From: Paramoeba atlantica | Lineage: Eukaryota > Protista > Discosea | Direction of reading: 5' to 3' | DNA length: 64,000 bases | NCBI GenBank assembly: GCA_977017575.1 | Contig: CDRNVI010000169.1 | Span: forward strand, 62,001-126,000 | In this document: positions 1 to 64,000 of the stretch, piece after piece | How the letters are laid out: every line of letters starts with the position of its first letter | Position numbering within the stretch: the stretch's first letter is position 1 | Made by a program: the position numbers and the translations under genes | The notes under the pieces: generated by a model | The model's database searches: none | What the model was told of the DNA's origin: nothing | What the model saw: only the letters and a program-made list of their open reading frames with translations

Positions 1-12
1 CCATTTTGTTTC

Positions 13-480
13 TCAAAGACTAAGTTTTTCAAACAACACAAAACCCAAAGTTTGGGAAAAGGAAAGTTCGAAACAACAACGAGACTCCCAAAAAAAAAAG
101 TCGACTTTTCTTTGGAGGGTCGAAAAAAAAGGTCGACTTTTTTCAAGAGGATTCATTCTTTTCATTTTCAACTGGGAACTGAAATTGGCCATCACCTTGA
201 TCAATTGATCCTTTTCTTCCACCGATTGAGAGTTAAGAATTAAACTGAATGGGTTGATAAAATGCATCAACAACAAGTCTTTTAATCAACTTTAATTGTT
301 TTTGGGGTGCTTTTCCTCATTTGTCAAGTCAAAGAGAAAGAAAAGAATGGTTCTTTTCAGAAAACATCCAGCTTCGAAAATAAATATAACCCCACGAAAC
401 AGGGTTTGTTGATCAGAACGAAAACTATGGTCCATATCATCTGGTCGCATGCCTGATTGTGACCCTGAATGAAAAACCAA
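13..480 (-). CDS. Possible exon fragments of an unidentified gene running off the window start, or a C-terminal extension of the Ras-like gene
   Basis: Coding-like composition with candidate AG/GT boundaries (e.g. NWFFIQGHNQACDQMIWTIVFVLINKPCF; KQLKLIKRLVVDAFYQ). No family recognised and the frame is not resolved. Confidence 0.25.
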
Positions 481-566
481 TTTCTATCATTCTTTTTTTT
501 TTGAAAGCCAACCCAACCTTACTTTCACTTTTCAGTCTTTTAAAGAAAATGGAACCTCTGCTTTGG

Positions 567-1269
567 CTAGCGAGCTCTTTTGATCATTAAAAGGTCGACT
601 TTTCTCGCCCTCGTGGGATCATAAATTTGTTGGCTAATTGTCTCAAATGCTTCAAAAACTCTTTCTCCGTTCAATGCACTTGTCTCAAAAAAAGGAATAC
701 TCCATTCCCTTGCCAAAGCTAATCCCTCTTCAAGAGAGACTGTTCTCTTTGGTAAATCACATTTGTTTCCGACCAAAATAACCTCACTTCTTTTCTTTTC
801 CTTGCTCTTCCCACCACAACAGAATTCCAAATGTTTTTTCGCTTCGTCGAAAGAATCACTTGAATTGATGGAGTAGACTATCACAAAACCCTCAGAATAA
901 AAATTTTTCTTGGGAGGTGAATCTGATCATTTTCAAAAATTGATTACTCTGAGAAGAATTTTGAGGAAACAGAAAAAAATGTGATACAATCTTGAACCTC
1001 CAAGATCAGGCTCCCTACCCCAAAACTGAACATTTTCCGAGTAGCTGAATCCTGTTTCAAAACAATTCATTTGTTGAATAATAGAAGCGAAAACATCCAA
1101 CATTATTTTGTCAAACCATTGAACCACAATGAGGTTCGGGGCTGTCGTACAGGAGACGACTTCTCAAACAGGATTTTCCACATCCTGGCATTCCCAACAT
1201 CATAACACTTGCACTGATATACCTACCTCCCTCTATCTCGATCTCTTTCTTTGAACTGCGAGACCCCAT
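567..1269 (-). CDS. Atypical Ras-superfamily small GTPase, 3 exons, N-myristoylation-type start, no CAAX
   Basis: ATG at 1269 gives MGSRSSKK. G1 is GMPGCGKS, G4 is VILVGNKCD, G5 is FFETSA, and GFVIVYSINSSDSF matches Ras beta4. The middle exon frame is ambiguous. Stop at 567 (KRAR*). Confidence 0.85.
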
Positions 1270-1648
1270 AACAAGAGCGAGAAAACTCTGAAACTGCTGC
1301 AGTGAAAGCGAAAGCAAAAACTTTCAAAAGACAAAAAAAAAAAAGAAAAATCAAAAAGCGACTTTCTCCACCATTTTTTCCCCTCTCAGGGTCCAATTTG
1401 ACTCAACAAAATAAAATTTTTACATAATTTACTCACAAAAACGAAATCGTTCTCATCTCATCTCATCTTACGAGAACAGAACAAAGACTGTTCTTGGATT
1501 CTCCTCAAGCCATTATGTCTCAGACAAAAGATCGTGATTGGATGGGAAGGAAGCGGGAGTGGGGGGGGGTTATTGATTTTGTGGTGCCCGAAACCTCGCA
1601 GAAGACAATAGAGAAAAATCAATCGAGAACTTTTTCCACCAAAACCTC

Positions 1649-3280
1649 TCATTTCAAGCCTTTTTTTTGTTTCTCTTTTGAAGTGATCGTCGCCAGTGTT
1701 TCAAGAGAAACAGATGGAGGAAGAGAGGGAGAGGGAGCTGCTGAAAAAGGAGATCGCCTTGCTGGAAAGAGAATTGCATCAGAGAGAAGGGTGGAAAGAG
1801 AGAAGAGAGAAGAATCAAACCTGAGGGAGTTCTTTGTCGATCTGACTGGAATCTCGAGACGTTTGGACTAAAGAAAAAGTCTTAGAGTTAAAAAAAAAAT
1901 GGAGAGAGATGGGAAGGTGTGAAGGGGTTCTTGAAAATCAGACCTTGGTTTGCTTTTATTGGATTCAACCAAAACTTTTGTTAAGTCCTATAATATCTTG
2001 TGAGATCACTTGTCTTCAAAAAGAAAGAAAAAAGAAGGGACTCACCTCAGTTGATGTAGATGAAGTTGAAGAAGGAGACGAAGAGGAGGGAGAAGAGACA
2101 GAATTTGAAGGGGTAAAAGAGAATACAGAATTTGGAAGACATGAAAAGATGTCTCTCCCATTTTCTGAACTCTTTTGTCGTTTTTGTGAAGGTGAACTAT
2201 CGAAAGGGAAAAATAAAGGAGAAAGGAAAGAACAGGTAAATAAAAAAAGACTGCTTGTTCAAAATGAAAGCAAACAAACTCCATGATCCCACGTCTCTCA
2301 GGTACAGTACTCGATAATTGGTGGGTTCTCTCTTCTGAAAAAGATTGGGAATTTTTTTTCAGTCAGGCCCTCAATTACTCCAAACAATAAAACAAACCTC
2401 TTTTTCTTTTTGAAGTTGCAACCACTGGAGCTGATTCGACTGTTTTCTCTCTATCTTTCTCTCTTACGTTTTGATCACTCCTTTTCCCTCTTTTTTCAGG
2501 CTCTTTTACTTTTTCTTCTCTTTTCTCTTTTTCTTTTTCTTTTTCTCTTCTCTCGATTTCCTTTTTCCCCTTTTTTCCCTCTGTTTCCTCTATTTCCTTT
2601 TTCTCACTCTTTTCCTTTCGAGTTGAAGATTCTTTCTTTCCTTCTCGGTCTCTTGACATCACTTCTTTTGGTTTTTCTTCCGTATTTTTGACCTTCCCCC
2701 AAACACCAAACACATCTAACTCATTGTTTTTCTGTCTTATTTTGGAAGGAGTTAGAGGTTGTGTAGAAATCTTTCTTTGTTTTGCTGTGGTAACTCCTTT
2801 TCCGACTAAAATTTAATTCAAACATTAGAAAACCATTAAAATCCTAATATCTTGAGGCGATTGATCGTGCAAAAAAAGAAGAAAAATTCTTCAAAACGAA
2901 AGAGGAAAGAAAGAAAACCTATTTTCTTGTCTGAGCGAAGAGCACGAAGGGCAGGATTCGTATTGTCACAATCAATTGATGTCCAATCTGGTTTGAACGA
3001 AAAAAATAAAAGAGTGGTGAAAATCAACAAAGAGAATCAAGGAGAAAAAAAGAAGAAGAAAAGGGGGCTTACCTTTCGCAAGACCAACAAAACATCGTTG
3101 AGGGGTTTCTTCCAAGGGATTATATTCGAGGAGGTTTCCATGAGAAGGAAGATTCTGTAAACAAGCCAAAGTCTTTCTCATTTCTTCCTTACCTTCTCTT
3201 CTTTGTAAGAGATTTTTTTCTTCCCCCTCCTCCTTTCCTTTCTCCTCTCCTTCTTGTTCTTTCTCCGAAGAGGAGTCCAT
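1649..3280 (-). CDS. Uncharacterised multi-exon Lys/Glu- and Ser-rich protein with a possible DDA1-like N-terminal motif
   Basis: Phase-compatible exon chain from MDSSSEK (3280): ...LQNLPSHGNLLEYNP...GLAK|DWTSIDCDNTNPALRALRSDKKI|VGKGVTTAKQRK...|VIEGLTEKKFP...|DSPSQKRQK...STE| with GTAAGC and GTGAGT donors. The 3' end is uncertain. Confidence 0.55.
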
Positions 3281-3415
3281 CAGGTTCAGAGAGCCTCTCA
3301 AAAAAACCGCCAAAAAAACAAAGTCATTTCCCCAATTTTTTGGGCTAGAAAATAGATCTCTTTTTTTTTATTTTTTATTTCTTTTTTTTCACAATTTCAT
3401 TCCATCACATGATGC

Positions 3416-4754
3416 TCATACATTACCAATTCCCAAGAGACAAGTTCCTTTCCAAAATTGTTAGTTTGTTTCGAAAGGGTTGTCTCGAAAATTGAAATAT
3501 TGAAAAAAATCACCTGAGACAGAGGACCCATCTTTCACAACCAAATCAATGTACGCTTTTCGAACACTCTCTCTTTCTTGAGGTGAAAAATGCAAACGTA
3601 AAGTTTCTTCGATCGCGGGGAACCCCTCACTCAATCCTAAGAGAGAAAATATTTTTGAATATCATTTTCGAGTTTCAACAAAATGAAATAGAAAGGAGAA
3701 TCAATCGAAGAAGAAACCATCCCAAAGAGCTCCAGGGTCTTCAACATGAAAAGTTTTTCGAATTGGAACAATTTGCACTTGATTGAGTCCAGCAGCCTCC
3801 ATCTTTGTTTGGAATTCAGATTTGTCAGCCAAAGAAAATGCTGGGCTGATTGTTTTTGGTCGGGGAAGGTCAGGTTTAATCATCAACAGCGATTTGTTGC
3901 TCCTAAATCGAGAATTCCCATTGTTCAACATTAAATATTTCAAAGAGAGAATTTTAGAAAGGGTGTTACTTGTGAATCCATTCAACAGATTTTGGTTGGT
4001 CCCAAACTCCAATAAAAACTTTCCCATTTGGTTTGACAACTCGCCTCATCTCACTTATCCCCTTTGATGAAAAAGTTTCAGCAAAAATCTTCAAAGAAAT
4101 TTTTCATTCAAGTAAGAATGAACCTTCACTTGGTCTTCAAAAAAGATTGCAGAAAACATGGCAAAAGCATTGTCAAACGTATTATCATCAAATTCAAGAG
4201 ACTTGAAAAAAATATTCCTTAAGTGGAAGGAATATTCTCAATGATGAGCCGAAAAAAGAAGGAAGAGACCAACCTGGCCATCCATTACAAATGATTTCAG
4301 AGTTCCTTTCAGTTTGTTATTATGAGAGCACCTTTGATTTAAGCGAGCAATCATTTCAGATGAAAAATCTGTGGCTGTCACATCATACCCCTGCTCTGCT
4401 GCTAGAACCGAGAGGGCTCCTGTGTTTTAAATGAATTTTTTATTCCTATTTGTTCATTTTTCTTTTTCTCTCACTTTCGAGGATGTGATATAGTCAAGTG
4501 AAAAAGGTCTGACCTGAACCAGCGCCAACATCAAGAATGTGACCTTTCTCCTTCTGTGAAGAATCGGAACCCAAGAGAGAAAGAACTTCAGAAGCATAAC
4601 TCCTGAATTTTTGGTCAAAAGTTTGGTCATAGGACTCAGCAGCTTTATTCCATGCTTGTGCCTCCCAATCTATTTGTCTTTCAAAACAAGAAAGAGAAGA
4701 TGAAAGGGACAAAGAAGAGGAGGAAGAAAAGCTTCGGCGGAGAAGGCCAAACAT
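3416..4754 (-). CDS. Class I SAM-dependent methyltransferase (Methyltransf_11/UbiE-like) with a probable mitochondrial presequence
   Basis: MFGLLRRSFSSSS presequence-like start. Motif I ILDVGAGS|GALSVLAAEQGYDVTATDFSSEMI; VMDGQ|SLEFDDNTFDNAFAMF; GISEMRRVVKPNGKVFIGVW. GT-AG exons end in GTCLLGIGNV* at 3416. Confidence 0.9.
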
Positions 4755-4951
4755 GTTTTTCTCAAAAAAAAAAAACTAAGAAAATTAAAAGATCGAATTT
4801 GTTGTTCAAATTAGAAGAAACGCGGGGTTTTCCTGCAAACAAGTTTTCTCAAAAATCAAATTCGGTCTCACATTTTTTTTTTCAACTGTTTTTTTGTTGT
4901 TGTTTTGTGTCTGCAGACCGGGTGGGGAAAACACCACCCCCAAATGAAAGG

Positions 4952-6800
4952 ATGATTGCGGAAACTTTGGATTTCCTCGAAAGACATGTCATTCAAACCA
5001 TTGGAGAGAAGGTTTTTTCTTGAAAACTCTTTGAAGATCGCTTTTCAAACAATATTCCTTTGACAATTCCTTTTCAGGAATGGAAAAGGATTTTCGTCAA
5101 AGTTGCAGGTTCAACTGAGGCTCTTAAATCACATATGGCGCTCATCTTAGGTCTTCTTTCTTGGATTCCCTTTTCCTTTCCCTTCCCTCCCCCCACCCCC
5201 CCCCTTTTTTTTTTCTTCCTCTCAATTCAAGTATTCGATGTGATTAGTGAACAATCTGTTTCGGGAAGTGTCCGAGGCGACAGGTACCCCAATGGACGCT
5301 CTTTTGTTTGAGGTTTGAATTTTTTTATGAATGCAATTGATTTAAGAAAGAAACATCAAAAAAAATGTTTCCTCTACCAGGCAGGACAAATCTGGATGCA
5401 AACTTTCAGTCTACAATCAGAGAGATTTGCATATCTCTTAGATGCTGCTTGTAGTGCCTCACTCTTCAATGCCTTTCATTTTTTGAATCAATGTTTTATT
5501 TATGGGAAAATTAAACAGTGCAATGGTTTTCTTCTTTTTTTGTGAGTTTTTCGTCGCTTCTGATCTCAATTTTCTTCTCAGGACAAAATTTCCCTTTCAT
5601 CCTCCCGCTGAGAACAGAGAAACCGGAAGAAGAAGACCAGCAGAAGAGTGGATCTCTTCTCAGTCATTCAGAAAAAAATTCGATTACTACTTCTGCAAGT
5701 CCTCCCTCCTCCATACCTGTCAGCAATAGTTTTCCTTCAGCCAGACCTTCCTCTACAGAACTACCTTCCTTATCCGTTACAACTTCCCCCTCTTCTCCCC
5801 TTAGATCTCCTGGAACTCATATACCCCGCCTTAGTATTCTCGGAGCCTCCTCTTTTCGATCTGGTTCTTCCCTTGGATCTCCTGAATCTCCACTCCGACC
5901 TTCATCTCCTTTGGAAAGGGATCTCTCGTCAAGTGATTTCCACAAAAGCTTATCTCCAGTGGGCCCTCGCTTACACACAGCACTTGCTGTAACTGTCGAA
6001 AGAGTTTCTCAGGAGCACAAAAGGGACGTAACTCAACACGGCTCAAAAACCAAAAAAGCCTACCGCCTTTCAGGTTCACTTAAGATCAATCAAGGAGATG
6101 AACGAGGAAGAAAAAGATCAAAATCATCTTCTCATGCTGATGAAAATCTTTCCACACCAAAGCCCGCATCTCCCCCGTCCCAATCTCTTTCGGAAACTCT
6201 TGAACCACAAAACGAAAAAAGTATCGAAAAAAGAATCACCACCAAAAAGAAATCATCTATGTCTCTCATTTCGAAAAGAAAAATCAAAAATACCGACTCC
6301 AAAACACCTCCAAAGATGAAAATACAGATTGACACTGTCCAGGATGGGAAAAAAATAGGGTTTGTAGTCAACTTTCCAGACATTATTTTATATTTTTCGT
6401 TCTTTCTTCTTAAATTATTTATTCTTTTCTCGATGTAGAGGTAAATCACGATTGCTCAGTGTAGATAGAGTTAAAAGAAGAAAAAAGAAGGAAAATCCCC
6501 CTCATCGTGGAGGAAAATCTCCCGATAAAAGGAAATCAAGACGCACGACAAAATCATCAAAGAAGAAGTCAGTCTCTTTAGCTGTTCGGGTGGTACCTGC
6601 TATGAGTGGCCCAGCAAGTAATATTCACTTTATTATGGGTGCTTTATTTGAGTTTGTTCAGGTATGAAAAAAAAGAATTGAACCATTTTTTTTTTATTTT
6701 ATTTTTTTCTGATTTTTTTTTGATAGTCTTATTTCCAAGCCTTTGTCGAAGTGAAAGTTAAAATTCTTGAGGAGTCACCAATTGAAGAGAAGTCACCAAT
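4952..6800 (+). other. H-NOX/HNOB-like domain interrupted by a ~280 aa Ser/Pro/Lys-rich insertion
   Basis: MIAETLDFLERHVIQTIGEK|EWKRI resembles sGC beta1 [38 protein letters not shown] resembles ILQMFGKMFFVF. FIMGALFEFVQSYFQAFVEVKVKIL resembles [23 protein letters not shown]. Alignments are by eye against remembered sequences. Confidence 0.7.
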
Positions 6801-9800
6801 TTTTAACAGTACTAATATCTCTCGTGATCGTGGAGATCAGATTCTCCAATTTACTTGGAAAGAAGTACCGAGTAATATTGAACTTGTCACAAAGTTGAAA
6901 CAAATGACACAAAGAAGGATTGAAAAAAATACGGTTTTGGCGCCTCCATCACTTTTTCTTTTATCCTGGTTTCTTTTCTTTTCTTTTTTAAAGTTCTCTC
7001 TGGTGAGGGAGAATTGAGAAATTATTAATATGGTGATTCGTTTGAATCACTCCTCAGATTTCGGCTTACAAATTCATAATAGGAACGATTTTCTTGTGAA
7101 AGAATTTCCATTTCATGTTTTACTCAATCAAGAAGGTGTGATTAAACATCTCGGCAGAAATCTCAAATTGTTATTTCCAACTCTTTTGGGGGATGATTAT
7201 ACCTCATATATGACAATTCTTTATCCAAATGTGTATGTGAATGGAGATGCTGATCTTTCTGTTCTCAGTTTTGACCATTCCTCTGGTTCTTTTTTCTCTC
7301 TTTCAGAAAGAAAAAGAAAGTTTTTTGAATTTTTGAATTTTTGATTTCGTCTTGCAGAGGGGATTGTTCAATTATCTACAGAAGATTCTCTTCGTGATTT
7401 GGTGAATACATCTTTGGTTACAAGTATGAGTGATTTGTTTTGAATCAAATTTCTGTTGTTATTGAAAGTACTTCAAATTTTAACTTTCATTTTTATTTAG
7501 TCACATTGCGAGGATACTTTTTCCGCCAACCAAAAGGATATATCCTCTTTGTTGGAGCACCACTTTTAAAACTCTCAACTGATTTAGAAGCGTTGTGTCT
7601 TGATCCGGAAGAACCGTTCTCTCCCCACGACACAGCTATCCGCTATTTGGCACAGATAAAAGGAAAAGCCTTGAATGAAGAAGTTCTCTTTCCCTCTTTC
7701 CCCTCTTTTTTCTTTTCCTCACCTCTGAAGTGAAACCTGATTATTTATTATCTCTTCCTTTTCTCTTTAGGTTGGTGCAAGACCAGACTTTAAAAAAAGA
7801 GCTGCAGAAGTGGGTCATCAGGTTGTTCCTATGGGATGGCAAATGGGGAAAAGGTCAGGAGATCGATTGAGAACAGCACTTGGTTCTAGATTGTCCCAAG
7901 AAATTGAAGTGGATCCTGTGTTTCTCCAAGAACAAGATGATCAACCTCAAGAACAGGGAATTGTTGTGGAAAGAGAGAGAATGGAAGAAGGTGACGAAGA
8001 GTCGAAGATGATTCTTGGTGAGCTTGAGCTTCATCAATCGATTATCGATGAATTGTTTCCATTTCATTTTCGTGTGAGTTCGGATATGATGGCGATTGGG
8101 ATTGGTCCTGCTCTACAGAAGGTGTTTCCTGAATTTTCTTTTCATTCCCCATTTACGATTAGTCAAGCGATTTCAATTGTTTCTCCAAAAGAAATTTGTG
8201 GTCCTTTTTCGACTGAACCTTTCCTTTATGATTTCAAAAATTCAAATATTGTTCTTTCTGTTCAGGTACTTTTTTTATTATTATTATATTCTTTCTCTCT
8301 TTTCAATTTGAAACTTATCCATGATTGTAGAACCGTGATAAAAAAATCACGCTTCGAGGAGCAGTTTATTGTTGTTCAGTGCCAGTTTCATTGGGGAGTT
8401 GGATGTTTGATCAAACTGCCTCTGTTGAGATCTTTTATTTTCTCTGTTCTCCAGTGTTTACTTCACTCAAAGCAGTGAGTAATCTCAATCTTTCTTTGCT
8501 CGATTTCTCAGCCCACGAGCCAGTTGCTTCTCTTCTTTTAGGAGATATCGCAAGTGATCAACGAAAGGTGCCAGTTTCCTTTTGTGGAGTCCAAAAGGAA
8601 GTGCTTTGTTCAATGTCCTTGAAGGTCCGAACGGTTCTCCGTTTTCTTGCATTGAAATTTAACATTCCTCAATCAATTCGAAAGTCATTTGGTCTTCTTG
8701 CATTTGATGGGATTTCCTATTTAAACAATGACAAAACGTTCAATGAAGTTTGGGCATCAGGGAAAATTACACTCTGTCCTCTTCCAACTGCATCACTCCA
8801 AACACACATAGTTTATGGCCATTCAAATACAATTAACAATCTTTTACAAATGGGGGCGGGTAATTTGGGGGCGATTTTTGAGAACCAAAATACTATTTTA
8901 CATGAGTATTGTGCAATTGACCGGGTTGATCTTTTTGCTAAATTTTTGGGTTTGCCTGATGCTATTAAATGGGTTCGTAATTTGAATTCGAGTGGCGATA
9001 CCCCTTTGGTTTGTATTTTTTTATTTGTTTATTTTTTTTATTTGTTTATTATTTTTTGTTTATTATTTTTTGTTTATTTGTTTATTTGTTTATTTTCTTT
9101 GATTTCTTTTGTTGAATTTATGTTTTTCTTTTCTTTTCTTTTTTCTTTTTTTTTTTGCAGGCTGTGGCTTGTAGATGTCGGTCTGTTAAAGTTTTGCCAA
9201 TCCTTGTTCAGTTTTTAAAAGGCTCCGATTTTCAAAATTGTAGGTTCACCATTTTTCTTATTTTTTCTATTTTTTTTCTATTTTTTTTCCCTTCTGCCTC
9301 ATTCATTTTTTTTTATTCAAAAAAACCAAAAGACAAGTTGTCGGAACAATGAACAGAAGTTTCGATCATGCGAAATATATCACTTCTCTTCATTTATTGT
9401 GTAAATATCCTTGGCCACCTGAACATGAAGTTCTTTTTTATGATATTTTGCATAATATCACTGAAAAGAATACCTCTTTGCAATGGGAAATTGCAAAAGG
9501 TTTTGTTTTGTTCATTATTTGTTTGTTTATTTATTTTTATTTATTTTTTGGGATTTTTTTTCTTTTCAAATAGACAAGAGAGTGGAAGGGTATCCTCTCC
9601 ACTGGGCAGCAGCGTACGGAAATGGTTTCGCTTTCCGTTTTTTGGTTCGATCAAGAGGACAAAATATAAATCATCGCTCTCCTTTTCAGGAGACTCCTTT
9701 GTGGGTTGCTGCTGATAATGCCAACTGGACTTGTTTTTTGGGTATTTTTTCATTTTCCTTTTTTTATTCTTTAATTGAGGGGTTTCTTTTGTGCACTCTT

Positions 9801-12800
9801 TTTTTTCTTCATTTTCATCTTTCCCTCTTTTTGAGACGAAATGACTCAAAAACAACAGATATCCAAAGATATGGAGGTGATCAATATATTCCCACAAGTG
9901 ATGGGGCAATGTGTGCAGACGTTTTTCTCCCATGTTTCAAATCTGAAAAAGGTTTCTCCGTTCGGTCAAAAAACGGAATGCAAGAACAAGTGAAATCAGA
10001 TTATTTAGTCGTTGAGGATGTCACGGGGAAAGAAAAGAGACAAAAAGCGCTCTCTTCTTTTCATGGAGTTCCTTGGGGTCAAAATCTGAATTTATTAAAA
10101 TTGTGGCGTCTTGTAAAGGAAAATGAAATTGATTCTGTTGTTGAGTTTATTCATCACTTTCCTGTTTTGGAAAACAAACAGACGAGAATTTTGGGGATGA
10201 TTTGGGCTGCTTGTCGAGGGAGGTTGCTTTTGCTTGATCATTTGCTTGGGATTGAGATGCTTGGTTTTGGTTCTGAGGGTGCTCTTTATGTTGAAGGTTT
10301 TTTGTTTTTGTTTTTTCTTTTTTTCTTTTTTCTTTAAGTTATTTCCTTGAAAAATTTATTTCTTTTTTTTTATAATTTGCGTGTGATGAAAATATCTTGT
10401 TTATATAAATACAATTAAAACAAAACAAATAATAGAGGGACCTTCAATAATGGGAGCGTTATGTCGAAAATGTCCTGAAGAAGAAGAAGAATTGTATTTA
10501 AAAGTAATGGAAAAGTTATTTGAAAGACGTGGAGATGTAAATGGAAGAATTGAAAAAAGTGCTTCAAATACTTATTTGCAAGAGGCGATTTTTTCAAATA
10601 ATTTTGTTGCTTTGACTTGGTTGTTGCAGAAGGGTTTTTTGTTTTATTTTTGTTTTATATTTTTCTTTCTTTCTTTCTCCTTTTTCTCTTTATTTTTTCT
10701 TTTTTTTGGTGGGCCTCCGTCCTCTCTCTTTCTCTTTCTCCTTTCTCACCTTTCTTTCTCAAAAGGTGCTATTGTTGGACAAAGAACAACGGACAATTAT
10801 ACTGAGTTGCAATTAGCAATTGTTTGTGGGAACCCCAAAATTTATCAACACCTTCTCCTTTCAACAGGTTTTTTTGTCACATTTTTTTCAAAATATCCAT
10901 TCATTTTATTATTATTTTTAAAATACAATTTATTAATATTTTTTTTTTGTTATTTTCTGCCAAAATAAAACAATCAAATAGGAGAAAAAGATGAAACTGC
11001 ACTCTTTGCAGAAAGTATTGGGCGTCCTACTTTCTTTGATAGCCTTTCCAGCCAAGAAGAAGGACATTTCAGCGAAAATTCAAATATCGCAAGATTGTCA
11101 TTCCGTTTTTGTGATTTTACGCCATTTAAAAAGAAATTGGGAGAAATTTATGGATCTTGGATGTTAATTGATATAAAAGAAGAGAAATATCTCCAAAAAG
11201 TCCAAGAGGTAAAAGAGAGAGTTGAAAAGAGTGGGAGAATATTCACCGAAATTTCATGCATTTGTTGCTTGTTTTGAGTCGAGGAATTTAGTGAAATTTA
11301 TTTTGTGTTTGAATTGTCTTTCTCCAAAGATTATTTTGGATGAGTTTGACATTCCTTGTGACGCCGAGGGGCGTGATTTGTATCGGAAATCGGGTCATCT
11401 TGAGAAGAGTTTGGAGGAGAGGGAAATTGATTTTGAAAACACTCTGGTTAATTTGAGGTTAATTTTTTTTTTTTCTTCTTTTTCTTTTTGGGTAGAGTTT
11501 CTTCTCTTTCTTCCTTTTTTGTTCCGTTATGTCAATTCTCACTCTCTCTTTCCTCTCTTCCTCTCTCTTTCCTCTCTCTCTCCTCTCTCCCCCCTCTCTC
11601 CCCCTCACTATTGATAGAGTGGATGTGAGTTTATCTCTACAATTAGAAGAAGAAGGGTTGAGTGAGGATGAAATGTATCAAACTTTTTTTCAGCATCAAG
11701 AAAAAAATGCTGTTTCAAATTTAGGGCTTCATCAAATGGTTCATGGTTCAAGTTCTAAGGGTAATTTCTTTTTTCTTTTCTTTTTTTTTTTCTTTTCTAT
11801 TTTCTTTTCTCTTTTCTTTTCTTTCTTTTTCTTTCTCTTTGGGCTTTTCTAGGGGTAATTTCTTTTTTATTTTCTTTTCTTTTTTCTTTTTTTCTTTTTT
11901 CTTTTATTGTCTATTTCTTTTTCAATTTCTTTTTTCTTTTCTTTTCTTTGGGTCTTATTCTTTCTCTCTCTTATTCTTTCTCTTGTTCTCTTTTAGAAGA
12001 AGCATTTGAATATGTACATCCAAAAGCAGGGGACAATCTTATTTCTCGATTGGACTGGGCGGGGAAAAAGAAACTTCCACTTCGTTTTTTTCATGACTCA
12101 CATTCTCCTTTTTATTTTTATTTGATTATTTTTCATCCTGTTGGTTTGTTTTTATTTTATTTTTGTTTTATTATTTTTGTTTTATTATTTTATTTTATTT
12201 TATTTTTTTCTTTTTCTTTTTCTTTTATCTTTATTTCTATTTCTATTATTATCAAATTTGTAAATAAAAAAATTTTGACCTTTTTTCTTTTTAAGGAAAA
12301 AAGACTTTTCGCAAAGTCCATGCGATGAAGGTTTTCTTTCTTTTCTCTCTCTCTCTCTTTCTAAATCAAATAAATACATAAACAAAATAAATAAATAAAT
12401 AAATAAAAATAAACAAAATAAATAAATTTTAAAAAAGGTGGATAAAGACAATTTTCTTCAATCAAAATTTGAAGTTGATTCGACTCTTTATCTTTCTCAT
12501 GAGGGTTTTCTTTATCGTGATTGTACTGTTGAAATTTGGGCGCAGGTTTTTTTTTTTTATTTATTTTTTTATTTATTTTTTTTTCATTTTTTTTTTCATT
12601 TTTTATCATGCTCCATTTTTTTTTCTTTTTTTTTTTCTTTTTAATTTTTTCTTTTTTCATTTTTTTTTCTTTCCCTCTCCTTTCTCTCTCTTCTTCTTAA
12701 ACATTCTTCGCACAAAAAACCACTTTCTCAAAAATAGATCAAGAAAACATTAATATTGAGTCAAGAATCAGAAATAATTTCTGATAATTATTTGTTTCGA

Positions 12801-12862
12801 GATTGTGAGTTGGTTGGCAGGGGCGAAATTTTGCTTGATCCTGTTGTTACTTCTTCTGGTTT

Positions 12863-12903
<41 letters not shown>

Positions 12904-15900
12904 TTTATTTATTTTGTTTTTATTTTTAATTTTATTTTGTTTTTTGTTTTTTGTTTCTTTTATTTTTTTTTTCTTTTTTTTTCTTTTTCTTTCTTTTTCT
13001 TTTGTTCTTTTGTTTTCTTTTGTTCTTTTCTAATTTTTCTCTACCTTAAACAGAATTGATAGTTCAAATCTCAAAAGGCGTGGGTTTGGTATGTCTCCAT
13101 CCAATCTTAAAACAAAACAAAACTCATTTTCCTCAATAACAAAAATCCATTTCCCAAAAAAAATTCACTAAAACAAAACAAAAAAAAAAATAAAACAGAC
13201 ATCAAAATTGTATGGAAAAGTGAAATATCATTCGGGAGAATCGGGATTGGCGGGGCCACAGAGTCGTTATGTTTCTTTTCCTATTACTGATCGTTTTAGT
13301 TCTTTGAAAGAGTTGGTTGGGAAGGGGTCTGTTGGCAAGATTTTGTCTCAGTTGGCTTATACTCCTGTTTATCCTGTTGGTTTGTTTGTTTCTTTTTTTT
13401 TTTATTTATTGTTTATTTATTTATTATTTGTTATTTATTTATTTATTTATTCTATTTTATTATTATCTTTGGGAAGGGGTCTGTTGGCAAGATTTTGTCT
13501 CAGTTGGCTTATACTCCTGTTTATCCTGTTGGTTTGTTTGTTTTTTTTTATTATTTGTTTTTATAAAAATATTTATTTAGATTTATTTAGTTCATTATTT
13601 ATTTATTTATTTATCTATTTATTATTTATTTATTTATTTATTATTTATGTTTTAATAAATTACATAAATAATAAAAATTACCGTTGACAAGATTTTGTCT
13701 CAGTTGGCTGATACTCCTGTTTATCCTGTTGGTTGGTTATTTATTTATTTATTTATTTATTTATTATTAACTGATTATTAATTTATTATTGATAAAATGT
13801 TAAATGATCAAATGCATTTTTTCTTCTTATTTGTTGTTTTCTCTTCTCTTCTCTTCTCTTTTCTCTTTCTAATTCTGAAAAATAGTGATTGTTCCTGGAT
13901 TTTGTTCGTCTGCTTTAGAAGTTCTTTCAAGTTATAAATTTCCTGCTTGGGAAAAAACAAGAGTTTTTCTTTCCTTCTCTTCTTTTTTTCTTTTCTTTCG
14001 TCTTTTTCTTTCTTTTTCTCTTTCTCTTTTTCCTTCGTTTTTTTAAGAAAGAATTTTTTTAAAAGGTTTGGATTGATCCAATGAAGATTGGAAATTTGGC
14101 CATGTACCAGAAACTTAGAACCAAGTTTTTTTCTCTTTTTCTTTTTCAAAATCTCTTCTTTTTTTTCTCTTCTTTTTTTTTTCTCTTCTTTTTTAAAATC
14201 TCTTCTTTTCTTTTTCTTCTCTTTTTTCCCTCTCTTCTCTCTCTCTCTCTCCCTCTCACTCATCCCTTTTCTCTCTCTCTTTTCTTTCTCTTCTTTTCTC
14301 TCCCCCCTCTCTCTTCTCTTACAATAAAACAAAACAGAAAAACAAATGATCCAGTGAGTAGACAGTGGTTGAAACATATTGCTCTTGCTGAGGATGGTTT
14401 TTCTGATCCTGAGGGTATTAAAGTCCGTCCTGGTTTGTTTTGTTTTCTTTTTTGTTTTGTTTTTTGTTTTTTATTTTTTGTTTTTTATTTATTTATTTTT
14501 ATTTATTTATTTTTATTTTTTTATTTTATTTTTATTTATTTTTATTTATTTATTTATTTTTAAAAATTTTTATTTATTTTTATTTATTTTTATTTATTTT
14601 TTAATTTTTGTTATTTTTTTTTTTTCTTTTTCTTTTTTTCTTTTATCAATTTATTTCCTGATTCTCATTTTCAAAATAGTGAGTGGATTTTCTGGTTGTG
14701 ATTATTTGGTTGAACAAACTTTAATTCGTCCACAATCTTATGTTTTGGGACCTCTTATTGCTAATCTTCTTGATTTGGGGTTTTTTATTCTTTTATTTAT
14801 TCTAATTCTTATTCTAATGGACGGGATATTATTTGTTTTTATTGATTATTTTCATTTTATTTCATTTTATTTTAATTTCTATTTCGTTTTCCTGACTCTT
14901 TTTTTTTTAATTATCCTCAAACAAATTAAGAATTAAGAATCATTAATTTAGAATTCCAAAAATAAAATGCTCATTTAAAAAATTATTTAGTTACGAAGCA
15001 AGAAATTTAGTAGCAGCAACATATGATTGGAGATTACCACCAACAAAATTACAAGAAAGAGATGGTTATTTTACCTATCTTTTTTATCAGATTTCTTCTT
15101 TGAGGGAGATTAATCGTCAGCGTGTTGTTTTGATGGGTCATAGGTTTTTTTTTTTTTCTTTTTTTTTTTTGTTTTTTGTTTTTTGTTTTTTGTTTGTTTT
15201 GTTTTGTTTTTTTGTTTTTTTCTTTTCTTTATTTTTGTTTTTTTTTTTTGTGTTTTTTTTTTGTGTTTTTTTGTGTTTTTATTCTTTTTTTTTGTGTTTC
15301 TTTATTTTGTTTCTAATTTTTAATCTTTTTTTTTAAAAAAATTCTTTTCTCTTTTCATTCTCCTCTTTCTTTCACCCATCTCCCCCCAACACACCACACA
15401 AACACAAACAAACGCAAACAAAACAGCATGGGAAACAAAGTAATCCACTACTTCCTCCTCTGGGCGGAAAAAAACAAGGGAAAAAAATGGATTGATGAAA
15501 ATGTCCATTCTTTTATGGCTCTTGGTGCTCCTTTTTTGGGGGCTCCTAAGGCTGTTCGTTCTGTTGTTTCTGGTGATCGTTTGGATTTGGAAGTTTTTTT
15601 GACTTCTTCTGAGGTTTTTTGTTTTGTTTTTTTTTGTTTTGTTTTTTTATTATTTTATTTATTTTTTATTTATTTTTTATTTATTTTTATTTATTTTTTT
15701 ATTTTATTGTTATTATTATTATTTCTTTTATGGCTCTTGGGGCTCCTTTTTTTGGAGGCTCCTAAGGCTGTTCGTTCTGTTGTTTCTGGTGATCGTTTGG
15801 ATTTGGAAGTTTTTTTGACTTCTTCTGAGGTTTTTTGTTTTGTTTTTGTTTTGTTTTATTTATTATTTTATTTATTTTTTATTTATTTTTTATTTATTTT

Positions 15901-18191
15901 TATTTATTTTTTTATTTTATTGTTATTATTATTATTTCTTTTATGGCTCTTGGGGCTCCTTTTTTTGGAGGCTCCTAAGGCTGTTCGTTCTGTTGTTTCT
16001 GGTGATCGTTTGGATTTGGAAGTTTTTTTGACTTCTTCTGAGGTTTTTTGTTTTGTTTTTGTTTTGTTTTATTTATTTTTTATTTATTTTTTATTTATTT
16101 TTTATTTATTTTCTTTATTCATTCATTCATTTATTTATTGTTTTTTATTTAATACTAAATTATTATTCTTTATTTTTCTTTTTTCTTTTTTCTTTTTCTT
16201 TTGAAGGGTTATTTTTTATTATTTTTTTTTTGAAATTTCGGTTTTCGGTTTTCCTTATCTTTTGTGGAAATGATTTATTCTTTTTTCTCTCTCTCTCTCT
16301 CTTCTCTCTTCTCCATCTTTTTTTCATTTTTCTTATTGACTAAAAAAAAAAGGGTCTTGCAATGTGTCGAAGAATGGCCACTCTCCCGTGGCTCTTTCCG
16401 GTTGATGAAAGATATCTCCCTGATGTCATCGGTTTTTTTTCTTTTTCTTTTTTTCTCTTTTTCTTTTTTTTTTCTTTTTCTTTTTCTTTTTTTCTCTTTT
16501 TCTTTTTTTTTTCTTTTTCTTTTTCTTTTTTTTCTTTTTTCTTTTTTTCTTTTTTTTCTTTTCTTTTTTTTTCTTTTCTTTTTCATTTTTTTTCCCTTTC
16601 TTTTCTCCTCTCATATCTCTCCTCCCCCCCCCCCTCTCTCCCTCCCAAACACAAAACCACAGGAAGAGTAAAAAGATCAGGACATTACCAAACACAAAAA
16701 ATGGCGTCACTTTTAGACTCAACTTCTTCAGATTCATGGAATTTTTTCAAAACTTTTTTTCAAAAAGATGATTTGTATTTGTTGTGTGACGATTCGAGGG
16801 AGAATTCGAGTGTTGTTCTTCCTCCTCCTGTTATGAGGTTTTTTTTTTTCTTTTTTTTTTCTTTTTTTTTTCTTTTTTTTTTCTTTTTTTTTTTCTTTTT
16901 TTTTTCTTTTTTTTTTCTATTTTTTTTCTATTTTTTTTTTCTTTTTTTTTCTCTTTCTTTTTTTTTCTCTTTTTTTCTCTCTCTTTTTTTCTCTTTTTCT
17001 CTTTGCTTTGAGAAATACTTTGAAGAAATTGTGTGAATAAAAGAGAATAATTATTTTTTTTAGACCTCCTTCTGTTGATCATATTTGGAATATTTATGGG
17101 ATTAATATGAAGACAGAAGTTTCTTTTTATTATAAAGATGTTGAGCAGGTTTGAAAAAAGAATATTTTATTGTTTTTTTATTTTATTTTATTTTAGATCT
17201 CAAAAAAAAAATCTCAAAAAAAATTTCTTTATTCTTTTTATTTTTCTTTTTAATATTTGTTTTCATTTCTTTTATTATTTTATTAATAAAAAAATATTAA
17301 CAATTTTTTAAAAGGGACCTTACCTTGATCATAGCGCAGAACAATTTAGGTTTCTTTTGATTCTCTTCTTCTCTTCTCTTTTTCTTTTTTGGTCGACCTC
17401 TCACGCTCTTTCTTCTCTCCCTCTCTTCTCTCTTTCTCCCTCTCCAGTCAGAAAAAATCAGTAGACAATCCAAGAGAATTTTATATCAGTGGAGGAATCG
17501 CTTATGAAACTGGTTTTCTTTCTCTTCTCTCTCTTTCTCTTCTCTCTTCTCTCTTCTCTCTCTTCTCCTTCTGAAGCCCTTTCTCTTCTCTCTCTCTCTC
17601 ATTCACTCTGTTTTTTTTCCACTTTCCTTTTAGCAAAAACATATCAACCCGTGATTCGTGCACACAAAAGTGGAGATGGAACTGTCCCTTATTGTTCTTT
17701 GTATTATGCTTCTTCTTGGAGGTTTTCTTTCTTTCTCTTTTCTTTCTCTTCTCTCTCTTTTCTTTTTCTTTCTTTCTCTCTTCTCATTTCCTTTCTCTCT
17801 CTTTTTTTCCAAAATTGTAGGAGCCAAACGCCAGGTGATGGTCTTCCTCATGTCCAAACAGTGGAAATTCCAGGAGTAGAGCACAGGTTATTTAATTTTA
17901 CAATTGTATTTGATTCTTCAAAAGTGCTTTTGATATTTTTGTGTCTCTCAATTTATTGATATTCTCTTCTAAAAATTCTTTATCTCTTTTAATTTTCTTT
18001 TGGAATTTCTGATTTGATTCAACAATTCTTCCCTCTCTCTTTCTCTCTTTTGTTGTTCTTTTTACAAAAACAGGGCCATGCTCCAAGATGACTATGTTAC
18101 ATTCCGAATACTTGAATTGTTATCCGAAAGAGAAAGACGAGATATTAGTGCAACAAGTCATCGAAGGCACGGTGCTGTCTCAGACTCATAA
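4952..18191 (+). CDS. Multidomain protein of roughly 2,200 aa (estimate): H-NOX-like - 2x HNOBA/PAS - ubiquitin-like - ankyrin repeats - C2-like - LCAT/PDAT-family acyltransferase/lipase
   Basis: About 38 exons joined by hand with matching intron phases, including the bridge 11997-12143 (phase 1), 12296-12330, 12438-12545 and onward into PV|VIVPGFCSSALEV (13886). Junctions near 6.9-7.07 kb and 9.74-10.0 kb have phase-compatible but non-unique solutions. Stop TAA at 18189-18191. Confidence 0.72.
7068..8520 (+). other. Two tandem HNOBA (sGC PAS-like) domains
   Basis: Copy 1: KEFPFHVLLNQEGVIKHLGRNL...ITLRGYFF...YILFVGAPLLKLSTDLEALCL...FSPHD. Copy 2: ELFPFHFRVSSDMMAIGIGPAL...ITLRGAVY...FYFLCSPVFTSLKAVSNLNLSLLDFSAHE. 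Both resemble sGC FPFH...LKGQM...ILFLCSP...LYLSDIPLHD. Confidence 0.85.
8880..10870 (+). other. Ankyrin repeat region
   Basis: NTILHEYC, GDTPL|AVA, TSLHLLC, GYPLHWAAAYGN, ETPLWVAADNAN, TYLQEAIFSNN and TELQLAIVCGN motifs. Confidence 0.85.
13317..13735 (+). repeat. Three degenerate copies of an exon 3' end plus donor site
   Basis: GGCAAGATTTTGTCTCAGTTGGCTTATACTCCTGTTTATCCTGTTG|GTT occurs at about 13335-13385, 13485-13535 and (diverged) 13685-13735. Confidence 0.9.
13886..18191 (+). other. LCAT/PDAT/group XV PLA2-family alpha/beta-hydrolase domain with an intact catalytic triad
   Basis: PVVIVPGFCSS; AATYDWRLP; nucleophile elbow GHS|MG split by intron 15144-15426; LGAPFLGAPKA; catalytic Asp motif SGDGTVP (~17670); catalytic His in GVEHR (~17875). 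Confidence 0.92.
15515..16050 (+). repeat. Tandem triplication (216 and 213 bp periods) of an LCAT exon end plus donor and intron start
   Basis: GCTCCTAAGGCTGTTCGTTCTGTTGTTTCTGGTGATCGTTTGGATTTGGAAGTTTTTTTGACTTCTTCTGAG|GT ends at 15613, 15829 and 16042. Confidence 0.95.
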
Positions 18192-18310
18192 TCATTTAAA
18201 AAACTGAATCAGAACTTGATAATATGAAGAAATATGTATAATAAATTGTTGATATTAAAAGAACTGAGAAACGAAATTTTCATTATCATTATGAAATGAG
18301 TCTCTTATTC

Positions 18311-21300
18311 TCAAAAATAAGAAAAAACCAATTTAAGAGTCACAATCTGACCAGAAGATAAACAAAGAGGTTTCTCCACATCCCAAACATTTCCCTCTTC
18401 CAACAAAGAAAGAGAATAAACTACAGCAGAATCCACCTTCCCAAAAGAGAAGAGAGAAGAAAGATTAACACAAGAGATTGTACTCCATTCTCCTTCCCAG
18501 TTCGGAGGATACATATGCTGAAAACGAGCAATTGTTTCAGTTGTATTAAATACATTTGGTTTGAGAGAGAGCATGCGGAGATTAAAGGGAAGATCTTCAT
18601 TGAGAAGAGAGGTAAAATTTGGAGGAGAGAAGAGTGAAGTTATGTCTTTAAGACTTTTTTGACTCTCAAATTTGTCTTCTTTCTTGTTGCGCAGAGGAAA
18701 GGGAGATGCAGAGAAGAATGAAGGTATCGGAGGTTGTAAATGAAGTTGTGAGAGAGTTCGTCGAACCAAATAACCATTTGACATTTCATCTCCAGTAACA
18801 CATAAAATAGAATCATCCACAATACGATCTTGATCATCTAACGGTTCCCCAACTCCTGCAGGGGGTAATTCAGACGTATTTGTCCTTCGATGCACAAGCC
18901 ATTCCAAATTTCCTTCCCTTCCACAACTTGCGGCATGGCCCCGATCAAACAATACACCAAAACTTGAAGAATGAGATGGGATTTGGTCATGTATTGTCGC
19001 CCAATGTGTTGATGGAAAGAAATATTTTGCATGATGAGAGAAAGAAGTCCCCTCTGGGATACAATCCCTCCCCATTTCAACCAAACCATTTGCATTGGTA
19101 AAGAAACGTCCCTGTAATTGTGAGGAAAATTGAGCAGAAATTTCCACACCACCTGGAATGGGACCAACAGTTGTAGCAACTTGGAGACCATATCCAACCC
19201 CATCTCCGAAAGGATTTTTATCATCAAAAGAAGAAGATCCTGTGACAAGAGAGAACGTTTGGTGGAGGAGATAGTCAGCCTCATATTGAATCGAAACAAA
19301 AGAAGTCACACTTCCATTCCCATACCACATTTTTCGAGGAGTTCCTGCGATTTTTGAGTTCTTTGGACGGAATGTGTAATCTCCATCGTGGTCTGCTTCA
19401 TACTGTATCACTTGATTTGTGAGAGAGATTTGTGTCTTCGTTACATAATCGTAAACACTTTGAAGGTAACCTGTCTTGGAATCAAATGTGACAAGTAAAT
19501 TATCATTTTGAAGATAAATCGGATCTTCCAACGATTCTTCAGTTGATTGCGAGAGAGGGATGGAAAAAATTTGAGTCTCTGCACAACTCTCAGAACTGTC
19601 AGGAGAAATCAAATATCGTTTAATGCCAAGCGGGGGAAGTAAAGACATCCATTGCAATTCATACTGAACTTCTTCATTTTCTTTGGAAAAAGGGAGGGCT
19701 GGGACGAGTTGAGAAGAAACATAATCCCCAGTTTCGAGATCAAGAACAGACATACAGTTGTTTGCTGGGATTGCCACGTTTGTATTTCGTGTTTGTCCAA
19801 TTGGGTTGTACCAAATGACTTCGAATTGCTGCGATTGAAAAGAAGAGGAAAGATGAAGAAGTTGTTGTTCATGTTGTCGTCCTTGTTGGTACTGGTACGG
19901 GTTTAAGATTGAATGCAAGATCTTTTCTGAACGAAAGAGAGATTGGTTAAGCATTTGGAGATAATTTTGAACAACATCTCCACGTGCTGTCCCTGTTACC
20001 GCATCATGATGAGCCAAGATCCCCGAGGTTCCTCGATTTTCAAAGAGCTCCTCTCTTTCCTAAAAAATAATCTTTGGATCAGGAAAAAAAAAATAAAAGA
20101 TTAATTCTTTGAATTGCTGTGAAGAAGCAGATGTTGGTTTTCTTTTTGTGTTAGAAACTGATTGACCTGTGATGTAATTTGACCTTTCCCAACAAGAAGT
20201 TGGTCAACAGCATCTAAAATTGCATCAGTGACTCGGACTCTCTTCTTCAGAGTTGGTCGAGAGGTGTAGAACCCACTCCACCAGGAGTCAGGAAACTGTT
20301 TCAATTGAAAAAATGAAAGTTAGAAAAAGAGAAAATAAGATGATTTTTCAGAATAAAAAATAATTTTTACCTCGGCATAAGGATAAAAATCAATCTCCTC
20401 TGATAACACAGGCCACTTTACACCCTCCTCCTTTTCCAAACTTTCAAAAAAAGCAGACAAAGTCGAGTACTGAACCGTCACATTAAATAGGAGACGATTT
20501 GCATTGATAAAATTAATGAGTTTGTCATAGTTGGTATATTGAAGAGAAGCATTTTGATATGCAAAGTCAAAACCAATTGGGATTAAGATCTTAATGAATG
20601 AGGAAAAGGGAAAAGTGAGAAAGATAAAGAAGGAGATTAAGGGAGAAAGAAAGGTAAAGAAGAAAAAGAAGTGATAAGTAAAACCACTGAGAGAGGAGAG
20701 AATAAAAGAGAAAAGCAAAAAAAAAAAGGGGGGGGGGATGGATCCTATTGGTAAAATAAAAAAAACCTGATTTGTTTTATACTCTTTGGCACGAAGACGA
20801 GCAATGGCAACAAACTCTGCTGCTCTCTCCAAGATATTTGTGTCTGTAATTGGAGGAGATATTTTTTCTGGTTGCTCAAAGTCAAAAGTAGGAGGAAAAC
20901 CATATAATAGCTGATCCAACGTATGAACAAAGAGAGAGGTTGTGCTATTTGTATTGTTACCCTCATTTTTCACTTGAAAAGAGTTGTTGTTGTTGACACC
21001 AAGATAAGAAGTATCCCAAAAAAACTCCATCACATGATTCTTCTCTACCTTTCCCTTAATCAACCCAATCCTGTCAGTCACCAACCCTTTATATCCAATC
21101 AAAGAAAAGAGATGTGTATTTGCACTGGAGGGACCAAAAGGGTCGATTTGCCATCCAATTTTTGGTTTTGTATTGAGAATGTTTTGGAGCCAGAGGTGCC
21201 CAAGTTCATTTTGGTTAATGATTGCTTCATAGCTTTGGGAGAAAAGAGAAAATTTAAAGATGGATTATGAAAGGAGAAATAGATAGAAAGAAAAAAAAAT

Positions 21301-22135
21301 GTGGTGGAAGAATGAGAGTAAACAATTAAATGAAAGAGATAGAGGGGCTAAGAGACCAAGAAAAAAGAAAAACCTTGTAATAGCTTCATCATTTTGAACC
21401 CAACCGCCCCCAATAAACTCTAATGTCCCTTCTCCAACAAGTTTTCTGAATTAAAAAAAAAAGAGGACTTAGATGAAGAACTAAAAAAAAAAGTTTTTTT
21501 TTTGAAGAAAAATGAAAGAAGAGAACTTGACATTCTCTTTCATTGTATTGTTTGCATCCGTCCACCACCTCAAGAAAGAAAAGATGAGAATGTTTTTCTC
21601 GATGAAGAATTGAATGAATTGAGAAACCGATTAAAGTATCCCATTTCAGCCCAATTAAACACACGCTTGGGAGTTTTTGGAGATTTCTTGAGCAGTTCTC
21701 CAACTACCTTTAAAGAGAAAAAAGGGGGGAAGAATGAGCAAAGAGACAAAGGGGGATGAACAAAGAAAAAGGAGAGGATTATTCGAAAATTGGAAGAAAA
21801 TCAAAAAAAGGAGGAGAAAGTGGGAAAAAGAAAAAGAAAAAGAAATACTGAGTTGAGGATAAATTTGACTTCAGTTTGATAATATTCTTCAAAAGAGATG
21901 AGCCAACCAGCATCACAATGAGAATGAGGAACTAAATACAAATCAAGACGATCACCTCGAACATGACTGATCGGCCCATCTTTTTTCTCTTCACTTCCTG
22001 CCAACAAAAAAAAAGAATCAAAACATATTTTCTCTCTCTCTCTCTCTCTCTATTTTCTTTCTCTGAGAACATCAGATCGGAACCTCGAACAAGAAGAAGG
22101 AAGAAAAGAACGGACCAAACAACCAGCCTCGCCAT
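18311..22135 (-). CDS. Glycoside hydrolase family 38 alpha-mannosidase (lysosomal/secreted type)
   Basis: Signal peptide MARLVVWSVLFFLLLVRG; Zn motif LVPHSHCDAGW; nucleophile motif WQIDPFG (~21140); ILIPIGFDF; FYTSRPTLK; AHHDAVTGT; long terminal exon ending at 18311. Confidence 0.93.
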
Positions 22136-22256
22136 TCTCAGCAAAAACGAAAAAAAAAAAAAGGCAAACTCTTTTTTAAATAGTTAAAAAAAGAAAGAGC
22201 CGAAATCCTTTTTTAGCTTTTTCATTCGCCGAAAAAATGGTTAAAATAGCCCTAAC

Positions 22257-22672
22257 TTAAGGAGGAAAGGCGAGAGTCACTCTCTTTCCTTTTTTCTCTG
22301 GGCGCTTTTGTACGAGAAATGAAGACGAGAGGTGATGGCAACTGAACACGTGATGACTTTCTTGAACTTTTTGCGTCGTCGTAGAGGAAGGAGAAGAAGA
22401 CGAATTTCTCTTTATGAAAGCTTGAACCTTATTCTCGTCTCTCATCTTGGGCGTGATGATGTGGTTGATGAAGATGAACTCTTCGTCGTTTTATCGGATG
22501 AATGTGAAAATATCGATGCTTGTTGAATGTTATCTCCTGAGAGAGATTCTTGAGAGATTAATCCTTCTTCAAGCCTTGTCTCTTCGAAATCAAAAGATTG
22601 ATTCTCCGTTGAGAATGCCATTTCATGCGTTTCCTCTTGAACCCGCATTTTCATTGAATTGGCCGTCACCAA
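22257..22672 (-). CDS. Possible small Ser-rich uncharacterised protein, seen as two overlapping ORFs offset by one frame
   Basis: ORFs 22442-22672 and 22257-22445 have coding-like composition in an otherwise intergenic gap. No recognisable domain. Confidence 0.3.
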
Positions 22673-23041
22673 AAGATAAATTATTTCATGAATCTAAAAT
22701 TTTTTGGTTTTTTTGTTGTGTGATATGTGTTCACATTTTCCACCCTCTCCTCACTCATTTTTGAAAAATTTTCAAAATTTCAAGGGAAGAGGTACCGAGT
22801 AATGCTGGGTCCTGAAGAAAACCTCCAAGAAGAAATTTCATTTTGTGCGAAAGCAAAAAGTTCCAAAAGTGCCAAACGATTTTGACGATATTTTGATGAA
22901 ATTTTGATGAAATTTAATTTTAATTTCGTGAGATTTTATCGTAGTTTTCACTTTCTTGTTTTTTGCGTTTTTGCCCAACGGCACACTCACACTTTTCACA
23001 AATTCTTCATCTATTGAATCCCAAGTTTCTCAAAAAACATC

Positions 23042-23812
23042 ATGTCTCGTCGTTTTCTTGTTGCGGTCGATAATTCCGAAAATGCTGAGTGGGCGTTGAA
23101 TTATGCGTTATCGGCAATGGACAAACACCTTGACCACCTTCACTTAATCACTGTCAGAGATCCTGAATCCGCTGCTGTTTACACAATGCACGTTCCTTAC
23201 ACCTATGATATTGTTGGGAAAGTGAACGAGGAAGAAGTTCAACGTTGTAAAAAGCTTCTTCGGGGATTTGCTCGAAAGGCTCATCTTGTCGGAGTGAGTT
23301 TTTCTTTTTTTTTTTGCAACTTGCAAGTTGCACACACACACACAACGCATACTAAAATCTTTTGTTTGAAACAGATCACAACTCCTTTGTCGATGACAAT
23401 TGGTCGTGGAGATGTTGGCGAAGTTGTTTGCAGTTACATCACTGATCACCAAATTGACTTTCTTGTGATGGGTCGACGGGGAGGATTGGGAGCACTGAAA
23501 CGATTGATTCTCGGTTCCTCCTCCAAATATTGCATTGAAAACGCTGATTGTAATGTTGTCATTGTCAAGCACCCTTTTGGTCCCGAGGAAGTCCACGAAG
23601 CTTCCAAGGAAGCAATCATTGCTGCAGAAGAAGCAGAAAGAGAATGGAGAATTATGGAATACGAAAAGAAGAAAGAACGTGAGGCGAAGGAACAAGAAGA
23701 GGAATCAAAGAAGGATCTTGAGCTGGTGAAGAAGTTAGAGGAAGAAGAGAGAGAAAGAAGAGAGAAGGAAGAGAAACACCATGGCAGAAGTGTTTCAGGG
23801 CGCGGAGATTAA
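23042..23812 (+). CDS. Universal stress protein (UspA family) with a C-terminal charged coiled coil; intron 23294-23374
   Basis: RFLVAVDNSENAEWAL; GDVGEVVC; IDFLVMGRRGGLGALKRLILGSSSKYCIENADCNVVIVK. GTGAGT...ACAG intron. Confidence 0.93.
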   Translation: MSRRFLVAVDNSENAEWALNYALSAMDKHLDHLHLITVRDPESAAVYTMHVPYTYDIVGKVNEEEVQRCKKLLRGFARKAHLVGVSFSFFFCNLQVAHTHTTHTKIFCLKQITTPLSMTIGRGDVGEVVCSYITDHQIDFLVMGRRGGLGALKRLILGSSSKYCIENADCNVVIVKHPFGPEEVHEASKEAIIAAEEAEREWRIMEYEKKKEREAKEQEEESKKDLELVKKLEEEERERREKEEKHHGRSVSGRGD

Positions 23813-23889
23813 TTAATAATTAATCCAAAATATCTTTTTTTTTTTTGTGGGAAGGAGGAGGGAGGAGAGGGAGAAAAAAAAAAATAAAT

Positions 23890-25256
23890 ATTTATTTTTC
23901 TGGAAAATCTCTTCTGTGTCTGAGACAACCAACAACAAATAATGTATACTGACTAACTTGAAGTGCTTCACACTCACTTTTTTAAAAAAGGAGCAACTTC
24001 GACATCGTAATAGTATGTGTCAGGAAAACATTTTCGATAATCAATCACAATTTCGTCTCCTTCCTGTGTTTTTGTGTGTGTTCATTTTTTCTTTTGAAAA
24101 CAAACAAAAAAAAAACAGTTTCCAAAAAACCTTAATATCAGTGAGAGCTTCCCACTCATTCCATTCATCAATGTACTCTCCTTTTTGACGTCGAACAAGA
24201 ATACAGGTTTCATGATGGTTTTTTCCTTCTTAGTTTTTGAGAGAAAATACATTAAAATGAAAACCAAAAAATATGCAGGAGGGGGGGGGATCCACACATA
24301 TGAAAAGATTTGAAAATCAATTTAAGAAGTCTCAAAAGTTAAAAGGGGAAAAAAGGAAATCAAACCCTTCCCCTCTTCCTCTGTTAATCCGCAAGTGCAA
24401 GAGTTATACAGCAAACTGTGAAGATTTGGAGTCCCAGAATGGTTCAGAAACTCAACTAATGTTAATGAATTTAATCCGTGAAGTGGAAGAGTTTGTGTCC
24501 CATCTTTTGTTCTGTATGAGATTTTTATTATTAGGAGGTAGGGAAAGGAGAAGAAGGAGAGCAGAGGAAAATCTGAGACGAAGGAGAAGAAAAAGAAATG
24601 AGCAAAACCGAAAATAACGAGTTCGAAGGGCTCTGTGTACTGATGGTGGTATATGAGCCAATTCTTCCTTGAAAAGAATTATCAATTTCAGAAAACAATT
24701 TTTTGAATCTTTTCTTCTTTTGAAAGAAGTGAAAAAAAAAGAGAGAAAAAAAAAAACAAAAAACCTGGGAAGCTTCAACAACATCTTCGTATTCACGAAA
24801 AGAAGAGACACTTTCTTTCAATAAAAGAGTTTCATTTACAATGATTGGCCTTTCTCCTAATAATGGAATTCTTGTCCCTGCTTTGATATCCTTTGAAAAC
24901 CCAAAAAAAAGGGGGAAAGAATGAAAAATGTTAGTTAGAAAGAGCCAAATAAAAGGGAAAAAAAAAGGAGAGAAAAAGGATGAAAGAAAGAAGGAGGAGA
25001 AAGAACTTGAATAGCGAAGACACCAACACCATGAATCTTTGAAGGACGAAGAGTACAACAAGAATAAACATTTGTTAAACGAGTCAAAGCAACAGTTTTC
25101 ATCTCTTGGGGTGTTTTGGAGGCCAGATAAGTCACATTTCGAGCTGCTTCTCCTTGTTCATTCTCTGTGGATAAATTGGTGATAAATTTTCTGAGAAATG
25201 AGAAAAAAGGAAAGGCATTGTGAAGAGAAAATACCCAGAGGAGAAGAGACCGACAT
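23890..25256 (-). CDS. SET-domain protein (small, putative protein lysine methyltransferase)
   Basis: LRPSKIHGVGVFAIQ|DIKAGT; VEFLNHSGTPNL; EALTDIK|EGDEIVIDY. Start and stop positions are approximate. Confidence 0.82.
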
Positions 25257-25455
25257 GACAAATCGTTTTTCCAAAAAAAAAAACAAGCAAAAACAAGAAC
25301 CAAAAAAAACAAAAAAAAAAAAAAAAAACAAGCAAAACAGTGAAAACACTGAGATGCTGGCGCTGAAGCGATTTGTGGAACCTTAAACAAATTATTTTTC
25401 TCAGAATAATTTTTCAGTCTCCAAAATGAAACTATTTAAAAAAGAAAATGGGTTT

Positions 25456-26021
25456 TTATTCAGAGGTGAACTCCGACATACAAAGCGGAACACACTCGAA
25501 AGGGTTGGCGGGATCTCCCATTTGGATGTCCAACTCAGAACTCTCTTGAAACCTGGCACAGCAAGGGCAACAGGCATAAGTGACGCAATCTTCAGCATCA
25601 GTTCCGTTGATACTATATTTTTCACGGATAAGACCTCTCAAACGAACAGGTGCAAAGGCCCCTCCTCCATAACACCAGAACGCAACACCACCTGTTATTT
25701 TTTTTTTTGAGAAACACAAAACACCCCTTCACAAGTCAAGAAAAATGAGAAAGTATTACCCATAAAACAACTTCCTAATCCCATTCGTTGATAATCAATT
25801 CCGAAAGTAACACATGGGCAAAAGCATGTGAAACAACCTATCCAGATACCGGTGAGTCTTCAGAACGGGAAAAAGAAAAAAAGCAGCGGACACAAACCCT
25901 GCAATGGATTTCCAATACATCCTTGAATACAAGCGCAAGTTTTGTGCTTCCATGGGTTCTTGTTTGCAACTGTTTTGGTGGAAGTCGCGTGGGTAGATTG
26001 AGAATCAGGTAACTCGGCCAT
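25456..26021 (-). CDS. PLAC8/cornifelin-family cysteine-rich protein
   Basis: PWKHKTCAC; GCFTCFCPCVTFG; LRGLIREKYSINGTDAEDCVTYACCPCCARFQESSEL. Confidence 0.9.
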
Positions 26022-26357
26022 ATCGTTTGAAGAGAAAGAAAAGTGAAAAAGAGAGCGAGTCGACAGGCAAAAGACGGAAAGGTGGGTTCGCAAAAAAAAA
26101 AAACCGCAAAAAAAAAAAAGAATTCTCGGTTTCGCCAAAAAAAATGTCACCCTTTTCAGTTCCATATTTGGTACAATTCCTATAAACGGTTTTTCAAAAA
26201 ACTGTCGGGTAAGGCTTTGTTTTGGTACCTTTTAAAAACTTATTTGGGTTTTTTGTGGGTTTAATTTTTTGGGGGTTTGAAAAGATTTTTTTTTCGTTTT
26301 TTTGTGTTTGTGGAGTCTTTTTGTTTTCTTTTTCGAGATTTCTCTCGAAAAGAAAAA

Positions 26358-29300
26358 ATGATGTCGTTGAGATTGTGGTTTTTTATTTTCTTTTTTCTTT
26401 TTTCCCTTTTCTTTTCTTTTAAAAATACTTTTTTGTTTCATTTTTTTTCCAAACCAAAATTTTGTGTTCACTATTCTTTTTTTTTTTTTCTGAAACAACC
26501 TTTTTTCTTTGTCTCTTTCTTTTCCAAACAAAAAGTCAACGATTCAAACTTCCACCAACCGCTCCGTCTTCTTTTCGTTCTCTCTCTTCTCTCTCTTCTC
26601 TCTCTCCTCTCTCTTCTCTCTCTTCTCTCTCTTCTCTCTCTTCCTCTCATTCTTTGACAAAATTATCAAGAAGAGGAGAACTCTTCCCTCTCTCTTCTTC
26701 TTCTTCTCTTTCTTTCTCTCAGAATTTTTTGCATTCTTCTTCGATTGTAAGAGATGTGAGTGATTCTTCTTCTTCTTCTTCTTTTCCTTCTTCTTCTTCT
26801 TCTTCTTTTCCTTCTTCTTCTCCTTCTTCTGATGGTGTTGATGAAGTCTCTTCTGGAAAAGTATTTCTTTTACTTTTACTTTTTTCTTTTTTTTTTAATG
26901 TTTTTTTTTTGAATAGTCATTTTGAAAAAATATTTTAAAATAATGAGAAATAAATATTGTCAAAAAGAAAAGAGAAAAAGAGAATTCATATAAGATTATC
27001 AAAAATGTTTCAAAGAATTATTTTCTTTTTTTTTGAGATTTATAAAATTAAAACTTTTTATTCTTGAAATCTTGAGTTGAAAGAAATTTACAATCGTAAC
27101 AACCATAAAGAAGAAAGACTAATGAAGAATAATAAAAAAATAAAAATAAAATAAAAATAAAATAAAAATAAAATAAAAATAAAACAAAAATAAAAATAAA
27201 ATAAATAAAATAAATAAAATAAATAAAATAAATAAATAAAATAAAAATAGGTTGTTGTGGATGGGGAACTTGTTGATGTTGGTTCTCTTTCTGAGACAAT
27301 CTCTCAAGAGGTTTTCTTCTTTTTTTCTTCTTTTCTTTTTTTCTTCTTTTCTTTTTTCTTTTCTTTTTTCTTCTCTTTTTTCTTCTTTTCTTTTTTCTTT
27401 TTTTTCTTTTTTCTTTTTTTCTTTTTCTTCTTTTTCTTCTTTTCTTTTCTCTTTTTCTTTTCTCTCTAATAACAAAAAAAGATGGGAGAAGTTGTAAAAG
27501 AAAGCCATTGGTACAGCGCCCCCATTAATTTTATGGAGGTTTTATTTTCTTTTTTTTTTTCCTTTTTCCTTTTTCCTTTTCTTTTCTTTTCTCTTTCTTT
27601 TTTCATTCTTCTTCTCTCTCTCTTTTCTCTCTTTCTTCTTTTTCCTCTTTCTCTCATCCATCCTTTTCTCTTTTATTGATTGATCTTTTCCTCTTCTCCT
27701 CTTCTCTTCTTCTCTTCTTCTCTTCTTCTCCTCTTCTCCTCTTCTCCTCTTCTTTTAGGATCTCATGTTATGGACCCATGATTTGGGTATTCCTTGGTGG
27801 GCAGGTTCATATTCTTTTTCTCTTCTTTCTCTCCTCTCTCTCTCTTTTCTCTCTTTTCTCTCTTCACTCTCTTCTCCTTTCTCTCTTCATTCTCTTCACT
27901 CTCTTCACTCTCCTTTCTCTCCTTTCTTTCTCCTCCTTTGTCCTTCTTCTTCTCTCTCCCTCTCTCTCTTTTTCCTCTTTTCTAAATTTTTTTAAAAAAA
28001 ACAGCAATTGGCGTTGTCACAGCAGCATTCAGGTTTTAGACTAATTTTCATTGAATTTTCATTGAATTTTCATTTCTTTTATTTAAAATCACATTAAATA
28101 AATAAAGAAACATTAAATAAATAAATAAAAAAAAAAATAAATAAAATCAGATTAAATCAAATTTTAAAAAAAATCATTTTTGAGGTTAATCGTTTTTCCT
28201 GTGACGATTTCTTCAGCGAAAAATTCAGCAAAATTGAGGGAAGTTCAGCCACAGATTGCCCAACTTCGAAAGGATTATAATCAGAAATTGGTTTTTTTTT
28301 TTTGATTTATTTTATTGTTTATTTATTTATTATTATTTATTATTTTGTTTTTTTTTATTATTGTTTTTTATTTTCGATTTTGGTTTTTCTTTTTGTTTGA
28401 TTTGGATTTTTATTAAAAAGAAAATATAAAATTAAAAGAAATTAAAAAAATTAAATTCTTAAAAAAAATGTTTTCAATTCAAGATTGGACATGAAGAATT
28501 TAATAATGAAGTGGCAAAATTAACAAAAAAACATAATGTTTCTATGTTTCGTCCTTTTCTTGCTCCTCTTTGTCAGGTCTCTTTCTTTTTTTTCTCTCTC
28601 TCTCTTCTCTTTCTCTTTTTTTTCCCTTCTTTTTTTCTCTTCTCACACAATACCGCTTCTTTTCTTCCTTCTCTCCTCTCTTTCTTTCTCTTTTTCAATC
28701 ACAGCTCCCTTTGTTTATTACATTTTATTTATCATTGAGAGAAATGGCCATAAATATTCCCTCTTTTCATGAGGGTGGTATCCTTTGGTTTCTCGGTTCT
28801 CTTTCTTTCTCTTCTCTTCTCTTCTTCTTTCTTCTTTCTTTCTCTTCTCTCTTTCTTTCTTCTTTCTTTCACACTTTCTCCTTCTTCTTCTTTCTCTTTC
28901 TCACAACAATTTGAATAGATTTGGCAGTCCCAGATACATATTTGTATCGATTACCAATTCTTGCTGCTTTCTCCACTTTTATGACAATGGAGGTTCCCTT
29001 TCTCTTTTCTTCTCTTTCTTTCTTTCTTAAGGGTTTAGGGTTTAGGGTCTAAACCCTTCTCGTCTTTTTCATCCTTCTCTCTCTCTCTCTTTCTCTTTCT
29101 AATTTGATTTTTAGTACTCATTTCGAAAACAAACTGCACCCATTCCGGTCAATTTTCTCTCCTTTCTCTCTCTTTTTTTCATTCCAATTCCCATTTTTCT
29201 TTTTTCAATTATATCGATATTAAAAACATTCAAAATGAATTAAATAAAAATGAATCTCAATCAAAAATATTAATAAAAGAAATAATAATAAAAATAAATG

Positions 29301-29952
29301 AATAATGAATAATGAATAATAAGATAAGAATAATAAATTGATATAAGAATAAGAATAAGAATAATTAATAATAATTAATAATAATAATAATAATAATAAA
29401 AATAGTTGGCAGCAAAATATGTAATGAGAGGGTTTCCTCTTCTTATTCTTCCGATGACAGCGAGTTTTCCTCAAGCAATCCATCTTTATTGGGTTTATTC
29501 TGCTTGGTTTTCTTTTGGTCAAGCTTTTTTGATGCATAATAAGTTTCTTTTTCTTTTTCTTTTAATTTCTTTTTCTTTTTCTTTTTCTTTTTCTTTTTTT
29601 TTCTTTTTCTTTCTCTTTTTTGCTTTTTCTTTCCTCTCTTCTTCTCCTCGTCTCTTCTCTTTTTTCTCAATTCTTTTCGTGAATAGGAAATTTAAAACAA
29701 TGGTCAATATCCCTGACATTGCTCCTCCACCAACATCAACAACAACAGGTAAACTTTCTCTCTATTATTTCCTCCTTTTTTCTCTTTTTTTCTCTTTCTC
29801 TTCTCCTTTTTCTTTTCTTTTCTTTTCTTTTTGTCTTCTCTTTTTTGAACATTCTCCTCTCAAAAGGTGAAGAGAAAAAGACTCGATATGCCTATGATGT
29901 AACAAAACTCTCTCGTCGTGGAAAAAGAAAAAGAAAGACTGATGATGAGTAA
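26358..29952 (+). CDS. Mitochondrial Oxa1/Cox18 (YidC/Oxa1/Alb3 family) membrane insertase
   Basis: Ser/Arg-rich presequence MMSLRLC|QRFKLPP; HDLGIPWW|AIGVVTAAFR|LIVFPVTISS; MFRPFLAPLCQ|LPLFITFYLSLREM; EGGILWF|DLAVPDT; PQAIHLYWVYSAWFSFGQ; basic tail, stop at 29952. Confidence 0.9.
29028..29057 (+). repeat. Short TTTAGGG telomere-like repeat with an inverted copy, inside an Oxa1 intron
   Basis: AGGGTTTAGGGTTTAGGGTCTAAACCCT. Confidence 0.6.
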
Positions 29953-30098
29953 AGGAGGAAAAAAGAGGAAAGAAAGAAAGAAAAGAAAAGAAAGAAAAGA
30001 AAAAAAAAGAAAGAGATGAAAAAAAAAAAGCGAATAATAATAATAATTCCATTTACAAAATTTCATTTATAATACAAAATTTAATAATTCGTTTTTTG

Positions 30099-31991
30099 TT
30101 ATTCATCCCACTGATTTGAAAGAGAGACAGAAGAAGAAGAAGAAGGAAGAGAAGAGCCCAAAGCATTTGAAAAAAGTTGAAGTTTCTCTCTCAAAATTTC
30201 TTGATCTCTTGCAGAAGAATGTCGAGAAGGTTGAAAATAAGAAGGAGTTTCCAAAAGATGCAAAGAAATTTGTCGAAGAGAATGAAGATCAAATTCCGAA
30301 ACAATATCTCCTTCTTTTTGTTGGCTTGTTGTTGTTGTTAATACAGGAAAACCGTAAAGAAATTTGCCTCTTTCAATAACTTGAGAACAAAAACGATCAT
30401 AAGCAGGATAGAGATCAAGAAGAACTTCATTAAGAAGACAAGACTCTTCCGAAAACTTTGATTTCCCACACAATTTCATCAAAAATCGGCCAATTAAAAC
30501 CATTCCTTCTTTGGCAACAGTCATACCATCTTTTCCTTTTGAGAAATAAGCTTGAAAAGAAGAAAGACGAAGAGAAATAAGACGAGGAACGAGCATTCGA
30601 AGAAAGTAAAGAGATCCCACAGTCCAATTTTCGACAAAATTGGTATCAAAAGAAGAGAGATAACTTGAATTTCGAGATGGATCCTCCTTCTTCAATTCAA
30701 TGACTTCAGAAACAATAGAAAACGTTTTGTGGACCAAAACACTGAGAAAAGATGGCATCTTTTGGGTGTCCAAGAGGCCTCGAAATGTTTTACTCAACTT
30801 TGTCTTTAATTTTTCTCTTCGATGGTCACTCTTTGGGGATGCTCTTTCATCTTTTGGGGCGGTCAATAATCTAATCTGTCGTCTCGAAAGCTTGCCAACA
30901 AGTCGAATAATCGGAAGAACAATCTCATCCAAATTGAGCTGAGCTTGCATGATATGTTGAAGTACACTCACGCTCACTGATCTCTCTCTCATCACTGTGG
31001 CCAAATTGTCTTGTTCAATAACTTCAGATCTCAAACTCTCCAAGAAGAGAGATTGAGGATCACCATGCAATGCAATCACTTTGGAAATTAAAGACTCGGA
31101 GATAGGAATTGGTGGGGGGGGTGAGTCAGAAGTAGATCGTGGTTGTTGCGGAGAGAAAGAAGGAGAAGAAGATGTTGCTGAACTTTCTTCCCTTGGAGAA
31201 TAAACCAATCGTGAGGAATTGAGTCGCTGAGAACGGTTTGGAGAAGAAGGAGTCGATTTGGCCAAAATAAAAGAGATAAGTGCTCGAGCTGAGCAGTCAT
31301 GCTCGGTTTGGAGTAACTGCAAAAGAGAATCATATTTTATCTTGGATGGTTGATGATTCTTTCTCAAATCTCTCGGAATCTTTCGTGGAGATGTCAATAA
31401 ACTCGAGATGACTGCCGAACCCGTTTTCGAAACCCTCGAACCCTTTCTTGCTTTACCAACAGAAGAAACAAACATTTCTCTTGGATTCTTCCTCGAGAAT
31501 TTGGGACCTTCGCAATACATTGTTGGTGGCAACATTTTTCCTTTCGGAGATTGAAGTGTTGGGGATCCAGCTCTCTTTGGATGTACAATAGGAGAGATAC
31601 TCGCCACAGGTTCCTCTGCGGTAAAGGCAAATTGAGAAGGGATTCTGGGGCGGAGTGATGCTGGTCTTGATAAGACTGCACTTCCTCTTTTCTGTTTTAT
31701 GGGGGTGAGAGAGGCAGGGGTCTCAGATGAAGAGAATGAATCCGGAGGAAACACACACCCGCCAGAGCCAGTGAGGAAAGAAGGGGAATCGAGTTGTTTG
31801 GAGAGTTGAGGAGATAATACTTTACGAGAGAATTTTGATTCTTCTTGAGAATCCAGACGAGCAGGAGAAGAATGAAGGGAAGTCATTGGTTTGCTTACCA
31901 AAAATATTTTATCCCTCAGAGATGCCGATCGTCGCCTCTTTTCGTGAGCAAAGGGAAGAGGTTTTCCCGGTGTTGATGTCAAGTCACCCAT
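30099..31991 (-). CDS. Intronless RasGAP-domain protein with a Ser/Pro-rich N-terminus
   Basis: Single 630-codon ORF from MGDLTS (31991). Arg-finger-like TVMRERS; signature VGSLYFLRMLVPRLIS resembling VSGFIFLRFFCPAI; LIGRFLMKLCGKSKFSEE...LNEVL. Confidence 0.78.
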   Translation of the reverse strand: MGDLTSTPGKPLPFAHEKRRRSASLRDKIFLVSKPMTSLHSSPARLDSQEESKFSRKVLSPQLSKQLDSPSFLTGSGGCVFPPDSFSSSETPASLTPIKQKRGSAVLSRPASLRPRIPSQFAFTAEEPVASISPIVHPKRAGSPTLQSPKGKMLPPTMYCEGPKFSRKNPREMFVSSVGKARKGSRVSKTGSAVISSLLTSPRKIPRDLRKNHQPSKIKYDSLLQLLQTEHDCSARALISFILAKSTPSSPNRSQRLNSSRLVYSPREESSATSSSPSFSPQQPRSTSDSPPPPIPISESLISKVIALHGDPQSLFLESLRSEVIEQDNLATVMRERSVSVSVLQHIMQAQLNLDEIVLPIIRLVGKLSRRQIRLLTAPKDERASPKSDHRREKLKTKLSKTFRGLLDTQKMPSFLSVLVHKTFSIVSEVIELKKEDPSRNSSYLSSFDTNFVENWTVGSLYFLRMLVPRLISLRLSSFQAYFSKGKDGMTVAKEGMVLIGRFLMKLCGKSKFSEESCLLNEVLLDLYPAYDRFCSQVIERGKFLYGFPVLTTTTSQQKEGDIVSEFDLHSLRQISLHLLETPSYFQPSRHSSARDQEILREKLQLFSNALGSSLPSSSSSVSLSNQWDE

Positions 31992-32563
31992 CACAAACAA
32001 AAACACAAGTATCAATCGATAAAAATAAAACTGAAAAAAACAACATCTTTTGAAATAGTTTTCAAAAAAAATTGAACAAAAGACCAAGAAGAGAAGGACG
32101 GATTCTGGGAAAGCGAGAATAATCCAATTTTTTTACAAGTCTTTTTGCAATTACCCCCTATTTTTTGAACAATTGGCCCTATTTTTTGGTCCATTTTTTG
32201 GTAGTTTGGGACTTTTTGTCTGGATTTATTCCTCGAATGTCTTCTCTCGCTGCTCTGTTTCTGAAAAAATGTCTTTGTTCTTCGAAACGAAGAACACGAA
32301 AAGAAAAAAGTGTGTTTTCCTTTTTTGTTTTTTTCATGTTTTGGCTCTTCTTTTTTTGTTCATGAATGCCTCGATCAATAAATTGTGGCACATTTGCAGG
32401 AGTCAGCCTCAAGTACAACTTGTTCGATTCCCAAAAAGTAATGAAAGCAACAGGAACTTTGTTTCTGGTTTTGTTCAACAAATGAAAACTCGCAAATTCA
32501 GAAACAGAGAAAAAAAACTTTATTGTGTGAAACTCAAAAAAAAGAAAAAAAAAAGAGAAAAGA

Positions 32564-32639
32564 GAGAACATGCGGGATTGAACCCTGCAACTCCCCAATT
32601 AAACAATAGTCGGGGATCTAGTTTGGCTATAATGTCCTC
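32564..32639 (-). pseudogene. tRNA-like 76-nt element, copy 1 (degenerate tRNA or tRNA-derived element)
   Basis: 7-bp acceptor stem GAGGACA/TGTTCTC, A-box-like TAGCCAAACTAG, TCCCCGA/TTGGGGA stem with an 11-nt loop, B-box GGTTCAATCC, mismatched T stem. Confidence 0.6.
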
Positions 32640-32735
32640 GAAGAAAAATAGATCATAATTTTCCTTTTGAACCCAACTTTTCGAGGTGTTTCACGGAACA
32701 ATAAAACAAAAAAAAAGCAACAAAAAAAGAAAAGC

Positions 32736-32811
32736 GAGAACATGCGGGATTGAACCCTGCAACTCCCCAATTGATCGATAGTCGGGGATCTAGTTTGACT
32801 ATAATGTCCTC
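32736..32811 (-). pseudogene. tRNA-like 76-nt element, copy 2 (172-bp period)
   Basis: Near-identical to copy 1. The differences are concentrated in the anticodon-equivalent loop (CTATCGATCAA vs CTATTGTTTAA). Confidence 0.6.
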
Positions 32812-32873
32812 GAAGAAAAATAGATCATAATTTTCCTTTTGAACCAAACCCCCCCGCTGGTAAAGTTTGTCGA

Positions 32874-32930
32874 AAAAAGAAGTCGAGTGTCAAAATTATG
32901 GGAGTTGAACCCAAAATCCCATCCCAAGAT
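32874..32930 (-). ncRNA. Partial B-box element sharing its 3' end with the element at 33160-33263
   Basis: GGGTTCAACTCCC followed by ATAATTTTGACACTCGACTTCTTTTTT. Confidence 0.35.
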
Positions 32931-33159
32931 TTTCCCCTTCTTTTTCATTTTCGGAGTTTGGTTTTCCAAAGTTTTTGAAGAGACATAATTTTTGGTGGAA
33001 AAAAGATGAAGGAAAAAGGTTCGACGATTAAAATCCAGCTCTCTTTTAAAAAAATCGATTTTTTTAAAATCCAGCTCAAAAAAATCGGCTCATGAAGAAC
33101 AAAAATAATTATTTTGTCACTCTGCCGCCACAAGAAAAAGTTGAGAAAAAAAAAAAGAA

Positions 33160-33263
33160 GTCGAGTGTCAAATTATGATAGGAATGGGAATCGAACCCAA
33201 GCTCAAAACTTTCGACTTAATGAAAACCCCTGGCCACAGGAAACCCTACCACAGCGGCTCGAC
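33160..33263 (-). ncRNA. Candidate ~104-nt Pol III small RNA or SINE-like element
   Basis: Terminal stem GTCGAG/CTCGAC, B-box GGGTTCGATTCCC, and an oligo-T tract immediately downstream (33145-33156). Confidence 0.45.
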
Positions 33264-33603
33264 GAGATTCTTGTTATTTTTTCTCCCTTTTACCCTTTCT
33301 TTTTCACTGAAAGAATTTTTTTCAGAGAAATTCAATTCACCAAAACCCTTCCCAAAAAAACAACACAATTTGAAAAAAGTCGTTCAATTGAATGACACAA
33401 AATTTTGTGACACCACAAAATTCAGGCACAACAGAAGAAAAAAAGAAAAAATGTGGAACAAAAATGTGGAACAAAAAGAAACAGAAAACCCCTCAAAAAA
33501 CAAAAAACGCTCGAAAAAATAGAGCGCTAAATTTAGCGGAGGGGATTTTTCTTTTTGGGGGTTAAGTTAAGCGTTGTTTGCGTTTTTTGTTTTTGAAAAA
33601 AAG

Positions 33604-35375
33604 ATGTTTTCTTGTTCGAAAAGTCTTCTTATTCTTCTTGGTTTCTTTTATTTTCTTTGGACTTTCTTTTATTATTATTCTCTCTCTCTCTCTCTCTCTT
33701 TTCTTTCTTTCCTCTTTTTTTTCCTTTCTCTCTTCTTTTTTCTCTGACCTTTTTCTTTCTCTTTTTTCAGCTCTTGTGCTGATTGTGGAGTGCAAGAAAG
33801 AATACAAGGCCAAATTGAACGGCAGCAATCAACGTCCTGATCCTGGTTTTCTCTCTTCTCTCTCTCTTTCTCTTCTCTCTTATCTCTTCTCTCTCTCTTT
33901 TATTTTCTTTTTTGATAAAACTCTTGTTGCTTTTTTCTTCTTTTTCTTTTTCTTTTCTTTTTAATCATTTTTCTCTCTTTTCGATTAGTGAATACAACAG
34001 CGACTGGAACTGCAAAAATCGTTTATAAATCGAAAGATAATGTTCTTTCTCTCTTTCTCTTTCTCTTTCTCTTTCTTCTATCTCTCTTTCTCTTTGAAAA
34101 ATAATTCTTGAATGTTGTAGGTTACAACAATTGCGTGTACAGTGAAACATGATCTCCCTGAAATTATTGGGTAAAATCTTCTTCTTTTTGTTGGGAAAGA
34201 GAGAGAGTGAAAGAAGAGAAAAAAGGAGAAGAGAAAAGAGAAAGAGGGGGAGGGGATAAGGAGGATTTTTTTTTGTGTGTTTTAATTATTTTCGTTTTAT
34301 TTTATTTTTATTTTATTTTGATTTTAATTTGATTTTAATTTGATATTTTAATTTGATATTTTAATTTAATTTTAATTTGATTTTAATTTGATTTTAATTT
34401 GATTTTAATTTGATTTTAATTTGATTTTAGAGCTCACATTCATGGACCTGCGACTACTGAAGACACTGCCCCTCCTGTTTTTATCTTTACCATTGCTGAA
34501 GGGTTTTTTTTTCTTTTTTTTTCTTTTTTTCTTTTTTCTTTTTTTCTGAACCAAAAGTTTTAAATAGTGAAGCGAATAGCGTCATTGAAGAGACTTTTAC
34601 TCTTCTCCCAGGTTTTATTTTTGTTTTTCTTTTTTGCATTTTGTTTTAAACATTCATTTTAAACATTCATTTTAAACATTTATTTTAAACATTTATTTTA
34701 AACATTTATTTTAAACATTTATTCAAATTTGGTTTTTAAAAATTTTGATAAACTTTTCTTTTGACAAAATTGTATTTTTGTTTTACAGAACAAGAACAAA
34801 TTCTTTTTGAAAAGTTGATGTACGTTAACTTGCACACTGTTACCCATCCAAATGGAGAAATTCGAGGCCAAGTCGTTCCTGACAATCACTCCGGTCTTTC
34901 TCTTTCCTTTTTCCTTTCTCTTTTCTCTTTTCTTTTCTTTTTTCTTTTTACTTTCCTTTTTTCTTCTTTCTAAATTTTTCTATTTGTTTCTTTTTTGCTT
35001 TTCTTTTTTGATTTCAAAAACCAAATTGACAATTTATCTTCTTTTTCAGATGATGATACTACCATTATCATTGTTGCAGTTGTTGTTTCCTCTGTTGCAC
35101 TGATTGCTCTTATTGCTTTTGTTATTTTTTATAAAAAAAGACAATCTGGAGGGTTTGTGGAATTCTTTTTCTTTTTCTTCTCTCTTTTTCTTTCTCTCTT
35201 TTCCATTACAAAAGAATAACACTCAACAAATTAATTCTCCAAAAAAAAGAAACAAACAAAAAAAAATTGAAATAGAAAAGAAGAAAGAAATCTAATCCAT
35301 TCAAGTAGAAAATCAGCTCCTCCAGAGAGAGCTGGAGCAGGAAGTTACAGAAGACAAGAAAACCCTGATGTTTAA
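33604..35375 (+). CDS. Type I membrane protein with a single CHRD domain
   Basis: Signal peptide MFSCSKSLLILL|ALVLIVEC; YKAKLNGSNQRP; TTATGTAKI; AHIHGPA; LMYVNLHTVTHPNGEIRGQV; TM segment IIIVAVVVSSVALIALIAFVIFYKKR; stop at 35375. Confidence 0.88.
34320..34425. repeat. Intronic TTTTAATTTGA minisatellite
   Basis: Multiple tandem 11-mers. A similar TTTTAAACATTTA array lies at about 34640-34720. Confidence 0.85.
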
Positions 35376-35478
35376 AATTGTTTTCTTACAATTCTTTATT
35401 TTTCAATTCTTATATTCCTTTTTCTTTTTCAAAAAAAATAAAAAGTTCTTTCTTTTTCAAAAAAAAACCATTTAACTC

Positions 35479-35509
<31 letters not shown>

Positions 35510-35512
35510 CTC

Positions 35513-38313
35513 TCAAATTTCTTCCTCATCATCAAAATCGGGAAAAGATACAGGGTTTAAGAGACCAAGTTTTCGAACAATTTCTTGTAATGATGAGATA
35601 TTTGACTTTGCTGTTCTCATACTATCTGCAATGTCCTACAAAAAAAAGCAAAAAAAGAATTTTTTTTAAAAAAAAGAAAACACCCTCAAAAATAAAAGAG
35701 AAAAAAAGAGAAAAAAGAAAGAAAAAGAGAAAAAAGAGAAAAAAGAAAAAAAAGAGAAAAAAGAGAGAAAAAAAAACTTGTGTATGTTCGAGGAGAGTTT
35801 CCTTCATATGATCAGCAGGTTGTTTCATTCCAATCCGAGTGGAAACAAACCCTGACGCCAAGAGCATTCCGAGTGTCTCTCTTGATTCTGTGTTGTGTTT
35901 CCCTTTTTTTATTATTTATTTTTTTTTTGGTTTAAAAGAAAAAGAGAGAGAGAGATGTGAGAAAAAATGAGAGATATATTTCTTTTTTTAAGGTTTTTTT
36001 TTTGTGTTGTTTCTTCTAAAGAAGAAAAGAAAAAAGGAAGGAAGAAGGAAGAAGGAAGAAAGAAAAAAAAAAGAAGAAAGATGGGAGAAAAAAAAGGAAG
36101 AAAACTTACTCAATTTATCAATGAGTGGCCTAAAAAAAAAGAAGGAAAAAGATTTGTCAATTCATAATAATGTTTTGAAAAGAAAGAAATTATTTTCAAA
36201 GAAAATTCAAAACTGTTCCGTTCCATAATCAATTGTCTCAGAATCTGTTTCATCTGGTTTCTAATTTTCCCAAAAAAATATTTAATACAAAGTTGAAAAA
36301 CAATTAAATAAAAAATAGAATCGAACAATTAAATTTTCATAATCATACAACAATACAACGACACAACAAGAAATACAAGAAATACAAGAAATACAAGAAA
36401 TACAATAATACAAGAAATACAATAATACAAGAAATACAATAATACAAGAAATACAATAATACAAGAAATACAATAATACAATAATACAATAACGAAATAA
36501 AAAAACAAGACGACAATGTAATAATAATACAAGTAAAAAGAGAAGAATGAGAAACCGAATGAAGATATGCTTTTTTGAGCTTGGTAATTCTGCAAAACAA
36601 AACAATTCTCAGAATCAAAAGAAAAAGAAAGGGAAGAGAAGAGAAGAGAGAAAAGAGAAGGGAAAAAAGAGAAGAAGGGAAAAAAGAGAAAAGAAAGAGA
36701 AGAGAAAAGAGAAGAGAGAAAAAAAAACCTTTCAAGATTGGGAGAAGAAGAAGGAGAAGGTCTCTGCAATGGTTTAATTTCTTCTCCCAATTCATCATCA
36801 TCATCTTCTTCTTCTTCTTCCTCTTCTTCATCATCATCATCTTCTTCTTCGAGGTTTCTTGATTTCATGAGCTGCAAAAAATGTTATTCAACATAAAAAT
36901 TTATTTTTTGAATTTCTCTCTCTCTTTCTCCCTTTCTCTCTCTTCTCCCCTCTCTTTCTCTCTCCCACTTTCTCTCCTCATTCTCTCCTCCTCTCTCTCT
37001 CTCTCTCTCTCTCTCCTCTCTCTTCCCCTTCTCTTCCCTTTCTCTTCCCCAAAAAACAAAAAAAAAACCTTCGCAAGTTTGGCATGACCAACCGGAGGAC
37101 GAGGAACAGAAGAGTGTTGTTGTTGTTGTTGTTGTTGTTGTTGGTTCCCTTTTTTTGCTTCTTGTACTTTTAGTGCTGCTTCTTGTACCTTTTTTTTTAT
37201 TATTATTTATTTTGGGGGAGAGAGAGGAGAGAGAGAGAGAGGAGGGAGGAGAGAAGGGAGAAGAGAAGGGGGAGAGAAGGGGGAGAGAAGAAAAAGAAAG
37301 AGGGGAAAGAAAGAAAAAGAGAAAGAGAAGAGGAATTATTTTTTCTGAAATTGTGATTCAATTTAAAAACTTAAATCCAAAAAAAAGAAAATAAAATAAA
37401 CCTTTTCGATTGCATCTTTTTCTTCTTTTGAAACACTTTCTTCTCTCTTCTTCTCTTCTTTCTTTCTCTCTTTCCTTTCTTCTTCTTCTTTCTCTTCTTC
37501 TTCTTCCTCTTCCTCTTCCTCTTCTTCTTCTTCTTCATCTTCATCATCTTCTCCTTGGACAACATTTCCTTTTGCCAAACGAGCCATGAGACTACCCCCT
37601 TTTCCTCCTCCTCCAAACTTCTTCACTTCTTTCTTCTTTTCTATTACTTTTATCTCTTCTTCTTCTTCTTCTTCTTCTTCGTCTTCTTCATCTTCTTCAT
37701 CTTCTTCTCCTTGAACAATTCCTTTTCCTTTTGCCACTCGAGACATTAATCCAAATTTTGGTGTTTGTTTTTTCTCTGTTTTTTTTTTTGAGAAAGAAAG
37801 AAGAAATAAAAATTTATTATTTGAATTATGAAAGAAAATAAAAACAAAATAAAAATAACAACAAAAATAAATAAAATAAAAATAAATAAAATAAAAATAA
37901 ATAAAAATAAAAACAATAAGCCAAGAAGAAAAGAGAAAAGAGAAAAAGAAAAAGAAAAAACCAGATTGATGAAAGTGAAGAAGACAAAAAATTTGATTTT
38001 TGGAAATTCGAAAATTTGAGAGATTTAATTCTTTCTTACAAATTGTACAAAGAAAACATTCCTATTATTTTTATTTTTATTTTTATATTTCTATTTCTAT
38101 TTCTATTTCTTTTTCTTTTATTTTCTTTTCTTCTTTTCTTTTCTTTTTCTTTCCTTTTTTTTTCTTTTCTTCTTTCGTCTCTTTTTCTTATTTTCTTCAT
38201 TTTTTTCTTCTCACCTGATGATAAATTCGATCAAGGGAATTGAGTTTAACTTCAATTTTGTTTTCACCTTCGACTTTTTTCTCACAAACTGGACAATTTT
38301 CCTTTTCAGACAT
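35513..38313 (-). CDS. LIM-domain protein with acidic/glycine-rich repeats and a C-terminal coiled coil (KxDL-like)
   Basis: MSEKENCPVCEKK...RIYHQ|ECFLCTICKKEL...FCLLH gives the full LIM Cys/His pattern. Two poly-Glu/Asp tracts. Terminal exons HMKETLLEHTQ|DIADSMRTAKSNISSLQEIVRKLGLLNPVSFPDFDDEEEI*. Confidence 0.8.
36345..36500. repeat. Intronic AATAC/AAGAAATAC minisatellite
   Basis: Tandem AATACAAG(A)/AATACAAT units. Confidence 0.85.
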
Positions 38314-38732
38314 TATTTCCCTTTCGCATAAAAAAAGAAAGAAACAAAAAAGAAGAAAGAAACAAAAGAAAGAAACAAAAGAAAGAAAAGAAAAACAGAA
38401 AAGAAAAAGAAAAAGAAAATGGGAATCTCAAAAAATGAATATTAAGAGATTCTTATCCGAAAATCGTTCGAGATTCTTATCCGATATCTCGAGTTTTGTT
38501 TGATTTTTTTGGTTTTTTGTTTTTTTTTGTTTTTCTTTTGTTTTTCTTTTGTTTTTCTTTTGTGATCTCTTTTGAAATTTCGAAAGAGAAGAAAAGAAAA
38601 AAGAAAAAAAGAAGAAAAAAAAAGAAATCAAAAAAAGAAAAAGAAAAAAAAAGGAAAAGAAAAAAGAGATCAAAAAAAAAGAAAAAAAAAAGAAAAGAAA
38701 AAGAAAAAAAAAAGAAAAAGAAAAAAAGAGAA
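38314..38732. promoter_or_regulatory. Probable bidirectional promoter between the LIM gene and the huntingtin homolog
   Basis: 419 bp between divergent ATGs. 15-bp direct repeat GAGATTCTTATCCGA at 38446-38460 and 38470-38484. Confidence 0.55.
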
Positions 38733-41700
38733 ATGACAACAATAACAACACAAATCGAAGTATTGGAAAAAGCATGTTCACCATTTGGAGAAAGAAAAGA
38801 AACTGATTTTTCTCTTTCTTCTTCAAAATCTGCTCCTTCTGTTTCTCTTTCTTCTTCTTCTTCTGGTTTTTTTTTGTTTTTTTTTTTTTTGGAAAGAGAA
38901 GGAGAGAAGAAGAGAAGAAGAGAGAAGAGAGAAGGAGAGAAAGAGGAGAGGAGAGAGAATTTTATTCCATTTTTTTTCTTCTCTTCTCTCACATTCTTTC
39001 TTTTCCTTCTCCTCTCTTTTCTCTCCTTTCCTCCTCTCTCTTCTTTCCTCTTCCTCTTTCCTCTTTTCTTTTCTTTCTTCTTTCTTTTCTCTCTCTTTCT
39101 TTCTACTCTTTCTCTCCTTCTCTCCTTCTCTCTCTTTCCTCTCTCTCTTTCCTCTCTCTTTCTCTAGAAATAAGTAGAGAACAAAAGATACAAGCAATAA
39201 GAGGAGCAGCTCGTCATTTGGTTACTGTTCGTATTCCCAATGTCCAAAAAGCAAAGAAAGAATTTGTCTCTCTTCTTCAGGTCTCTCTTTTCTCTCTCTT
39301 TTCTCTCTCTTTTCTCTCTCTTTTCTCTCTCTTTTCTCTGTCATTTGGTAATACATGTTTTCTCTCTTTTATGATTAATATTCTTTTATTACTTTAATAA
39401 ATTAATTCATTATTAACAAAAAAATACAAGAGAAAATAGTTCGATATTTGTTATTAATACATGATTGATATCTTTTTTATTAAATCAATAAGTTAATTTA
39501 ATAAAATTACTAACAAAAAAACAACAACAACAACAGAAAATAGTTCGATATTTGTTATTAATACATGTTATTAATTATTTAATGAATTAATTCATTTCTA
39601 ACAAAAAAAACACACAACAGAAAATAGTTCGAGATTTGTTATTAATACACGATTTATATCTTTTTTTATTAAATCAATAAGTTAATTTAACAAAATTACT
39701 CACAAAAAAAACAACAGAAAATAGTTCGATATTTGTTATTAATACACGTTATTAATTATTTAATTCGTTTCTAACAAAAAACACACACAACAGAAAATAG
39801 TTCGATATTTGTTATTACTACATGATTTATATCTTTTTTTATTAAATCAATAAGTTAATTTAATAAAATTACTAACAAAAAAAAACAACAACAACAGAAA
39901 ATAGTTCGATATTTGTTATTAATACATGATTGATATCTTTTTTATTAAATCAATAAGTTAATTTAATAAAATTACTAACAAAAAAACACACAACAGAAAA
40001 TAGTTCGATATTTGTTATTAATACATGGAGATTCAGATCAAAATGTTTGTACTGCTGGGACTGAGGCCCTTTTTATTGTGTTGAGAGAGTTTGTTACTAA
40101 GCCTTATGCTGATATTATTATTCTTCAAGTTTTTAAAGGTTTTTTTGTTTTTTTGTTTTTTTGTTTTTTTTTTTGTTTTTTTTTTTGTTTTTTGTTTTTT
40201 GTTTTTTGTTTTTTTTTTGTTTTGTTTTTTTGTTTTTTGTTTTCCATTTTTATTTTTTATTTACTTTATTTGCTTTTATTTACTTTTGGAAAAGTGATTT
40301 TTTTTTAAAAAAACTTTTTTTTCACAGTTATTAGACCATCATATCCTTCACGGACCGTTCGAGGTTTCTTTTCTCTCTTTTCTCTCTCTCTCTCTTCTTT
40401 ATCTCACTCCTTTTCTCTCTCTCTCTTTTCTATTTCTACAGCGGGACTAAACATAATAGGAGCAATATCAAAACATATTAAACCAGCCAGAAGTAGAAAA
40501 TATCTCAAAACTGTTCTCCAAACAATTGAATTTCTTCTCGGTGTTGTTCAGAGAGAGAAGAGGGAAGAGAGAGAGGAGGGGAAGAGAGAAGAGGAGAAGG
40601 GGGGAGAGGAGAAGGGAGAGAGAGGGAGAGAGAGGAGGGGAGAGAGAGAAGAAGAGTTTTTTGGGGATCCGTTTGGGGTGAGAAGAGATCCTTTGGTTCA
40701 TAAGGCTGTTTCTGAGATGATTGAAAATGTTTCTGAGATTTTGATTTTTTATATGAGAGAAAAGGAAGCTCAGAGTTTGATTGAGTTGTTGAGGTTTTTT
40801 TTTTTTCTATTATTTTTTATTTTTTGTTTCTTTTTTATTTTATTATTTTCAGTTTAAAATCAAATAAAGATAATTCTTGGGTTGAGAGGCACTTTTTCGT
40901 ATTCTGAAAGAAATTCCTCCTTTCTTCTCTCCTTTCTTCTCCTTTTCTCTCCTTTTCTCTCTCCTTTTTTTTCTCCCTTTCTTTCCCCAGCTCCTATCTC
41001 ACAGACAAACTGCCGGCCATTCGCCGTTCCGCCTCATCTTCGATTAGTAGTATTTGCCGTCACTACCCGAAAAATGTCTTTGCTTTTGCTGTGACACAAC
41101 TCACCATAATTTGGGATCGTCACGCTCCTCTTTTAGAACATCGAATTCGAGTTCTTTTCTTCTTTTTTTTTCTTCTTTCTTTTTCTTTTCTGTTTTTGGT
41201 TTATTATTTTTCATAGACCCCAAGTTCAGTGAGAAACCTCTCTGTCCCTTCAAGCGACGAGGTTGCGAAAGAGGGGAAAGAGTTGAAGAGAACTTTGTCT
41301 TCTCCTCAAACAACAAATCTATCAACTCCAACAACAGCAGCTCCAACAACAGCTCCAACTCTTTCAACTTCAACTCCAGTTCCAAATATAGGAGGAAATG
41401 GAACCAATTTTGGAACAAATGGGGGGACACCGGAGGGGGTTGCTCATGGTGTATTAATTGCTTGTTTGGATTTGGTTAAACTTTCTGGTTCTTTTTATTC
41501 TCGTTCTCGTGATGTTCGCCAACCTATTTTGCCTCATTATCCAGGTTGGATTTTTTCTTTTTCTTTTTTTTTTCTTTTTCTTTTTCTTTTTTTTTTTTCT
41601 CTTTTTTTTTTTCTCTTTTTTTTATTCTTCTCATTTTTTGAAATAGTTCTTTTTCGTTTTTTGTTGGAAGTAACTGAGAAACCACTTGATCAGGTTTCTT

Positions 41701-44700
41701 TTTCCTTTTCTCCTCTTCAATCTCTTTTCTTTTTCTAAATTTTATTTAAAGAGCGCAAATTTAATGGCAGCAGCATGGGAGTTATTTTCAGAAATATTAT
41801 CCACACACGGCCATATCATCAATGCTCTCCAACCCCCCTTTTCTTCCTCTGTTCCTATTTCTTCCTCTTCTTCTTCTTCTTGTTCACAACAACCACAACA
41901 ACCACAACAACCACAACAACCACAACAACCACAACAACCACAACAACCACAACAACCACAACAACCACAACAACAACCGCGTCTCTCTCCTCTCTCTTCT
42001 CTTACTGCAATGACTCCACCAATGGGGAGAATGTCACCTCGTTCTACTTCTCCCTCTTCTACTACTGCCCCTTCTCCTCTTCTTTCTCTTGCAGGGTATA
42101 AATCTGATGACGACTTTGAATATAGTGGGACAGAAGATGAAGATGGTCTCAAAGTAAGTCTTGAAGATGAGATGAAAGGAAGAGAGAGAATATTGAGAAA
42201 GAAAATTTGTGTCAATCATAATTGGGAAGATGGATTGGTTCATTTTCGGTATCATTGTCATTGTCATTTACCAAATATTATTACCATTTTGGACAGATTA
42301 ATTACTTGTTTGCTCCCCCAATCTGTTTTAACCCAAACGATAAAAACTCCAATTAGAGAAGGAGAAGAGGGAGAAAGAGAGAAGAGAGAAGAAAAGAGAG
42401 AGAAATTACCTTGTAAAGTGAGTGTGTCTGCTCCTGCTCTTAGTGTACTCTCTCTCTTGGCGACTGAGTATTTTCCTTGTTTTTGGTATATTCTCTTTCG
42501 GACTGATTATAAGAACCCTTGTTCTGTTTTGAAAGGAGGAGAGAGAAAAGAAGACTCCAAAAGAGAAGAAGATAAAAGAGAAGAGAAGAAAAGTGAAGGA
42601 AAAACAATTCTAGAAACAATTCTAGAAATCTATTCAAAGGAAACAGACCCATTGTTAAGAGGGGAATGTGTTTTATTATCTGGTGCTTTAATTCGTTCTC
42701 TATTAATTTGTCCTCTCCCTCTTGATTCTCCTCTTTCTTTTCGCTCTTCTTCTTCTTTATCTTCTTTATCTTCTCTAGCTTCTTCTTCTTCTTCCACTCT
42801 TTCTTCCTCTCTCAATCTCTCTTCCTTCCTTCCTCTCCTTTGCAAAATTGTTTCGCAAGGGATAGAAGATAACTCTGCTACAACTTCCAAATTGGCTATC
42901 CGTTCTCTTTCTTTCTTTCTCTCTTCTTTGGTGGCGAGTTGCTATGCAAGATCGAGTGGCCTCCCTCTTATTCGTTCTCTTCTTCTTTTTCCTTCTTCTA
43001 CTTACTGGGTTGTCAAAAAAGAACTTTTATCAAGTTTGGGAGGAATTGATTTTTTTGTTTTGAAACCAATATTGAAACTTTCTTCTTCTCTCTCTTCTCT
43101 TTCTTCTCTTCCTTCTTCTTCTTCTCAACTTGATTTATTGTCAAGACCACATGGAATGGGGTATGAGGGAGATATACAAGAAGAAGTTGTGAGATATATT
43201 TTGGGACAATTGATTGATACTGATCATCGTGTTCGACAAACTGCTGCTGAGGCACTTGTTGATTTGCTTCCTCGTCTTTCTTGTTATTCTCAGGTTTTCT
43301 CTTTTTTTTCTCTGATTTTTCTCTTTTTTTTGATGAACTAAAATTAATTCTTCTTTTTTGCAACAATTAAAACAAATAAAACATAAAAAATTCACATTTT
43401 CTCACAAAAAAAAAAACATACAAAAAAAAATACTCCAGCTCGGAACATCAAACTCAGTCCCACATCTTCTCTCTTCCTTTCAAAACCACCATCTAGCAGA
43501 AGATTCCCCCTCAGATTTCCAATCTTTTTTTCGACACACAATAATAACAAATTTGTCTTTTTTGATGTCTAAAATTGTTAGTTTGTGTGACGAAATGGGG
43601 GGGGATTGTGGAGATGGTGATTGGGAAGATGGTTTTTTGAGAAAAGATTCGAGCGCTCATGTTCAGCAGAGGGTTGAGGGTTTGAAGGGGGTTTGTTGTT
43701 TAATTTATTTTCTTGATATTTTTATTTATTTATTTATTTATTTATTTCTTCTTATTTATTTCTTTATTTCTTTATTTTTTTTTATTATTATTAGATCTTT
43801 ATCTACTTTTATTCTTCCTCCTTATTTATTTCAAAATTTAAATTTCTTTACTTCTTCAAGGTGTACTTGGCAATGGTCCTCTTAACCGAAAGAAATTGGC
43901 TCGAAGAAAAACACATCCGAACCTTTTTCACAATGTGGAAAAATCTCGGCCGAGCAAAAGAAGGATGTGGAATATTTTCCCCTCCCTTCTCTCTTTCTTC
44001 TTCTCCCTTTCCCTCTCTTTCTCCATCTGATCTTGATGTTGAGGCTCCTGAGGGTGGAGGAGGGGCTGGTGTTGAGTTGATACATCCGATGGGTGTTTAT
44101 TCTTCTGATATTCTTCCTTTGCTTTTTGAGAGGTTTGTTGGTGGCGGTTTTGAGAGAGAGTGAGAGAAGAAAGAAAGAAGAAAGGAGAAGAAGATCGAGA
44201 AATAGAAAGAAAGAAAAGGAAGAAAAAATTATCGATTTTGGTGAATTTTAATCAAAACAAATTAACAACAGATTTTGTTTCTCACCAATATTGGCTGATA
44301 TTGAAGGATCAATTCTTTTATTACGATTAATTTATGTTTTGTTTGACAAAAGTGGGAGTTTGGCTGATGATTATGCTCCTTTTGCTTTGTATCATGTTTT
44401 GAGATTGATTTCTATGTTGACTGCTTTGAAAAGAAGGTTTTTTTTTCCTTTGTTTTTTTTTCCTCTTTCTTTTTTCTTTTTTTTTTTAATCCTCTCTCTT
44501 CTTCCAAAGCAATTTCACTCTCGCATTTTCTGCAGTCTGCACTGGGTTCCCTCTCTTCTTTCCTCCCACTCCTCAACAACCAACTCCCCAACCAACTCCC
44601 CAACCACCACCGCCCTCTACCTCTCCTCCAAGACAAAGAACAAAACAAAGAAGAGGAGAGAGGGGAGAGAGAGGAGGAGAGAGGGGTTCGGGATTGAGGG

Positions 44701-46184
44701 GTGCTTCTCCTTCTTCTTTGGGGGGGAATGTGGGGGATGGGGGAGAAGATATTCCTTTTAATCTTTCTGAATCAGGTTTTTGATTTTTATTTTTTATGAT
44801 TTGAATAATGAATATTATTTCAAAAGAAAAAAAATAGAAATTTTAGTTCACAACAAAAAGAAGCAAAGATATTTTTCAACAAAAAACAAAAAACAAAAAA
44901 CAAAAACAAAAACGAACCACTTACAACAAAACAAAAAAACAACAGGGTATTACCTATCAGGATACGACGGAACACTATTCGAAGAGCTCTACAATCGTTT
45001 AAAACAAACACACATTTCTCTCCAAGGAATTGGAGGAAATTTCGATGATAAATATGCGATATTTCGTTCTGCTTGTTTTTCTGCTTTGTGGGTTTTGATT
45101 CGTGCTTGTGGCAAGTCTCGGGTCACTCCTTTTGTTTCGAGTATTTTTTCTTTTTTTTTGTTTATTTAATTTTAGTTTAAATTGTGATGATTTTTTAATT
45201 CTCATTTCAAAAAGAATTCGATTCATTCATTATTTTATTCTCTTTTTGTTCTATCTTTTTTTTCTTTTGTTCTCACTCAGTACTTTTTTAAGGTATTGTC
45301 GACGCATTTGTTGTTCATTTTCCAGATGAACCCGATGGAGTTGTTTTGGGCGTACGAGAATTGTTTATTGTTTGTTATGGAACTCCTTCTTCTTCTTTTT
45401 CTCCTTCTTCTTCTTCTTTTTCTCCTTCTCCCTTTCCTTCCCATCCTCGGGTTCTTCCTGGGCCAACACCTCGAACTCTTCTCTCTCCTTCTTTCTCACT
45501 TCCTTCCGGATCTTCTTCTTTTTCCTCTCTTCCTACTCCTCTTTCAAAGTTGAAAGAACAGTCCCTGTTGTTGAGGGATTTTGATCCTCTTCTTTCTTCT
45601 GATCAAGAGAGACACCTCTTTGGTTTTTTTTTCTTTCTCCTTTTTGAAACTAATCTTTCCTTTCTTTAATATTTGATTCACAGGAGATGGGTTTGCAGAC
45701 AATCTAACATATGGTGGAACATTTGAGAAGATATTTGGGAATGCTTTACCACCAAGATTTCGTTCTCTTCCTCACACAAGAAAAGAGAAAGAAGGGGAAG
45801 AAGAAGAAGAAAAGCTTGTTGAGAGGTTTGTTCATTACTATTCGATTCCAAAATGAGTATTCTGATCAAGTAAAATAAAAAACAGATTAGAAGAAGACGC
45901 AGAACTCCCTCTCAGTCCCCTCATCCGAACTCGGATCAAAAGAGGTGATCATAAAGCCCACCAACTCCTCCAAAAGCAAACAAGAGAAAGAGAAGAAAGA
46001 GAAGAAAGACCAAACACTGATTCTTTATTAAGATATGTTGATTTAAGAGTTCCAAGTGTATTGGCTTCACCAAATATGGCTCATTTGTTTTCTGAACCTG
46101 GAGGGGAGAGAGAAGGGAGAGAAGAGAGAGAGGGGGGCGATCGGAGGGGGTATGTGAGTAGTTCTTTGGCTCGTGCTGGTTTGG

Positions 46185-46215
<31 letters not shown>

Positions 46216-49200
46216 TTTATCAATTTTTATCAATTTTTTTTTTAAATGAAACTTTTCTCATCTCTCGTGAAAAAGATGATACAGTCACCGTCTTTGACGA
46301 AGTTTCTGGGAAATCTCCCGTCTTATTCCCTGTCCTCTCCCAACAAATGTCAAACCGAACTGAACCAACAACGCACACCACCCCTCTTTCGAGTCGCTCA
46401 CAGCAGTCACAACAATCAGTGAGCCCAAAACGAGGACCATTTCAACAATCTCTTTCAACATATGATAATTCTTCGCAGTTTCTTTTTACAGACACAAATA
46501 CGCCTCCTTTTCGTGGAAGTCGTCACTCTTCTTCTCAAACTTCACCATCCATCCCATCAACAACAATAACTTCACCTTCTTCTTCTCTTCGAACTTCAGA
46601 TGGATCAGATCCTTACAATATTTTGGTTAAACTTGTGATGGTGTCTATCAAATCGTATCAAAGATCAAATCTTTGTTCATTACAAATTCGTGTATTGTCA
46701 ATGCTGAGATGGGTCGTTCGGTATGGATTAAAAGTGAAAGACATTGATCCTCAAAACCATTTTACTGAATATTTAATACAACAAGCAAAAGGGAAAAAGA
46801 GTTATCTTCACTCTCCTCCTATCTTTCTTCCCCACATCTTTGCTTATCTTGTTGAAGTGATCGGAGATTACCATAGAGAAGAAAAAGAAATTGGAAAAGG
46901 AACTCCTCCATTTGACTTAATGAGCGTGACACATCTACCATTTGGGTCCATTTATTGGCGGGGGAATGGAGAATTATTGTGTGGTTTATCTCCAGTGATT
47001 GAAGAATTGTTCCCTGTTGGTTCTTTTGAGTTGAGTGATTTGCAAATTGATTTGTTGAGTAAGTTGTTGGATATGTTGCCTTTTGAATTTGCTTGTCGTC
47101 ATTTGGTGACTATTTTACATCATTGTCAGAAGGAAGATGTTTGGAAGGTATTTTTTTTTTTTTGAAATTGAATAATTTTCATTTTTTTTCCCTTTCTTTC
47201 TTTTCCTTTTCCTTTCTCCTCCTCGAAATTAAAACTCCTTTCTTCTCACCAGACCTACTCTGAAAAAATCTGGAAACGTCTAGTGGAGCTTTTCTCTTCT
47301 GGGCATCACCCAAACATCAAATCTCTCCGCCCCCGCCCTCCCCTCCGGACAGAAATACCCCAAAAAAAGGTTGGAAATAGTGCAATTTGCAGTGTAAATG
47401 AATTGAGAGCTTTGTTTGATTTGATTGATGGGTTGCATGAGAGTTGTGTTTGTGTTGGAGATGTTGTTCGTGGTCTTTTGGAATATTCTGGTGGGAGAGT
47501 TTGGAATCATATTGGTGGGATTTGTTATTTTGGTTCTTCTTCTTGTCCGTCTTCTTCTTTGGTTGGGAGGAGGAGATCTTCTCTTTCTCCTTCTCCTTCT
47601 CCTTCCCCTTCTCCTTCCCCCTCCCCCTCCCCTTCCCCCTCCCCTTCCCCTTCTCCTTCTTCGTCTCCTTCTTTGCCTCTTCATTCTTCTCCTATGAGGA
47701 GAGAGAATGATGCTGGCGAAGAGAAATATATAACCTCTGTTTCAATTCGTGTCCAGCAGCAGGTTTCTTTCTCCTTTCTTTCTCCTCTTCTGTTTCTTTC
47801 TTTCTCTTATTTGTGAGGAAACAGGTTTCTGCTGAAGGGAGAGATATCGGCCCATCTTTGAATCTTCTTGCTTATTTGTATTCTTGGGTTAAACTCATTG
47901 AAATTCCTCCTTTAAAGAGAGAGGAAGGAGAGAGAGGGAGAGAGAGTGGAGGGGAGATGGGAAATGAAAGGTTTCTGTTCATTATTTTTATTTTTGCTTC
48001 ATTCTCTTTTTTGTGTTCTCTTCTCTTTCCTCTCTCTTTTTTTTCTCTTCTCTCCTTCTCTTTTCTTCCTCTCCTTTGTTGATTTCTCAAAGTTTTTTCT
48101 TTGTAGATGGGAGAAAAAGATACAATTCCCACACCGAAACGAAGCAGAACTGAGAGCTCTCTTTGAAGAAGAAGATTTTGTCTTTGAAGAAGTTGTTGAG
48201 CGAGTTGAGAGAGAATTGTTGTTTGTTATTCTTCATGCTATTGATCGTTTGTCTCAGGTTTTTCCCTCTCTTCTCTTTCTCTTCTCTTTCTCTCTTTTTT
48301 TGTGTCTAATCTTCCTCTTCCAGATGATCGCAGAAACAACTCCAACAACTTTTTCAATTGAGGCACTTCATATGACTCTCGTTCTTTCTCAAATGATTTG
48401 TTATTACAATCCCCAGATTTCTTCTTTTATCTTTCTTGTTCAGGTTATTATTATTATCCCTTTTTTGTCTCTCTTTTTGTTTTTCCCTTTCTTTCAATTT
48501 TCGTGAATTTTTACAAAAGGGAAATCAAAAGACGTCACAACCTTTGGTTCATCCAGAGATCTTGGATCTACTCTGCCGAGTAGGCACTCGCCTTTTCGGA
48601 GAAAGTATGGCCTCTGAAGAAAATGTGACACGTCATGGTCCCTTTCTTCATTCTTTTCCTTCTTCTATTTTGGATAGTTATATTTCTTTTCTTATTTCAC
48701 TTGGGATTGATCACGATTCATATTTGAATTGTTTCCCTTTTTTGAAAGGGATTCTTTCTCCTTCTTCTCCTTCTCCTCTTCCTTCTCCTTCTCCTTCTCT
48801 CTTCCCCTTGAATACACTCCCCTCGCCCTCCCCAGTTCAATGGTCCGAAATATCAAAGACATCCATCACCTTCCTTGGATACATCCGTTCCGCTCTTCTC
48901 TCTCTTTCTCCTCTCCAATTAAGTGAAATTTTGAGAATTCAATGCTCTCTTCCCAAATCTTTTGATCTTCTTTTACGATATGAAAGAGAATATTCTGTTC
49001 AATTGTGGATTAAATTGAGTTTGTTTGCGATGAGTGAAAGGACAAAGGACAAGATTTTTGTGGGGATTGAGAGGTATTGTAGAGAGATGATCCCTTGTTT
49101 TGGAGAGAGGAAGAGAGGAAGAGGAGGGAAGAGAGAAGGGAGACAGAAATTTTATTGGGATGAAAGAGTATTGGAAAGAGTTCGAGGGGTGTTGTTCTTG

Positions 49201-51874
49201 TTGAGGTTGATGGTCCCAAGTTGTTGTGTTCAAGTTCTGTTTTTGTTGAATGAATTTATGTTTGCAGAGGAGAATTTTTCTTATACAACTCATCAATGGG
49301 TCGCTGAGGTTTTTTTTTCTCTTTTTCTTTCTTTTTTCTTTCTCCTTTCTCTCTTTCTTATTCTTTTTTTTTTTAATAAAAAGGTGTTTAAATGTGCTGT
49401 TAGCTCAATGCTCCAAGGGCGTCCAATAAACATCCCCCTTCGTGTCCGAAAAACACTCCTCTCCACTCTGACCGAGACGTCACGCAAATTGAATAGTCAC
49501 ATCTATGGTCAAGTTTATGGAGGTGTCAAAAATGTCATTTCTTCTTTTGTTGATGCTTTTGGAATGTTTGTTGTGGGGGGAGGGGGAGGAGAGAGAGAGG
49601 GAGAAGAAGAGGAAGAGGTGGATACTGAGGTGGATACTGAGGAGGAAGAGGAAGGAGAAAGGAGAGGGAGAGAGAAGATGAAAGAGAGTTTGAAAGGTTT
49701 TCGTGATTTTGGGAAATTTTTTTCTTCTTTGAAAAGTTTTTCTTCTCGGAGTGCTCTTTCTACTGTTTCTTCTTCTCCTTTTTCTTTTCCTTCGATTGAA
49801 GAGGTTTTAATTGACTCAAAAACAAAGAGAGTAAAGACAAGAAAGAGTGGAAGAGAAAATGGAGAAGAGAGTGGAGAAGAGTTTGTCTTGAGTGATGATT
49901 TAATTAATTTTTATATTGCTGGTGGTCTTGTTTTGAATAATTTAGAAAGAGGAGATTGTGAGAAAGAGATAGAGAGACAAGAGGAGACAGAGGAAGAGGA
50001 AACAGAGGAAGAAGGAGAGGAAGAAGATGAAGATATAGAAGTGGTTGAAGAAGAAGAGGAAGTAGAAGAGGAAGAAGAGAAAGAGAAAGAGGAAGAAGGA
50101 AAGGAAGGAGAGGGAGACGCAGAAGATGAAGATGAGGAAGGGGAGGAAGAGAAAGAGAGAGAAGAAAGGAAAGAGGAAGAGATACAAATGGAGGGAGTAA
50201 AAGAAGAAGGAGATAACGAGAGTATAGATGATAAGGAGAATAAAGGAGAAAATGTACCAGACGAGACAAAAGAAGAGAGAAAAAGAGAGAGAAAGAGAGA
50301 GAAAGAGAGGGAGAGGAAGGAAGGAGAGTTTTGGATGAGCGAAAAAGATGCAACTTCTCAAATTTATTTGTTTCGGCTGTTGATCCAAAGAGATTCCAAA
50401 GTTCTTTTTTTCATTTTTTATTTTTATTTTTTTTTAATTTTTTTTTTCTTTTTCCTTTTTTTGTTGTATGAGTTTAAAAAAAATCTTTTCTCCTTTCTTT
50501 CTCCTTTCTTTCTCCCCTCTTTTCTCTCTCTCTCCTCTCCTCACTCTTTTCCAGATGTTTATTCTTCTTTTAAAACATGGACATGTCCCCCTCCACTTTC
50601 TCCCCTCTCTCATTGAATCTCCCTCCTCTCCTTCCCCTTCTCTCACTCTCTCTTCTTCTTCTCTCTCTTCTTCTCCTCTCTCTTCTTCTCCTCTCTCTTC
50701 TTCTCCTCTCTCTCTTTTCTCTTCTTCTTTCCCTTCTGTTGCTCCTTCAAATTCTTCTCTCTCTTCTCTCTCTTCTTCTCTTCCTTTGCGGTTAGAGAAG
50801 ATTCTTGAGGGAGAGAGAGAGAAAGGAGAGGATGAGGGAGAAGGAGAGAGAGAGAAAGAGAGAGATTGTGATGATGTTTATTGCTTTATTGATTGTTTTA
50901 TTGTTCAAAAGGTTTCTCTTTCTCTTTCTCTCTCTTTTCTCTTTCTTCTCTCTCTCTCTCTCACTTCATCTCTTAAAAGGTATTGGAATGTGTGAACAAA
51001 ACAGAAGAAGAGTTTCTTTCTTGGAGAGAGGATCTCTCTTGTCTTTCTCTTATCTCTCTTCTTCGATGTGTTACTGGTTCCTCTCTCTCTCTTTCTCTCT
51101 TTCTTCCTCTTTCTTCTCTTTAAATTTCTAATCTTTGTCTCATTCTTTTTCTCTTTCTTTTTTTCTCTCTCTCTCTCTTCTTTCTTCCTTGCAGCAATTG
51201 TGAAAAGACAAGAGAGATTTCTCTTTGAGAATAGGAGAAGGCAAGCGATTGTTCAACTTCTTACTTCTAAAGGTTTTTCTTTCTTTTTCCTTTTCTTTTC
51301 TCTTTCTCTTCTCTTTCTCTTTTTTCTTTCTCTCACTGACTCTCTTTTCCTAGCTGAAACACAAAAAGCTCAAGAGAGAGAGAAAGAAGGAGAGGGAGAA
51401 AATGACAGAGAAGAGTCTCATCCTTCTCAAAATTTGAGGTTCTTTCTTTCTCTCTCTTTTGTCTCTTTCTCTCTTCTGTCTCTTTCTCTTTTTCTCTCCT
51501 CTCTCTTTCTCTCTTTTGTCTCTTTCTCTTTTGTCTTTTTCATTTCTCATTAAAAATGATTTTAGCCAAAAACAAGAGGACCGAACGACTCAAAATTATC
51601 AAGTTTGTTTTCATTTTTCGTTTAGAGAAAAGAAGAGGGGAAAATCTCTAATTTTGTTTTCTCTTTTCTCTTTTCTCTTTTCCTCTTTCCTTTCTCTTTC
51701 CTTTCTCTTTCCTTTCTCTTTCTCTTTCTCTTTCTTTCTTTCTTCTTTCTCAGGTGAAAGAACCGATTAGCAGAGGATGCCATTTAACATCCCCCACTCT
51801 CTTACTCTTTCTCCACAGAATGCTCTTTCTCTCTCTCTCTTCTCTCTCTTCTCTCTCTCCTTCTTCTTCTTCTT

Positions 51875-51905
<31 letters not shown>

Positions 51906-54900
51906 TCTCTCTCTTCTTCCACATTGTTTCCAATTGGCGGATCTTCTTCTTTTGCAACTTGATTGTTCACTTGTTTCTCTTCTTGCTCCCTCTCTCTCTT
52001 CTCGGATGGTTTTCTTTCTTCTTTCTCTTTCTCTTTCTCTTTTCTCTCTTTCTTACTCTTTCTTTTTATTTCTTCTTTCTTTTATTCATTTTTTAAAAAA
52101 AAATAGGGAAACACAGGACCAGATGTGAAAAGAGAAAAAAATCAACAAAATGATGTTTTTTCTGAGAATTCTCATCATCATTTTTCGACAAAATGGTTTC
52201 TTTTCTTTTCTTTCTTTTTTTCTTTTCTTTTCTTTTCTTTTCTTTCTTTTTTTCTTTTCTTTTCTTTTCTTTTCTTTCTTTTCAAATATTTTTAAATAAT
52301 TGAATGAAATATTTGATATTTTAATTCAATATTATTGAATTATTCTTTTTCTTTTTCTTTTTCTTTTTCTTTTTCAGGGATCACAAACAAAATCTCTCAA
52401 TTGAAGAAGAAAACAAAATTATTGTCGAAAGTTGGATTGGAATTTTCTTTCTTCTCTCGAATAGTGCCTCTTCTTCTCTTTCTTCTTCTCTTTCTTCTTC
52501 TCTCTCTGCTCAGGTGGTTTTTCTTTTTCGTTCTCTCCAATTCTTTTTTTTTCTTTTTTTCTTTTTTTCTTTTTCTCTTTTTTCTCTTTCTCTTTTTCTC
52601 TTTTTTTATCTTTTCAACAGGAATTTCAAAAAATGAATCCATTTAAAATTCAACAACAATCACAAGAAGGAGAAGGAGAAGAAGAAAGAGAAAAACAGGA
52701 AGAAAAAATTTTGCGATCTTTATGTTTTTTTGCTCCTCTTCTTTGGCTCCCTCGCGGTTTCTTAGGTTAATAAAATAAGAAGAAAAAAGAAAGAAAAGGG
52801 AAGAGAAAAGACAAAAAAGACAAAAAAAAAGACAAAAATCAAAATCAAAAATAAGAATAATAAATAATAAATAAATAAAATAATAAATAAAAATAATAAT
52901 AAAAATAATAAATAATAAATAAATAAATAAATAAATAAATAAAACTAGGAGGAGAAAAATACAGAGAATTTGGAGTCAATTTTCCTTTTATTTTCGAAAA
53001 TCCTTCTTCTTTTTCTTCTTCTTCTTCAAATATTTTGGTTCTTCTTGGCACTCAAATTGCTTCTTCTCTTTCTAATTGGTTTTTTTTTTTGTTTTATTTT
53101 ATTTTTTTTTGTTTTATTTTTTATTTTTGTTTTATTTTTGTTTTATTTTTATTTTATTTTTATTTTATTATTCTTTTAATATTATTTATTGAGAGTTTTG
53201 TGTTTTTTTGTTCTTTTTTGAGACTTCTTTTTAATTTCTCTCTTTACCTTCGTCTCTTCAGCTGGGGGAAAACAACCTTTCATTCTTTGTTGACTTTTGT
53301 GTGGACACTCGCTCAGGTTTCTGAGAGGAAAAAGAGAAGAGGATAGAAAAGAAGAGAGAGAGAAGAGAAAGAGAGAGAGGAGAAAAGAGGAAGAAAGAGA
53401 ACCTTTCTTTTTATTATTATTTTCTGATTTTATTTTGTTAGAATTCGCATTTTCATTTTTTCCCGCAATATGACGAACCTTATCCTGAGGAGGTTCTTTT
53501 TTTTTTGATCAATTTAATAATTAAATAAAAAAAGAAAATAAATAAAATATCAATAAAATAACTAAAAGAAATCAACAAAAGAAATCAATAAATATTTTAA
53601 ATACAATAAAAATCATAAAAAATAAAAAATAAAAATAAAAATAAAAATAAAAATAAAAATAGGGGAATTTATGTTTGCACGTATTACCATATCTTCCTTT
53701 CCATCCCTCTGTTTTTGGAGAACAAGAAAGACCTCCCAGAATTGATGATGTTGAATATCTTGATTTACTTCTTAAGGTTTTCTTTCTTTCTCTCTTCTCT
53801 CTCTCTCTCTCTTTCTCTCTTTCTCTCTTTCTCCTTTTTTTTCTGTTTTTGGAGAACAAGAGAGAACCCCGAAAATTGATGATTTTTTTATTTAAGGGGA
53901 TTTCTATCTCCTCCCTTCTTTTCTCTCATCTTTTCTTATTTTTAAAATGTTAACTTACCTCTCTCTCTTTCTCTCTCTCTCAGATGCTCAGCTCATGCAG
54001 TGCGAGAAATGGAGAAATATTTTATCATTATTGGGATTTGTTGAGCGCAATTCTCTTTCGTGATCCGAAACTTGCTTTGGAGAATATTAATGAGGTTCAT
54101 TTTAAAAGAAAAGAGAAGAAAGAGAAGAAAGAAGAGAAGAGAACAAGAGAACAAACAAAAAAAAAAGAACAAAGAAAAAAAACAAAGCCAAAAAAAATGG
54201 TGGCAAAATTTGATTTTTCTCCTCTCTCTTCTCTCTCTCTCTTCTTCTCCTCTCTTCTTCTCTTTCTCCTCTCTCTTCTCTCTTTTTCTTCTTCTTCTCT
54301 CTTTCTTCTCTCTCTTTTGTGACACAGGTGACGTTAAGTCTCTCATTATCAGGTCTCGTGACACTTTTGACGAATTCATTTTTGGAAATTGATGGAGGAA
54401 AACCTCTTCCCATTTCTTCTTCTTCTTCTTCTCCTCTCTCTTCTTCTTCTTCTTCTCTCTCTTCTTCTTCTTCTTCTTCTTCTCTTTCTTCTCGGTCTTC
54501 TTCTCCTTTGGGTGTGGAGAGGGGAGAGGAGGGGGAGAGGGAGTTGGGAGGAGAGAGAGAAGAGGAGAAGAGAGGAGAAGAGAAGGGAGAAGAAGATGAA
54601 GATTTATCTAGTTTGGTTTGTTTTTTATTTTTATTTTTTATTTTTTATTTTATTTTTTAATTCTTTTTTCATTTCTTTCATTTCTTTCAAAAAGAGAGAA
54701 TTAAATCAATTCAATTCAATTGAATTAAATTAATTTTTTAACAAAACAAAATAGGATTTAATAGAATCAGATCCACACTCTTCAGTTCTAATCCACGCTC
54801 CAAGAGAGAGAGATTTTTCTCTTTTTATGCGTTCTCAGAAAAATAAGGTTTTTCGAATTTTTCGAATTTTTTTGAATTTTTTTTTTGATTTTTTTTCTTT

Positions 54901-55667
54901 TTCTTTTCATTCTTTTCTTTTCTTTCTTGATTTCTTTTACATTAATTTTAATTTTGAAGGAAAAGAATGACAATTTATTATACTTGCAATCAATTATAAG
55001 CCACTCTTTCTTTTTGTATCACAACCAAATTTCTGAAAATGGTTGGAATTTCTTTGTTTCTTTCTTTTTTCATTCATTTTTCACTCATTTTTTCCTCTTT
55101 CTCTTTCTCTCTCTCTTTCTCTCTCTCTCTTTCTCTCTCCTTTCAGCTCTCCCCCTGATGCGTTCAAGGAGCCAACACCCCTACATCTTCCCATTTGTGA
55201 GTCCTCATAGTTCAAGGTCTATCTCTTTTCTGCTCTCCTTTCTCTCTCTCTCTTCCTCTCCTGTTCTCTCACTCCGTCCTCTCTTCTCTCTCTCTCTCTT
55301 TTCGAAACAGTTTATTACACATAAGTAAGAACGCGCCATCTCATGTTCCAGCTTTTTATCGCTATCATTATACTAAGGTAATAGTTATCTTTTAAAGAGA
55401 AAAAAGAGAAAAGAAAGAAGAGAGAGAAGAGAGAAGGAACAGATTCGAAAAGAAAAAGAAAGAGAAGAGAAAGTGAAAAAAAAAAAAGTTTTTTATGGAA
55501 TAATTATTGATTTTACAATATTGATTTTTTGTTCACAAATCTTTCAAAAAAAAAAATAGCTCTTTTCAAACAGAGAAGAAAAAGTATCTCTCTCACTTCC
55601 CTCCCCAGCTCTCAATCCCACTCCTTCTTCATTCCCTCCTCCTCCTTCTTCCCTCCATTCTTCTTCC

Positions 55668-55708
<41 letters not shown>

Positions 55709-56358
55709 AGATGCAGCCCCAGAACGAGCATCAAGATGGTCCCGTTTTTTGTCCGCTTTCTCTTCCGATCCTGCTCCACCAATCGTCGCAAATCCTTCAA
55801 CAACAACAACAACAACAACAACAGCAACATCAAAAATAACAAATGATTCTATACCAACAACTGATTCAATGTCAACAAATTTAAATCCAAATTTAAATCC
55901 AAATTTAAATCCAAATTTAAATCCAAATCCAAATCCAAATCCAAATCCAAATTTAAATCCAAATCTAAATCCAAATTTAAATCCAAATTTAAATCCAAAT
56001 TTAAATCCAAATACAAATTTAAATACAACAAATGAGACAGAAGAGAGATCTTCTGCTTCGAAATGGTCTTCTTTTTTTTATTCTTCTACTCCTCAAGTGA
56101 ATCCAACTTCAAATCCATCAAGTTTCTTTTTCTTTTTTCTTTTTTCTTTTTCTCCTTGTCCCTTCTCTCTTTCTCTCTTCTCTTCTTTCTTTCTTTCTTT
56201 CTCCTTTTCATCCTTCTTCTTCTCTTTTTTAGATGTAGAAGAAGATACACCAAAAGTGATATTGGCACCTGATGTGAGTCGACAAGTTCTCTCTTCTCCT
56301 TCATCTGATTCTCCTGATTTCAAAAAGAGAGAGGGGGATGATCATGTAAAGATTTCTT

Positions 56359-56434
<76 letters not shown>

Positions 56435-59400
56435 TGATCTTCTTTTACTTGTATTTCATTTCTCTTCTTATTAAATTCTGGCGGGAATAGGGATCAACCA
56501 TCTTGACCCCAAATTGGGCACCAGGACTTGTTCTCATTGATTCTTATGCTGGTTCTCTTTCTCTCTCCTCTCTTTCTCTCTTCTCTTTCTTTCTTCTCTT
56601 TCTCTCCTCTCTTTCTTTCTTCTCTTTCTCTTTTTTAATTTTTATTGGTTTTAGATTGCGCTGTTGGGAAAGGAGAGGGAGATATGTGGTTGAGTGTTTG
56701 TGGTGGAGAAGATCTTGGTCTCTTCTTTCTTTCTTCTCTTTCTTTCTTCTCTTTCTTTCTTCTCTTTCTTTTTTCCCTCTATTTCTCTTTCTTACTTTCA
56801 TCTCTCTTCCTTTCCTCTCTCTCTCTCTTCTTCCTCTTCTTCTCAGATGAAGAAACTTTTCCTTTTATCCCAAGAGGATGGGGAGGGCATTTTTTCCCTG
56901 ATCTGTGTTGGCCTTATAACCTAAATTTGGAGGTTTTTTCTCTTCTTCTCTTCTCTTCTCTTCTCTCCCTCTTCTCTTTTTTTCTCACGAGAAATTTTTA
57001 GAGATCACTCTTTCCTTCTTCGCGATTTTATTCTGGACAACTTTCAGGTTTGTTTTTTTGAAAATAGAGAGAGAGAGAGGATGAAGATACTTTAAAAAAA
57101 TTTAATTTAAATATTTTTTTCATGATTTCTATTTTCTCAGTATTTATCAATTGTTGTTAAAAAAATTAATTTGTATTAAAAATTTTTATTTGAATTTATG
57201 ATTATTTATTTCTAATATTTTTTAAAAAGTAAAACAAATCCGAAAAACAATGGAAGCTTCTCTCCGCACAAATACAACCTCTCTCTCTTCTATCTCTCCC
57301 TCTTCTTCTTCTTCTTCTTCTCTCTCTTCCCCAGGCCCCTCTCTCTCTCGTCCGTCTTCTTCTTCTTCTCTCACAACCTCTTCTCTTCCAAAGAGAGGGT
57401 CTTCTTCTTCTCTCATCTCTGTTGCTTCTGATCTCCGCATTACAAATATCATCCGACTCGCAAGAGAAGGAGAAGAAGGAGAAGAAGAAGAGAGAGAGAG
57501 CGGAGAGAGAGAAGAGAGAGAGGGAGAGGAGAGAGGAGAGAGAAAGAGAAAGAGAAAGAGAGAGTGGTCTCGGCTCGGAAAGAGAGAGAGGGGGATGTAC
57601 ATTGGGGGCGTTTTTGGTTGGAATTATACTGTTTCTCATCATTTACATTGTTTGGAATTGTCTACTACTATGGAAACTCAGGTTTTCTCTCTTTTCTCTC
57701 TTTTCTCTCTTTTCTCTCTCTTTCTCTTTCGTTTTCTCTTTTCTTTTCCATAAGAATAATTTGTGGAGATTGAAATTTCTTTTTCTTGATTTTTTAAAAT
57801 AATTCATTTTTTTTTTCAAAAAAAAAAGATATTTTCGGTTTTGGAACTTATTTTGTCTTCTGATATTGGATCAATTCTCTCACAAGAGGTTCTTTTCTTC
57901 TTTCTTTTTCTCTTTCTCCTTCTCTCGTCTCTCTCTTTCTCTCTCTTCTCTCTCGTCTCTCTCTTCTCTCTCTTCTCTCTCTCTCTCTTCTCTCTCTTCT
58001 TCTCTCTTCTCTCTCTTCTCTCTCTTCTCTCTCTTCTCTCTCTTCTCTCTCTTCTCTCTCTTCTCTTCTCTCTCTTCTCTCTCTTATCTTTTCTCTTCTT
58101 CCTTTTCTCTTCTTTCTCTTTCTCTCTCTCTCTCAGGCAATTCGAAGTGTTTTGGTGTTGTCTGATTTTTTTGATCAATCTCGTATGGAATGGATGCTTA
58201 CCAAATTTGTTTCTTTTCTTCAAGTTTTTTTTTTGTTTTTCTTTATTATTTATTATTTATTATTTATTATTATTTATTAAAATATTATATTTTATGATTT
58301 ATGATTTATTATGATTTATTACAAATTTTGATGAAGCTCGTGTGGAATGGATGCTTTCCAAATTTGTTTTCTATTAATATTCAAAATTAAGTAACTCTCT
58401 CTCTCTCTCTCTCTTTTAAACAGCAAGAACCAGTTGATGTGGTATTGACTCGTTCATTTTTAACTTTGGGAATTTTTAAAGCAATTGCTGTTTTGAGTGG
58501 AATGTCTGGGTATGCTTTTTTTTTTCTTTCTTTCTTTTCTCTTTTCTTTTTTTCTTTTCTTTTTTTTCTTTTTCTTTTCATTTTTTTTTTGGTTCTGAGA
58601 TTTTTTCTCTTTCTCTTTCTTTTGTCTTCTCATTTCTCTTTTCTTTCAAGACAAACATCAGTGGAGGGAGTAATAGAACAAATCATCGCCCAACCAACAG
58701 GTATTTTTCTCTCTCTTCTCTTCTCTTCTCTTCTCTTCTTTCTTCTCTCTTCTCTCTTCTCTCTTCTCTCTTCTCTCTTCTCTCTTCTCTCTTCTCTCTC
58801 TTCTCTTCTCTCTTCTCTTCTCTTCCTCTTCTCTCTTCCTTTCTTTTCTAACCCTTTTAAAAAAGGGAGTGGGATTACCGGGTTACTCAGAACAAGTTTG
58901 GAGTCTCCTTATAAATCTGTTCAGGTTTTTTTTTCTTTCTTTTTCTTTTTCTTCTCTTCTCCCTTCTCTCTCTTTCTCTCTCTTCTCTCTCTTTCTCTCT
59001 CTCTCTCCCTCTCTTCTCTTCGTGTTCATTTTGATTTGGTATTAATAGATCGCTGCCTTGAATGGGATATTGTATTTGCTAGATGCTTCCCTTCACAAGG
59101 TAAAGGAGAGAAAGAGAAAGAAAGAGAAAGAAAAAGAAACAATAATTCAAAGAAAAAAGAAATATTAATCTTTTTAATTTTATTAAATTTAATTTTATTA
59201 ATTTTATTTAATAATTTTTCAAAAAAAAACAGGTTTTATCACCAAATCTTGAATTTTTATTTCATTATATTTTAAATATATTGAAATCTGAAGTTGTTGT
59301 TTCTCATCTTCCTCTTACGTTGCATGCTCTTGCTGGTTTTCTTTTCTCTCTTCTCTTTCTCTCTCTTCTCTCTCTTTCTCTTCTCTCTTCTCTCTCTTTC

Positions 59401-60402
59401 TCTCTCTTTCTCTCTTCTCTCTCTTCTTTTTCTTTTTCTTTTCTTTTTATTGAACTCATGTATTTTTAGTGATGTTTCTTTTGATTGAACAATACCCAAA
59501 ACAAGCAGAACAGGTTTTTTTCTCTCTTTCTCTTTCTCTTCTCTCTTTCTCTTTCTCTCTTTCTCCTTCTCTCTTTCTTCTCTCTCTCTTTCTCGGTGAT
59601 ATGTTAATATCTCTTTTAAAGATGGATTTTACAAGACAAGCAGTTGAAAGGGCAACAATTCTTGGGTTTTTGTTTTTTTAATCTAAAATAAAATAATGGA
59701 TCCGAAATAATAAAGATAAAATATAAATACTAAGAAGAAAATAATAAATAACAATAAAAAATAAAAAATAAAAAATAAAAAATAAAAAATAAAAAATAAA
59801 AAATAAAAAAATAGATATGATTGTGACGCACCACCTGCTGTTGTTGAATGTATTTTATGGGGACTTAATCGGTTTCTCTCTCTCTCTCTCTTTTCTCTCT
59901 CTTCTCTCTCTCTCTTTCTCTCTCTTCTCTCTCTTCTTTCTTTTTCTCTTCTTCTCTTCTTTCTTTCTTTTTCTCTAAACATAAGAAAATAGACTTCTTC
60001 TTTGTTTTTCTTTGTCACAATCCCATCGAAATTATATCATTTCTTTTGGATTGGAAAAGGTTTTTTTCTTCTTTTTTTCTTTTTTTTTTCTTTTTTTTCT
60101 TCTTTTTTTTCTTTTTCTCTCTTTTCTTTTTCTCTTTTCTTTTTTTTTTTACTTTCTTTTTCTCAATATCTTTCTCCTCTCTCCTCTCTCTCCTCTCTCT
60201 CTCTCCTCTCTCACCAAGATCTCAACCCAAAAATCAAATCAATTTTTATTATCTCTTGGAATAATGGTCACTTGTTTTTATACTGGTGGTGTTTCAAGAC
60301 AAATTGAAACACATATTCTTAATTCTCAGGTAAATTAAAAATAGAGGAGAGAGAGAAGAGAAGAGAAAGAAAAGAGAGAAAGAAAAGAGAGAAAGAAAAG
60401 AG

Positions 60403-60434
<32 letters not shown>

Positions 60435-62513
60435 AGAGAGAAAGTGAAAAGAGAAAAGAGGGGAGAGAGAAGAAAATAGAAGAATGTTATTTAATAATTG
60501 AATTTATTTTTTCTTTTTTAACTTATTAAATACTAAATTAAAGATTAAATTAAAGATTAAAATATTAAATTAAAGATTAAATTATTAAATTAAAGAATAA
60601 AATATTTAATTGAAAAAAAAACAACTTTTTTTAGGGATTGGCACCGGTTGAAAGCAAAAAAACACACATGGACAACATTGAAAATATGAAGGTTTTTTCT
60701 TTTTCTTTTTTTTTTCTTTTTTTTTTTCTTCTTTTTTCTTTTTTTTTTAATTCAAATTTCTATTTTTTTTTGTGAATTATTTATTCTTTTTAACAATTAA
60801 AAACAAACCAAAAAAATTAAAATCAATTCAAAACAAAAAATAATTAAAAATGAAATTAAAAACAGATTTTATTGAGAAAAATGAGAAAAGCGGAACCTCT
60901 CGAAGCTCAAACCGCTTCTTATCTTCTTCCTCAACTTTTAATTGGTTTGTAATTTTGTTTTTTTTGTTTTCTTTTTGTTTTTATTTTGTTTTCTTTTTGT
61001 TTTTTTTTTTTGTTTTCTTTTTGTTTTTATTTTTTTTTTTGATACTTCTGTGATTTTAATGTCTTCTTCTTCTTCAAGAATTAAGAAAATAAATAAATAA
61101 ATTAAATATAAAATAAAATAAAAATAAAATAAATAGATTTTTTTACTGTGGATCAATCAATGAGTCTTCTTCTTCAAGAATTAATCAATAAATATAAATA
61201 AATAAAATAAAATTAAATAAAAATAAATTAAATAAAAATAAAATAAATAGATTTTTTTTACTGTGGATCAATCAATGAGTCTTCTTCTTCAAGAATTAAT
61301 CAATAAATTTTAATAAATAAAATTAAATAAAATAAAAATAATATAAATAAAATAAATAATAAATAGATTTTTTTACTGTGGATCAATCAATGAGTCTTCT
61401 TCTTCAAGAATTTGTTCGTATTAAAAGACATCGAACTCCTTTGTATTCTCTTTTTTTTTTCTTTTTTTTTTCTTTTTTTTTTCTTTTTTTTTTCTTTTTA
61501 TTTTCTTTTTATTTTCTTTTTCTTTTTATTATTTCTTATTATTTCTTTCTTTCTTTTCTTTTTTTTTTATTCTTTTCTTTTCTTTCTTTTTTCTTTCCTC
61601 TTTCTTTTCTTTTTCTTTTTTCTTTCATTTTTCGAAATCTCACTCTTCTCTTTTAAGATATATTGCGACAACAGTAAGTTTATATCTTCATTTGTTACAA
61701 TGCGCTCAGAATGTCGATTCCTCTGAATATGAACAGGTGAGAAAAGAGAACAGAGAAAGAGAAAAAAAGAAAAAAGAAAGAGAGAAAAAGAGAAAGAAAG
61801 AAATCAAGAAGAAGGATTCTCTTTTCTTTCTCTCTTTTTCTTTCTTTCTTTTTAATTTGTTTTTTTTTTTTTAGATGGCATTAAATTGGTTGGTTGTCTG
61901 TTTGAAAAATTTCACACAGGTTTCTTTTTCTCTTTTTCTCTTTTTCTCTTTTTCTCTTTTTCTCTTTTTCTCTTTTTCTTTTCTTTTCTTCCCTTTTGAA
62001 TCTCCTGAACTCTCTCTTTCTTTCTCTCTTCTTTTCTCTCTCTCTTTCTAGTTACGACCTCAAGAAGTGGGGAAATGGTGTTTGGCTGTTTTGATGTTAT
62101 CTTTTTCAAGAAATAAATCTCTTCAAAAGGTTTTCTTTCTCCCCCACCTCTCTCTTCTTTCTTCTCCCTCTCTTTCTCTCTTTCAAATACAATAAGAATA
62201 AGAATAAGAAGAATAAATATAATACTAATAAATAATAATAAATAATAAATAACATAAATAAAAAAATAAAAATAATAAAAATAAGTAATAAAAATAAAAG
62301 TGATAAAAAAAAATAAAAGTAATAAAAAAATAAAAGTAATAAAAAAATAAATAAAAAAAATAGTTAAGTGTGGGGATACTACACAGCTATCCATTTGTAC
62401 GAAGTGATATTTTAATTCCTGCTTTTGTTGATTTTTTCTTTCATCCAATGGCTCTCAAATTTCGAGGAGAGGTTCTTTTTTTTTTCTTTTTTTTTTTTTT
62501 TTTTTTTTCTTTT

Positions 62514-62544
<31 letters not shown>

Positions 62545-62966
62545 CTTTTTTTTTCTTTTTTTTTCTTTTTTTTTTTTCTTTTTTTTTCTTTTTTTTTCTT
62601 TTTTTTTTTTTTTTTTTGTTTTTTCTTTTTTTTCTCTTTTTTTTCTTATTTTGATTGTTGATTTTGATTTGATTTTTATTTGGTTTGATTTTTCTTTTCT
62701 CTTTTTTCTCCTTTTTTTAATTTTCTTCTTTAAAAGATTCTTTCTGCTTTGCAAGAAATCCCTGATTTACAAAATCTCTACGAAGGTCTTTTTTCTCTTC
62801 TCTTTCTCCTTTTCTCCTTTTCTCCTCTCTTCCTCTTTCTCAGTTTTTTTTCAATTCTTTAGCGCTCAACAAAGACAAAGAACGGAGCATTACCACTGAA
62901 CAAGAAGCAAAAAGAAAACAAAATCATTCTTCTTCTTCTCGTGTTTCTGACGGGTTTGATTTTTGA
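38733..62966 (+). CDS. htt: Huntingtin homolog (HEAT-repeat protein, many exons)
   Basis: Collinear similarity to remembered human HTT segments: AGLNIIGAISKHIKPARSRKYL; KVSVSAPALSVL; LLRGECVLLSGALI; KKELLSSLGGIDF; IQEEVVRYILGQLIDTDHRVRQTAAEALVDLLPRL; LQIRVLSMLRWVVRYGLKVKDIDPQNHFTEYLIQQ; EIFYHYWDLLSAIL; AIRSVLVLSDFF; LGIFKAIAVL; FLLIEQYP. Stop TGA at 62964-62966. Confidence 0.9.
39425..40030 (+). repeat. Seven tandem copies of an intron 3' end plus the first ~30 nt of an htt exon
   Basis: AG|AAAATAGTTCGATATTTGTTATTAATACA begins at 39433, 39537, 39621, 39718, 39794, 39898 and 39997. Only the last copy continues as KIVRYLLLIHGDSDQNV. Confidence 0.95.
41884..41976 (+). repeat. Coding (CAACAACCA)n repeat encoding a (QQP)n tract in huntingtin
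   Basis: In ORF 41686-43341: [31 protein letters not shown]. Confidence 0.9.
55869..56030 (+). repeat. Coding (AATCCAAATTTA)n repeat encoding (NLNP/NPNP)n in huntingtin
   Basis: Lies in the exon starting at about 55710 (AG|ATGCAGCC), in frame with ORF 55749. Confidence 0.8.
61055..61415 (+). repeat. Three to four copies of an acceptor plus exon-start segment in an htt intron
   Basis: ATAG|ATTTTTTTACTGTGGATCAATCAATGAGTCTTCTTCTTCAAGAATT at about 61135, 61250 and 61365, with a partial copy near 61060. Only the last continues as QEFVRIKRHR. Confidence 0.9.
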
Positions 62967-63544
62967 TTCGAATATTCAATTGAAAAAGAATTTTATTTCA
63001 TTTTTCTTTATTTCAATTCCCCAAAAAGAAAAAGATTATTTTTTTTAAAAATTTCTCTTTCAAACTAAAATCTTTTCTTTTGCTTTTCTTTTCCAGACAA
63101 GGGCCTCCCGAGCCACCAAAAAGAAAAAGGTGGGTTGTCTCATAAAATCGTCACCCCTCTCTCTCATTTCACTCCTCTCTCTCTCTCTCTTTTAGCTCCC
63201 ACTTCAACAACAAAAGAATAAAACATTTGAAAAATCATTTGAAAAATTATTTGAAAAATCATTTTTCTCTTGAAAAAAAAGATTTTTTCATTTTTCAGTC
63301 CAAAAAAAAAGAAACAAAAGATCGAAAAAAGAAACAAAAGATCGAAAAAAGAAACAAAGATCGAAAAAAGCGCTGTTTTCTGAAAAGACCCGACAAGATC
63401 AAAAAGGGGAACTACAAAAATAAAAACACCCATTCACCACTCAAAAAGATATGAGGAAGGGGCTGTTTTATTTTGGTACTACCCTTTTCGATTTTCGATT
63501 CGTTTTTCTTTTTTGTCGTTTGTCCTCGTCGATCGCACACAAGC

Positions 63545-64000
63545 ATGTTGAAACTTGCCCTCTTTTTCCTCTTTGCTCTTCCATTGGTTTATGGAGAGTG
63601 GAGGGCTGTCACTTTTAACATGACAGAGAGTATGTTTTTCGTTTCTTCTTTTCATCCTTCTCTGATCTTTTTTTTTTTCCTGTGAAAAACTTTTCGTGTG
63701 AAAACTAAACCGATTTCTCTTTTTGTGTTGTTGTGTTCAGTCGCAAATGATCATATCCGAAATGAAGATGGTTCCCTCATCTCAACTAATGGTCTTCAAA
63801 ATTATGCACGTGCAAACTTCGCCAACATCATGAAACAAGGTTCGCGCGAGAAGAGAAGGAACCACAAAAAATAATGTGGTCTTGTTTCCTTTACTGATTT
63901 TTCTTTCCTCTTTCTTTCCTCTTTCTTTCAAGATGGTGTCTCTGTAGGCAAACTTGTTGGAGTTGGGTCTTACGCAGATGGCTATTGGCAAGTCTCATCC
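63545..64000 (+). CDS. Uncharacterised secreted protein, truncated by the window end
   Basis: Signal peptide MLKLALFFLFALPLVYG; exons ...AVTFNMTE|IANDHIRNEDG...ANIMKQ|DGVSVGKLVGVGSYADGYWQVSS; GTATGT donor. Confidence 0.75.

Follow-up and report, generated by a model that had tools for sequence, protein, structure and literature searches.

A single intron-rich gene of Paramoeba atlantica probably combines a pair of HNOBA domains, ankyrin repeats and an LCAT-family lipase domain

The regulatory module of soluble guanylate cyclases (sGC) is composed of an H-NOX domain, followed by an HNOBA/PAS domain and then a coiled coil, and the HNOBA domains of the two subunits pack together and transmit the state of H-NOX. 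To our knowledge, the described occurrences of HNOBA are soluble guanylate cyclases and a small number of bacterial kinases. Acanthamoeba castellanii has H-NOX proteins that lack guanylate cyclase (PMC4053784), a precedent for cyclase-uncoupled eukaryotic H-NOX; their partner domains are unnamed in that paper. The original prediction for the window (the whole stretch of 64,000 nucleotides of Paramoeba atlantica DNA that was analysed) was that an H-NOX/HNOBA sensor module is fused, in one gene, to a lipid acyltransferase of the LCAT/PDAT family, a coupling for which it knew of no description. A literature search agrees, since it returned no paper mentioning HNOBA together with LCAT, and the domain combination was not found described.

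By hand splicing and with a dynamic-programming exon chainer, one open chain was rebuilt from ATG 4952 to TAA 18189-18191, with a coding length of 6,894 nt, GT-AG borders in every intron and no internal stop (Table 1). The chain reproduces what had been predicted around exon 12296-12330: the preceding exon (11997-12143) closes in phase 1, exon 12296-12330 itself gives G/KKTFRKVHAMK in the model frame, exon 12438-12545 opens with VDKDNF in phase 0, the apparent stop near 12328 (TGA 12326-12328) sits outside the frame, and the chain extends to PVVIVPGFCSS (from 13373) and then to the Ser, Asp and His motifs. The choice of junction is ambiguous, with in-frame options available, at four places (5150 to 5232/5313/5351, the first of these inside the N-terminal helical half, where the choice of internal exon between 5150 and 5351 is concerned; 6933/6968 to 7019/7083; 7230/7285 to 7360/7382; and 9239/9243 to 9333/9338). 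Neither a signal peptide nor TM-like segments are found in the protein, which is therefore presumably cytosolic. The region is probably one expressed, intron-rich gene, coding in this order for a first domain that may derive from H-NOX, two HNOBA domains, a small conserved domain, ankyrin repeats, a beta-rich segment and an LCAT domain.

Table 1. Coordinates (positions in the window) of the gene model and its features
Feature	Position	Strand	Remarks
Whole gene model	4952..18191	+	13 kb, 41 exons, 2,297 aa
Helical N-terminal half, resembling H-NOX by eye only	4952..5622	+	M..E.L.F..., G-x-x-x-W-x-x-I and a further stretch of 21 residues
66-nt intron	5012..5077	+	excises in-frame TGA at 5021-5023
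Low-complexity insertion, ~300 aa	5623..6559	+	S/P-rich, then K/R-rich
C-terminal half of H-NOX-like region	6560..6873	+	LAVRVVPAMSG..., IMGALFEFVQ/SYFQAFVEVKVKILEE, QILQFTWKEV; by-eye comparison
HNOBA domain 1	7083..7682	+	FPFHV at 7105, PHDTAIRYL at 7623; three exons, inner boundaries ambiguous
HNOBA domain 2	8020..8570	+	FPFHF at 8056, AHEPVASLLLGD at 8511; split by intron 8266-8330
Conserved segment	8571..8810	+	FNIP..RK..GL common to relative; weak RAWUL match only
Ankyrin repeat region	8830..10867	+	seven exons; Pfam, PDB, P0001
Linker exons	10982..11760	+	10982-11208, 11330-11457, 11618-11760
'C2-like' segment	11997..13088	+	exons 11997-12143, 12296-12330 (35 nt), 12438-12545, 12738-12858, 13054-13088 (35 nt)
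152-nt tandem duplication	13317..13608	+	exon end and intron start; extra copies within model intron
LCAT-family alpha/beta hydrolase domain	13373..18188	+	15 exons
213-nt tandem triplication, 97% match	15508..16119	+	3' part of GAPFLGAPKA exon and intron start

The same architecture is present in another organism, where two tandem paralogues (genes A and B, loci L001 and L003 of ENA ERZ24894578:ctg2516l; gene A is truncated by the contig end) carry, colinearly and on one strand, a first Met, HNOBA, ankyrin, a beta-rich segment and LCAT, with no real gene intervening between the HNOBA-ankyrin and LCAT parts, the sequence upstream of the LCAT half being genomic DNA and not transcripts. The first intron lies at a matching position (after G-K-Q in gene B and after G-E-K in the window gene), and the large insertion in the first domain occupies a common site, the insert being K/D/E-rich in the relative. 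In genes A and B, the LCAT ORFs (P0003 and P0004) are 76% identical to the LCAT exon of the window, and the N-terminal and ankyrin parts only 21-43%. A peptide from the MMETSP0161 transcriptome (EukProt, P0007), which spans the LCAT half only, aligns with that half end to end (163 of 301 residues identical, 54%), and the junctions of the model are free of gaps except for one residue beside 16431/16663.

One alternative is that of two same-strand neighbours, an HNOBA-ankyrin gene and a beta-rich/LCAT lipase gene, whose common open frame would be due to splice sites that happen to be compatible. It is considered unlikely. The flanking genes are both on the minus strand, a divergent one ending at 4754 and a convergent GH38 gene with its stop at 18311, and such short intergenic spacers (about 120-200 nt; 4755-4951 and 18192-18310) are normal in this genome, so that, judged by spacing alone, a terminator and a promoter could hide inside a linking intron. 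Intron 11209-11329 is the weakest link, with a GTAAAA donor of poor score, an exon-like composition (24% G, the exception among 40 introns) and a TGA at 11275-11277 where read-through would terminate; in addition, exon 11618-11760 contains in-frame Met codons, and relatives of the LCAT part at other loci (P0008, L004/L005) carry ankyrin alone upstream. However, exon 11330-11457 is coding (37 bits in the model frame, stop-free) and has no in-frame ATG, so it must be joined to an upstream exon. The 11458-11617 and 11761-11996 stretches have the composition of introns (6-7% G); in the model, all introns but one (39 of 40) contain little G (1-18%), and most are pyrimidine-rich, which sets them apart from the two flanking intergenic stretches. 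All ten linking junctions are compatible in phase. When the linking exons are excluded from training, the codon and splice models give each of them its best score in the model frame, where it is stop-free, and place the linking splice sites mostly above the 85th percentile, with the sites of the three introns in the interval 12144-12737 reaching the 92nd-99th percentile of nearby GT/AG sites. The conserved order and strand of the two paralogues described above also count against separate genes.

Expression points in the same direction. Among 31-mers, the share expected from model exons alone is 0.731 over 6700-9000 and 0.323 over 11618-13379; runs X2 and X3 hold 0.71 in the former and run X3 0.32 in the latter, the RNA nature of both runs being deduced from word shares only. 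This suggests that run X3 behaves like RNA and contains the proportion of words that the full set of linking exons would give.

The assignment of the C-terminal domain to the LCAT family, as first proposed, is sustained by matches to Pfam PF02450 on two adjacent exons (34.8 bits, E 1.5e-8, profile 82-128, and 57.2 bits, E 2.2e-15, profile 130-183; gathering score 21 bits), and it aligns with P0003-P0008. As in LCAT, LPLA2 (PLA2G15) and PDAT, the motifs PVVIVPG, GHSMGN, GAPFLGAPKA, SGDGTVP and GVEH appear in order; unlike in these enzymes, 1,835 residues of N-terminal domains precede the core, insertions separate the core motifs, and both signal peptide and TM segment are lacking. The predicted Ser-Asp-His triad is intact: Ser 1999 in GHS/MG (codon split between 15142-15143 and 15427), Asp 2222 in SGDGTVP (17675-17677) and His 2258 in GVEH (17882-17884) lie in motifs whose columns are shared with P0005-P0007. 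The nearest solved structure is LPLA2 (4x90 in the PDB, E 0.002), with an alignment that begins right after the Ser. A NO synthase gene lies a few kb from the LCAT-part relative at L004/L005 in a related organism; all that follows from this is a capacity of such organisms to produce NO.

Exon ends are duplicated in tandem at two places in this half of the gene and, together with best-looking splice sites that are out of phase at four junctions, these duplications could be taken as damage in a decaying pseudogene or as an artefact of the assembly, a reading to which very little probability is given. The duplicated copies are confined to introns (copies 2 and 3 of the triplication fall in a 739-nt model intron, and in the alignment with the relatives no insert appears at this junction), the exons, 6.9 kb of sequence, keep an open frame with canonical sites, no triad motif is damaged, the RNA-like runs contain the exons and homologues are conserved.

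The ankyrin repeats of the original prediction are recovered in the middle of the predicted protein, where 9576-9740 matches Pfam Ank_3 (29.7 bits, E 6e-7) and Ank (26.7 bits) and the family profile matches ankyrin structures in the PDB. The segment that follows had been called C2-like, a resemblance by eye only, since neither Pfam nor the PDB gave a C2 match for pieces of 36-73 aa from the window and the relative, and a three-sequence profile against the PDB was also blank for these short pieces. Its motifs PF.F.(L/V)I(I/F), (D/E)CE(L/M)VG(R/K)G and LLDP are kept in the relative, in which three of the beta-rich exons of the window form one continuous ORF.

Of the proposed sensor module, the Pfam scan of exon pieces upheld HNOBA, which is present twice (the prediction was silent on that), and returned no HNOB. 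HNOBA membership is based on domain 2, where two colinear exons match parts of one PF07701 domain (21.4 bits, profile 2-56, and 22.7 bits, profile 113-166); domain 1 matches with its first exon only (E 7e-5, 22.8 bits, profile 6-58), just below the gathering score of 23.4 bits. The two domains match each other at 28% over 87 aa (E 0.002), and the HNOBA of the relative is found at E 0.003. The family profile matched the H-NOXA domain of Nostoc punctiforme in the PDB (2p04 and 2p08) at E 0.002, the sole solved non-ankyrin structure that it matched (E 0.002-0.003, profile positions 13-65), and this domain is also a weak match to the single sequence. The Nostoc protein, a signal-transduction histidine kinase, differs in being bacterial, with one such domain, a kinase output and its H-NOX partner in a separate protein. 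As in sGC, each HNOBA has the FPFH start and the H-D/E-x-x-x-x-L-x-L-L-G helix (PF07701), and two of them are present, as in the alpha/beta dimer; unlike in sGC, both are in one chain, each PAS core is followed by a short stretch instead of a long signalling helix, and the output is a lipase. The identity of the protein as a soluble guanylate cyclase was rejected, because no class III cyclase domain was matched (no Guanylate_cyc on any scanned exon piece) and the chain terminates in the LCAT domain. The small conserved segment after the second HNOBA possibly adopts a ubiquitin-like fold.

The identity of the first domain is less clear. The H-NOX domain originally proposed here was not recovered: exon pieces of 20-74 aa from the window or the relative did not match Pfam HNOB (PF07700) even at E <= 10, and pieces of the same length were blank against the PDB (phmmer and a two-sequence profile) and Atlas. 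These blanks carry little weight, given the short pieces and a domain interrupted by introns and by a disordered 300-aa insertion (absent from sGC; S+P+T+K+R+E = 62%). By eye, motifs that we take to follow the H-NOX order can be traced: G-x-x-x-W-x-x-I close to the N-terminus, then a G-x-(I/N)-W-M helix, a P-x-F strand, and a G-A-L..F helix after which come alternating V-E-V-K-V strands. The motifs judged H-NOX-like are conserved between the window gene and the relative, whose N-terminal parts give three matches at E <= 0.03 versus 0.017 per shuffled set, and the domain begins at residue 1, as H-NOX domains do. The comparison with the family consensus is a lead and not a test. The first domain may be derived from H-NOX and diverged. 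Nevertheless, there is a substantial possibility, somewhat short of even, that the single gene begins with an unrelated, lineage-specific helical domain placed before a PAS-PAS (HNOBA) pair, with no link to heme or gas. The blank searches agree with it, there are chains with HNOBA but no H-NOX (the Nostoc histidine kinase of 2p04 is one), and the candidate proximal His 112 (5477-5479), about rightly spaced, does not align cleanly by eye with the His of the relative; the conserved motifs, their order and the start at residue 1 speak for H-NOX ancestry instead. Unlike in sGC, Y-x-S-x-R is not seen, its position holding V-x-P-x-M (from 6584) in the window and F-x-G-x-R in the relative by eye, and the replacement of this heme-propionate motif makes gas sensing speculative. 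Gas sensing is no more likely than a heme-free or ligand-free role in regulation, dimerisation or scaffolding, and it is decidedly improbable that the first domain works as an H-NOX-type sensor of heme or another ligand and switches a phospholipase/acyltransferase via an intramolecular HNOBA pair.

The most likely account is that of one gene whose architecture is new, although its component families are known, and is conserved in at least two organisms, which suggests that the arrangement is probably functional. The C-terminal domain would act as a phospholipase A or transacylase on glycerophospholipids at the membrane, the ankyrin and beta-rich parts could position the protein on partners or membranes, and the N-terminal module would govern activity or assembly, with the two HNOBA domains possibly pairing within the molecule. 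The gas-, redox- or Ca2+-gated one-component lipid signalling enzyme that was originally proposed could be inferred, and only inferred, from such an arrangement. If the sensor reading were true, a NO, O2 or redox signal would lead directly to lipid remodelling or lipid mediators without cGMP, and the sensor module of eukaryotic sGC would have a non-cyclase output. Binding of heme by the first domain would open a new path from gas sensing to lipid signalling; if it lacks heme, it would add to the degenerate H-NOX-like domains without heme that sGC alpha subunits are known to have. With or without heme, the gene is a compact example of shuffled domains from a protist lineage that has been sampled poorly. 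Should the module regulate the lipase, the conformational relay of sGC would have been re-used for a different output, and the single-chain HNOBA pair would be a natural model for the PAS heterodimer of sGC.

The stretch 4952-18191 was spliced by hand and then with an exon chainer combining a codon log-odds score with donor and acceptor matrices, giving a model of 41 exons, all joined by GT-AG introns, that runs from an ATG at 4952 to a TAA at 18189-18191 and codes for 2,297 amino acids without any internal stop, so that the single reading frame of the original prediction was borne out. The redone splicing also recovered the details proposed around 12 kb: exon 11997-12143 ends in phase 1, exon 12296-12330 reads G/KKTFRKVHAMK and the exon at 12438 opens with VDKDNF in phase 0. 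More than one in-frame solution exists at four junctions, and the frame is intact with every one of them. The 66-nt intron 5012-5077 takes out an in-frame TGA (5021-5023); the use of TGA as a sense codon was ruled out, because the other exons are all open in the standard code and this TGA is removed by a canonical intron. The region is eukaryotic in character, with short exons separated by pyrimidine-rich, G-poor introns, and the AT skew is strongly negative between 8 and 18 kb of the window. The splice signals of the gene are unusual: the donor consensus is AG/GTTTTT (GTTTGT is also common), an A-rich tract lies directly before the TAG, CAG or AAG acceptor, and the introns are T/C-rich as well as poor in G. 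Two exons are micro-exons of 35 nt (12296-12330 and 13054-13088).

This stretch is very probably a single gene. Codon and splice models were retrained without the linking part (10982-13379) before its exons were scored, and the frame of the model is the best-scoring, stop-free frame for each of them, and for the three introns within 12144-12737 the splice sites rank in the 92nd-99th percentile. The G content is 1-18% in 39 of the 40 model introns, compared with 21% in exons and 13-18% in the spacers on either side of the gene, and both 11458-11617 and 11761-11996 are of intron type (6-7% G). The weakest link is the intron 11209-11329, which has a GTAAAA donor and, at 24% G, is the only model intron of exon-like composition; reading through it adds 22 residues up to a stop at 11275-11277, and could produce a shorter isoform without the lipase. 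Exon 11330-11457 is clearly coding and contains no in-frame ATG, and therefore requires an upstream exon. The downstream GH38 gene is convergent with the lipase gene, the two stop codons being only about 120 nt apart. Farther along the window, a huntingtin-like gene was found at 41686-43341 on the plus strand, perhaps extending to 50616 (Pfam Htt_N-HEAT, E 5e-18, in a 551-aa ORF).

Three sequencing runs (X1, X2 and X3) were compared with the window by their shares of sampled 31-mers, the expected share being that found if a run contains the model exons only. For 6700-9000 the expected share is 0.731, and 0.71 was observed in X2 and X3 and 1.00 in X1; for 11618-13379 it is 0.323, and the observed values were 0.32 (X3), 0.51 (X2) and 0.85 (X1). 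The shares of X3 are close to those expected, and this run therefore behaves as an RNA run containing all linking exons. The 31-mer shares support the linking exons themselves, not the connection of one exon to another, and the open frame is probably expressed.

Features of the window and of the relative's contig (ctg2516l)
Feature	Position	Strand	Remarks
5' neighbour	ends 4754	-	divergent from the window gene
HNOBA 1 piece	7018-7341		22.8 bits, profile 6-58 (Pfam, exon translation)
HNOBA 2, first piece	7771-8265		21.4 bits, profile 2-56 (Pfam, exon translation)
HNOBA 2, second piece	8331-8570		22.7 bits, profile 113-166 (Pfam, exon translation)
Catalytic Ser of GHSMG	15142-15143 + 15427		codon split by intron
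Asp of SGDGTVP	17675-17677
His of GVEH	17882-17884
GH38 alpha-mannosidase gene	18311-21102, stop at 18311	-	Glyco_hydro_38C and 38N matches
Gene A (relative)	to 8931 of contig	+	truncated within HNOBA 1 by contig start
Gene B (relative)	11511 to ~22673 of contig	+	through to LCAT domain

A single ENA contig of 36 kb (ERZ24894578 ctg2516l) carries P0003 and P0004, two LCAT ORFs of a relative, and on it tblastn with the whole model identified two tandem plus-strand paralogues, genes A and B, which are colinear with the window gene. The first exon of gene B is METEKFLEDFVVKKKGKQ, followed by a GTTTGG donor, and the position of its first intron agrees with that of the window gene; its first domain carries the motifs seen in the window and is interrupted at the corresponding site by a low-complexity insertion, after which come HNOBA 1, HNOBA 2 (Pfam E 0.003), an FNIP segment, ankyrin, a beta-rich segment and LCAT. 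The N-terminal matches to the relative are each weak, yet far above shuffled controls: three reach E <= 0.03 and six E <= 3.1, where a shuffled set averages 0.017 and 0.27. A single continuous ORF of the relative corresponds to the window exons 12438-12545 (its end), 12738-12858 and 13054-13088, and therefore supports the two window junctions between 12438 and 13088. Minus-strand ORFs inside genes A and B were rejected as real genes, since they translate CT-rich plus-strand sequence into low-complexity E/G/R stretches. A mitochondrial-carrier-like ORF lies between the two genes on the opposite strand. P0008, an LCAT relative from another organism (loci L004 and L005), has ankyrin as its only upstream domain, so that not every member of this LCAT subfamily carries the N-terminal module. 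This ankyrin-LCAT gene is preceded, at a distance of about 5 kb, by one that codes for DEP, NO synthase oxygenase, flavodoxin, FAD and NAD domains (L004 228-4482, L005 253-4482), with a 975-aa minus-strand ORF between the two.

In the LCAT part, adjacent exons match consecutive positions of the Pfam profile (E 1.5e-8 and 2.2e-15), the short exons giving no Pfam match because of their size, and among solved structures lysosomal phospholipase A2 (4x90) is the closest. A query made of the first 62 residues of 15428-16201, which are stop-free, found relatives at 60-76% identity. The motifs of the claimed Ser-Asp-His triad are present, and all three motifs are conserved in the alignment with P0007, a EukProt peptide from the MMETSP0161 transcriptome, which shares 163 identities in 301 positions with model residues 1937-2297. 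This alignment has no gaps at the model junctions, save a one-residue gap beside 16431/16663; it therefore supports the ten junctions from 15143/15427 to 17886/18074 and places the 213-nt triplicated copies at 15508-16119 outside the conserved protein. This 213-nt unit, present 2.9 times with a 97% match, comprises the 3' part of the GAPFLGAPKA...TSSE LCAT exon and the beginning of the intron; in copies 2 and 3 the GGGG of copy 1 is replaced by GGAG, which gives an AG before a 72-nt in-frame stretch, and relatives carry no insert at the corresponding junction. Another tandem duplication, of 152 nt (13317-13608), takes in the last part of exon 13199-13379 (GKILSQLAYTPVYPV and the GT donor) together with the first part of the intron, with a third, partial copy near 13688-13731, and creates spare donor sites within the 506-nt intron.

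Upstream of the lipase, the three HNOBA matches occupy colinear profile positions and therefore represent two HNOBA domains, which can be aligned with each other over 87 aa (28%, E 0.002). With the HNOBA 2 region of the family as a profile, the structures 2p04 and 2p08, both of H-NOXA domains, were matched (E 0.002-0.003). Soluble guanylyl cyclase (sGC) was not found in PDB by phmmer with single HNOBA pieces, which gave one weak match, to the Nostoc H-NOXA domain 2p04 (E 0.62), nor in a homologue search with the two HNOBA alignments, where every match was an ORF from the window itself or from the relative's contig; a representative search with exon 8331-9008 returned only an ankyrin protein and nothing alignable to the HNOBA 2 part. 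The ankyrin match is significant on 9576-9740 (Pfam). Between HNOBA 2 and ankyrin, both organisms conserve the segment FNIP..(R/K)K..GL (window 8571-8810; about 1500-1700 of L001, a locus on the relative's contig), whose only Pfam match is a weak one to RAWUL, a ubiquitin-like domain; the AlphaFold model of exon 8331-9008 alone was unusable (pLDDT 33).

The proposed domain composition was supported in part, as HNOBA, ankyrin and LCAT were matched, and H-NOX and C2 were not, on pieces of 20-74 aa. The first-domain pieces of the window or gene B did not match Pfam HNOB even at E <= 10, nor solved H-NOX structures by phmmer or a two-species profile; an Atlas feature search placed 5315-5527 in no named cluster or family, and the C2-like pieces of the window or the relative had no C2 match in Pfam or PDB. 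The H-NOX and C2 blanks weigh little because these pieces are so short and introns interrupt the domains. Compared by eye with the family consensus, the first domain appears to present H-NOX features in order: a G-x-x-x-W-x-x-I near the start, a G-Q-I-W-M helix, a His-bearing helix and a P-F-I strand before the insertion, and past it a strand, a G-A-L-F-E-F helix and alternating V-E-V-K-V strands. A V-x-P-x-M (F-x-G-x-R in the relative) presumably occupies the place of the Y-x-S-x-R of H-NOX, and the candidate His residues of window and relative do not align. An H-NOX ancestry of this domain is slightly more likely than not, and heme binding considerably less likely. Residues 141-445 of the model are 62% S+P+T+K+R+E, and the protein has no TM-like 19-residue window.

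Altogether, a conserved open frame joins two HNOBA domains, ankyrin repeats and an LCAT-type hydrolase with triad motifs. In sGC, the PAS domains of the alpha and beta subunits pair, and the two HNOBA domains could pair in a similar way within one chain and relay the first domain's state to the remaining protein. The hydrolase would be a cytosolic phospholipase A or transacylase, targeted by the ankyrin and beta-rich parts; control of the lipase by gas, redox or Ca2+ is speculation. A literature search found no work pairing HNOBA with LCAT, the papers on HNOBA and ankyrin being irrelevant; H-NOX proteins uncoupled from cyclases were reported in Acanthamoeba, with no details given (PMC4053784). 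The component families are known, and their arrangement appears to be new and to have been kept in at least two organisms, one gene coding for an HNOBA-ankyrin-LCAT protein, a putative regulated lipase, being the likely overall explanation.
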